Source of the DNA: Psammoneis japonica
Taxonomy: Eukaryota
Direction of reading: 5' to 3'
NCBI GenBank assembly: GCA_008632985.1
Contig: QPGO01000379.1
Location: 1-35,920, forward strand
DNA: 35,920 bases
Notes under the pieces: model-generated
The model's input: the letters and a program-made list of their open reading frames with translations, nothing else
Databases searched by the model: none
What the model was told of the DNA's origin: nothing
Program-made: the position numbers and the translations under genes
Part shown: positions 1-35,920 of the stretch, in pieces
Numbering within the stretch: position 1 is the stretch's first letter
How the letters are laid out: each line of letters starts with the position of its first letter

Positions 1-946
1 TCATGACTTCTTCTAGCTGAAATCGTGAGATTCGATACCACCCACACAAGAACAACCACATGACGGTACCCTTTCAAAAACTGAGTGAACCTTTGAATCT
101 CCGGACCTGCCCAACTACTCATTGCAGCGTTCGTGTCTAGCATCCCGTGCTCCCTTAGTTGATGGTACATTGGCTCCAGGAGTATACCAAACCCAACATA
201 GATTAATATCTCTGCGAAGTAGTGCGGGCAACTCACGTAGCGAAACCATCGACCAGAGGGTAGTCCATAGTATGCGGCGCTTGCTTTCGTCGGCACGTTA
301 TTGTTTTTTCTTCGGACCCTAGCAAGCAAGCAGTGATGGCAGTACTGTTCATACTGACCCAAAGATACAACAAGCCACGCCAATAGATAATGAAAGCATT
401 GAATTTCTTGGATCTTGTTGCTTGTTTTCTTGTATCAATTCGTCGGGGTTGCAGGTCAGTGGCGGAACAAACACAAATGCCAGCAAGCAATAGTGGACCA
501 CACCCAGCACGTAGCCACCAATGTGCATCTCACTACTGGGGTTCCATACGTGAACAAATCGACATTCCAACCATCGTCTTGCCAGGTGTGCAAACAAAAG
601 AAGCAGCCCACATTGGTGCGCCAGTCCCTGAAGCAACGTTGTGGCAATTCGTCTTGAAAAGCCGCACTGAACCACAAAAGAGAAATTGTTGATATCAACC
701 CAGCCACATAAAAGTGCCTAAAGTACAGCTTTGTACCAAGAACATATCTCCGTTCAAAAAGTACTGCACAATCGAAGACCGCTGTTGTTGCTTTACATTG
801 TTGTTGTTGTTTCGAGTCTTGCCGTGCGCCGCAACAGTGCGCAAAAAAGGCGATGCACACGAAGCCAACACGACGATGGTTAACAACCCATAGACTGGCG
901 CAACTACATCATCCACGACACACAAGGCCACTCGCAGAAACATCAA
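1..946 (-). CDS. Polyprenol reductase / 3-oxo-5-alpha-steroid 4-dehydrogenase (SRD5A3/DFG10-like); 3' end runs off the window; several frameshifts
   Basis: Family motifs are spread over different frames: HGKTR, KLYFRHFY, RRWLEC...MHIGGYVLGVVHY, and (manual translation of ~250-1) WFRYVSCPHYFAEILIY ... WVVSNLTISARRSH. One break near 735 is repaired by adding one C (FLVPKLYF). Confidence 0.8.
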
Positions 947-1247
947 TTATTGCAGATGCTTCAATCTGTTTTGTTGGTTCTCTCTCTTCTTCCTTTTCCT
1001 TCTTCAGCGCTTTCGAAATTTTCGATTTTAGTTTTTGCCCATTCATCTATCGGCTTTGGACTGTTGCGCCTTTTTATCATTCGATTGATTCGATTCTTCT
1101 CTGTCGAGATGAACCAAAAAGGCGCGATCGACGCGCGAAGCATCGGTGTTCGGTGTCGCGATTTGCCAATGACGCGACGAAGTATCGCGTCGTCGTGTGT
1201 CAGACGTCGTTCTCACTCGACATACTGTGAAATACAGTGCAAACCGG

Positions 1248-2493
1248 ATGCGTCAAGAGGCGAAAGCCTGGAAAAGTTCATTGACACCAGCAAAGGTCAT
1301 GATGGGGGGCAGGCGAAGAGTTGTTTGCGATTTGCGATGGCGATGTTTTTTCATCCAGTCCATGTTGATGTCAAGCAGAGTCGATCCGTGTTTTGGAAAG
1401 AGCAAATCTGTTACCACATTTCTATCGGGGCCTAAATCATCTTATAACGCCAGAGCAAGTCGATCAAGATACTTACCATCCACTCTATCAACAGTAGCAA
1501 GATTCGTGTCTACCGGAACGACAGACGAGCACGCCAGAAACGAAGATGATGATTGGGACCTGATTTTACGATTTACAGACGGATCGCACAATTCTGCAAA
1601 GATTTTTATTCCAGAAACAGAACCGTTTGGTGGACAGGACGCGTTTCAGAAGGCCTCGTTTGGCCAGCGTCTCGAAGCTACAATTGCAGCCTGTCGAGAG
1701 TTGGAAAAGTCAAGCGTATGGGTCGAAGTGCCCATGTCTCGAGCCAGTTTGATCGAAGAAATGGTAGAATCTGGGTTGCGATATCATCATGCAACAGGCG
1801 ATAAGGCAACGTTGTGCCTGTGGCTTGATGAGGAAAAGGATAACAAGATTCCGGATTTTGCGACTCATCATGTGGTACGTCTTTTGCTCTTGTTTATGCC
1901 AGTTGAAGTGATGTCTCAAGCTTCAGACCATAAACTTGTTTTCTCACAAACTCTACCTTGATTGTCAGGGCGTCGGTTCAATTGTTGTAAATAGTCGCAA
2001 TGAAATTTTGTGCGTAAGAGAATTGCATAGGAATTACAGGCCATGGAAGATTCCTGGTGGGCTGACGGAGCTAGGAGAACATTTAGATGAGGGCGCGATT
2101 CGTGAAGTCATGGAGGAAACGGGAGTTCCCTGTCGCTTTCTCTCTGTGTTGTGTGTTCGTCATACGCATGGAATACAATTTGGACGATCGGATTTGTATT
2201 TTGTGTGCCGATTGGAGCCTATTGAAGAGACAGATGACAATGGAAACGTTATAATACCGGAGCCCGTTGCTCAGGCTGATGAGATTGAAACTGCCGCGTG
2301 GGTGCCACTGGAAGAATACAAAGCGATGGTTAACGATCCCAAGGGACACCCAATGATGCAGCATGTGTTGCAGCTTTATGAACAAGATCATGAAATTGAA
2401 AGGACGGTATTGAGTAGCATAGTTCCAGGGAGGAAACCATCCCCAATATATCACATTCCAATTCGCGAAAAGAATAATGACGGCGAGACCTGA
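1248..2493 (+). CDS. Nudix hydrolase, NUDT6-like (pre-Nudix domain plus Nudix box)
   Basis: The Nudix box is GGLTELGEHLDEGAIREVMEETGV, with SVWVEVP, GLRYHHA, IPDFATHHV|GVG and SDLYFVCRL also present. GT-AG intron 1875-1968 joins the two ORFs in frame. Start codon is uncertain (1248, 1299 or 1362). Confidence 0.88.
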
Positions 2494-2886
2494 GACTTGA
2501 AAAATGCTTCCATGTTGTGTCAAAATCAGCCTCTCGTTTTCGTAGAAAAGAACCATTCGGGCTTGGAAAACTAGTAGCAAGAAACTTAAAGGGCGAACCA
2601 TATAATCGTAGAAGAGATAAACAAAGCCAGTGCCATATGGCTGGCTTTGTTTTGGACTTCTGCGCCAATGCAATGGAAGAGCAGAGAGACCGACAGATGC
2701 GCCTGTTGAAAATGTGGCGGGAAAATAAACCCATCGTACGTTTCAACGGCGTTTTGTATGGTGCGTGTCGCGCGATTTTTGAAATTTTGCTGTTGGCGCC
2801 GATGGGCGATGTGTCGCTTCTTCAGTGTTTTCAGCTTCAGGCTTCACTTCTCAGTTTTTGCGCTGTGATATTGGGATAAGATTTCC

Positions 2887-3594
2887 ATGAAGAATGCGTG
2901 TATATTGTGGACAGGAGGCAAGGACTCCATGATGGCTTTGATCAGGGCTCGGGAGCGTTACCACATTATTTGCCTCGCCACCTTCGAGCCCAAGCCGGAA
3001 AAAGCGTTCCTCGCTCATCCGCAATCCATCATCGAAGCCCAAGCAAAAGCTCTGGGCATTGAGCACCGCTTTCTTTCCGTCTCGGAACCATTTTCAGAAT
3101 CCTATGAAGAAGCAATCGATAAGCTTGCGGCTGCTGGAATCCAAGTCCTCGTCACCGGTGATATGGATCGTGTGGATGGTCACGAAAATTGGATTGCACA
3201 ACGAGCTCGAAATGTAGTAGAGGTTGACTTACCGCTGTGGAATGCAGATAGGAAACAAATTCTCTCTAGCCTCATTTCGGATCATTGTATTCGAGCCGTT
3301 TGTACCTTGACACGAGCCGATGCATTCGAGGAATGCATTGTCGGGAGAGAGCTTGACGAAACTCTCGTTTCAGAACTGTGTCGGCGGCATGGAAGAGAGG
3401 GCTTTGACGCTTGCGGTGAAAACGGAGAGTATCACACGGCTGTGTTATGTGGGCCAGGATTCGCATATGGTTTGCATTTGAGAGGGGCTAGAGTTGCGTG
3501 CACTGGATCATACCGCCACCTCATCTTTGACGCAGTTGAAACATCAGCTGAACGCAAGTCGATACAAGACAAAACTAACGAAACACAAGAATAG
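2887..3594 (+). CDS. Diphthine-ammonia ligase-like PP-loop ATPase (Diphthami_syn_2 / MJ0570 family)
   Basis: Intronless 235-aa ORF with WTGGKDS PP-loop, QAKALGI, VTGD, PLW and DACGENGEYHTAV motifs. Confidence 0.85.
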   Translation: MKNACILWTGGKDSMMALIRARERYHIICLATFEPKPEKAFLAHPQSIIEAQAKALGIEHRFLSVSEPFSESYEEAIDKLAAAGIQVLVTGDMDRVDGHENWIAQRARNVVEVDLPLWNADRKQILSSLISDHCIRAVCTLTRADAFEECIVGRELDETLVSELCRRHGREGFDACGENGEYHTAVLCGPGFAYGLHLRGARVACTGSYRHLIFDAVETSAERKSIQDKTNETQE

Positions 3595-3716
3595 AGAGTT
3601 GCTGCAGAGACCACTTTCTAACCTTACTACTAGACTAAACCGAGAACCCAACAACAAGAAAAGGAGGACCCAAACCTAACGTACTTTATGGGCAACCACC
3701 TTTCCTCAGCACAGAC

Positions 3717-4004
3717 TTAACGGGCGCGTTGACGCATCTTCCTCCTCTTTCTGCGAAGACGACGCATGCGCTTCTTCTTCCACTTCTTACGCATACCGCC
3801 ATTCGCTTCAAGAAGCATGGTGATGGTGTCATCCTCTTCCACGCCATTGGCAGCAAGAGAGCCGCCCTCGAGGGTCTGACGACCATTGACCAACTTGATC
3901 TGGGAACTAGGAACGAATTCCTTGTTCTCAATCAAAGTCTTGAGAGTCTCAACCGACGCATCGGCATCGACCGTGTAAGCCGTTGATCCGACAAAAATCT
4001 GCAT
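3717..4004 (-). CDS. RPL41: Ubiquitin-like domain fused to ribosomal protein eL41 (eS32)
   Basis: A 70-aa Ub-like fold (MQIFV...LEANGG) ends in di-glycine and is followed directly by MRKKWKKKRMRRLRRKRRKMRQRAR, the canonical 25-aa eL41 peptide. Confidence 0.92.
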   Translation of the reverse strand: MQIFVGSTAYTVDADASVETLKTLIENKEFVPSSQIKLVNGRQTLEGGSLAANGVEEDDTITMLLEANGGMRKKWKKKRMRRLRRKRRKMRQRAR

Positions 4005-4044
4005 AGTACTATGAACGCTTTTCAACAACTTGGTTGCTCGAAAC

Positions 4045-4310
4045 CTGGCAAAGAATAGAACGACAAAGAAAAATCAAATCACGTCAGAAATAACATGCCA
4101 CGGATGCGCTAATAACCTGTACTCTACAATCCCGATTGACACGAACGAAAGGAGACGAGGGAACGTAACGACTTCAGAACGTCCTCCAGAAAAAAATGAC
4201 GGAACCGTCGCCACAGCTTGCATTGGCAACGACAATAATGACATGGATCAGGTGAGTACGCGGGAGAAACGCCCGCGGACAGCGACGCAGCGACGCCATT
4301 GTCGTCTTAC
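4045..4310 (-). other. Probable 5'-UTR intron of the Ubl-eL41 gene
   Basis: Minus strand has donor AG|GTAAGA at 4310 and a pyrimidine-rich acceptor ...TTCTATTCTTTGCCAG at 4045, 40 nt upstream of the ATG. Confidence 0.5.
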
Positions 4311-4609
4311 CTTTCCGGTGAACAGACAGCAAGTTGTGTGCCGTTCGTGGCGAGACTTGTACCGAAGCTTACAGCAGCTTGCGTAAGTAGGATACATACG
4401 GGATGCGTCGTGGAATACATTGACCATTGACCCGCGAACCGAACACTGCCAGCACGCATGATCAGGTTGAGCGAGAATAACACACACTCAATGTGAGAGC
4501 ATGCCAAACAAGCAAACAGACAGCACGACTGAGAAAAGAAGGACAAAAATAAAACGATCATGATGCAAGATGCAAGCATGATGGAGATTTTTCGACCACA
4601 GCTGGTTTA

Positions 4610-5585
4610 ACAGGGTCCCCCCTTGTTCATCCAAAAATTACCGTGACATTTGAATAAAGCTGTTTGCTGAGTGATGATTTTTGAACACAAAAACGTTCAC
4701 ACATTTGCCCAAAAACGCCCACACATTTGCCCTGGATCGCACACGAAAACCAGAGCATCGAGGAGGTGCTCTCTCAATCAAGGAGGAAAAGGAGCATGAA
4801 CAGCTGCAGCCATCAACACATTTCTCAAAATTGCAGTCTGCCAGCAACACACTCTCACCTGACACACTGACCATGCAATGCGCGGCGAGCATGGCGGCAC
4901 CAATCGAGAGGGCTGTGCCTCTGTGTGCCTGTCTGTCACAAACTTGTGGTCACAAACTTGTGGCTTTTGGTTTTCACCACAGTGTGGAGCACAGTGAAAT
5001 AAAAAATCAGGCAAATCATGAGCTGTTTGTTGGCCAAATTCAAGCAGAAAAAAGCAGCAGCAACTGGCCGCCCCCTTGACCATGCTTCTGTTCTGAGATC
5101 TTGCAATGACTTGCCAGGTTTTCATTCATGACAGGCCTGCCAGGCTGGATTGCTCAATCAATGGCAAGCAGAGAGCCCTTGTGATGCCATCGGGGTTGCT
5201 GTGCTGTGCTGTGTGTGGCAGGGTGCATGCGCCGGCACTCTCTGGGCGCTTGCCTGCTTTTGTGTGGTTTGCACGTTGTTGAGCAAGGTGCACAAAAAAG
5301 GGCACTTGCCCCTGGAAACAGCTTTTGTTTCTTCAGTGCTGTCATCATCATCACAACAATGACCGTGCCTGGATCATCGTGCCTGTGCTGCCCTCGCCCC
5401 CACAGCCATCTTTTGCGCCTTTCTTCATCATTCTTGTGCCTGACTGCGGTCTGCAGCATCTCTCTTTTTCAGACAAGTGTCAGTCTTAAAGGCAAGATTA
5501 GGGTTGTCAGTTGGGCCTCAGAATGATTGAAGAGGTGATGTTGTGCAAATACAGAGTGTTGTTGTTATGATCATTGTGTTTTCTC
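4610..5585. other. TpA/CpG-depleted island; decayed repeat or gene fragment of unknown origin
   Basis: Only one TA (5000-5001) seen between ~4657 and ~5486. CA/TG is strongly enriched and the ORFs are Cys/His-rich and Tyr-free. Boundaries are approximate. Confidence 0.7.
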
Positions 5586-5602
5586 CATGTAAGCAGGAGC
5601 GA

Positions 5603-5661
5603 CAGAGGGTCATTCAATATATATCGTATCCGACTCGTATACATGTATTGAATGACCTCTG
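5603..5661. repeat. Short inverted repeat / hairpin (possible MITE remnant)
   Basis: cagagggtcattcaata ... tattgaatgacctctg: ~16-20 bp arms with one indel. Confidence 0.65.
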
Positions 5662-5999
5662 CTACAGAAATCTTAGTGTCCGAATACGCCTATAATTTTT
5701 TTGTCGTGGCACAAAAACTGGGACGAACAAAGATGCCATGATCCATGATCACACAAATCCAACTACCATAGCAACAACAGCGGCACACTTCATAAGGTTG
5801 CAAGGCTTAGCTTTAAGGCCTGCTTGTTCGTCTATGCCTCTCAGACGTCGTCCATAATAGAATTACAACACCGATAAGATCGAATTGTTCAATCGTTCCA
5901 TCACACAAGGCGTAGGAACTCGAGTGAGAAGTGAGAAGACAGCAGCAGCTGGGGAAGAATTCTAATTTCATAAGCAATCATCGCAAACAGCACTCTACA

Positions 6000-7232
6000 A
6001 TGGGGAAATGTGGTGGATGTTTTGACTGTGGTGTGTGTAGTAGGTAGGTGTCAAAAAATCATTTCTGTCTTGGGCGGTTGCAAAAGTATTTCTCACTTAT
6101 TGTGTTGCACGCAGGCTTTCGGCTGTGATTTGTGGGATTGTCGCCGTCACCATGAGCATCATGGTTGGCGTTTCATGCGAATACGCGAAAATCGAACCCG
6201 ACGACGGTACAACGATTCCAATATTTGGTGGCATTAACGCAACGGGAGGAACGGTTGGTTTGCTTAAAGTCAGCGTCAACGGTCAAAACTGCCGGTATTG
6301 GAGAACAAGTGAACGAGATAACTTTGACACACAAATGGAAATTGCCGGGTTTGGAGCAGCTTTTGCGATTGCATGTGGTATACTTGCTGTAGCTTTTGTG
6401 TGGTTGGAATTTGTATGGTGTCAAATGAAGCTCGGCCGCATCATTGTTTCCGTGCTGCTTATCTTTGCAATGATTGGGATTGGCCTTAGCTCGTTAGTCT
6501 ACTCGAGCAAGATTTGGTAAGCACCCTGCCATATCGCGGTTGTACATTTTTTTTACTTTCGTCCTCATGATTCAAAATTTGGTTGCTAGTCAAAAACCAA
6601 ACAGCAATCAATGCTCCGTTGACACGGGGACTTACTATGCAATCGTTGCGTTTTCCCTCTTTTTATGCATCAACTGTTTTCTTTGTTGTACGCCTGCACC
6701 CGAACCGTCGTGTAAAAAGCTAAAGGAAACAGAAGAGTTTGATCCGTGTTGTCCTTGCTTTAGACACGATGATGCGAAAGTCGACGCTGCCGAAGTAGAA
6801 GAAGAGGATGGAGAAGAAGAAAACGAGGAAGATGCAGAAGATGAGGAAGTCGAAGAAGAGCCAGAAGAGGAAAAGAAGGGAGGATTCTTTATGTTTTGGC
6901 GAAGAGACAAGAAACAAGATGACGAGCCCGAGGAAGAGCCAGTTGACGAAGAAGACAATGTTTCAACTCCTTCAGACTATCACGAGAGCGTGACGGAAAT
7001 TCCCGAGGCCGTCATGGTAAGTGCAGTAAGTACAATGCCAGAGTACTACTCAGAACGAGAGACTATGATGGACCAGACGGCTACAGAACATCAGGATAAT
7101 GGGTGGCATTTTTGGCCGAGAAAGGAGGCCGCCGCTGCACCTGCCGCTGAACCAGAATCGGGAAAAGACCTGTTCTTTGATGCTGAAGTGACAGACACTG
7201 GGAAGGGGGGTAAAGCAGCTGAGATATTTTAA
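6000..7232 (+). CDS. Multi-pass membrane protein (claudin-like 4-TM layout) with acidic C-terminal tail; paralog of 31588-32865
   Basis: Exons 6000-6043, 6115-6516 and 6590-7232 join in frame via GT-AG introns. It has four hydrophobic segments and shares motifs with the paralog (FFxFWRRDK, YHxSV, EIPEAV, FWP, KDxFFDA, AEIF/Y). Confidence 0.8.
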
Positions 7233-7443
7233 AAATAGCTCTACTATTGCATGTTGGGTGATCCGTGTTATGTTTGCTCTATTACAGTTGTATCCACACT
7301 ACAACAAGCTCGAGCGCGGGCGATCATTCAAGATCACGCGTTTATCGCTTTCGCGCGCATTTTTGTTTTTGTGGCGGGAAAGAAGAGGACGATGGTACGT
7401 AGCAATGCAAGAGCACAGATTTCGTACAACAGGAGCACCGACA

Positions 7444-8309
7444 ATGAGCGCCGCAGCAACAGAATCTACTAAAACGGACCGCAAGGCTCTAGAGGAGGAA
7501 GCTGCAAACACGAGCTTGAGCCTCTTGTCTGTCACGGATGGAGAAACAGAGAGCGGAATTCCAATTGTAAAGTTCATTGACGACATTGATGCTTTTGCCG
7601 CAACGTTTACTCCACCTGCCTCTGCGGAACTGCTTATTGGAGCATACTCAGATCTCTTTGGCAAGTTCAAGACATATGAAACCCAACTGAGTCAAAAGCG
7701 TAAGTGAGACAGTTCCAGGAAATATAATCTGGGAGCTGCAATCTTCGTCGCGGCACACCGGAGCTGGATTCTTGATCCAACCACTAAGTGATCCACTCGC
7801 TTCAAGCCCTCTGCCTACTCTCTTTAATTCTCATGTGTAATCTCCGTATCTCTATAGGACTGAACTTTCAACAAAATCCCAGAGATGGAAAAATCCTTGG
7901 CACTGTCAAGCATCTCCAACAGAAAAAGCAAGAAGACGAAAAGGTAGTCACGCGGTATAATTTGGCAGACGCGTCTATGGCAAGGCTGAGGTGGACTGCT
8001 CGAGTGGGATCGTAAACCTTTGGCTTGGCGCAATGTCATGTTGGAATATACCTATGACGAAGCTATGAACTGCTGTCGACCAAGTTGGCGGCTGCACAGA
8101 AAGATTTGGAAGATGTAAGTTTCTTTGTTGCATGTACCTGTAGCTTTTGGCAAGGCGCACAGTCTCAACTTGTTCTACTTTGTGAAACTTTCTAGGTGAC
8201 GAAGGACTTGGCCTTTACGAGGAATCAAATCATTACTGCCGAGGTAAACATTAGTCGCATCTACAATTGGGATGTGCGAAAGAAGCGCATGGGTAAGGAG
8301 AACCAGTAA
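7444..8309 (+). CDS. PFD3: Prefoldin subunit 3 (VBP1-like); middle exon frameshifted
   Basis: GIPIVKFIDDID, FGKFKTYE, TRYNLAD, VNLWLGA(N)VMLEY and NQIITAEVNISRIYNWDVRKKR. Introns at ~7701-7857 and ~8116-8195. Several apparent single-base deletions lie between 7870 and 8070. Confidence 0.88.
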
Positions 8310-8465
8310 AACCGTCGTCTAGCTAGGCTCTGCAGGGTTTCGTCTATTCTAAATAGAGTTGAAAGATAGAAAAGGGGAAGCACTGAATCATCTTCTATCA
8401 GTTAGCTACGTCTTTTGCTCTAGTCTCAGATTGCGCCCGTTCTTGTTTTGGTCTTTCTGTACACT

Positions 8466-9655
8466 CTAATCTTTCCCCGGAGGATCCCTTGATGAGGAAA
8501 TTCCTCCCAGGAGCTTATGGTCCAGGGTTGCCATGATAAGTTGCGCAGAGAAAGATTCGCCCTCGGTATCAACCAGGACCGGCTTCCCTCCCCACTGGAA
8601 GGAAATCGAGACACGTAGCTCTTGATCCAGGTGAGATTGAGAGCAGAACTGAAGCATAGCCTACAGAAATTGGAGTACGTAGGGAGAGTTATTGATCATT
8701 TTATCTGGTTGTCGTCCGCTCTTACTGTAATGAACACTTACCTTTAGTTCTCGCATACCAAACACAAGTGTCACGCACTCGTTCACATTAGAGGGAATCT
8801 CGGACCCTTCGGCAACTTCCAACTCCTCCACGATGCGATCGTCTATAAATTCAAAGTCATAGAACTCGTCTGAACCAATGCTGGTTTCCGTTTTGAGCAG
8901 CGTAGCGGTTGACGCCTGTAGTACTGCATTGTCGGAATACGACGAAACAGTGCTATCGCCGTGATGAAACCCAGTGGCAGTGACAACCTGTAAAAGAAAC
9001 CGATTGTGTGATGAGTCAGAACCGAATCACTTTTGAAGCATTCTTCTCCAATTAAGATTAGAATATACCTTACCTTGTGAGCATAATTGACAATAAGCGC
9101 TACTTCTGAAGTTCCCTTGAGCGGATCAAGCATTCTCAGCAGCACCTTGGGTGCAGCCACAAGTTCGCTGCAATCGTCCTTGGAAGCCACGGCGTTCACT
9201 CCATCCGTGTCTGCCGCCACACCAATCCGATGAACGACACGGAGATTTGCAACGTCATTTCGTTGCGATGATTTATTGCTAAGTTCCATTCGAAATTCAA
9301 ACGAAAGATAAGCGTGTTGATTAGAGGTTTCGTTGCGGATGCGCAGCGACGTGACACCCTTGCGTGGTTTCACCACGGCGGTTAATGCCTTGAGAGCAAC
9401 ACGACAGGAATAGTTCTCGTCTTCTTGAGAAACGAAGGAATTTCTCCTTTTCATGGGCGGTGGAGCAGTACAGCGTTCAAAAAAGGAAGGCTCCCACTGA
9501 AAGGAACAAAACGCACTCTTCGCGTCATTGAGTGATCGAAAGGTCAAGCCTTCGACTGCATCGAATTCGACGTAGAGCTCCTTCCCAATTCTTGATAACA
9601 TGCCGATTGCGGCACAAAAGGGACGTACGGAATGACTTGGAATTACACAATCCAT
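8466..9655 (-). CDS. RAD9: Rad9 subunit of the 9-1-1 checkpoint clamp
   Basis: N-terminus AIGMLSRIGKELYVEF...FRSLNDAKSAFCSF...FFE and C-terminus MLQFC...ISFQWGGKPV...LIMATL. Introns at ~8990-9073 and ~8662-8741. Confidence 0.82.
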
Positions 9656-10439
9656 ATCGTTGGATCCTGGATCTGATGCAGAAGCAACTACAGCAATGTA
9701 ATGCGAGCAATGAATGAAATCGCTCGCTCGCTCGAATGAAAAAATCACAGCTCTATAAGCACATCTCCCAAAGCGCAATAGGATTTTGGTGGGAAAAATA
9801 ATATAATATTTACATATATACGGAAACTGATAAAAACATATTGAATATACTGTCGGAGCGAGTTTGGAATTTCAAAAATTCGGTGTATGCGGGCGCGTTC
9901 CTCCATGGCGCTAAAACGCGTTGGAAAGTTGCGTTGCACCGTTGACCGATACAGCGGCGTTTCAATCATTGGTCTCGCTGCCCGCTTCGGCAGAGATTCT
10001 GTCGTTGCAAGTTGGAAGTGTCCGGAGTGGAACGCATTCTTGGCCAGAGCTTTGGGCCACAGTCGATTCTCATCCAGCCTGCACGTATTGAATCGTAGTT
10101 AATTAAGCACTCGCAGTCGACCATGTCCAAACATGCCAACGCAGTCGAGGTCTCTATGGAAGATACACTGAGCTGTTTGAGCACACAGATTACAGATGTC
10201 TTGCTCGTTTGGTCGCATGGACAACAGTTGCGTCACCCATTTCATGTTCCCTCTTCTAAAAGGCATCTGTTGTATTGTAGATTGTAGCAGTAGGAAATTT
10301 TTGTGATTGAGGACAAAGGGAGAAGGGAAAGTTTTATGGAATCATTTTTTTCTATCGGAGCCAAAGAAACGAGCACACGGAACGAGTTTTAATCGAGTGT
10401 TAGTTGTTTACAAGAACATTCGAACGGGGTTATCCTTTA

Positions 10440-10996
10440 TCAGAACAAATGCGCTTGGTACACCGATGCTAAGTGGCTCCAAGTTGCTTCCGTGATTACC
10501 GCTTGTGTGAATTTCTCATAACAAGTGAATTCCTCTGGGTAGGGGGATCGGTAACTCAGATACCTGAGGATCCTTCGATTGCCAGAGGATAGTTGCGGAA
10601 TGGTCTTGAATGCAATTTTGCCCGTTGTTGCAATCTTCATATCGGCAGGAACATGTTGAAAGTTGACAGAGATCCACAGATTGTTTGTCTTGACTTCACT
10701 AGGAGTAAGCACTGTCCATGACCATGGTGGCGATTCCTGAGGGTCATACTTAAGCCACATTATGTTCTTGCCGCAAAAATGTGTTCAAACGCGTCACGGC
10801 AAAAGATACTGTTCCCGCCCACAACACGGAACAAGTTCTTATCAAGCTTTTTCAGTCGTCGTAATTCTCGTTGGTGCTTGCCAAAGTGACAGCTTTTTGG
10901 TCTTCTTGAATCCCCAACTCGCACTGGACTTGTCGGTGATGACACCAACGAAACGAGACAGAACGAAGCGACAAGAAAAATTCTTGGAGTCAGCAT
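10440..10996 (-). CDS. Hypothetical protein (two abutting ORFs, possibly one frameshifted gene with a signal peptide)
   Basis: ORFs 10760-11011 and 10440-10760 overlap at TAATG, and the N-terminus is hydrophobic. No recognisable domain. Confidence 0.3.
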
Positions 10997-12380
10997 GATG
11001 TGATTCAGCAAGTGACAATGGTTTAATGGCGTATTGTGCGTTTGGTCTGTTGGGTTTCCGACAGTGAAGATTTGATCTCGCGCACGTGTGCGCGGTTATT
11101 AGACTGTGTAGGCGTGTGTGCGTGTGTGAGGTGTAAGTAGAATATACGTAGAATTACTACTGATGAGTTGACAGGCGGTGGATTTTCCGCCGGTACACAA
11201 TCTACGCGGTCTACATGGAACATAAATTTATGTAGGTCTCTTAGGGTTTTACATATCATTGAAATTTCTTGGACCTTGAGGAGATACATACCCAAATTCA
11301 AAAAAGTGAGGAACACCCCGAAACACATTTTAGAGGATGAATAAAAATTATTTCTATATAACGGTCCGAACAGGGTCGCCCCGAAGCGCTTCTCAAAATA
11401 TCTAGAGATTGTATATAGTAAAACATCTACTATTAGCAAAACAGAGTCACTATCGGATAAATAGATCCCGTGTTCTTCGCGCGCAAACAACACGATAACG
11501 CACAACAACACCATGGCGAGAAACGCGAACGCCGTCCCCTCATCTACAAGCTGGGAATACGAGATACTATTGAAGTGGTTGGACAGTGTGTATGCGCTTT
11601 ATTCATGGGTCAAGTTGGGTTTCTTCTCGCTGCTTGTTGTTGCGTCATTTTACAACGTTTTGACCCACGCCGTGTTCTTTGCTTTGTTGCTTCTGCTCGC
11701 GCGCCACCAACAGCTTTTCCTGCAGGGTATGGCCAGTTGCACGGCTGCATCGAACCCAAACGTGCGCGACCAACTAGCCATACCCCGGCTAACTCATATT
11801 GGTCACAATATCTGGAGGGTCGGATTCCATCACTTTTTTTGATGTGTCCAAAACCATCATTGGCACACTCTCGCTAGAGGTGCGTCACAAAACACTGCCG
11901 AAGCGGGTCGAGAGTTGCGTTCAGCAATAGTCACTCTTGTATGTCAGCTCCGGCCGTAGCAGAAAAGTTCATTGCCATGCAACAGTGCACAAAAACTTTC
12001 TGCTGCAGGTATCTCTCTAGCTGGAGATACCACCGGTACGGAAGTTCGCTTGAAACATAGAAGCGAGAAGAGCCAAAAAATGATGACGGATAGACGCAAA
12101 AACAGAATCGAAAATCCCGCCCGCGGTTACCGGAATCCGCCGGTTATGCTTTTGCTTGCTTTACCCGGCTATGGCCAAGACCCAAAAGAATTCAATGATT
12201 CAAACTCACATCATAGCAGAAAGCCCTGTCAGAACCTTTGTCGGCATTTGTCTTTGCCTACAGTACCATAGCTTTTTTATCGTTTTAGCAGAGCGGAGAA
12301 CAAAACTTTCAAACAGCTATGCATTATGCATCATTCCAAGTTCCATACTAGGCCTAGATTCACTACATCCGCATTAAAGC

Positions 12381-13868
12381 CTAACGACCCAGAAAACGGT
12401 CATACAAAGAACGAGATTCAGCGTCAGTTTCATCGTCAAAGTCTTCTGGATTGCTTTCGTCTGTTTCGTAATATGGATCCTCCCAAGCCTCGCCTTCTAC
12501 CAAATCTTGACTCTCGGCGACAAGCGCTGCTTCTTCCTTGGGATCGATGGGTTTCGGAAGCTCCGCTTCGAGCATGCGCCTGCTCATCCTCCATGTGAAT
12601 GTTACATAGTGCAAAACACTCAAGTCTTCCACATCGCTGCCGTACGGATCACTCATTTTCTGTCCAAGTATTCGAAGACCAATGATGAAGATGCAGTTCA
12701 AGAACACAATGAGACCAGAAAGAATGTCGTTCAACCAATGTGCTTCATCGCCACTACCAGCATTGAGAGCAGCAGAGATGGCAAACAAAGGGAGGTAGAT
12801 CGCCGTGAGTAGGCAGATAAAGTGAAGGTAGAAGAAGCTGACCGGTTGGTCGTCCATGTCATACATCACTTTCAGTGACTCGCGAAGCTTGAGGACGACA
12901 CCAAATAGCAAGCCTCTCTGACGATTATCAATCAATTTTGCTTCAAAGGCCGTAATTACTTCGGCCAAGCACCATGTGACAAGTTCTCGATAGGCCGAAC
13001 CACCCATATTTACGTCTATCTTTCGCAAACGATCCATCTCCGCTTCCGTAAGTACTCGGTTAGCCTTGTTGAATTCTACAAAGAAATTGTTGAATGTGTA
13101 GGTGGAAGACAGGCCTACATACCCTGCAACATGCTGATAAGAAAAAAAGAATACAGTATTAGCCACCTCGAGGAAGAGCCTTGACCAGCCGAATCAATGC
13201 ATCAGTAAACCCAAAGTACATATTACCAAGGCATTCATGTAGCGGATGAAACGAAAGGCATTATCTCTCGGCATGATTGTCTTCGCGATGCCCGCTCCAT
13301 CTAAGATACGTCCTTCACAGGACATTGAGTGACCATAGAGTGAATCAAACCTCTTGTTGCAGGAAACAACAAAGAATACTGTAAACAGAAAAACAACACA
13401 ATCCGCGTTTAGCTTCTAGCCCAAATGGAAGGCGATTGAACCACAATACAAGGCAAAAATATACAGCGTACCCAAAAAGAAGATGAGAAAACCTCCAATG
13501 CTTGCAATGTCTGCACCGCCTAGTTCAGAGAAGAACTCAGGTAGCCCACCGAGCCTTGCTCCAAGCCGGACGCCGACGTAGAGTATCATGCAAATCCACA
13601 TGAGTGGATCGTGAAATAATGCATTTAGAACGGTGCCGTCCCAGAAGCAGAGAATGCGAAAGAACGGAAGCTCTGTTCGTTCCAGAATTGCACGTCGACG
13701 GCGCTCGATGCGGCACAGTTCCTCCCACGACAGCTCATCGTCGCTGCCTACTAAGAGTTTCGTAACCGTGCTCTTCAACGCCTTAGAGGCGGATCTCGAT
13801 GCGGATCTTGATGCGGGTTTCGATGCGGTTTCCGAGGAGGACTTCGAGGTGGATTTCGAGGCGTTCAT
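12381..13868 (-). CDS. Bestrophin-like anion channel
   Basis: PVSFFYLHFICLL and LGQKMSDPYGSDVEDLSVLHYV (bestrophin DPxGxD motif), plus N-terminal FWDGTVL and transmembrane segments. Two introns at ~13381-13469 and ~13135-13225. Confidence 0.8.
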
Positions 13869-14520
13869 GATAGATGCTGCGACTCGTAGCCCTATGTGAA
13901 GACTTGGGAACGAATTGTTGGTTGGACGAAGGATGGAATACCTAAATTATTGATAGAAACAAACTCCAAGGCACATCCGGTGCGATAATACTATGCACGG
14001 GAAAACAAAATGCAAAAAAACTTGAAAAAAATAATAAAAAGCGAGAGAAGATCGATGTCAGCTGCCTCGCGTCACCTTCAACCAGGCAAACCTTCAACAA
14101 GGGACGTGCGTAGCGTGCCGTCCGGTGGGTGTCGTCCAAGGACATACGGTAGTTATATCCTTGATACGGCACGGGTGGTCACCTTCCATGTCGGACTTGA
14201 TTTTAATTTTTGAGTAGCGGCAGATTCTACGGTATGATGTGGTGCAGCAAAAACGACGTCTCTCTGCCCATCCGTGTTTGAATGTCAACTTCTCGGGAAA
14301 TCTGATCAAAGGCGTTGCTCTTCACCATGTGAGTCAAAATGACTGTGATCAGACGACGTTTCAGTTGAGTTCCTACAAAATCATTGGCTTCAGCCACCCT
14401 TTTGCATGACATTTTGCACATTTGCACATGATTTGGTGCATTTTTCCTCATGCAAAATGTTGGTTGTGACTCTCGCGACATTTTTGAGCGAGACTTCTGT
14501 TGTGGTGACGGGTGAGCCAC

Positions 14521-14900
14521 AAACAAAAATGAGCAAGACCATGATGGCAAGAGGCGGTGGTGGCGGCAGTGCAAGAAGCACAAGTCTGTATCTGCCAAGT
14601 GCTGCACAGCATTCCAGCATGAGCCACCCGCCCACAACAAGGTGAAACAGCCAGAGCAAAAAAGGCTCTGTCTGCACTCGAGTTTGCCGTGCTGCTGTGC
14701 TTGCCTGTTGGCTGCTGGTGCCACCCAATCTTGCTGTTTTGTGTGATGGTCAAGAAGGTGTTGGCCCCTCCTTCTGAAAAAGATCCAGCTCATTTCTTGC
14801 AGCTCATCAATGACAGCCCCTGTGTGCCAAGGGAATTTTTTGAGCACAAAAACCCAGCAACAAATGGCAGCACAACAAAAATGAGGCAAGCTCTCCTCTG
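14521..14900 (+). pseudogene. Decayed copy 1 of the 5' end of the GT14 gene (24073-24420)
   Basis: Colinear similarity, e.g. aaacaaaaatgagcaagaccatgatgg vs aaataaaacgagcgaaaccatgatgg. Residual peptide KKVLAPPSEKDPAHFLQLINDSPC matches KKVSVPPSEKDPVHLTLINDSPC. Confidence 0.9.
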
Positions 14901-15646
14901 TTGAGCTGAAATGCCAGCCTGTTTTTTGAACCAGCTCACATGCATCATGGCGCAGCTGGCAAAATGATCTGCAAAACACAACATGCTGTTGCGAGCCAAA
15001 ACACCACCGCCGCCCCTCTCATGTTTCTGCTGCATGGCATTGTCCCCCACAATTGAAGCTCACAAGACTGCCAACTTGGCACTGAGAACTCTGTTGCCTG
15101 TTGTCTGCATTTTGTCTGCTGGAAGCACAAATCTGTGTCTGCTGAGTGCTGCACAGCATTGCAGCATGAGTCATCCCACAAGATGAAACAGCCAGAGCTT
15201 GCCGCGCTGCTGCTGTGCTTGCCTGTTGGCTGCTGGTGCCACCTGATTTTGCTGTTTTGTGATGGCCAAGAAGGTGTCAGCCCCTCCTTTTGAAAAAGAC
15301 TCAGCTCATTTTTCCCCGCTCATCAATGACAGCCCCTGTGTGCCAAGGGAACTTTTTGATTTTTTAGCAAAAAACCCAGCAAATGGCAGCACAACAAAAA
15401 TGAGGCAAGCTCTCCTCTGTTGAGCTGAAATTTCAGCTGTTTTTTGAACCAGCTCACATGCACTGTGATGCAGCTGGCAAAACAACCTGCAAAACACAAC
15501 ATGCTGTTGTGAGCCAAAACAGCACCACCATCACCCCTCATGTTTCTACACGGCAATGCCCCCCACACACACAATTGATGCCCACCATGAGACTGCTGGC
15601 TCAGCACTGAGGACTCTGTTGCTTGTTGTCTGCATTTTGTCTGCTG
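14575..15646 (+). repeat. Tandem duplication, two units of ~530-545 bp (14575-15120 and 15121-15646); unit 2 carries decayed copy 2 of the GT14 5' end
   Basis: Both units start gaagcacaa.tctgt.tctgc, share aaaaatgaggcaagctctcctctgttgagctgaaat and end ttgtctgcattttgtctgct. Confidence 0.9.
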
Positions 15647-15758
15647 CTCCCCCCAGCCAACCTCTTTTGGCTTTGTTGTGCCCAACCGCAAAAAAGCGTG
15701 TGATTTTCCTGTGGTGAAATCCTGGAATTTTGCATCTGACAATTGCAGGCAAAAAAAA

Positions 15759-15850
15759 CAGCAGCAGCAGCAGCAGCAGCAGCAGCTGGGTGATGGTTGT
15801 CATTTCAAACCATTCTGTGTGTGTGTGAGTGTGTGGGTGGGTGGGTGGGT
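15759..15850. repeat. Microsatellites (CAG)9, (TG)n and (GGGT)n
   Basis: Seen directly: cag x9 at 15759-15785, and tgtg.../gggt repeats at 15815-15850. Confidence 0.9.
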
Positions 15851-17039
15851 TGTCAAAACAAGGCAGATGTTTGCTGCAGCAAGGAGCACATCTAAAAAAT
15901 GATGCCATCAGCAAGTTTTTGTCCACTCAGTGCCCACGCCAACATGTTTTGGGGGTGTTGCACCAGCATCATGTTTGCTCCACACAGGGCCTCACCCACC
16001 CCCTGAAATTCACTTGAGTCAAACATTGGACTGACCAACAATGTGGCTGAGTCACAGGACTTTGAAAAAGTGGATGCACACATTTCCAGCCCATCCACCT
16101 AAAATCAGCTGCTGCTGCTGTCATGCTGCGCACCTTCTGGTGCTTTTCCAATGACAAGCAATGAGCGCACAAATTGAACAATCATCAAAAGTGAAAGTGG
16201 TGCTTGTCTCTACAATGCTTGTTTCAAAGATGATCATCTTGATGCCACCAACAACCCCCATCCTGTGACTCACATGTGTGATGGACCTGCGGTGCTGTTG
16301 TGAGAAAATTGGGTGTGTTGATTTGCAGCTGTGCATCTTGTGGTGCAGTGTCATGTTTTGATGGTTTTGCCTGTTGCCTGCCCTTGTCTTGCTCAGAGTT
16401 GTTTGTTTCATCTCATGTTCTGGTGGGTCAAGATGCCAATGTTCCATTGTTCACACTGCTGGTGCCATGTGAGTGACATGCTGCTGGATTGAGCTCAACC
16501 TGAGTGACCAGCATTGTCGGTCAATCTGGGGTGCATCAGGAACTGCTTCTCATTGATTGTGCATGACAGCTGGACTTGAAACCTGACAAAAACACCTGGA
16601 TTGGCTTGCACATGACAATTTGGACTGATGTTGGGTGCCTGGTTCATTTGGTCATGTGTCTCCATGCAGTTGAGGGCAATCTTGTTGTTGGGTCCATTGG
16701 AGCTGCTTTTGCATCATCATTTGTGCATGATGGTCAGACTTGGAAACTGACAAAAATGCCTGGATGTTCAACTTGTTTGGCCGTGTGTGCTCTTGGAGTT
16801 GAGGAGCATGATCAATCTTGCCCTCACCCTCATTTTTGGCAGCCAAGGCACTGGAGCTGACCTCATGCTGCTTTTGCATCATTTGCACATGATGGCTTTG
16901 CTTGGAACTCAACTGGCTCTTGTGCAACAATTTTGGACTGTTGCAGTGTGTTTGATCTGTTTGGTTGTGCACCCTTGCACAGTTGAGTGTCATTTTTCTC
17001 ACGACCCTGGCCCTCATTGCTGGGCGTGCTGGAGCCACT

Positions 17040-17200
17040 TTTGCATCAATTGCAGCATTGTAAAATCGTTGACTTCCTCCCAACAATTGAGGATTGCAAC
17101 CGTCGATTGCACCAGGCTTTGCAGCAATCGAAAGATTGCAATTGCAAAGTGATTGCCACGTGCAACAATCGATTGCAATTGCAACAGCGATTGGCCCCTG
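17040..17200. repeat. Cluster of GATTGCA/TGCAATC motifs, probable hAT subterminal repeats (also at 20220-20300 and 23567)
   Basis: gattgcaac, gattgcaattgcaa and caatcgattgcaattgcaac flank the transposase on both sides. Exact TIRs were not resolved. Confidence 0.55.
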
Positions 17201-17419
17201 CAAGAGTGCCCACTGCGCAGGTGATGGTGCTGCAGGCAAGATTTTTTTGCGATTGAACTGCGTTGCATCTGCTTTTTTGAATGCATCTGACCTGCGTTGT
17301 CAAGGCAAACTGTCAAAAAACATGCTGTTGCTTGCTTGTTGTTTGATGTTTGAAGCTGCAAGGATGCTGATTCCATGATCACTCTTCTGGGTTGATGTTG
17401 TTCTTTGCAATTGTCATCC

Positions 17420-19985
17420 CGCACTGTTGCAATTTCTTCACATGATCCCTGCAATGCGTTCACATGTGCACCATGAATGATTCATTCACACGGAGAATTG
17501 CCAACATTCTGAGTTCCTTCTCATCAAGCAAAGTGTTCCCGTCATGCAATGCCAGCTGTGCAATCGAGCTGATTCACTCGGCACAGCTTTCTGCATTCAG
17601 TGCTCCAATCTGACCACGAGACGAGCCGGCCACAACAGGGAGAAAACCACGCATCTTCCAATTCTTGTCACTCAACTCAAGTTTCTTGCACAGTTTTCCA
17701 ATGTCCAACTTCATGACATCCTGGATCAAGTCTGGCGAATCTGCCAGAATGTCACAAGAAGGGTGCTCTTTGTGCCACTCAATTTCCTTTCGACTCCACC
17801 ATTTGAGTGCTTTTTTGAATTCCTTTGATGCCTTTTCCTTGTCTTCAGTGACCAAAGTGGACTCAATTGGCTCTTCATTGTCCTCTTCACTGTCAGAGGA
17901 GCCAGACTCCTCTCCCCTGAGCTGCCAAGGAAAGACAAGTCCACGGTGTTGTTGATGCTGTGTGATGAGCCGCTGCCCTTGCTCTTGGCACCTTCTTGTT
18001 CAGTCTTGCATCTCTTTGCTGCTTTTGCACTGTTTGATTTCAAATCATCATTCCCAGCAGCCTCATTTGCATGTTTCTTGGCTTTCTTGTTCTTCTGTTC
18101 CTCAGCTCTCTTCTTCCAATTGGCTTGATGCTGGTGCTTGCCGTGTTGCACACAGAACTTGACATGCTTTTTTTACAAACATTTCACGGCACGTTCTTGC
18201 ACATCTTGGGAAAGCACAGAGGTGCACCTTGCAGTGTGAAGATCAAGGAGAAGAGCCAGCAGCTGTCGGTTGTTGAGTGCAATTTTGCCCGGCTCTGAGA
18301 GTCGCTCATTGGTGGTGTTGCCCAAGAATCGCCGCTCAAATTCTGTGATCGCCCTTTCTCAGCACGTGGCTCCTGCAGAAGAGAATGAGGCAAGCTCTTG
18401 CTCACATCATGGCAGATTTTTGTCTTTGCCAACCTTCTCTGGCACGACCATCGACAACTCACTGCTCGTCAATGCATCACACATCATTTTCTGAATTAGC
18501 GGGCCACACGCACTGCAGCACAGAGCATCGCATGCTGTGCCATTTTGGCAAGAACTTGTGTCACTTGGAGCACCACCTCAAATTGCTGCCACAAGGCATC
18601 AGTGAGAATGAAGGCATCCTTGTTGCTGTTGTGGAAGTGAGCAACGCCTCGTTGCACATGAAGGAGCCAGTTCAATGGCTGGTGCCCTGCATCAATCCTT
18701 GTGCCGTTGATGTCCAGTTTGGGTCTGAGGGCGGCAATGCCAGCTTCCTTGCACGCCATTTCCAACTGGGAAAAGCGCTTGTCAAATCGGAAGCACTTTG
18801 CTGCAGATTTTGCTTTGTCCATCACAGCCGCTCCATCCTCGAATGGATCAACTTTAACCTTGTTTTTAGAGCGTGCCAATGCCCCCACTGCAGACTGTCC
18901 TGTCTTGTCTCCGTCATGCACATCACATGCTTCAGTGTCTTCAATTTCAACAAACTGCCGTGACACTCCAAGGGCGGCACTGTCTGATGCCATCAAAGCA
19001 ACAGCTTCCTCCATCGTCAAGTTGCATTGATCGACGAGAGCATGTCTCGAAGTGGCTCGGCAACCTTGTCATCAGCATTGTGTTGTGAATGCTCAAACCC
19101 AAGACAAATCACTGTGTTTTCAATCCACCTTGGATCAATGAACTGCATGCCAGCTGATTGACATTTCTTGCCATTTGCAAGAGTGACTCCATCATGAATG
19201 ACTTGGGCATGGGACAAACCAAAACTCTGCTGCTGTTTCTTGAGCTTAAACATGATCATGGCAAACCGAGTGAAAACTGTAAATTCCACCGACACACATT
19301 GTTTGAGTTTGCATTGCAACAGAGCAGGTGCATTTGGATCTCCGCTGGCTTGACATTTCATCATCTGAACAAAATGCTTGTCCGCAAAGGTGCGACAGGA
19401 GATTGCTTGCTCAGAACATGCACGCCACTGGGCTTGAGATGACAATCTCATTTCATCTTCAGATGGCTCAAACCCTTTCAGTGGATTTTTTACATGCACC
19501 TGAGCATCATCTTTTTCACTGGCCACCACAGCAAAATCCAACTGCTGTTGCTTTTTCATGCTTTGCAAAATCACGATTTTTTTCGCTTCATTCGCGCGGT
19601 CGTCGGGGTGGATGTCCTTCATGTGCTTGATGGCTTTAGAAGCAGTGCAGCAGTGTTTGTCCTTGGGCTTCACCAGCTTCACAAATCATTGGGGACAATC
19701 AGGGAGAGTGCGTGCATGCATGTGTCCCTCTTTTGACTTGGGGTGATCTGACGCCAAGCGAAGCACATGATCCCACACGGGTGACTTGGTCCCTCATTTG
19801 CCAGGGCTGTTTGCTCTTGTTTTGAATGAAGGATCATTTTCCCAAGGAGCAACCTGTGCATTGTCTCCCTGCACACCTTTTTCCAAGTCGTCCACCTTCT
19901 CCTCTACATTTGACCCCGTGTCCACCAATTTCTCACCATCGCTGCCTTCCGACACGTCCATCACATTGTCTGCAGCCACGCTCAT
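17420..19985 (-). mobile_element. Degenerate hAT-superfamily transposase (stops and frameshifts)
   Basis: BED-finger remnant (HACTL...TASKAIKHMKDIH), first catalytic Asp region (QVIHDGVTL), ASDSAA, CxxH (ACDVHDGDK), NGTRI, and a C-terminal dimerisation region (QIGALNAESCAE*ISS...LRVNESFM). Confidence 0.85.
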
Positions 19986-20321
19986 TGCATTCTTCAAAAA
20001 AGAAACCAAATGACCAGATGAAAATGGCACATCAATCGGTCATTGCTCCAAAATTATGAGACCTCATTGAGACTTTTCATTTGTTTTCGGGCATGTCGTC
20101 CAAAATTCACCCTTGATCTGTTGTTCTTGTTTCTCGCGCTTGGTTCTTGTCAGTCCCGTGTTTGCCTCATTGATCAGAAAATGTCCTGGACTCACGACTA
20201 AATTTCACTCATGACTTGACTGCAATCGATCACAAACATGATTGCAATCCTTGTGTCCATGTGATGCAAACAATCAGCAGATTGCAGTCATTTCGATTGC
20301 GGTCCGCAACCGAGTTGTGCA

Positions 20322-23300
20322 ACTCAGAATGCTGCACACTGCCTGACGAGCACGGGAGGTTCTCAACAACCCAAGAGGCAAAGAAATTGCCACTCGGCCA
20401 ATTGTTGAGTCGCTTCTCCGCACACACATTTGGGCATGTGTTGTGCACAGCATCATCACACAGCATTTGTCCAACTCTCCCTCTCGTCGCAGGATGGGTC
20501 ATTGCCATGTGGCGCATCCGCACGGCGGACTTACGAAATTTTGACCATGCACTCCCTCTGGTGGGCAGGATGGGTCAGGCACATGTCCGGTCACGTAGGT
20601 GGCTCCAAGTTTGTGAAAAAAAGAAGAGGAAAAGGAGGAGGAGGAGAGAGGGAGAGATTCATTCGTGCCGCAGTGGGGCATGCACGACGCCCAGACGATT
20701 GGCGCTTCCGATGCATGTGGCTGCTGGGCAGTCGCAGCTCTCTAGCCAGTGAAGACTCCAATGACAGCAACATGCCATGATCCATCTAAATGCATCATCT
20801 GCTGCTTCATTGCTCACAGAAAATTTACACGCACACTGCCAACGCTGCCGTTGAGATGCGCAGCTGCCGATGAGCCAGAACTCCATCACTTTTGAAAGCC
20901 GGCTCCACCTCATTTCCTCTCTGGCAGACCCAACTAGATGCAAAAAGATCCACAATCTGATTCCCTAAAGGAACAACTGTTGTCAAAGGACTTGAGTCGT
21001 GCAGAGCATTGGCATGGAAAGGCCACTTTAAGCGCTCGCAGTCCCAGATGTCCATGCTGAAAAAATGACAGGCAAAATGAAAACATGAGTGGAACAACAT
21101 GCACAGTGACAATTCATTGGAGCAACATGTCACAGTGTGCTCACTGGGGCACCTTTTAGAGGCAGAGCTGAGTCGCCTTGCCAATTTTTATGCCCCCAAG
21201 TGCCATCAGTGGTTCGTGGCATCCGCACATTCAAGAGGAGGCGATGAGCCTGCCAACACAAGCCTCAACCTCCCCATTTTACACATTGTCAAGCCTGGAG
21301 TCGTAGTTGCACCATCAAGATCTCCCAAAATGATGCGGACGACATCATGTCTTGCATGTTGATGATGATGCGGTTGAAGGGCAGGTGGAAAGGATCACTT
21401 TAGACCAGACACCTGCACGCATGAACGAGGCGCACAAAAAATGCTCGTGAGGCATGCAAGTTTCTTCAAAACGAGTCAAACACTCAAACAATTACAACAC
21501 ACTCGTGGGATTACCTTTTTTGGACTGTGACAAGACTGTCTGACAATTGCCATCATCGCAAGTGTCCTCCAGGCTCCATCGCATCATTTTGTTCCTACGG
21601 CATGCACTTTCCAAAAATTGTGATGGCTGAAACACAACATGCCGTGATTGTGTGCCGACCAAGCCCCCAAGAAGGATGTCAAGCAAGTCACAAATCCACA
21701 TCAATGTACACAATGGGTGCACCAAAGGATGTAGAGTGGGGTGAAGCATAAAGATCCCAAACAGGTGTGCTTTGGCGGCACCAACAACTTGAAAAACATG
21801 CCAACATCACAGATGCAACAATCGCCCACATGAGATGATCAATCCACCTTGTGAGCTGAAACAAAAAACAACAATGATCTTTGGCAAATGGGAAAACGAA
21901 ATAAAATTAAAAACACGCACAAAGAACTCACCTCGGCGACGTTGTCGACCATTCAGATGTTGCCCGCAGCATGCAGCAATTGAGGCACGAGTCGATGCAC
22001 GCAACCGTTTGCACCGTGTGTCGCAACCAAAGCCCCCCAGGGAACCAAGTCAGTGTGTCAAATTTTTTACAACAGCAACAGAAAGAGATCACACATGGAA
22101 AACACGTCTGCCCCATGATGTTTGCCATGCCGAGACACATCAAAGTGCAATGTGCATGGCCATTTCTTGCGGTGCGATGTGCCAAATTGGGATCATTTGA
22201 GTGGAATGAAGGAAATGAAGAGGATTCCCTCTTTCGTGTCGTTGTGCAACTTGCACCAGATTGGACCGTTCCTTTCTGCTTGTCGTCACAGAAATGGAAC
22301 TGTGTTGTCATGGGATTCTGCGCAAGTTCCAGTGCATTTCCCACACAGTTCATGAAGAGCCACCTACGCAGCTGGACGATTGCCATGGGTTAGCACCATG
22401 TGGCGCATCCGGCCATGCCAAGCCAAGGGAGGAGTGGGTTTGAAGCCCAACCGCCCACCCCGGATGGGGTTGGAAAGGGGCAGGCCGAGAAAGAAAAGGA
22501 GGCTTGGATTTGAGGCCGACTCGAACGAGCGACCTCAGGAAGCGTAAAGACTCATGACCACTCAGAATGCTGTACACTGCTGCTGGTGCCCAACAAGTGC
22601 GGGCGGTTCTCAACAACCCAAGAGGCAAGAAATTGCCACTCGGCCAATTGTTGAGTCCCTTCTCCGCACACACATTTAGGCATGTGTTGTGCACAGCATC
22701 ATCACACAGCATTTGTCCAACTCTCCCTCTCGTCGCAGGATGGGTTGTCACCATGTGGCGCATCAGCACGGCGGACTTACGAAATTTTGACCATGCACTC
22801 CCTCTGTTGAGCAGGATGGGTTAGCGCCATGTGGCGCATCTGGCCAAGGGAGGAGTGGGTTCGAAGCCCAACCGCCCACCCCGGATGGGGTTGAAAAGGG
22901 GCAGGCCGAGAAAGAAAAGGAGGCTTGGATTTGAGGCCGATTCGAACCAGCAACCTCAGGAAGCGTAAAGACTCACAACCACTCAGAATGCTGCACACTG
23001 CCTGACGAGCACTGGAGGTTCTCAACAACCCAAGAGGCAAAGAAATTGCCACTCGGCTGATTGTTGAGCCCCTTCTCCGCACACACATTTGGGCATGTGT
23101 TGTGCACAGCATCATCACACAGCATTTGTCCAACTCTCCCTCTTGTTGCAGGATGGGTTGTCGCCATGTGGCGCATCCGCACGGCGGACTTACGAAATTT
23201 TGACCGTGCACTCCCTCTGATGGGCAGGATGGGTTGGCACCATGTGGTGCACCCGGCCAAGGGAGGAGTGGGTTCGAAGCCCAACCTCCCACCCCGGATG

Positions 23301-23556
23301 GGGTTGGAAAGGGGCAGGCCGAGAAAGAAAAGGAGGCTTGGATTTGAGGCCGATTCGAACCAGCAACCTCAGGAAGCGCAAAGACTCACAACCACTCAGA
23401 GTGCTGCACACTGCTGCCGGCACCTGACGAGTGCGGGCGGTTCTCAACAACCCAAGAGGCAAGAAATTGCCACTCGGCCAATTGTTGAGTCCCTTCTCTG
23501 CACACACATTTGGGCATGTGTTGTGCACAGCATCATCACACAGCATTTGTCCAACT
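20322..23556 (-). mobile_element. Tandem TRIM-like non-autonomous LTR retroelement: 4 LTRs and 3 internal segments
   Basis: LTRs at 20322-20476, 22560-22722, 22981-23135 and 23394-23556 (155/163/155/163 bp). 5-bp TSD GTGCA at 20317-20321 and 23557-23561. On the minus strand a PPT (GAGAGGGAG) precedes the LTRs and a PBS-like GGT(TG/CA)TGAGTC follows them. Confidence 0.85.
20578..22384. mobile_element. 1.8-kb TIR DNA element (non-autonomous; GG termini with 8-bp TSD, Merlin/IS1595- or MULE-like) nested in the TRIM
   Basis: 28-bp TIRs ggcacatgtccggtcacgtaggtggctc (20578-20605) and gagccacctacgcagctggacgattgcc (22357-22384) match at 21/28. TSD is ATGGGTCA (20570-20577) / ATGGGTTA (22385-22392). 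Removing the element restores a full TRIM unit. Confidence 0.85.
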
Positions 23557-23639
23557 GTGCAAACAGGATTGCAGTTTGTTGAGTCGTCAGCGATTTTGTG
23601 ATGCTGGTCAATTGTCGTGTGTGGTGTCTCACCCTGGAA

Positions 23640-23735
23640 TGGCTTTTGTGCAACTGCGTTGGCTCATGTGCAACAATTTTTGACTGTCATTGTGTGTTTG
23701 GTCTGTTTGGTTGTCCCCGCCCTTGCAGCTGTGAG
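23640..23735 (+). repeat. Dispersed direct repeat of ~16890-16985
   Basis: ggctcatgtgcaacaatttttgactgtcattgtgtgtttggtctgtttggttgt vs ggctcttgtgcaacaattttggactgttgcagtgtgtttgatctgtttggttgt. Confidence 0.75.
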
Positions 23736-24091
23736 CCAGAGCTCGAAGCTGTTGTTGGGTGGCTTGAAAGCGAGGAGACAAGACGTGGAGCTCTTCTGAG
23801 GCGTGTGGCTTCCACTTGCATTCCAGTCCAGTCATGTGCCATGCAACATAAGCAAGGAATGTTCAGCTCTACCACATGGCAGCTCATCGCAATGTTCTGC
23901 CTGCAGCTCTGCTTTGGCTGTTCACATGGCCGGGAGGATGTCGCGATGCGCCATGCTTTGCGACGCACATGCAGACGTGCGCGTTTTATCCCTTGCGATT
24001 TTTTTTGCGGGCGGACGACGGCGGACGCGCAATGACGAGACGACATACAGACATACAGCAACATACAATAGGAAATAAAACGAGCGAAACC

Positions 24092-27000
24092 ATGATGGAA
24101 GGCGACGGCAACGGTGTAAGAAGTACGTCTATGTCTACAGAATACAGTACAGTGTTTCAGCATAAGCATAAGTTATCCTATGAGATGAAACAGTCAGGGC
24201 GCAAAAGTATTCCGTCGTTGTTTGCGTTCAAGTTTGTCATTGCTCTGCTTGCCTGTTGGTTGCTGCCATCCAATCTCCTTGTTGTGACGGCCAAGAAGGT
24301 ATCAGTTCCTCCTTCTGAAAAGGATCCGGTTCACTTGACACTTATCAATGACAGTCCCTGTATGCTGGAAGTGTTTTGGGTGAATCCCGCCAATGGCGAC
24401 ACGACAAAAATGAGCTCTCCTCGGTTGGAGCCCGGAGGTTCGTTGCCTCTGAATTCCTACGAGGGACACAAGTTTGAAGTACACAATGTGCTGAGCAAAT
24501 GCTGTGGCTCGACAAAGGATAACTGTAATCGAATGAATAGCTTTGTCATGACGTCTCAACCGAAACAAGTGATGCGTGTCAAGGATGGACTCGAGTTTGT
24601 TCTGGAAGAAGGCCATGACGGCGGAGATGGCTCTACTCTAGTTCGAAAGACGGAAGCCAATGGTCTGACACGGCATGCCAGGACAAATCAAAGGACTTTG
24701 GTGAACTTACATGACTTGGATCTGGAGGCGAATAAAGAATTAGACTTGGGAGTGGACGATCCAGCAGAGGCTGCGAGACAAGTCATGAACCGCATTGGAG
24801 CCACTGTGAGTTAGTCAATGCCTCTTTTATGTTGTGTACAAGCTGCAACATTGCTGTTTTCTCTCACATATTACTACTTTTTCGTTTTCTAGTTGCACAA
24901 GCGAATGACTAAGGTGTTTGAAAAGGCTAAGACAAGGGAGTGTCGCGCATTGATTGGTGAGCACTTTGGATATTTTGTCAATGCTCTTGGGACGGAACAC
25001 AGCATTCCATTTGCCGACGTTTCGTTTGAAAACCAATGCAATGAAACCAAATATGACCTTGATAACTTGCCGGAAGGCATGCATTTTGGGCATATTCAAA
25101 ACAGAACATACCAGCCACCGCGAGATGAGGCTGAATACATTGACGACCCGGCCAACCTCAAGCTGTGCTATGCTGTATTGACGCACGACGATGCGGCTGC
25201 GACTATTCGATTGATTGAAGCACTGTACGAAGAGGGCCACGTGTTTGTTGTGCATGTGGATGGCAAGGAGAGCAGTGATGAGGTACAAGAGACACTTACA
25301 AAGTACGCCGCTTCGAGGGATCATGTTCACGTTTTGCAGCAACCATATCGAGTGCGAGTCAACTGGGGCGGATTTTCTATGGTGAATGCCACCTTACAAG
25401 CTTTTAAATACGCTTTTGCAGTTGATCAGGCGCATTCGGAGCCACTTGATTTCCACAAGATGGTACACATTGCGGCATCATCGTATCCAATCGCATCTAA
25501 TACTGAGATTCGGAGGCGCATTGCGTCATACCCTCTCGATGCCAATATGATGAACGTAATTATGAAACCGAGCAAGATCCACCCGCACAATTGGCATTAC
25601 TTTGTAGAATGCGATGACGCCGTGCATAGAATCTATCGGCTCGAGCCCATGACTGAGAAACAGGGAAGCATTGATCTCTACACATCCAGTCAGTGGTTCA
25701 TTTTTAGTCGAGAGTTTACTAAGTACATTGCCGAGGCACGCCCGGGGACCCTAGTCCACGACTATCTCGAGTACGTTCAGCATGTCGTCGTTGCGGATGA
25801 GACCTTTTTCGGTACTGTTTTGAGGAATACTCCATTCTGTCACAAGCACCACAACACGAACTTTTTGCATCTTCAATTCGACAGGTAAGTTTCGTGGCAC
25901 TTCCGTGAACGAAGGCTTTTTTAGAATTGCCTCACGCTTTCCCTGTTCTCCTTTGTCAGGTGGGAAAGTGAGTTGGAGCAAGGGAAGCGAGATGAAAGGA
26001 AATGCCTTATGCCTTCACCAGACCATTGCGGGAGATCACCAACGACAATGACAGTGGACTACATTGATGTTTTGGAGCTCTCGGAAGACCTCTTTGCACG
26101 AAAGTTCTCTGATTCAGCCGACTCAAAAATCAAGGACTATCTTGACATACATCGAGCAAAAGAAGAAGAACAACTGAAATCGGGAACAGATCTACCTTTG
26201 AATGTGAAGGGACCGGAGAGTGGCTTCACAGAGCACGGCGTGATGATCTTGGCCAAAGAAACGGTACAGAACGACAAGCCCCTATGCCTTGGACTCGGAG
26301 ACACCGGAAACAAGGTAGGAACAGGCCTCTACGTGTTTCCTTTATTTGGCTTTTTGCTTTTGGCTGATTTGCCTTGCGCTTTTTTCTACAGCTTCGACTT
26401 GTGCCTTGCTTTCACTCCTGGGTACCAAACACACTTGCGCCAGGCTGGGAAACTGGTGCCGTCATTGAAGAAGAAACACTGCTGCATAATCGCTGGGAGA
26501 TTGGTCCGTGTAGTTCGGATGGATCTCTTGAACGAACGTGAGTCTTGAATGCATGTGTCCTGTTATGGGTTCTCGTAGTCTTTCTTAAATCTATCTTTTT
26601 TCCTTCTTTGTCATAGCCCAACTGGTGAAATGAATATGACCGAGGGAATCTTTAGCCCAATAGGACCACGGTGTATGCTCAAGCAGGTGGATGGAATGCG
26701 TGCTGGCAGGTGCTTGGACGGCGAATCAGAGCGGACACAACCTGGAGGTGACTTGCAAGTCTTCCCGTGCATTCGACGTTGGCATCAATTTGTATCGTTC
26801 GGCAACGGTAACATTACGCCTGCCGGAAGTATGCACACCACAATCCCACGGTACATTGTGAAGAGGATAGTAGAAAGCGGGAAAGATCAGGAACCGTACT
26901 TGTGCCTTGGGGTGCATGGCAGGGGAGACCGTGACGAGGAAGAGTGGGAAGAAGACAAAAAGAAGAACCTAGGAAATAAAAAGTCGAAACCCGTGACAAC

Positions 27001-27184
27001 AAAGGCCGCGGACGAGTTGCCACCCCTAAGCGAATGGGAGGGGGAGCAAGTCGTGACAACGAGGTGTTCTAACGTCGATGCGGTGATAGAATGGTTGTAT
27101 GTGCCGTATATTTTGGAGGAGGAAGACATCGAGGAAAGCCCCAGCGATGCAACGAGCACAGTAGACGAGGACAAGGAGCTCTGA
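24092..27184 (+). CDS. GT14 family glycosyltransferase (core-2/I-branching enzyme / xylosyltransferase-like) with an N-terminal VHL-beta-like domain and possible C-terminal ricin-type lectin repeats
   Basis: CYAVLTH, FVVHVDGK, VNWGGFSMVNATL, SYPI, SSQWFIFSREF, ADETFFGTVLRN and LFARKF. Hydrophobic signal/anchor, and C-terminus ends DKEL. Introns at ~24807-24891, 25885-25959, 26314-26391 and 26538-26616. Confidence 0.88.
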
Positions 27185-27307
27185 TTATTTGGGAGCCTTT
27201 CTCCCTGTTTGCAAATAGTAAAACGGAGAAAGGTAGCAACTGTAAACTATCTAGAGTAAACACTGCTGGTATCAATTGTATTTGAACCACTCAAAAGACA
27301 GCAACCC

Positions 27308-29294
27308 TTACCGAAGTGAGCGAGCGCCCGCTTTTTTCATCCACGCACCGACGATTTGAAAGTTAGAGTCTCCGACTCGGCAGTGGCCGTCTAAAAACTC
27401 ATCACTCAGTTGTGCACAACCCCAAATGTGAACTTTGGTCAAGTTTGGTGTCTTGGATACGAGATATCCCATTCCTTTATCGGTAACGTTTGGGCAAAAG
27501 CTGACATCCAACTCTTTTAACGACGAGGCCGAAGAGGCGGCCAAGCACTCCATTGTATCGTCTGTGCATGATGACCCGTTGATGCCAACATGCACAAGTC
27601 CACCTATCGAGGACACTGCTCCGCTTTGCGCCCTTGCACCGTTGCGGTTCCCTGAAGACGCCTTTGAAACGAGATCCATGACTTGATCAGTAACGGCATC
27701 AAAGGCGCATCCTGTCAAATGCAAGGTTCGAAGCTATGGGAAACGAAACGAAAGTCAGAACATCAAACGAATGAAAGACTGGGAGCTGTGGCTATATAGT
27801 ACTCTAGGTCTTACCATTGGTGGACTCGGTAAGCCAGAGATGCCGTGAGTAAAGAGAGCCTCAAGACCCGCAGCCGTAAGGTTCTTGAGCCCGCAGAGGT
27901 GCAGACTTCTGAGTCCACCGCTTTCGTTGGAGCGCCGAATACCAGAAAGGATCTCGTCAGTAAGACTGTAGTTGTCGCTGAAATCGATTGCTTCCAGATT
28001 GTCTCCTACAGAGTCTAGAATCTTTAAGACAACTTCGTCGTCGACCACCGGGATTTGCCTTAAACCCAGACTTTTTAGATTCCGTAACGCGTCTGACGAG
28101 CATAATCCAATGAGACTCTCTTTGGCAAGAACCAAGTCTTCCAGATTTAGTTCCAACAGGCAATTGTTGCTGGGCGATGCAAAACTCTGGTTAAGAGCAT
28201 TGCAAAAGCTGCTTCCAAGAAGAGGACACGCCTTGAACTCCAAAGAGGAGAGGCTCGACGCTGTAGCAGAGATGAAGGATGCTGCATCATCATCTTTTAG
28301 CAAGTAAGCTCCTCCAATAGATACCGCATAAAGCATGGACTGTTCTTTCGAGAGAGAAACGATTTCCTTGACAGCTTTTGGGCCAAAACATCGCCCAGAG
28401 TGGTTGAGCACCAGAAAACGCAATCCTGCAGGAATAAGAGACTTTAGAGAGCTAGTAAGCAGTTCTTGACTGATTTCTGAGCAGTCGATCAACTCTAATG
28501 TCTGAAAACAAGAACGGGGGTGGCAGTATGAATGAATGTGAGGAAAAGAACACATAGCAACATCTTCAAGTGCAGAAGCATCGTACCTCGATACCAGCTT
28601 CGGCGATTGCTTGGAACGCAGCAGCATCCAACTTGTTCTTAGCTACCAATTCCTTACATACTGCTCTGCGGATCGCGCTGTCGACATTTCCCAGTGCCTC
28701 AACGTACTCGAAATTCTTCACCACAAAATCAAGACAAATCTTGAACAACGAAGGGATCTTGTCGAGATCCCGAGATTGCGCTTGCTGTCTCTTTTGCCTC
28801 TTTGAATAGAGATTCGCAGAAACGTCATGATCGTCTGAAAACTTTGCACGCCACTGAAGTGACGGATGAGCCTTGCGTTTCTTCTCCAGTTCGACTTGCA
28901 TCATAACGTCGTCCAGAGGATGATGAGGCTCATTTTTCTCCTCTTGCTCTTCCTCCCGCTGACGCCGCGCTTCTTCTCGCTTGGCAATCATTTGACGTGC
29001 CACGCTAAAAGGACCACACCATTCTGTCTCTTCGTTGTTTGTCTCTTCGGATGCCGAAATCTTGGCGTGGTATCCAAACGGTGTACTAGCCACGGCACTC
29101 TTTTTACGAGAAGCGTGAGAAAGTTTGGTGGTTCCCGCTCGTTTCTCTGGACGAGCTAAACGAGACGCCTCGCGTTCCGCCACGGCACGGTTACGCTCAC
29201 GCATAGCAGCGGGTAGCCTCGCCCTCTCGTCATCGTCTTCGTCGCTACCATTGTCGGCGGCAAGTCTTGAGCGGGTGCTGCGACGACGAGCCAT
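27308..29294 (-). CDS. Rad7/Rhp7-like leucine-rich-repeat protein
   Basis: WCGPFSVA and IPSLFKICLDFVVKNFEYVEALGNV, followed by cysteine-containing LRRs (LDVSFCPNVTD, VHIWGCAQLSD). Introns at ~28503-28586 and ~27734-27814. Confidence 0.78.
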
Positions 29295-29623
29295 GGTCGT
29301 TCGTTGTGAGCGCGGCGCAAGAGAAAAATGCGCGCAAAAATCTTCTGCCCGGACGAAGACGGACGGAAGTATTTCTAAGATGCGATCGTAGAGTAGAGAG
29401 TATGTAGAGAGTCGTCTAGCTACTCTCTCTAGCTCTAGCTAGAGTAGCAGTAGGTAGAAGTTGGGGAGAGTAGCTCTCAATTGAACTGCAAACAATGTCC
29501 GAGACGTGGGTGCGATCTCAGGAACGCTCTGCTTCGAGCAATAAATGGTAATTGCGAAGACTTTGGGGGGAGAAACAACAAGGGAGGGAGCACAAGAAAA
29601 CTTATTAAAATCAAAACTTCACA

Positions 29624-31187
29624 TTACACGCGCTCTTTTACAATTAGAGGCATGCCCTCTTTGGGCTTGAGTAACACGTGATCCATAAAATCCATATGGT
29701 TCTTTGTTTCTTCGTCTCCAATCGCGGGCGGAAGAATAAATTCGAATTTGGTTGCCGCCATGAGCAAAAACACGTGGGCTTCCAGCAACGAAAGGGCCTT
29801 ACCGGGGCACACGTGTGTCCCCGTGTTGAAGGTATTGTTAAAGAATTGTTCTTGATCGGGAGGGCGGCTCAGATTGACCTTGTCGCCGCCCTCTTGCCTA
29901 TTCAATACCATATTGGTAAAGAGCACTTGCGTGCCCTTTGGCAATCCATAGACATCACCTTGACGCGTCGTCACAGTCAGGTCTTGCAAGACTGCGCCCG
30001 GCAAGGTGGGAACCAAGGGATAGAGTCGAATACACTCGGCAAAAAAGAGCCGTGCCGTTGGCGCTTGGTCCAATGCGTCTTGAATATCGTCCGCGGACTC
30101 GCTATCCAACAAGTTCCAGACCGCCTTGCCCTCCTTGGCAATTTGATTGGCAATCTCTGGATGCGTTGCCAAGAGCCCAAAGGCAAACGACAGTCCATGT
30201 GCGGTAGTCTCAAAGCCTGCCAGGACAAAGACCCGAGCGTCGGCCAACAAGGAATCCATTCCTCCCGCCCGAAAGCGTGGTTCAGTGGATAGCAGCGAGG
30301 CCATGGCTGAACCCGGCATTCGATTGATCTTTTCTGGTGGTGGCTGACTATCAATCTCTTGAATGATTTGATTTAATTCAGGTTGGATAACATCGTCCAC
30401 GGCCTTCCAAGCAGCATCTCGACGGCGAACTATGGCATAACACTTGGTCCAAGGTAGATACCGTAAGAGGAAATGGAACGGATTCATGGCACAATGAAAT
30501 ACCACTTCGAGCATGGTTTGTGCGCTGTCTCGAAAAACTTGTGGATCAAATTCATGGATCGTCCAAACATGAAGAAGAGAATCACGTCAACCACAATTTG
30601 TGTGGTAATCAAATCGACTTGCACAGGCTCTTGTGTCTCTGACGCCTTGAGGAGCCGATCGCACAAGACGTGACTGGTTTGCACCAATTGAGGCAAGAGG
30701 CCGCGCTCTGAATCTCCCATGCGCCTCTTGTGAAACTCTTTCAGAAGAGCCGTCTTGCGCCATTTCCATCCTCTCCCATGGGCATTCCCGTGAGGGACGC
30801 CCCTTCTCCCTGTCTTGTGGCCCATGCCACTTTCTCATCGCGAGACGTAAAGGTGCGAGCCGACTGTTCAGCCACTAAGAGTTGTTTGGCAACAGCCACG
30901 TCGCCAACAAGACAAATGTTTGGCAGTGCAGCAGTAAAGGGGGAGAAAATAGTGTAGACATTTCCATATTGTTGCGCCCAAGGAATTTGATTCCGAGCAA
31001 GACGGCAGCTTTGAGCTTCCTTTCCAAACACGGACAGAGACGGTCCAGCAGGAGGAAGCGGAGGCAGGGTTTTGTTTTTCTTCTTTCTGACGCTATTGCT
31101 ATCGGCGAATACGAAACGATAAAGAAGCAACGAGCCCAGCGATAGACCTGCTCCGGTAAAGAGGAGTTCCAATGACGTAACTACCAT
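29624..31187 (-). CDS. Cytochrome P450 (two frameshifts, near 30810 and 30500)
   Basis: N-terminal anchor with a proline-rich hinge, I-helix FVLAGFETTAH, ExxR (ECIRLYP) and heme motif FNTGTHVCPG, split over three frames. Confidence 0.88.
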
Positions 31188-31587
31188 GGTTTCTCGTTTC
31201 TCTCGTTGATAGCGCTGGCACTGGCAGGTTCATCAGAATTTCAGATTTTCTCGATTTTCTTGTGATGTTTGAAGATTTTGGATCTTTGATTTTTGGAAAT
31301 TCAATATCCAAATATTTCGTATAAGGCTATTTATATATTCATTGAACTGGTCTTATTTTAAAATGTGGATATCATTTTAACTTACCTATATGTTATAAAT
31401 TTCACTGAGAATGTCCGTGCCGTTATCTGATCATTTGACATGACTGACTGATGACTGCCACCTGCCACCTGCCACATACGGTATCATGTTCAACGCTTCC
31501 AAAGGCAGGGCGAGTGTCCGAGTTTGGGTGTTGAAGTCGCAAAGCCGTCGTCCATGGCACCTTGTTATTGCAGTGTAGGATTCTAAC

Positions 31588-32865
31588 ATGGGATGTTGCA
31601 AAAGCTGTATGTTGGATTGTAAAGTCTGGGTCCAGTGAGTTATCTCGAGGGTGATTCTCATCAATCACGTGATTTTCACGAGTAGATCTCACACAATTTT
31701 TTTATGTTGTCCCGTGATGTCGCTTGCGTTCACTGTAGAGTTTTAATTTTGACCACAGCCATTGCTGCTCTAGTGCTGAGTATTTTGGCATTACTAACGT
31801 GCGAATTTACTACGTTCAGCCTGGAACCGGCTAATGACGATAACTTTGAGTTTGGGGGCAGAAATGTGACGTCTGGGAACTTGGGTCTCTTCAAAATTGA
31901 ATGGGAAGGCGAAAGCTGCAGAAACATGAATGATGAAGAAAAAGATGATCTTAGCTGGCAGATGACGACGGGTCGAATCGGGATTGCCATTGGGAACGCA
32001 TTGGGGCTTGCCGGGCTGCTCTTGTTGCTGATAGAGTTTACGTGCTGTCGATTCAAGGGCGCTCGTTGTGCAGAATGCACACTGTTCTTCTTTGCTGCGG
32101 TCGGTATATCTCTTACCGGATTCTTGTTTGCAAGTGATTTTTGGTGAGTACTGGATCTTGTGGTCCGATATTATCAGACGTGCTGTTTTATGTCTACAGT
32201 ATGGAACAAGTACCGTATGCTTTGCTCATCATCAAGTTTATGATATGCTCGCTTACTACCGTAGTCAAAACCCGGGAGAATCCCTCGGAAAGGGCTCGTA
32301 TCCTTGCGATTTTGAAATTGGAGCTGCCTATGCCGTTGCGTCTTGCGCATGCTATCTTGTTGTAAGTCTCTTTCTTTGTGTTATACCGAAACCAGAGCCT
32401 ATGTTTGTTCGTGCGAAAAAGGAGAAGAACAAAAAGATCGAGGAAGAACCTGAGGAAAAAGAAAAACAAGGGTTCTTTGCCTTTTTATTTTTCTGGCGTC
32501 GAGATAAGGATGATGATGAAGAAGAGGCGGAAGAAGATGAAGAAAACGCTGAAGCAAATGAGGAGGGCGACTCGGTGCCGTCAAATTACCACGATAGTGT
32601 CGCAGAAACGGACGAAATACCAGAGGCAGTCGTGGTGGCTGCTCCTGTGGACGTAGAGCGACGTGTATCAAAAATTCCTGAGGAAGAAGAGTTGAACGTT
32701 AGCGAACAAAGTCGCACCAGTTTTTCCTTTTGGCCGGCAAAAGCGGAGACTGAGCCAGTAGGGAGAGATCCGCAGGACTCTTTGACAAAAGACATGTTTT
32801 TCGACGCAGGAGGGGACGAAAATGAATTACAGAGTCAAGGGAATTTGACGGCGGAGATCTACTAA
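31588..32865 (+). CDS. Multi-pass membrane protein with acidic tail; paralog of 6000-7232
   Basis: Exons 31588-31634, 31739-32143 and 32265-32865 join in frame. Intron positions and phases match the paralog, and C-terminal motifs are shared. Confidence 0.8.
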
Positions 32866-32946
32866 GAGAAAGTCGTCATTACTTCATAAAATATGTGTGT
32901 ACACTTATAAGTCACTGATTAAAAATGCATGCCTTCAGAATCGCTT

Positions 32947-34824
32947 TCACTTTTTGTTTAACTTTTCTTGTTGTTTCTTCCAGCGCTTCAGTTGCTTCTT
33001 TGTCATTCCAGAAGTGTCAACATTACTAGCCGCGGGGTCTGCTGGTGGCGTTAATAGCCTGAGCATACTTCGATCCAATCCAGTCTCCTTATCCCCGTCA
33101 AAGAACTGAACGTCAAAGCCGCCAGCTGATGCTCTCGTCACTGTAGCTGGAAAGAAAGCTCCTCCAAGGTCAGCCTCGACTTGATCTCCACCTTGATGGG
33201 CATTGTAAATGCCCAATTTTCTGGTAGGGCTGTGCTTGCGCTCCCAGTACCCGAGTCATCGGCTGGCTTGCCAGCATACGACCACTCGGTAAGTTGTTGC
33301 TTACTTTCGGTTACCTTATCGTAGAAACGTGGCACTCGAAACACATTCAGTCGACGCATGCGCTCCTCGGTCATTGTTTTTGGTTTGTTTAGATGCGCCG
33401 TCATGGCGTCCTCGGCTTCTCGTGTTCTTCCTTCCTCAATGGCGGCCAAGTACATGTCCCGATGAATGTCAAACAATTCCATACCCTGTTGACGAAGCCG
33501 TTCCATTGTTTCTTTCCAGACGCTACTCGGCACCGCAGCCGCCGTCTCAGGATCGACAGCCTTGCTAATACGCTCTAGTTCAGAGGTTGCTTGGTCCAAC
33601 AGGGCCTTTCCTTGTTCATCACTTTCCAACAGCCCAAGAGGGAGCGCTTCAAACAAATCGTCTCTCACATGAGATGGCAGCATGTTTACCTTTCCAACGT
33701 ATTTGTTTTCTTCGTCACTCATTTGTCCCAAGGCAGAGTCAGAGACGCAGGCGCGACGGAGTGCGAGCCTTCGTGCACTCAGATAGTCGAGATCCCAAAC
33801 GTGAGTTTCAAAGTTAAACGTAAGATGGATGCTGGTATCATTGCTATCCTCGCAGTCCGGATGGACCGTGTCGGTGGTGTGTGGGAAAGCTGCTGGAATG
33901 AACAACACGTCACCAACATCCAGAGTAGTTTCCAACAAGAGCTCACAACCCATCTCTGACTCGAGTGCATAGAGGGGCAGATTGTCCGTCCACTTTCCTC
34001 GCGCATAGCAGTCCGCTGATGGCTTGAGAGACGGGTCTGGTGGCGAATAGACACGCCAGTGCTTCTTTCCAGATGTCTGTACAACCACAACATCCTGACG
34101 ATCTGTATGTGGTGGAGCACTGGTGCGCTTCCCCGATGCCGTCACGTAGAGGTTGGCCGCACACGGAAGACTGGTAGCATCGGTGCACGCCAAGGTGGCA
34201 CGAGCCATCTTTGGAATATGTGCGCCGCATGCATTAAAGATAACAGTACCCTTCTCGAGAGCAGTTTGGACTTCTTCAAAGGTCATCCGAGCCTCTTCAA
34301 ACGAATTTCCACGAGGAGTGGAAACCGATTGAACCGTCCAGCCTTTCCGATTGTCGGTTGATCCTCGATCCGCATCAAAAAGTCTTCGTAACAGCGGTTT
34401 CCAAATCTTCCATCGTAAAGTATCCTTCAACACCTTTATCACTAACATCATGAATACTCTTGATTATATCGGATTTTCTCAATACGAGCGGTTTTCCCTT
34501 GAGTCCAAGCTGAGCTCCTTCCCGCAGAGCAGCAAAAAGAGCATAGAAAGAAATCTCATCCGGCAAATCAAACATGTCTCCCCACTCCTTAGCGGCCTTT
34601 GCATTGGAAGACATCTTTTCCAAAACGTTCTTCTCCAGTGGAGATGTAGCTATCGCATCAGCGGTATTGTCTGATTCTACAGTAGCTCGACGGCACGTAG
34701 TTCGGCTTGCGGCATGCTGCAAAGAAGCAGGTCGTCGTCCAGCGCTTGTCACAACAAACGAGTTGACAAAACGAGTTCTTGTCAGGACCGCCAAAGCGGC
34801 TATCAGTCCAATCAATTTATTCAT
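32947..34824 (-). CDS. JmjC/cupin-4 (RIOX1/NO66-like) oxygenase with predicted plastid-targeting leader and C-terminal Tudor-like domain; frameshifted
   Basis: ANLYVT...SAPPHTDRQDVVVVQTSGKKHWRVY, GDVLFIPAAFPH and SIHLTF. Signal peptide followed by NS-FVV. C-terminal GDQVEADLGGAFFPATV...FDVQFFDGD lies in another frame. Confidence 0.82.
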
Positions 34825-35132
34825 AATACACTAGTTTGTGAATTTTGTTTGTTTGCAGTTGTGGGGGTGGAAGAGGTGGCTGCCGCTAAAAAGAGATATA
34901 ATACGCCATGGCCCATGCTGCGTGCTGCGGCCATCAGCCACATCGCATCGCAGCGGAAAGAGGATCGAGCGACTGGCGGAGGACGGACGGAGCACATCTT
35001 CAGACGTACGACGCACAGCCGTTCTGGCCCGCGCGATCAAGTCGCGCGTTCGCCTGTGCGTGAATAACAGGCGGCGGCGAGAAAAAGAAGCAATGACTAC
35101 GGTACGCAGAGGGCGAAGAAAAAAACAAGACC

Positions 35133-35920
35133 ATGACCGACTTCACCTTCCAAACCAACTGCGGCCATCATGGAACCATTAAGCCTGTGAGGGCTACGGG
35201 CGGCCCTAAAGAGGGTCATTGGATGTGCAAGATCAAGGGGCCAAAAGTGAAAGGCTCGAGTGGGATCAAAACAGTGTATTCACCTCCATGCCTTTCGGAC
35301 GCACAAGAGGCCATTGCCAAGTTTCTGAGAACGCAAGCGTCTCAAGTCGTGTGCTCCTCTCAATCATCTTCATCATTGCACATTGCATCCTCGTCGCCTG
35401 TTGTAAAGAGCGAGTCTGCATATTCCAGCAGTCCATCGCCCTCAAGGCAAGTCAGAGCCGGTAGCGACACTTTGGAACCTTCTCCGAACAATCAAGCAAA
35501 ATGCCGCCAGTGCGGGAAACCGATTCTCAAAGGCGAAATGAGAGTCGGAAAAATGGCTTTTGTTCCTAGGTATCATAGATACAGCCGTTTCTACTACCAC
35601 GAGCGCTGCGTTTCTGCTTCGTTCAAAGCAGATCTTGCGCTGCCTGATCCTCGCATCAAGGAGGAACGGGCTAGACTCCTTCAGAACCGCAAAGGCCTGA
35701 GAGAACGCCTGCGACAATTACGATTGGCCTTTGCGGATAGACTAGATGTGGCACCCTATTGTATCTTCAACGATACCACCTTGGATGACATTACTGTTCG
35801 CCTGCCGCAAACGAAATCACAGCTCATGGCCTGCAACGCGAATTAAGGAGAAGCGGTATCAGAACTTTGGCACGAGTATATTGGCCATTACAAGACTTTA
35901 TAAAGAGGAGAATCAGATGA
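35133..35920 (+). CDS. PARP-type zinc finger plus HRDC domain protein (3' end frameshifted or running off the window)
   Basis: AKCRQCGKPILKGEMRVG...YYHERC zinc finger, then LRERLRQLR...VAPYCIFNDTTLDDITVRLPQTKSQL (HRDC). The alternative frame continues IKEKRYQNFGTSIL. Confidence 0.78.

Follow-up and report, generated by a model that had tools for sequence, protein, structure and literature searches.

Why should almost 10 kb of DNA between two genes have lost nearly all of its TpA dinucleotides? The question is raised by a domain at positions 14234..24045 of the window (the whole stretch of 35,920 nucleotides that was analyzed), which lies between two divergently oriented host genes and in which TpA is erased, CpG is depleted, and CpA and TpG are doubled. 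The original prediction for this region invoked an undescribed genome defense that converts A to G in TpA within a cluster of transposons. We analyzed the composition of the domain, the elements within it and their relatives elsewhere, and compared the pattern with known forms of hypermutation.

Composition and edges of the domain

The domain contains 53 TA in 9812 bases, an observed/expected ratio of 0.08 compared with 0.58 in the flanks. The density is 5.4 TA per kb, versus 39.9 per kb across 25.1 kb of flanking DNA, and 1000 mononucleotide shuffles of the domain gave an expectation of 625 ± 19 TA with a minimum of 571. The near absence of TpA over about 10 kb that was predicted is therefore present, as are the three TA-free runs named with it, which we place at 14590-15365 (776 bases), 16212-17061 (850 bases) and 17062-18174 (1113 bases). 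The enrichment of CA and TG was likewise correctly foreseen, with observed/expected ratios of 1.72 and 1.74 in the domain versus 1.15 in the flanks. CpG stands at 0.47 in the domain and 1.00 in the flanks, and declines to 0.09-0.67 across parts of the domain, with TpG and CpA raised in the same DNA. The gain in TG and CA (0.0725 of all dinucleotides), when balanced against the losses of TA (0.0345) and CG (0.0269), fits conversion of the latter into the former. GC-biased gene conversion was rejected because AA, TT and AT have the same observed/expected ratios in the domain and the flanks.

The boundaries of the domain are abrupt. Among 94 windows of 500 bases inside it, the median TA count is 2 and the maximum 8, whereas all 235 such windows outside contain at least 7 (median 19). 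At the left edge, 9 TA occur in 14145-14233 and only 2 over the following 356 bases; at the right edge, 3 TA in 23192-24045 compare with 16 in 24046-24180. Both edges are thus sharp to within about 50 bp. DNA outside the domain that contains no ORF retains TA (observed/expected 0.64; 269 TA in about 5.7 kb), which indicates that absent coding constraint does not by itself yield the pattern.

Within these edges the depletion varies. The observed/expected ratios of TA and CG are 0.04 and 0.20 in 14234-17000 and 0.21 and 0.61 in 20501-22970, and so vary together. Survival of TA across the domain is about 0.07-0.36, versus 0.2-0.64 for CpG. Survival of TpA relative to the flanks also depends on the preceding base, and is 0.02 for A-T-A and 0.18 for T-T-A.

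Two degenerate copies of a neighboring gene

The segment at 24077..24427 (plus strand), just outside the domain, is the 5' end of a gene that is both expressed and spliced. Its exon 1 extends to 24805 and is followed by a GT..AG intron (24806-24892) and by exon 2, which encodes a Core-2/I-branching glycosyltransferase domain (PF02485 at 24893-25885). Splicing is supported by a contig from an RNA-like run (X2) that joins 24116-24805 to 24893-25615. Alignment to this parental segment identified two degenerate copies within the domain, both on the plus strand. Copy 1 (14526..15121) corresponds to the entire segment including its ATG, and copy 2 (15122..15646) is a tandem duplicate of copy 1, to which it is 80% identical. 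The copied fragment begins 16 nt upstream of the ATG, possibly close to the transcript start.

If the coding copy is taken as the ancestral state, the 13 parental TA in copy 1 have become 6 TG, 4 CA and 3 other dinucleotides, and the 11 in copy 2 have become 6 TG and 5 CA, with none kept in either. Replacement of TA by TG or CA, as proposed for homologous copies, thus accounts for 10/13 and 11/11 parental sites. Because the TA fates are common to both copies, the copies are not independent, and the polarized sample really amounts to about 13 sites. Transitions at A or T affect 11/26 bases within TpA versus 25/143 elsewhere in one copy, and 11/22 versus 17/123 in the other. These rates of 42-50% and 14-17% differ (Fisher p = 0.008 and 0.0004), and the TpA excess is given as 3- to 6-fold. 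For A>G pooled over both copies, the proportions are 12/24 in TpA, 2/45 in ApA, 6/40 in CpA and 5/33 in GpA; the change is therefore enriched in TpA over other NpA contexts, in the direction originally proposed. T>C is also fairly high in TpC (13/47) and TpT (12/44), which implies that some excess change falls outside TpA. The copies also carry non-TpA changes, as old DNA would, and their overall difference of about 33-37% from the parent indicates that they are old.

A hAT-like transposase pseudogene

A tblastn search with 150 proteins of one transposase family produced 250 matches, all on the minus strand, and together with fold comparison it identified a hAT-like transposase pseudogene at 17400..19976 that is split over several frames and has no tyrosine codon. 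For one full-length member of the family, the AlphaFold model (pLDDT 77) matched Hermes transposase in Foldseek with an E-value of 1.5e-9 and a probability of 1.0 (PDB 4d1q/2bw3, TM 0.62-0.69 on the target), and the best ten matches were all Hermes, with E-values from 1.5e-9 to 2e-7. The model resembles hAT/Hermes in its RNase-H-like catalytic core with an inserted helical domain, and Asp, Cys-x-His and Glu positions are invariant in the family alignment. In contrast to known hAT elements, the family has no match to curated hAT sequence models, and the copy in the window is a pseudogene. None of 12 full-length family members scored above the cut-off of any Pfam family, and a sequence profile of the family found no match in the PDB.

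None of 857 aligned codons of the pseudogene encodes Tyr, compared with 2.6% in homologues. The 861 Tyr cells of the 150 homologous proteins face Cys (30%), Phe (20%), His (10%) and Arg (8%), and never Tyr. At the eight columns where Tyr is the majority residue, the pseudogene has TGT in three, CGT in two, and TGC, TTT and TTC in one each. Other residues are retained at their columns, with Phe at 14/17, Trp at 6/8 and His at 6/7. The conversion of Tyr codons to Cys, His and Arg codons agrees with A>G change in TpA, although CGT at two conserved columns requires a second change outside this context. A transposase with no Tyr at all, and with Cys and Arg codons at conserved Tyr columns, cannot represent the working state of the family. 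Three of the 150 representatives elsewhere also lack Tyr. With lengths of just 119-175 aa and Phe in place of the conserved Tyr, these are natural variants, and we rejected them as hypermutated copies.

Relatives of the pseudogene bear on whether intact or active copies are equally TA-free, an outcome that would have spoken for inherited composition. All ten metagenome loci of relatives (10/10) have TA observed/expected ratios of 0.24-0.87, versus 0.05 in the pseudogene, in a sample that is biased to intact copies since the search pattern behind it requires an intact motif. The lowest value, 0.24, belongs to two loci (L003 and L004) that both have 64% GC. In several relatives, among them L002 (CG 0.18, TA 0.39), the loss is confined to CpG. 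A paralogue that is about 10% divergent is present in RNA-derived contigs, and has TA or CG at 5/8 listed differences in 17550-17640. Both the relatives and this expressed paralogue thus retain TA. The protein of the paralogue was not found with the ORF at 18496-19068 as query, and the ORF at 19020-19685 matched only P0001, with 38% identity.

Agreement with sequencing runs

Contigs of another run (X1) reproduce the domain sequence at a single-copy depth of about 57. They span both edges (11943-14300 and 24000-24828), and those over 15861-16556 and 16580-17384 have depths of 57-63 with 1 and 2 differences from the assembly, respectively. At one anecdotal site, 16100, the assembly has TA and X1 has CA. 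X1, whose record names no platform, is the only run with this stretch and may be the sample behind the assembly itself. Among the runs listed for the domain there is no RNA run. The X2 run looks RNA-derived, but parts of the domain free of X2 do not count as silent. The TA loss is not an assembly artifact: the X1 letters agree, and within these data TA is present in the flanks and in the paralogue. Miscalling of modified DNA had been raised as a concern, and the same letters in X1 speak against it to the extent that X1 is not the assembly's own sample.

These observations also bear on a broader reading in which TA is absent from the families by nature or modified bases were called wrongly in sequencing. 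A moderate shortage of TA (0.24) does occur among the relatives, and the only run with the stretch may come from the assembly's sample. However, a Tyr-free transposase with Cys and Arg at conserved Tyr positions is not a working state, fragments of a host gene were changed in the same manner, and contigs at single-copy depth agree with the assembly while flanks and paralogue retain TA. We consider inherited composition or misreading very improbable, and conclude that the TA loss in the domain is the result of directional mutation.

Other elements in and near the domain

The contents of the cluster comprise the hAT pseudogene, high-copy repeats, the two neighbor-gene fragments and a stretch of single-copy DNA. 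Contig depth and TA counts show that the single-copy stretch, at 15861..17384, is equally TA-free, with only three TA (16100, 16211 and 17061). A high-copy stretch at 20578..22384 is erased less fully (TA observed/expected about 0.2) and has a word depth of 1500-2200, compared with about 57 for single-copy DNA. The inverted repeat at its ends is weak (28 nt, 75% complementary). Among the elements named by the original prediction, the gene copies are upheld, as is the hAT element by its fold, whereas the TIR element is reduced to this weak inverted repeat.

A 413-bp tandem repeat of 2.7 units lies at 22385..23556 (plus strand). It belongs to a high-copy family, with an array depth of 4600-7000 and an extra fragment at 20322-20586. 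All four TA-bearing columns (4/4) are polymorphic between units, as TA/TG or TA/CA, which, like the TA/CA difference at 16100, would fit erosion that is still under way. A tRNA-like nature of the unit is unsupported, as neither a tRNA nor an Rfam family was found. Because units differ at their last TA sites, and because parts of the domain at a TA ratio of about 0.2 adjoin parts at 0.01-0.07, the erosion looks gradual or repeated rather than a single event. In Pfam searches of 73 window-wide ORFs of at least 120 aa and of 30 further ORFs, no family was found within the domain.

A repeat outside the domain, at 11002..12335, is present in about 45-95 copies according to depth and has no clear terminal repeats. 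It is TA-rich and untouched, and therefore present repeat number does not appear to be the trigger. The signature is regional, bound neither to an element nor to repeats, with the single-copy stretch as TA-free as the repeats. As a whole, the domain groups defunct mobile DNA together with pieces of genes, and a live gene lies on either side of it.

This continuity is pertinent to RNA hyper-editing, in which double-stranded RNA of an element would be edited from A to I, preferentially next to a 5' U, and then copied back into DNA. ADARs have such a preference, as cited in the discussion of the preprint described below, and the gene copy starts possibly near a transcript start. However, the pattern does not delimit a retro-copied unit of the ADAR type: it is unbroken over the hAT DNA transposon, the spacer and the repeats, with common sharp outer edges, so that the entire 10 kb would need passage through RNA. 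In addition, ADARs are to our knowledge restricted to animals. We regard an RNA route as having a very small chance of being correct.

Comparison with known hypermutation systems

The DNA hypermutation defenses that we know of from before 2026, RIP and APOBEC/AID, all act through cytosine deamination. A mechanism of the predicted class is, however, not undescribed: TpA-only A:T>G:C hypermutation has been reported from mutation-accumulation lines of Bigelowiella natans (Mettrop et al., unreviewed 2026 bioRxiv preprint, 10.64898/2026.01.13.699255). According to this preprint, 230/231 mutations in two viral regions are A>G or T>C and every one of these lies at TpA; the rate is about 6e-7 per site per generation, roughly 1000-fold over background, in some lines only. 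The preprint also reports enrichment of DDE endonuclease and reverse transcriptase among low-TpA genes and proposes an ADAT/TadA-type deaminase, with an ADAT2 candidate, Bn78255 (10.64898/2026.01.13.699255). The process has been reported only once, from one chlorarachniophyte. For diatoms, our literature search revealed neither loss of TpA nor its hypermutation. The mechanism class has been described already, and by analogy the diatom case would be its second.

The domain resembles the B. natans case in that TpA alone is affected and becomes TpG or CpA, in that 1-kb windows where TpA is scarce and CpA+TpG abundant are clustered beside normal DNA, and in that the targets are foreign DNA, here the hAT-like pseudogene and high-copy repeats. 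Ten consecutive 1-kb windows (14001-24000) have a rho of at most 0.21 for TpA and a mean rho of at least 1.53 for CpA and TpG. These ten, and 0/25 others, pass the preprint's window cut-offs, which are 5% tails of the B. natans genome; for CpA and TpG we averaged the two rho before applying them. In contrast to B. natans, host-gene fragments and single-copy DNA are also affected, and a Pfam search of the ORFs in the window revealed no viral genes. The lineage also differs, as all best matches of the flanking gene are in diatoms rather than chlorarachniophytes, which places the window among diatoms. Erasure is near complete here (rho 0.01-0.21), compared with 0.45 for a B. natans giant-virus region. 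CpG is co-depleted here, while the text of the preprint contains no mention of CpG. Finally, a live rate was measured in B. natans, and here an end state is read from sequence alone.

Fungal RIP, as in Neurospora, is similar in being a regional transition hypermutation that produces missense changes and stops in mobile DNA and in pieces of genes that were duplicated, with the logic of a defense. Its chemistry is the reverse, as RIP changes CpA to TpA and so creates TA, whereas here TpA is at 0.08 and CpA and TpG are at 1.72 and 1.74. Moreover, the single-copy stretch is erased and the 45-95-copy repeat is spared, and thus duplication, judged by present copy number, appears not to be the trigger.

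Decay of methylated CpG, a process known from diatom transposons, shares with the domain the decrease in CpG and the increase in TpG and CpA. However, deamination of 5-methylcytosine cannot remove TpA, and the loss of TpA (0.08) is deeper than that of CpG (0.47), which indicates that methylated-CpG decay is only part of the picture. Transposons of Phaeodactylum are CpG-methylated. Genome methylation of about 6% is cited in a Phaeodactylum mutation-accumulation paper, which reports a GC>AT bias and, in the available portion of its text, does not mention TpA (PMC6604790). CpG depletion is the one hint of methylation in the domain itself.

A more general form of decay would be passive and slow, with TpA and CpG simply more mutable in methylated, compacted chromatin through ordinary damage or altered repair, and with neither an editing enzyme nor a defense. 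The fragment copies are old, TA and CG losses covary along the domain, and a long context bias limited to this chromatin would arrive at the identical end state. However, TA has disappeared more rapidly than the CpG of the same DNA, the edges are sharp, and B. natans shows the same signature at a high rate in only some lines. We also know of no spontaneous chemistry that is selective for A after T. For these reasons slow decay seems unlikely, though not negligible.

Proposed mechanism

A region-restricted, TpA-specific process turned nearly all TpA in the domain into TpG or CpA and spared DNA a few tens of bases past its edges. Its best overall explanation, to which we assign a probability of roughly two in three, is targeted TpA hypermutation of the B. 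natans kind, with an adenine deaminase as candidate agent, in addition to decay of methylated CpG. The change is from A to G on one strand or the other of TpA, giving TpG or CpA, and methylated CpG would probably become TpG or CpA by ordinary decay in the same domain. Its likeness to the B. natans hypermutation suggests the same kind of process. The likeliest agent would be an enzyme that deaminates DNA adenine after T, such as a candidate polynucleotide deaminase of the ADAT2/TadA type, and this enzyme would be guided to chromatin that is silenced or foreign. U33 always precedes A34 in the tRNA substrates, and a TpA target would fit such a deaminase.

Since TpA is palindromic, A>G and T>C are indistinguishable, and the thymine could instead be the modified base. 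A TET/JBP-type oxidase would produce 5-hydroxymethyluracil or 5-formyluracil at TpA in silenced DNA; these pair with G and yield T>C. The 5-hydroxymethyluracil of dinoflagellates does prefer TpA. However, nothing in the window supports this route, and the B. natans authors prefer adenine deamination; we therefore consider it quite improbable. A bias in T:G mismatch repair of the Vsr/TDG type was rejected, as its context is TpG/CpG and it would not remove TpA.

More tentatively, and at less than even odds in our estimation, a single conserved DNA-editing defense that rewrites TpA in silenced foreign DNA may be common to Rhizaria (Bigelowiella) and stramenopiles (the diatom-like alga), in which case it might date back to the ancestor of the SAR supergroup. 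In diatoms it would be coupled to cytosine-methylated chromatin and would prefer A-T-A over T-T-A, and it could strip a domain of all its TA, and thereby of Tyr codons and of TAA and TAG stops.

Implications and further occurrence

The signature in two unrelated algae suggests, by analogy, a wider DNA-editing defense. If this is correct, the process is more than a peculiarity of a single species, and the diatom-like genome provides a second and far more complete example, in which the end state is visible and the targets include transposons and captured host-gene pieces besides viruses. The enzyme could be found by comparison, among genes common to both lineages and missing in relatives that have no TA-free domains. 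An enzyme that naturally edits DNA adenine in TpA alone would be relevant to genome defense and to base-editing technology. TA-free DNA also presents a hazard for annotation, since it has no TAA or TAG stops and thus contains long spurious ORFs.

A second, small patch with the same composition is present in another intergenic region of the window, at 4656..5487. It contains 1 TA in 832 bases (observed/expected 0.02), with CG at 0.40, CA at 1.79 and TG at 1.82.

Dinucleotide composition of the domain

We identified a sharp compositional change across ~14.2–24.0 kb, where the number of TpA dinucleotides per 500-base sliding window falls from 13–42 to 0–7, CpG drops, and CpA/TpG rise to approximately twice expectation. 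The domain itself (14234–24045, 9,812 bases) contains 53 TA, against 625 ± 19 (minimum 571) expected from 1,000 base shuffles. TA density is 5.4 per kb compared with 39.9 per kb in the flanks (25.1 kb), corresponding to observed/expected ratios of 0.08 and 0.58. The ratio for CG is 0.47 in the domain and 1.00 in the flanks, and those for CA and TG are 1.72 and 1.74, compared with 1.15 in the flanks; AA, TT, and AT are unchanged. As fractions of dinucleotides, the gain in TG+CA (0.0725) approximately balances the losses of TA (0.0345) and CG (0.0269). Depletion of TA is deeper than that of CpG in all sub-regions, and the transition at the domain edges occurs within a few tens of bases. The near-absence of TpA and enrichment of CA/TG over ~10 kb noted in the original prediction are thus confirmed by counts, and its three TA-free stretches are exact on recount of TA positions. 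DNA outside the domain that lacks a long ORF still has a TA ratio of 0.64, which rules out the absence of coding constraint as the cause.

Contigs from sequencing run X1, with a word depth of ~57 as in the flanks, reproduce 15861–16556 with one difference and 16580–17384 with two, and span both domain edges (11943–14300 and 24000–24828). This agreement rules out assembly error and speaks to the basecalling artefact considered earlier, with the proviso that X1 may derive from the same sample as the window assembly, in which case its support is not fully independent.

Contents of the domain and neighbouring genes

The domain is bounded by two genes in divergent orientation. Compact genes of an ordinary eukaryotic kind make up the flanks (Nudix, diphthamide synthase, Rad9, bestrophin-like, Core-2/I-branching glycosyltransferase, P450, JmjC, and PARP-zinc-finger/HRDC). 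Among the best 120 matches to the JmjC ORF, those that are named are all from diatoms (57–68% identity), indicating that the source of the window is either a diatom or something very closely related; this search found no close database neighbour of the organism. Contigs from run X2, which is labelled 'DNA?', omit exactly 24806–24892 (an 87-base GT..AG intron) and 27734–27814, so X2 is RNA-derived. These contigs confirm the two gene models adjoining the domain, and one links 24116–24805 with 24893–25615 over the GT..AG intron, showing that the right-hand neighbour gene is expressed and spliced.

From left to right, the domain carries a tandem pair of degenerate copies of the right-hand gene's opening 350 bases, beginning 16 nucleotides before the ATG (14526–15646); DNA that includes 15861–17384 and is single-copy by X1 contig depth; a broken hAT-like gene on the minus strand (17400–19976); and high-copy repeats that include a 413-bp tandem array (20.3–23.6 kb). 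The hAT-like gene was located by tblastn with 150 members of a family of ~500 proteins, all 250 matches falling on it. Searches of the domain for Pfam families, tRNAs, and Rfam families found none.

Direction and context of the changes

Because the right-hand gene is expressed and spliced, its 5' end (24077–24427, plus strand) is a fair proxy for the ancestral state of the fragment copies. None of 13 parental TA is kept in copy 1 (14526–15121), where six became TG, four CA, and three other dinucleotides, and none of 11 in copy 2 (15122–15646; six TG, five CA), in line with the replacement of TA by TG or CA in homologous copies noted in the original prediction. Transitions at A/T affect 11 of 26 bases in TpA versus 25 of 143 elsewhere in copy 1 (Fisher p = 0.008), and 11 of 22 versus 17 of 123 in copy 2 (p = 0.0004), although TA fates are common to the two copies and the pair therefore counts roughly once. 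With both copies pooled, A>G is found at 12/24 TpA compared with 2/45 ApA, 6/40 CpA, and 5/33 GpA, the enrichment anticipated in the original prediction. T>C is also elevated at TpC and TpT.

None of 12 full-length members of the hAT-like family matches Pfam, and no PDB match was found for the family by sequence. A Foldseek comparison of an AlphaFold model of one member (pLDDT 77) identified the Hermes hAT transposase as a match (E 1.5e-9, probability 1.0), so the 'hAT' label assigned earlier stands. Judged by this predicted fold, the family is a hAT clade not seen by curated sequence models. Its ~500 proteins (represented by P0001 and P0122–P0270; alignment A2) have a full length of 750–880 amino acids and a Hermes-like predicted fold.

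Tyr is missing from all 857 aligned codons of the hAT copy but makes up 2.6% in homologues. Opposite 861 Tyr residues in homologues the copy carries Cys (30%), Phe (20%), His (10%), or Arg (8%), and never Tyr; conserved motifs are altered (WYVYS to WRACS, KKYQ to KKCQ). Its codons at eight Tyr-majority columns are TGT (three), CGT (two), TGC, TTT, and TTC. Other columns are mostly retained (Phe 14/17, Trp 6/8, His 6/7). Since the transposase cannot work without these Tyr residues, the TA-free state arose after, or with, the death of the copy. The two CGT (Arg) codons lie at 19424 and 17651 on the minus strand. To arrive at CGT takes either one more transition, in a context other than TpA, or a new CpG arising after TA>CA/TG, and steps of this kind would slowly return CpG to the domain.

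In the matched part, TA ratios are 0.24–0.87 at all ten metagenome loci of relatives, from a search biased to intact copies, versus 0.05 in the hAT copy; these relatives are thus not equally TA-free, as had been considered under inherited composition. Two loci (L002 and L007) have CpG ratios of 0.18–0.34, CA/TG of 1.56–1.73, and ordinary TpA (0.39–0.54), indicating methyl-CpG decay without TpA erasure in other hosts of the family. X1 and X2 contigs also yield a paralogue ~10% divergent from the hAT copy, which is single-copy at the DNA level and also turns up in the RNA-derived run. An X2 contig of 1,382 letters differs by ~10% from the pseudogene (17524–18986, minus strand) and shares its differences with a single-copy X1 contig. 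At five of the eight differences listed in 17550–17640 (40 of 653 differences being listed), CA/TG in the window corresponds to TA or CG in the paralogue. A closer-to-intact hAT paralogue thus resides elsewhere in the genome, and it appears to be transcribed. Taken together, the gene-fragment copies, the Tyr-free hAT copy, the relatives' loci, and this paralogue point to mutation rather than inherited composition as the source of TA loss.

Comparison with known systems

RIP is a functional analogue that acts in the opposite direction to the change seen here (TpA down, CpA/TpG up), and methyl-CpG decay accounts for the CpG part alone. The original prediction regarded the mechanism as undescribed, but a 2026 preprint already describes it in the rhizarian Bigelowiella natans (bioRxiv 10.64898/2026.01.13.699255). 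There, mutation-accumulation lines acquired 231 mutations in two integrated viral regions, and 230 of these, each lying at TpA, were A>G or T>C; the rate was ~6e-7 per site per generation and the mutations arose in some lines only. The genome carries 124 clusters of 1-kb windows poor in TpA and rich in CpA+TpG, DDE endonuclease and reverse transcriptase are over-represented among low-TpA genes, and an ADAT2 homologue is the proposed agent. Under the cluster rule of that work, ten consecutive 1-kb windows of our domain count as a cluster. In contrast to B. natans, the domain lies in another lineage, its TpA erasure is near-complete, its targets are a transposon and host-gene fragments with no viral gene seen, and CpG is depleted together with TpA. 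Our literature searches found no report of TpA loss or hypermutation in diatoms, and the accessible portion of a Phaeodactylum mutation-accumulation paper (PMC6604790) does not mention TpA.

We file the domain with the TpA hypermutation just described, in a new lineage and a more extreme state. The process is no longer categorically new, but the signature is striking and rare; the domain brings the known cases to two and opens a route to the putative editor through comparison between lineages.

Extent and progress of erosion

The process is regional, as unrelated neighbours, single-copy DNA included, are bounded by one pair of outer edges. A repeat 2 kb outside the domain (11002–12335), with no clear terminal repeats, is TA-rich (0.8–1.0) at ~45–95 times single-copy depth in X1, making copy number an unlikely trigger. 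Within the domain, erosion is weaker in the high-copy parts (TA 0.14–0.21) than in the rest (0.01–0.08), all four TA-bearing columns of the 413-bp units vary between units as TA/TG or TA/CA, and a surviving TA at 16100 is CA in X1. Erosion therefore looks cumulative. TA survival, measured against the flanks rather than the domain's starting composition, is lowest in ATA/TAT (0.02–0.04) and highest in TTA/TAA (0.18–0.31), and survivor contexts are non-random (strand-pooled chi-square p = 4e-7). The main rival is that TA was lost by slow, passive, context-biased decay, which we consider unlikely. A dedicated, targeted process of the B. natans kind made the domain with a probability of roughly two in three, and the direction, context, and regional targeting originally proposed were right; the enzyme and the silenced chromatin of that proposal are putative.

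In 16234–17233 the products are strongly uneven between strands (158 TG versus 93 CA), with positive GC skew and negative AT skew. This would fit mostly plus-strand deamination, or may simply mirror the original sequence.

Other patches in the window

A second, intergenic patch of 832 bases (4656–5487) has the same make-up, with one TA, a CG ratio of 0.40, CA/TG of 1.8, and no Pfam match. This isolated patch shows that islands of less than a kilobase can be marked by the process. Near the P450 gene, a gap of 242 bases without TA (30607–30848) is longer than those that chance gives in the rest of the flanks; there are seven TA (ratio 0.23), with CA/TG at 1.35, in the 500-base window at 30501.

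What the first reader, a model, noticed from the sequence alone, without database searches (positions are those of the whole stretch)
14521..15420. Built-in control: dead copies of the GT14 5' end have lost the TAs the live gene keeps
Seen, gene vs copy: aaaTAaaaCGagCG (24073) -> aaaCAaaaaTGagCA (14521); gtgTAagaagTACG (24114) -> gtgCAagaagCACA (14569); aagaaggTAtcag (24293) -> aagaaggTGtcag (15268) and aagaaggTGttgg (14752); ctTAtcaatgacagtccctgTAtgc (24341) -> ctCAtcaatgacagcccctgTGtgc (14803, 15319). This polarises the change as TA->CA/TG on both strands. The functional copy keeps even synonymous TAs (GTA Val). Inference: unlike RIP, which hits both partners of a duplication, targeting follows the chromatin domain rather than homology.
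Basis: seen in the sequence. Interest (0 to 1): 0.85.

Follow-up and report, generated by a model that had tools for sequence, protein, structure and literature searches.

The report
TA-erasing mutation in diatom repeat island
Two dead copies of the start of a diatom sugar-transferase gene lie in a repeat-filled stretch of DNA where nearly every TA step has been turned into CA or TG, while the working gene nearby keeps its TAs; the same kind of localised mutation was recently described in an unrelated alga.

Summary
All ten quoted strings are exact. Gene 24073-24431 aligns with copy A (14521-14906) and copy B (15122-15448). None of 12 (A) or 11 (B) gene TAs survives; 10 of 12 and 11 of 11 became TG or CA. 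Other non-CG dinucleotides are kept 192 of 302 times (p=8e-6).

Three caveats apply. A and B are one tandem 547-bp unit and share the same TG/CA outcome at 9 of 9 well-aligned TA sites, so they count as one lineage. CG is lost as completely as TA. A:T>G:C changes also exceed G:C>A:T outside TpA, 30 against 12.

The copies lie in a sharply bounded 9.8-kb block (about 14235-24045) with TA o/e 0.09 and CA/TG o/e about 1.7. Most of it is genome-wide repeats; the copies themselves are at single-copy depth.

The window is from a diatom. TpA>TpG/CpA hypermutation is described in a 2026 preprint on Bigelowiella natans. Six searches found nothing for diatoms.

Polarity is supported indirectly, because no sister-species outgroup could be obtained. 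"Domain, not homology" is plausible but no chromatin data exist. Verdict: a new member of a known kind.

The parts
14235..24045 (.). TA-poor, CG-poor, CA/TG-rich block (repeat island) between two divergently oriented genes
   Evidence: 52 TA in 9.5-9.7 kb (5.4 per kb against 40.2 per kb outside). o/e: TA 0.09, CG 0.45, CA 1.72, TG 1.75, GC 1.29, against 0.58, 1.00, 1.15, 1.15, 1.10 in the rest. Last dense TA on the left at 14233, first gene TA on the right at 24046. Summed contig depth is 3x to about 140x the flank depth over 16-24 kb. 0 of 75 stop-to-stop ORFs of 70 aa or more hit Pfam at E<=0.01.
14521..14906 (+). Dead copy A of the GT14 5' end (23 bp of leader, the ATG, and codons 1-113 with indels and stops)
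   Evidence: Local alignment to 24073-24431: 269 of 348 identical, 68 transitions, 11 transversions; TA kept 0 of 12, CG kept 0 of 13. GC 0.51 against 0.46 in the gene fragment; 1 TA against 15.
15122..15448 (+). Dead copy B (lacks the start codon region; begins at the tandem-unit boundary)
   Evidence: Local alignment to 24120-24453: 226 of 298 identical; TA kept 0 of 11, CG kept 1 of 8.
14575..15646 (+). Two units of a 547/525-bp tandem repeat holding copies A and B plus about 235 bp of unrelated sequence each
   Evidence: BLASTN 15122-15646 vs 14575-15121, 79.7% over 567 columns. Same TA outcome in both units at 9 of 9 clean sites. Private changes polarised by the gene: 11 G:C>A:T, 7 A:T>G:C, 4 transversions. 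Depth 40-68 against a flank of about 57, i.e. single copy in the genome.
24073..24431 (+). Source segment in the live GT14 gene (leader plus first 113 codons of exon 1)
   Evidence: 15 TA and 16 CG in 359 bp, TA o/e 0.58. Translation is open.
24092..25888 (+). Live GT14 gene: exon 1 24092-24805, GT..AG intron 24806-24892, exon 2 from 24893 (Branch domain)
   Evidence: PF02485 Branch, E 3e-19, on 24893-25888. Intron sequence. An X2 contig joins 24805 to 24893 (table 8, record 13). Orthologue P0121 and domain family.
22385..23660 (+). Three tandem units of about 425 bp, with a further piece at 20322-20586; the most highly repeated part of the block
   Evidence: Self-BLAST 90-94%, alignment, summed depth up to 8060 against 57. 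TA o/e here is 0.14-0.16 and some TAs are shared between units.
4656..5486 (.). Second, small TA-poor island with the same signature
   Evidence: One TA (5000) in 830 bp. Over 4501-5500: TA o/e 0.11, CG 0.42, CA 1.66, TG 1.81. No similarity to the large block.

Best explanation
WHAT IT IS. A roughly 360-bp piece of the 5' end of the GT14 gene was copied into the neighbouring intergenic repeat island. There it was exposed to a locally confined, strand-symmetric mutation process that converts TpA to TpG or CpA. The same stretch also underwent CpG>TpG/CpA decay.

ORDER OF EVENTS. The TA purge was essentially complete before a 547-bp piece was duplicated in tandem to give copies A and B. After that the copies diverged with an ordinary spectrum.

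THE LIVE GENE. The live gene starts about 50 bp beyond the island edge. It is transcribed and spliced and was not touched.

THE KNOWN PARALLEL. This is the long-term footprint of the kind of TpA-directed A:T>G:C hypermutation measured directly in Bigelowiella natans. It is seen here in a diatom.

SHOWN: the direction, the dinucleotide specificity, action on both strands, confinement to the island, and sparing of the homologous gene segment.

INFERRED: that the chemistry is enzymatic deamination of adenine in DNA (A>I, read as G) by a TadA/ADAT2-type deaminase with a T-A-pyrimidine preference, recruited to silenced repeat DNA and not by sequence homology.
For: Specificity. TA is kept 0 of 12 times against 192 of 302 for other non-CG dinucleotides (p=8e-6). 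10 of 12 (A) and 11 of 11 (B) outcomes are TG or CA.

Both strands. 6 TG against 4-5 CA in the copies. 1020 CA against 1039 TG in the block.

In situ, not inherited composition.
- A host gene fragment lost its TAs.
- At residues conserved with the orthologue P0121 the copy is the changed partner in all 14 non-synonymous differences (8 A:T>G:C, 5 G:C>A:T, 1 transversion).
- For the multi-copy families in the block, other genomic copies carry TA where the window has CA/TG at 7 places against 1 the other way. They carry CG where the window has CA/TG at 7 places against 2 sites the other way. This is among the 37 rows shown inside the block, of 758 rows in all.

Confinement.
- TA density is 5.4 per kb in the block against 40.2 per kb outside. 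The longest TA-free gaps are 1113, 850 and 776 bp in the block against at most 242 bp outside.
- Gene fragment TA o/e is 0.58 against 0.57 for its exons.
- The single-copy-depth part (14.4-16 kb) is the most purged, at TA o/e 0.04.

Context preference. Surviving TAs are 7 per 502 of the flank frequency where a TAT reading exists on either strand, against 45 per 507 elsewhere (p=3e-8). In the gene-copy comparison A>G is commonest before C or T (AC>GC plus GT>GC 17 of 41, AG>GG plus CT>CC 2 of 41).

Precedent. The B. natans mutation-accumulation lines show 230 of 231 hypermutable-region mutations as A>G/T>C, all on TpA, in a single-copy integrated virus. There are 124 TpA-poor/CpA+TpG-rich clusters genome-wide, and an ADAT2-like candidate is named (results and discussion read).

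Recurrence. One of the 79 other loci fetched around a diatom JmjC gene (L075, a diatom) has a 2.3-kb block with no TA over 1859 bp and CA+TG o/e 1.5-1.85.
Against: - No DNA-level outgroup, so no individual synonymous TA is polarised by parsimony.
- A and B are one lineage, so the gene-copy control is a single replicate of about 12 TA sites.
- A:T>G:C changes outside TpA are frequent (30 against 12). This does not match the 'only TpA' report for B. natans. It could mean a second process or a broader specificity.
- No recognisable transposon or viral protein is in the block (0 of 75 ORFs), so 'foreign DNA' as the target is not shown.
- No methylation, chromatin or small-RNA data exist, and no deaminase gene was examined because no genome is held.
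- TA and CG depletion rise together across sub-blocks (TA 0.04, 0.03, 0.06, 0.16, 0.14 with CG 0.20, 0.26, 0.47, 0.63, 0.63). This fits a shared cause such as age or methylation-linked repair as well as it fits a deaminase.
- The outcome (TG or CA) at single gene TA sites does not clearly follow the TAY rule (4 of 6 informative sites, read by eye).
Confidence: 0.55

Rival explanations
1. The footprint is the same but the chemistry differs. A DNA base modification is laid down at the palindromic TpA step in silenced DNA, for example an oxidised or glycosylated thymine or a methylated adenine. It miscodes at a raised rate, in analogy with 5-methylcytosine at CpG.
For: TpA is self-complementary like CpG, and both decay to the same products in the same block. 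Strand symmetry and sharp domain edges are what a maintenance-type mark would give.
Against: No such TpA-specific mark is known to me in diatoms (recall; not searched). Sequence alone cannot separate it from adenine deamination, because an A with a 3' pyrimidine equals a T with a 5' purine on the other strand. In L075 TA is wiped out while CG is nearly normal, so the two marks would have to be independent.
Confidence: 0.15
2. Error-prone repair synthesis. Repair of deaminated 5-methylcytosine in methylated repeats recruits a low-fidelity polymerase that writes G opposite T at WA/TW motifs. The known parallel is the A:T phase of immunoglobulin somatic hypermutation by polymerase eta (recalled). 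TA loss would then be a by-product of CpG methylation.
For: TA and CG depletion rise together across the five sub-blocks. A:T>G:C changes are not restricted to TpA (30 outside TpA). This would explain the domain restriction without a dedicated targeting system.
Against: A WA motif predicts AA as a strong second target. AA>AG plus TT>CT is only 11 of 56 against 12 of 12 for TA. In L075 the TA purge is complete with CG o/e 0.6-1.0. In B. natans the mutations fall only on TpA.
Confidence: 0.12
3. The elements arrived already edited. RNA or cDNA intermediates of retroelements were A-to-I (or otherwise) edited before integration, so the island only looks locally mutated.
For: The island edges coincide with repeat-element edges: loose ends at 14271, a depth jump from 57 to 490, and a drop from 1802 to 56 at about 24000. 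Local CA/TG imbalance exists in places (16-17 kb: 48 and 46 CA against 79 and 79 TG).
Against: The gene fragment is host sequence at single-copy depth and was hit on both strands within 360 bp (6 TG, 4-5 CA). Editing of one strand of an intermediate gives one product only. CA and TG are equal over the block.
Confidence: 0.04
4. No mutation process is involved. The block is foreign DNA with a native TA-poor composition, or TA is removed by selection (for example against cryptic promoters or nuclease or transposon target sites).
For: The block has no recognisable host genes apart from the GT14 fragment.
Against: The host-derived fragment lost every TA after arrival. Other copies of the block's repeats keep TAs at the same sites. 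Selection strong enough to remove TA at this rate from non-coding, decaying DNA with stops and frameshifts is implausible. Changes are transitions to CA/TG only, not any TA-destroying change.
Confidence: 0.03
5. Sequencing or base-calling artefact at a modified TpA in the assembly.
For: The sequencing technology of the assembly and of run X1 is not on record.
Against: k-mer contigs of run X1 at depth about 57 reproduce the TA-free sequence with 1-4 differences per 340-806 nt piece (table 8). The copies also differ from the gene by indels, CpG changes and non-TA changes. A and B share the changes although they are 20% diverged.
Confidence: 0.02

Closest known systems
TpA-directed hypermutation of integrated viral DNA in Bigelowiella natans (Mettrop et al., bioRxiv 10.64898/2026.01.13.699255; outline, results and discussion read)
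   Same: The products are TpA>TpG/CpA on both strands. The process is confined to discrete regions while the rest of the genome is ordinary. The long-term signature is TpA depletion with CpA+TpG gain; the window block passes their thresholds (Rho TpA <=0.43, Rho CpA+TpG >=1.52) at 0.09 and about 1.73. A single-copy sequence can be a target, so homology is not required.
   Different: The host here is a diatom (stramenopile), not a chlorarachniophyte (rhizarian). The target is a repeat island without recognisable viral or transposon genes. The purge is far more complete (o/e 0.03-0.09 against their 0.45 for the NCLDV region). CpG decay accompanies it. A:T>G:C changes also occur outside TpA. No rate has been measured here. 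The host-gene fragment gives a natural before/after comparison that the preprint does not have.
Repeat-induced point mutation (RIP) of fungi
   Same: It is a hypermutation by transitions that inactivates repeated DNA and leaves a dinucleotide footprint in sharply bounded islands next to intact genes.
   Different: The direction is opposite. RIP makes C>T, mostly at CpA, and so creates TpA. Here TpA is destroyed and CpA/TpG are created. RIP mutates both partners of a duplication. Here the gene partner is intact. RIP is tied to the sexual cycle and to RID-type methyltransferases (recalled), which could not be tested.
CpG decay by deamination of 5-methylcytosine in methylated repeats
   Same: CG>TG/CA accounts for 11 of 13 gene CGs in copy A. 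CG o/e is 0.20-0.63 in the block.
   Different: It explains only the CG half of the signature. TA loss needs A:T>G:C changes, the opposite direction of base change.
A-to-I editing by ADAR, or C-to-U editing by APOBEC, of retroelement or viral intermediates
   Same: The defence works through deamination, and there is a 5' U/T preference for the edited A (as discussed in the preprint).
   Different: Those act on one strand of an RNA or cDNA and leave strand-asymmetric footprints in mobile copies. Here a resident, single-copy host fragment is hit on both strands. The 3' neighbour preference seen here (pyrimidine, G least) is opposite to the ADAR 3' G preference (recalled).

Membership tests
TpA-directed localized hypermutation (Bigelowiella natans type) | Changes are A>G/T>C at TpA, giving TpG/CpA on either strand | tested here: met
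   Gene TA is kept 0 of 12 (A) and 0 of 11 (B). 10 of 12 and 11 of 11 became TG or CA, both products present. p=8e-6 against other dinucleotides.
TpA-directed localized hypermutation (Bigelowiella natans type) | Exclusivity: essentially no other mutation class is raised | tested here: not met
   30 non-TpA A:T>G:C against 12 non-CpG G:C>A:T differences in the coding part, spread over all codon positions. 8 against 5 at orthologue-conserved residues. CpG is also decayed. Because these are long-term differences rather than measured new mutations, a second process may be layered on top.
TpA-directed localized hypermutation (Bigelowiella natans type) | [quoted passage not shown] | tested here: met
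   Block TA o/e 0.09, CA 1.72, TG 1.75. 31 of the 34 overlapping 500-bp windows passing the stricter TA <=0.2 and CA+TG >=1.5 lie between 14251 and 24000, and the other 3 lie in the small island.
TpA-directed localized hypermutation (Bigelowiella natans type) | Target is foreign or selfish DNA (integrated virus, virophage, transposon) | tested here: inconclusive
   Most of the block is repeated 3x to about 140x in the genome by summed contig depth. However, 0 of 75 ORFs hit Pfam, and there are no tRNA or Rfam matches.
TpA-directed localized hypermutation (Bigelowiella natans type) | Directly measured, episodic rate about 1000-fold above background | not testable with these tools
   Needs mutation-accumulation lines or strain resequencing. 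Only one DNA holder was found.
TpA-directed localized hypermutation (Bigelowiella natans type) | Independence from sequence duplication | tested here: inconclusive
   The gene partner is spared (TA o/e 0.58) and the single-copy-depth part is purged. But there is one case only, survivorship is possible, and the copy lies next to high-copy repeats.
Fungal RIP | C>T/G>A transitions that raise TpA at the cost of CpA/TpG | tested here: not met
   The direction is opposite: TA o/e 0.09, CA/TG o/e 1.7.
Fungal RIP | Both members of a duplication are mutated | tested here: not met
   The live gene fragment keeps 15 TA and 16 CG in 359 bp.
5-methylcytosine-driven CpG decay | CG>TG/CA with CG depletion in the silenced region | tested here: met
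   CG is kept 0 of 13 times, with 11 becoming CA/TG. Block CG o/e is 0.45 against 1.00. Methylation itself was not tested.
Editing of retroelement RNA/cDNA (ADAR/APOBEC type) | Strand-asymmetric footprint in copies made through an intermediate | tested here: not met
   6 TG against 4-5 CA within 360 bp of a single-copy host fragment. 1020 CA against 1039 TG in the block.

The most novel reading that the evidence does not exclude
Diatoms have a homology-independent genome-defence system that erases TpA from silenced repeat islands by deaminating adenine in DNA, an 'inverse RIP'. Its T-A-pyrimidine preference points to a TadA/ADAT2-derived enzyme. It is shared with chlorarachniophytes and is therefore old within the SAR supergroup. 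Its action stops within tens of bases of an active promoter, so the boundary is set by chromatin state and not by sequence.
Probability: 0.3. Interest if true: 0.85.

Novelty: new member of a known kind. Interest (0 to 1): 0.62.

Why it matters
Localised A:T>G:C hypermutation at TpA has so far been reported once, in a 2026 preprint on a chlorarachniophyte. There the long-term footprint in viral genes was weak or mixed.

In this window a diatom shows the process run to completion, with TA o/e 0.03-0.09 over nearly 10 kb. A natural before/after pair sits in the same window: a living gene and its dead fragment 9 kb away.

That pair shows three things. The TA-free composition was made in place. 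Both strands were hit. A homologous partner just outside the island was spared.

If the signature is general in diatoms, several consequences follow:
- A mutational genome defence would exist in a major, genetically tractable phytoplankton group.
- Repeat annotation in diatoms would need care, because purged elements lose all protein similarity.
- The search for a natural DNA adenine deaminase would gain a concrete assay: TA-rich reporters placed inside and outside such islands.

Tried and rejected
- Whole genome of the window: not held, so there was no genome-wide island survey, no paralogue check and no deaminase search.
- DNA outgroup: the search for homologous proteins with exon 1 among longer proteins gave no hit. 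The exhaustive representative search gave one orthologue protein (P0121, 54%) and 79 weaker domain relatives but no DNA. A metagenome scan with the exon-1 pair alignment matched 60 stretches by pattern, none confirmed.
- Protein-level polarisation of TA sites: the gene's TA sites in the conserved part are synonymous or fall at non-conserved residues, so only non-TA changes could be polarised.
- Identity of the block: Pfam on 23 ORFs at E<=1 gave only sub-threshold noise. Pfam on all 75 stop-to-stop ORFs of 70 aa or more at E<=0.01 gave nothing. ARAGORN gave 0 tRNA genes. Rfam at gathering gave 0 matches. Rfam at E<=1 gave one chance-level miRNA match, E 0.69. My impression that the 425-bp repeats contain tRNA T-arm-like motifs is therefore unsupported.
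- tblastn of 118 ORFs from outside the blocks against the blocks found only the GT14 fragment and self-matches of ORFs lying in the small island. No LTR or TIR pair bounding the block appeared in the self-BLAST or in the inverted-repeat scan of the left edge.
- Sequencing runs: no RNA holder is listed. X2 and X3 gave no or little cover over 14.5-16 kb; this says nothing on silence. X3 laid nothing.
- The 79 other metagenomic loci: only L075 (strong) and L067 (one marginal window) passed. These contigs are short and gene-centred, so the blank says little about other diatoms. L075 has no sequence similarity to the window. L078 overlaps L075 at 98% but starts just after its block.
- Earlier notes of this scan: none for this genome, nothing by sequence, and only phage cases for the word TpA.
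- Whether TG or CA at each gene TA follows the TAY rule: 4 of 6 informative sites, read by eye. Not pursued.
- Biased gene conversion: considered and rejected. GC rises only from 0.474 to about 0.49 while the change is dinucleotide-specific.
Full report
1. WHAT WAS CLAIMED AND WHETHER IT IS THERE

All ten quoted strings are present letter for letter at the stated coordinates (sequence). Plain BLASTN finds the homology:
- 24219-24427 vs 14669-14903, 71%, E 8e-25.
- 24241-24427 vs 15211-15422, 69%, E 2e-18.

A local alignment that penalises transitions less extends it to 24073-24431 vs 14521-14906 (copy A) and 24120-24453 vs 15122-15448 (copy B).

Copy A: 348 aligned positions, 269 identical, 68 transitions, 11 transversions.
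- Gene TA is kept 0 of 12 times (6 TG, 4 CA, 1 CG, 1 AA).
- Gene CG is kept 0 of 13 times (7 CA, 4 TG, 1 AG, 1 CT).
- The other 14 dinucleotides are kept 192 of 302 times. Per dinucleotide this ranges from 0.37 (GT) to 0.86 (TG).

Copy B: TA is kept 0 of 11 times (6 TG, 5 CA). CG is kept 1 of 8 times.

Fisher tests:
- TA against the other dinucleotides, p=8e-6.
- TA against AT, which has the same letters (9 of 21 kept), p=0.012.
- TA against AA+TT+AT, p=6e-5.
- With an alignment that treats transitions like transversions, TA is kept 0 of 11 against 197 of 283, p=3e-6.

TA and CG are the two classes that are wiped out.

3. THREE CORRECTIONS

(a) A and B are not two observations. They are two units of a tandem repeat (14575-15121 and 15122-15646, 79.7% identity). 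Each unit holds the gene-derived part plus about 235 bp of other sequence. At the 9 gene TA sites cleanly aligned in both, A and B have the same product (6 TG, 3 CA). Independent hits would agree only about half the time. The purge therefore preceded the tandem duplication, and the control is one lineage of about 12 TA sites.

(b) After the duplication the spectrum is ordinary. Among changes private to A or B and polarised by the gene there are 11 G:C>A:T, 7 A:T>G:C and 4 transversions. The single TA of copy A (14589) is a new TA made by one such G>A change.

(c) A:T>G:C changes are not limited to TpA. In the coding part of the A alignment, 30 non-TpA A:T>G:C differences stand against 12 non-CpG G:C>A:T. 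They are spread over codon positions 1/2/3 as 10/13/7 and are mostly non-synonymous. They therefore lie mainly on the unconstrained copy lineage.

At residues where the gene agrees with its orthologue, the copy's derived non-synonymous changes are 8 A:T>G:C, 5 G:C>A:T and 1 transversion. The commonest secondary class is A before a pyrimidine. From:
- AC>GC plus GT>GC: 17 of 41.
- AT>GT/AC: 14 of 42.
- AG>GG plus CT>CC: 2 of 41.

4. THE SURROUNDINGS

The copies lie in a block from about 14235 to 24045.

| Measure | Block | Rest of window |
|---|---|---|
| TA count | 52 in 9.5 kb (5.4 per kb over 9,666 bp) | 40.2 per kb |
| TA o/e | 0.09 | 0.58 |
| CG o/e | 0.45 | 1.00 |
| CA o/e | 1.72 | 1.15 |
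| TG o/e | 1.75 | 1.15 |
| GC o/e | 1.29 | 1.10 |
| Longest TA-free gaps | 1113, 850, 776 bp | at most 242 bp |

The edges are sharp. On the left the last dense TA is at 14233. On the right the first gene TA is at 24046, 46 bp before the ATG at 24092.

The flanking genes face the block with their 5' ends: the ORF 13416-13868 on the minus strand and GT14 on the plus strand.

A second small island (4656-5486, one TA) has the same signature.

The degree of purge varies along the block:

| Sub-block | 14375-16000 | 16001-17500 | 17501-20000 | 20001-22300 | 22301-24040 |
|---|---|---|---|---|---|
| TA o/e | 0.04 | 0.03 | 0.06 | 0.16 | 0.14 |
| CG o/e | 0.20 | 0.26 | 0.47 | 0.63 | 0.63 |

Surviving TAs are not random. 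Where either strand reads TAT they are 7 against 502 such sites in the flanks. Elsewhere they are 45 against 507 (p=3e-8). This agrees with the A-before-pyrimidine bias in paragraph 3(c).

5. WHAT THE BLOCK IS

No protein family is recognisable. 23 ORFs gave nothing above noise at E<=1, and 0 of 75 stop-to-stop ORFs of 70 aa or more hit Pfam at E<=0.01. There are no tRNA or Rfam matches. No other host gene fragment was found.

Contigs of the one public DNA holder (X1) were laid on 12001-27000. Summed contig depth by region:

| Region | Depth |
|---|---|
| Flanks | about 57 |
| 14.5-16 kb (the gene copies) | 40-68 |
| 14.0-14.5 kb | 490 |
| 16-20 kb | 155-280 |
| 20-24 kb | 850-8060 |

The block is thus a pile of genome-wide repeats, apart from the gene-copy part, which is single-copy at 85% likeness or more. 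Loose ends at 14271 and the depth steps place repeat-element edges at the edges of the TA-poor zone.

Only 37 'other letter' rows inside the block are shown, of 758 in all. Among them:
- Other copies have TA where the window has CA/TG at 7 places, and the reverse at 1 place.
- Other copies have CG where the window has CA/TG at 7 places, and the reverse at 2 sites.

This is a second, independent indication that the window's copies are the mutated ones and that the direction is TA>CA/TG and CG>CA/TG. It is a small sample chosen by the tool.

6. IS THE GENE ALIVE AND ANCESTRAL?

Exon 1 (24092-24805) is open. A GT..AG intron (24806-24892) holds 7 TAs. Exon 2 carries the Branch (GT14) domain, PF02485, E 3e-19.

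A contig in run X2 joins 24805 directly to 24893 (table 8, record 13). X2 therefore holds spliced transcripts of the gene. That X2 is RNA-derived is my inference; its record says 'DNA?'.

Exon 1 has an orthologue (P0121, 54% identity over residues 40-237, ending at the same exon border). It also belongs to a domain family with invariant N86, W96, G115, L120, H126 and F128. The copies have TGG(W96)>TGA, R111 CGG>CTG and frameshifts.

The gene fragment's TA o/e (0.58) equals that of the GT14 exons (0.57) and of the rest of the window (0.58).

7. POLARITY

A DNA outgroup could not be had. The one orthologue is too distant for synonymous sites.

Four indirect lines support the direction TA>CA/TG:
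- The copies are the derived partner at every conserved residue that differs.
- Other copies of the neighbouring repeats keep TA.
- The copy's composition matches its block while the gene's matches the genome.
- The same change has been seen happening in real time in another organism (paragraph 8).

8. WHAT IS KNOWN

The window is from a diatom. Its JmjC protein (33138-34451, minus strand) finds its best named relatives in Seminavis, Amphora, Nitzschia, Cylindrotheca, Pseudo-nitzschia, Chaetoceros and Rhizosolenia. Identity is 57-68%, and none is closer.

A 2026 preprint covers the known case: Mettrop et al., bioRxiv 10.64898/2026.01.13.699255. I read the outline, results and discussion. It reports mutation-accumulation lines of the chlorarachniophyte Bigelowiella natans:
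- 230 of 231 mutations in two integrated viral regions were A>G/T>C, all on TpA.
- The rate was about 1000-fold above background and showed in only some lines.
- One target is single-copy.
- 124 clusters of TpA-poor/CpA+TpG-rich windows exist genome-wide.
- An ADAT2-like candidate deaminase is named.

Six full-text searches found no such report for diatoms. The Phaeodactylum mutation-accumulation paper (PMC6604790; passages found by term search only) has no mention of TpA, hotspots or transposable elements. Supplements of the preprint are closed. Its tables of clusters could bear on how complete the purge gets in B. natans.

9. A SECOND DIATOM CASE

80 metagenomic loci were fetched around relatives of the JmjC gene: 540,908 bp and 2045 windows of 500 bp. 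Two loci passed TA o/e <=0.2 with CA+TG o/e >=1.5.

- L067 passed with one marginal window.
- L075 has a 2.3-kb block (2495-4835) with no TA at all over 2977-4835 and CA+TG o/e 1.5-1.85. A shorter such stretch lies at its start.

L075 is a diatom contig. Its JmjC paralogue is 64% identical to a Thalassiosira sp. protein and 57% to Skeletonema marinoi. It shares no DNA similarity with the window. I cannot tell whether it is a different species.

In L075 CG is almost normal (o/e 0.6-1.0). The TA purge therefore does not depend on CpG decay.

10. MECHANISM

Shown: a directional, dinucleotide-specific, strand-symmetric process. It acted in place on resident DNA, was confined to a repeat island, ran to near completion early in the life of the gene fragment, and spared a homologous 360-bp segment 9 kb away.

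Inferred: enzymatic deamination of adenine in DNA. The T-A-pyrimidine preference resembles the natural U-A-C target of TadA/ADAT (recalled). It is opposite to the ADAR preference for a 3' G (recalled).

Rivals for the chemistry:
- A miscoding modification at the palindromic TpA.
- Error-prone repair synthesis linked to repair of deaminated 5-methylcytosine. The parallel rise of TA and CG loss across sub-blocks favours this. L075 and the weak AA signal speak against it.

Readings that the host gene fragment argues against:
- Pre-integration editing of mobile intermediates.
- Foreign composition.
- Selection against TA.
- A sequencing artefact.

It is reasonable and agrees with the single-copy target in B. 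natans. It rests on one case.

No chromatin or methylation data exist for this locus. Lineages in which the gene was hit may simply have died, since 8 of 13 TpA changes would be non-synonymous. The fragment may also have been below any length threshold. Leakage from adjacent repeats, as known for RIP (recalled), would likewise explain why a single-copy fragment inside the island was purged.

12. VERDICT

It is a useful internal control showing that the TA-free composition of the island was made in place.

The phenomenon belongs to a kind described once, in another supergroup lineage. Its presence in diatoms, its completeness, the accompanying non-TpA A:T>G:C bias and the TAY context are new details.

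Noticed in passing
window 4656-5486: A second, small TA-poor island (one TA in 830 bp; TA o/e 0.11, CG 0.42, CA 1.66, TG 1.81 over 4501-5500). It lies between the diphthamide-synthase-like ORF and the next plus-strand ORFs and has no similarity to the large block.
   Followed up: partly
L075 2495-4835 and 25-456: A contig from a microbial-mat metagenome, diatom by its JmjC paralogue. It has a block with no TA over 1859 bp and CA+TG o/e 1.5-1.85, but nearly normal CG. It lies between two genes. L078 (98% identical over the shared 2 kb) begins just after the block.
   Followed up: partly
window 22385-23660 and 20322-20586: About 425-bp tandem repeats, 90-94% alike, with summed contig depth up to 8060 against a flank depth of 57. 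They contain GGTTCGAA-like motifs that reminded me of tRNA T-arms, but ARAGORN and Rfam find nothing. Some TAs here are shared between units, so this family is less purged.
   Followed up: partly
window 17524-18986: Run X2, which also holds spliced GT14 and neighbour-gene contigs, has a 1382-nt contig about 89% like this part of the block. It carries TA and CG at places where the window has CA/TG. This looks like a transcribed, less mutated relative of the element elsewhere in the genome.
   Followed up: partly
window 24092-24805 (GT14 exon 1, residues about 75-160): The N-terminal part of the GT14 protein is a conserved cysteine-bearing domain without a Pfam family (invariant N86, W96, G115, L120, H126, F128, C138, C145). 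It was found in 80 representative proteins at E<=1e-3. Some have 5-11 repeats of it, and some are fused to other C-terminal regions.
   Followed up: no
window 14272-14440: The left edge of the block is a short element of high copy number (depth 490 against 57). Other contigs join it to different, TA-rich flanks at 14271. It contains a 19-nt imperfect inverted repeat (14391-14409 / 14448-14466).
   Followed up: partly
window 23950-24045: The last 95 bp before the gene's TA-rich leader are CG-rich (not CG-depleted) but hold only one TA. The TA and CG boundaries on the right side therefore do not coincide exactly.
   Followed up: no
window 12001-27000 vs run X1: The single-copy contigs of X1 differ from the window at a few places (for example 12118, 13404, 14164, 14555, 14656, 15060, 15074, 15174). 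X1 is therefore not letter-identical to the assembly, and could be another haplotype or strain, or carry errors. The five differences inside the block are all transitions.
   Followed up: no

Follow-up and report, generated by a model that had tools for sequence, protein, structure and literature searches.

Evidence for in situ TpA to TpG/CpA hypermutation of mobile DNA in the diatom Psammoneis japonica

The closest described system is that of the chlorarachniophyte Bigelowiella natans, for which a recent preprint (Mettrop et al., bioRxiv 10.64898/2026.01.13.699255) reports 231 mutations in integrated viral DNA, nearly all of them TpA>TpG/CpA, with integrated NCLDV and virophage DNA as the target. 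The same text describes a de novo rate raised about 1000-fold and active in some lines only, as well as an enrichment of transposon domains among TpA-poor coding sequences; ADAT2 is proposed there as a candidate enzyme, and diatoms, LTRs and target sites do not come up in that preprint. The process that we describe here in the diatom Psammoneis japonica appears to work like this system, by likeness of signature rather than of enzyme. Both consist of A>G and T>C transitions that fall almost only at TpA, on both strands of nuclear DNA, and both are confined to foreign or mobile DNA, here across the window and the loci fetched. They differ in host and in the substrate described, which in the diatom comprises transposons of the LTR and DNA types along with repeats and pieces of duplicated genes, and in extent, as TA loss is near complete here (rho 0.01–0.18) whereas the B. 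natans viral region stands at 0.45. Nucleation, spreading and a TAY preference are further features that set the diatom apart from that account, and whilst de novo rates were measured in lines of B. natans, the data presented here are standing variation only.

Fungal RIP is RID/DNMT4-dependent and premeiotic. With RIP and RIP-like TCG hypermutation, as described in two papers (PMC12730594, PMC9998398), the present process shares dinucleotide-specific transitions that are confined to repeats, chromosomal and found on both strands; RIP, however, is a C>T change that creates TA, whereas the process here is A:T>G:C and destroys it. Two LTRs that belong to the same element and started out identical are mutated to different degrees here, a disparity for which pairing by itself would not account. 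On the mutation of both duplicate copies, which is typical of RIP, the observations give a mixed picture: one LTR is often spared, and dead gene copies are hit while the live gene is not. A likeness also exists to TadA/ADAT, ADAR and TadA-derived editors in the A>G outcome, the 5′ T preference and a 3′ C preference like YAC (PMC7056309, in part), although the natural substrates of TadA/ADAT and ADAR are RNA, the editors need single-stranded DNA, and they accept CA, which here is hit 40 times less than TA. Finally, CpG decay at DNMT5-methylated diatom transposons (PMC9998398, in part) likewise converts a palindromic dinucleotide to TG/CA in silenced elements and is also present here, lagging far behind TA loss. 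No report of TpA hypermutation in diatoms was found in the literature searched.

The insertion site and its transposon family

The window analysed is a stretch of 35 920 nt (contig QPGO01000379.1, forward strand), and all positions below refer to it unless another contig is named. It contains a TA-depleted, non-autonomous TIR element of 1807 bp (20578–22384, + strand) that lies in the first unit of a 413-bp tandem repeat array (20322–23556, +), itself a member of a dispersed family with at least 124 genome matches. Directly before the left TIR (20578–20605, +) is one 8-bp target-site duplication (TSD) copy, ATGGGTCA (20570–20577, +), and directly after the right TIR (22357–22384, − strand) is the other, ATGGGTTA (22385–22392, +). 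The duplication length is fixed at 8 bp by the empty site, which reads ATGGGTTA in unit 2 of the array (22816–22823, +) and ATGGGTTG, with a TA>TG change, in unit 3 (23229–23236, +). Thus, as the initial annotation had described, the two TSD copies differ as TA versus CA, and TA, CA and TG all occur at one homologous position. The transposon entered a 413-bp repeat and duplicated ATGGGTTA, and the left copy most probably became ATGGGTCA later, as one instance of a TpA to TpG/CpA process that operates in the mobile-element domains of this diatom.

A second contig (C182), which is 97.6 % identical to the window over 17 kb (11943–29288) and is probably the other haplotype, carries the same two TSD versions at its copy of the element. 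The change from TA to CA is therefore older than the split between the two copies, and a consensus error at the mismatch is unlikely. To speak of a duplication caught mid-mutation, as had been done, was accordingly an overstatement, as both copies have the change. The context of the site, T-TA-G, is also the slowest (0.29 mutated versus up to 0.78 elsewhere), which accounts for the survival of TA both in the right TSD and in an empty site. Moreover, the tandem units differ from one another at 21–25 substituted columns of about 430 (about 5 %), so that one mismatch in an 8-bp pair is expected roughly one time in three; taken alone, the single TSD mismatch is not significant and is weak evidence.

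The element retains 20–21 TA steps, compared with 95–97 in two TA-rich copies (L003 and L006). Its TIRs are only 75 % complementary, differing at 7 of 28 positions. Relative to TA-rich copies the left TIR has lost TA at positions 5–6 and 23–24, and relative to copy L083 the right TIR carries two TA>TG changes. The reciprocal CA/TG difference between the TIRs that had been pointed out does exist, but it fails as evidence of mutation in situ: CA at positions 15–16 of the left TIR is family-fixed, being present in 38/38 left ends scored, TA-rich copies included, and only the right TIR changed at that step, where TA is kept in 1 of 15 right ends by one scoring and in 4 of 27 by another. Insertion does not render TIRs identical, and in this family they differ natively; the argument was therefore dropped.

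TSDs were surveyed at 15 loci of the family with both ends read, alleles being counted once. Two loci (C4 and C65) had no recognisable TSD. Among the remaining 13, five pairs were identical, none of which contains TA, and three differed solely at a TA step, namely the window locus, C432 (GTAAAATG/GCAAAATG) and C355 (CATGTTTC/CACATTTC, a true reciprocal pair); a further two differed only at a CpG step (C80, C193) and three were mixed (C31, C12, C97), and these last five count against the proposed process. The identical 8-bp pairs at other loci, together with the imperfect 28-bp TIRs, are features of a cut-and-paste DNA transposon. An 8-bp TSD with TIRs is characteristic of hAT or Merlin transposons. 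A genome search for an IS1595/Merlin transposase gave no match, and a 5.6-kb candidate for the autonomous partner contained no transposase frame, leaving no autonomous partner found.

Several other features of these repeats were observed. At three loci (L029, L070 and L077, on C187, C6 and C80) the TIR element occurs in head-to-tail tandems with 6–7-bp spacers and one outer 8-bp TSD. A different, mostly TA-rich and near-identical family (L016–L030) shares 1.2 kb of the element interior (query 372–1573) without its TIRs, and some of its copies are unmutated though inside depleted islands. One short-read contig (run X1) joins 20297 to 23558 and omits the whole 413-bp array, so that the array itself looks like an insertion; other 413-bp arrays were seen, several of them within a few kb of Copia reverse transcriptase (RT) matches. 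Decayed minus-strand frames at 17570–19990 resemble, by their motifs, a hAT-type transposase with a zinc finger; a Pfam search of these frames gave no match.

TA-depleted islands and pairs of once-identical sequence

The insertion site lies within a TA-depleted repeat island at approximately 14400–24000, in which the TA observed/expected ratio is 0.01–0.18 across 1.5-kb bins from 15001 to 24000, compared with 0.50–0.68 in window bins clear of islands; a second, small depleted patch is found at 4500–5400. Immediately beyond the large island is an intact host gene (24073–25885, +) whose second frame matches the Pfam Branch glycosyltransferase family and whose GT..AG intron (24806–24892) is skipped in one contig. 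Inside the island (14522–15422, +) lie two dead copies that correspond to the 5′ portion of this gene at 24.1 kb, and they keep 0 of 27 aligned TA steps, 21 of which now read TG or CA, and 1 of 25 CG steps. The direction of change is therefore from TA to CA/TG, TA being present in the intact gene and lost from the dead copies, which also agree with mutation in chromosomal DNA. Across this window and the loci fetched for comparison, TA loss is confined to mobile DNA and host genes are spared.

Other comparisons bear on the same polarity and specificity. Between TA-rich and depleted members of the TIR family, T[A] differs at 0.38 per strand and other A contexts at 0.04–0.14. A Copia copy with identical LTRs is TA-rich, and TA-rich copies have TA at the host level, not elevated. 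A result that runs counter is that, where the window island, which is saturated, is compared with C182, only 12 of 114 isolated differences belong to the TA class and 74 to the CpG class. Frames at RT matches are very long (up to 2279 aa) and their internal stops are mostly TGA, both of which are expected once TAA and TAG have been erased; such long open frames in TA-erased elements can mislead gene prediction.

The two LTRs of one element provide an internal control. For the LTR survey we took 40 of the 150 Copia RT matches listed, picked for long frames, so that the set leans young, and 39 of these had an LTR pair. Over 10 002 aligned columns there were 291 isolated mismatches: 126 TA/CA, 116 TA/TG, 34 of the CpG class, 10 other transitions and five transversions. 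TA versus CA/TG thus makes up 242/291, as against an expected TA-class share of transitions of 0.235 (24 %), with no strand imbalance (126 versus 116; p 0.56). A further 88 columns were adjacent mismatches, about 68 of which are TG versus CA by our count. As about 83 % of isolated LTR differences stem from the TA process, LTR-pair dating and transposon annotation are distorted here.

Copia target sites gave a concordant result. A 5-bp TSD was recognised in 34 of 37 elements from four families, and 32 of these 34 pairs were identical; the two that were not hold three substitutions, all at TA steps (3/3). In 12 further copies, seven TSDs were identical and without TA, and the rest except one were unmatched or cut off; the exception shows a C/A difference, but only one of its flanks is common to another copy. 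Copies on different contigs that share one flank and not the other were also seen among L133, L136 and L138, L135 and L142, and L115 and L116, which may reflect either ectopic recombination between copies or misassembly. The initial annotation had anticipated that mismatches counted by dinucleotide class in TSD and LTR pairs would be enriched for TA versus CA/TG, and this is what the 242/291 LTR mismatches and all three Copia TSD substitutions bear out. Its central proposal, of chromosomal mutation in situ after insertion and not through RNA editing or reverse transcription, is upheld, on evidence that it did not have, by the LTR pairs, by the TSD surveys, by the dead gene copies and by the independent outcomes in sister copies given below. 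We put the probability of DNA-level, in situ TpA>TpG/CpA hypermutation of chromosomal DNA in mobile-element domains at about 95 %.

Behaviour of the process across Copia copies

The course of TA loss was followed in a single Copia family, using 19 copies that a DNA search had recovered. Loss sets in at a distance of 0.5–1.5 kb from the 5′ end, extends both ways and reaches 85–100 %, usually sparing the 3′ LTR, whilst in three other Copia families the LTR that is hit is usually the 3′ one. That 3′ sparing might be a selection artefact of the RT search was considered and rejected, as it persists in copies found by DNA search. The process is set by position and not by sequence alone, because within a pair of identical LTRs one is rewritten and the other left alone. 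In copies L110–L126 we also observed that, within the first 1 kb past the 5′ LTR, most copies retain a TA-dense stretch (26–39 TA per 500 nt), the remainder being depleted. Young TA-rich copies persist, so that transposition has not been brought to a halt by the process.

In eight young, heavily hit copies the rate of T[A]>G was 0.393, compared with 0.010 for A[A], 0.009 for C[A] and 0.004 for G[A]. The corresponding rate of [C]G>T was 0.024, rising to 0.154 in three older copies. The TA process therefore outpaces CpG decay more than 10-fold, and TA saturates before CpG decays. After the A, the next base is preferred in the order C (0.34), T (0.29), G (0.22) and A (0.14), i.e. TAY is favoured.

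Over the 19 copies the products were 1037 TG, 835 CA and nine CG, the last being double products (9/1881). The sense-strand excess of TG matches what the +1 context model gives (0.544 versus 0.554). Neighbouring hits fell on the same strand in 849 of 1662 cases, against a permutation mean of 837.5, and strand-coordinated runs, as from processive single-strand action, were sought in these copies and not found. At the sites that they share, sister copies show the same product in a median of 61 % of cases. Hits thus fall site by site, on either strand independently, and end at a site once its TA is gone.

Mechanism, competing explanations and significance

As to mechanism, we lean, by a modest margin over even odds, towards adenine deamination at TpA by an enzyme held at silenced chromatin. 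A host adenine deaminase of the TadA/ADAT or ADAR fold would be retained there and would turn the adenine in TpA into hypoxanthine, to be fixed as G by replication; over many divisions this conversion would degrade transposons. The 3′ C preference here is reminiscent of the YAC motif favoured by the first TadA-derived editors (PMC7056309), a likeness that may point to an enzyme of this kind. The absence of strand-coordinated runs counts against deamination, since such runs are the expected trace of a deaminase that acts processively on single strands. The genome has candidate genes for a TadA-like (C38), an ADAT2-like (C26), an ADAT1-like and a second ADAR-like deaminase. This last is a second A_deamin gene, distinct from the ADAT1-like one (L182:972–2685; contig C79, 344.2–345.9 kb); its best solved match is an ADAR catalytic domain, no dsRNA-binding domain was seen in the frames read, an atlas search with its exon gave no usable match, and its family has relatives across diatoms, whilst ADAR has been described as metazoan-only (PMC3239186). 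The presence of such genes is no evidence in itself, as TadA/ADAT is universal and the ADAR-like family diatom-wide, and by sequence the C79 gene is a lead only, one putative candidate. A novel deaminase was looked for among PF00383 and PF14437 matches and none was found; by our reading these look like dCMP deaminase, TadA, ADAT2, guanine deaminase-like and RibD proteins.

The strongest competitor, which we regard as unlikely yet worth serious attention, keeps the same in situ process but changes its chemistry: a symmetric mark at TpA in silenced DNA, on T or on A, would decay or miscode as 5mCpG does to TG/CA. As TpA is a palindrome, a changed A and a changed T are indistinguishable from sequence. 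The distributive, strand-independent hits and the rarity of double products (9/1881) mirror CpG decay; the genome has 27 C5-methyltransferase matches, and diatoms carry a RID-related DNMT4 of unknown function (PMC9998398, in part). Near-saturation of TA loss at about 3–4 % total divergence, on the other hand, would need very fast decay, and a TET/JBP search of the genome was without match, a weak point as no control genome gave a match either. We know of no TpA-specific base mark.

The TSD mismatch might instead be an ordinary transition, such as CA>TA in the right copy, or an exchange with another tandem unit, and so uninformative by itself. The one-in-three chance of a mismatch at this divergence leaves room for this, and the array supplies conversion donors, with CA found at this site in other loci too. 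Against it, TA is the reading at the right TSD, at unit 2 and at one C286 unit, and in young copies TA>CA/TG occurs, per site, about 200 times as often as CA>TA (0.393 versus 0.002); we consider it improbable. Polymerase eta leaves a WA>WG signature, known from somatic hypermutation. Its error-prone repair around deaminated 5mC would fit A:T>G:C transitions in DNA that is also losing CpG; this explanation is largely refuted, and now quite improbable, as hits on AA are 40 times rarer than those on TA (0.010 versus 0.393), transversions are almost absent and TA saturates while CpG is nearly intact.

An artefact of assembly or of base calling at modified bases in repeats is less probable still. 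The TSD bases are not among the best 40 of 253 short-read contig matches, and the copies sharing a single flank (those listed above) look recombined or misassembled. Short-read contigs nevertheless reproduce the depleted DNA with 0–4 differences per 280–800 nt, a match that checks the method and is not a second sample, as run X1 may be the source sample itself; the mismatch is present on two contigs, and young elements present in multiple copies are rich in TA. Editing of element RNA from A to I, made permanent by reverse transcription, to which the slight sense-strand TG excess (1037 versus 835) and an ADAR-like gene might lend support, is refuted because LTR-pair and TSD mismatches arise after integration, and it is further opposed by the +1-context prediction of that excess, by the equal hits on both strands of LTR pairs and by the effect on a DNA transposon and gene copies, so that we give it very little credence. 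RIP of the fungal type, in which the direction would be opposite to the one proposed and the TA-rich copies would be the mutated ones (CA/TG>TA), involves the same three dinucleotides and could draw on the RID-related DNMT4 reported in diatoms (PMC9998398, in part), but is refuted by polarity, given the intact gene that retains TA, its dead copies that lose it, the TA-rich copy with identical LTRs and the host-level TA of TA-rich copies, and is likewise highly improbable.

All named relatives of one gene of this genome are diatoms. With regard to distribution, no support for the process in other diatoms emerged: of 73 Copia loci from metagenomes, none shows TA loss at the level of the islands (rho 0.36–0.90) in a search that favours intact copies, the lowest values, 0.36 and 0.39, comparing with 0.30 for a mutated copy here. 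Tyrosine-poor Copia proteins numbered 0/120 and 2/120 in two sets from relatives, again by searches that favour intact copies.

In situ TpA hypermutation, as documented here, demonstrates, by internal controls, that a eukaryote changes A:T into G:C within transposons on its own chromosomes, in chemical terms the reverse of RIP, and extends the 2026 single-species report from B. natans to a second SAR lineage and to transposons. It also adds constraints on the enzyme, which would be distributive, act on both strands, prefer TAY, spread in a position-dependent manner and work independently of CpG loss; a natural double-strand adenine editor, if true, would matter for genome editing. More tentatively, and with the odds somewhat against so specific a picture, either a naturally occurring editor of adenine in double-stranded chromosomal DNA or a novel base mark at TpA may be recruited to a nucleation site in transposons and spread through silenced chromatin, as a reverse-RIP defence of diatoms, or of this lineage, that would be shared in kind with Bigelowiella and is possibly ancient in SAR.
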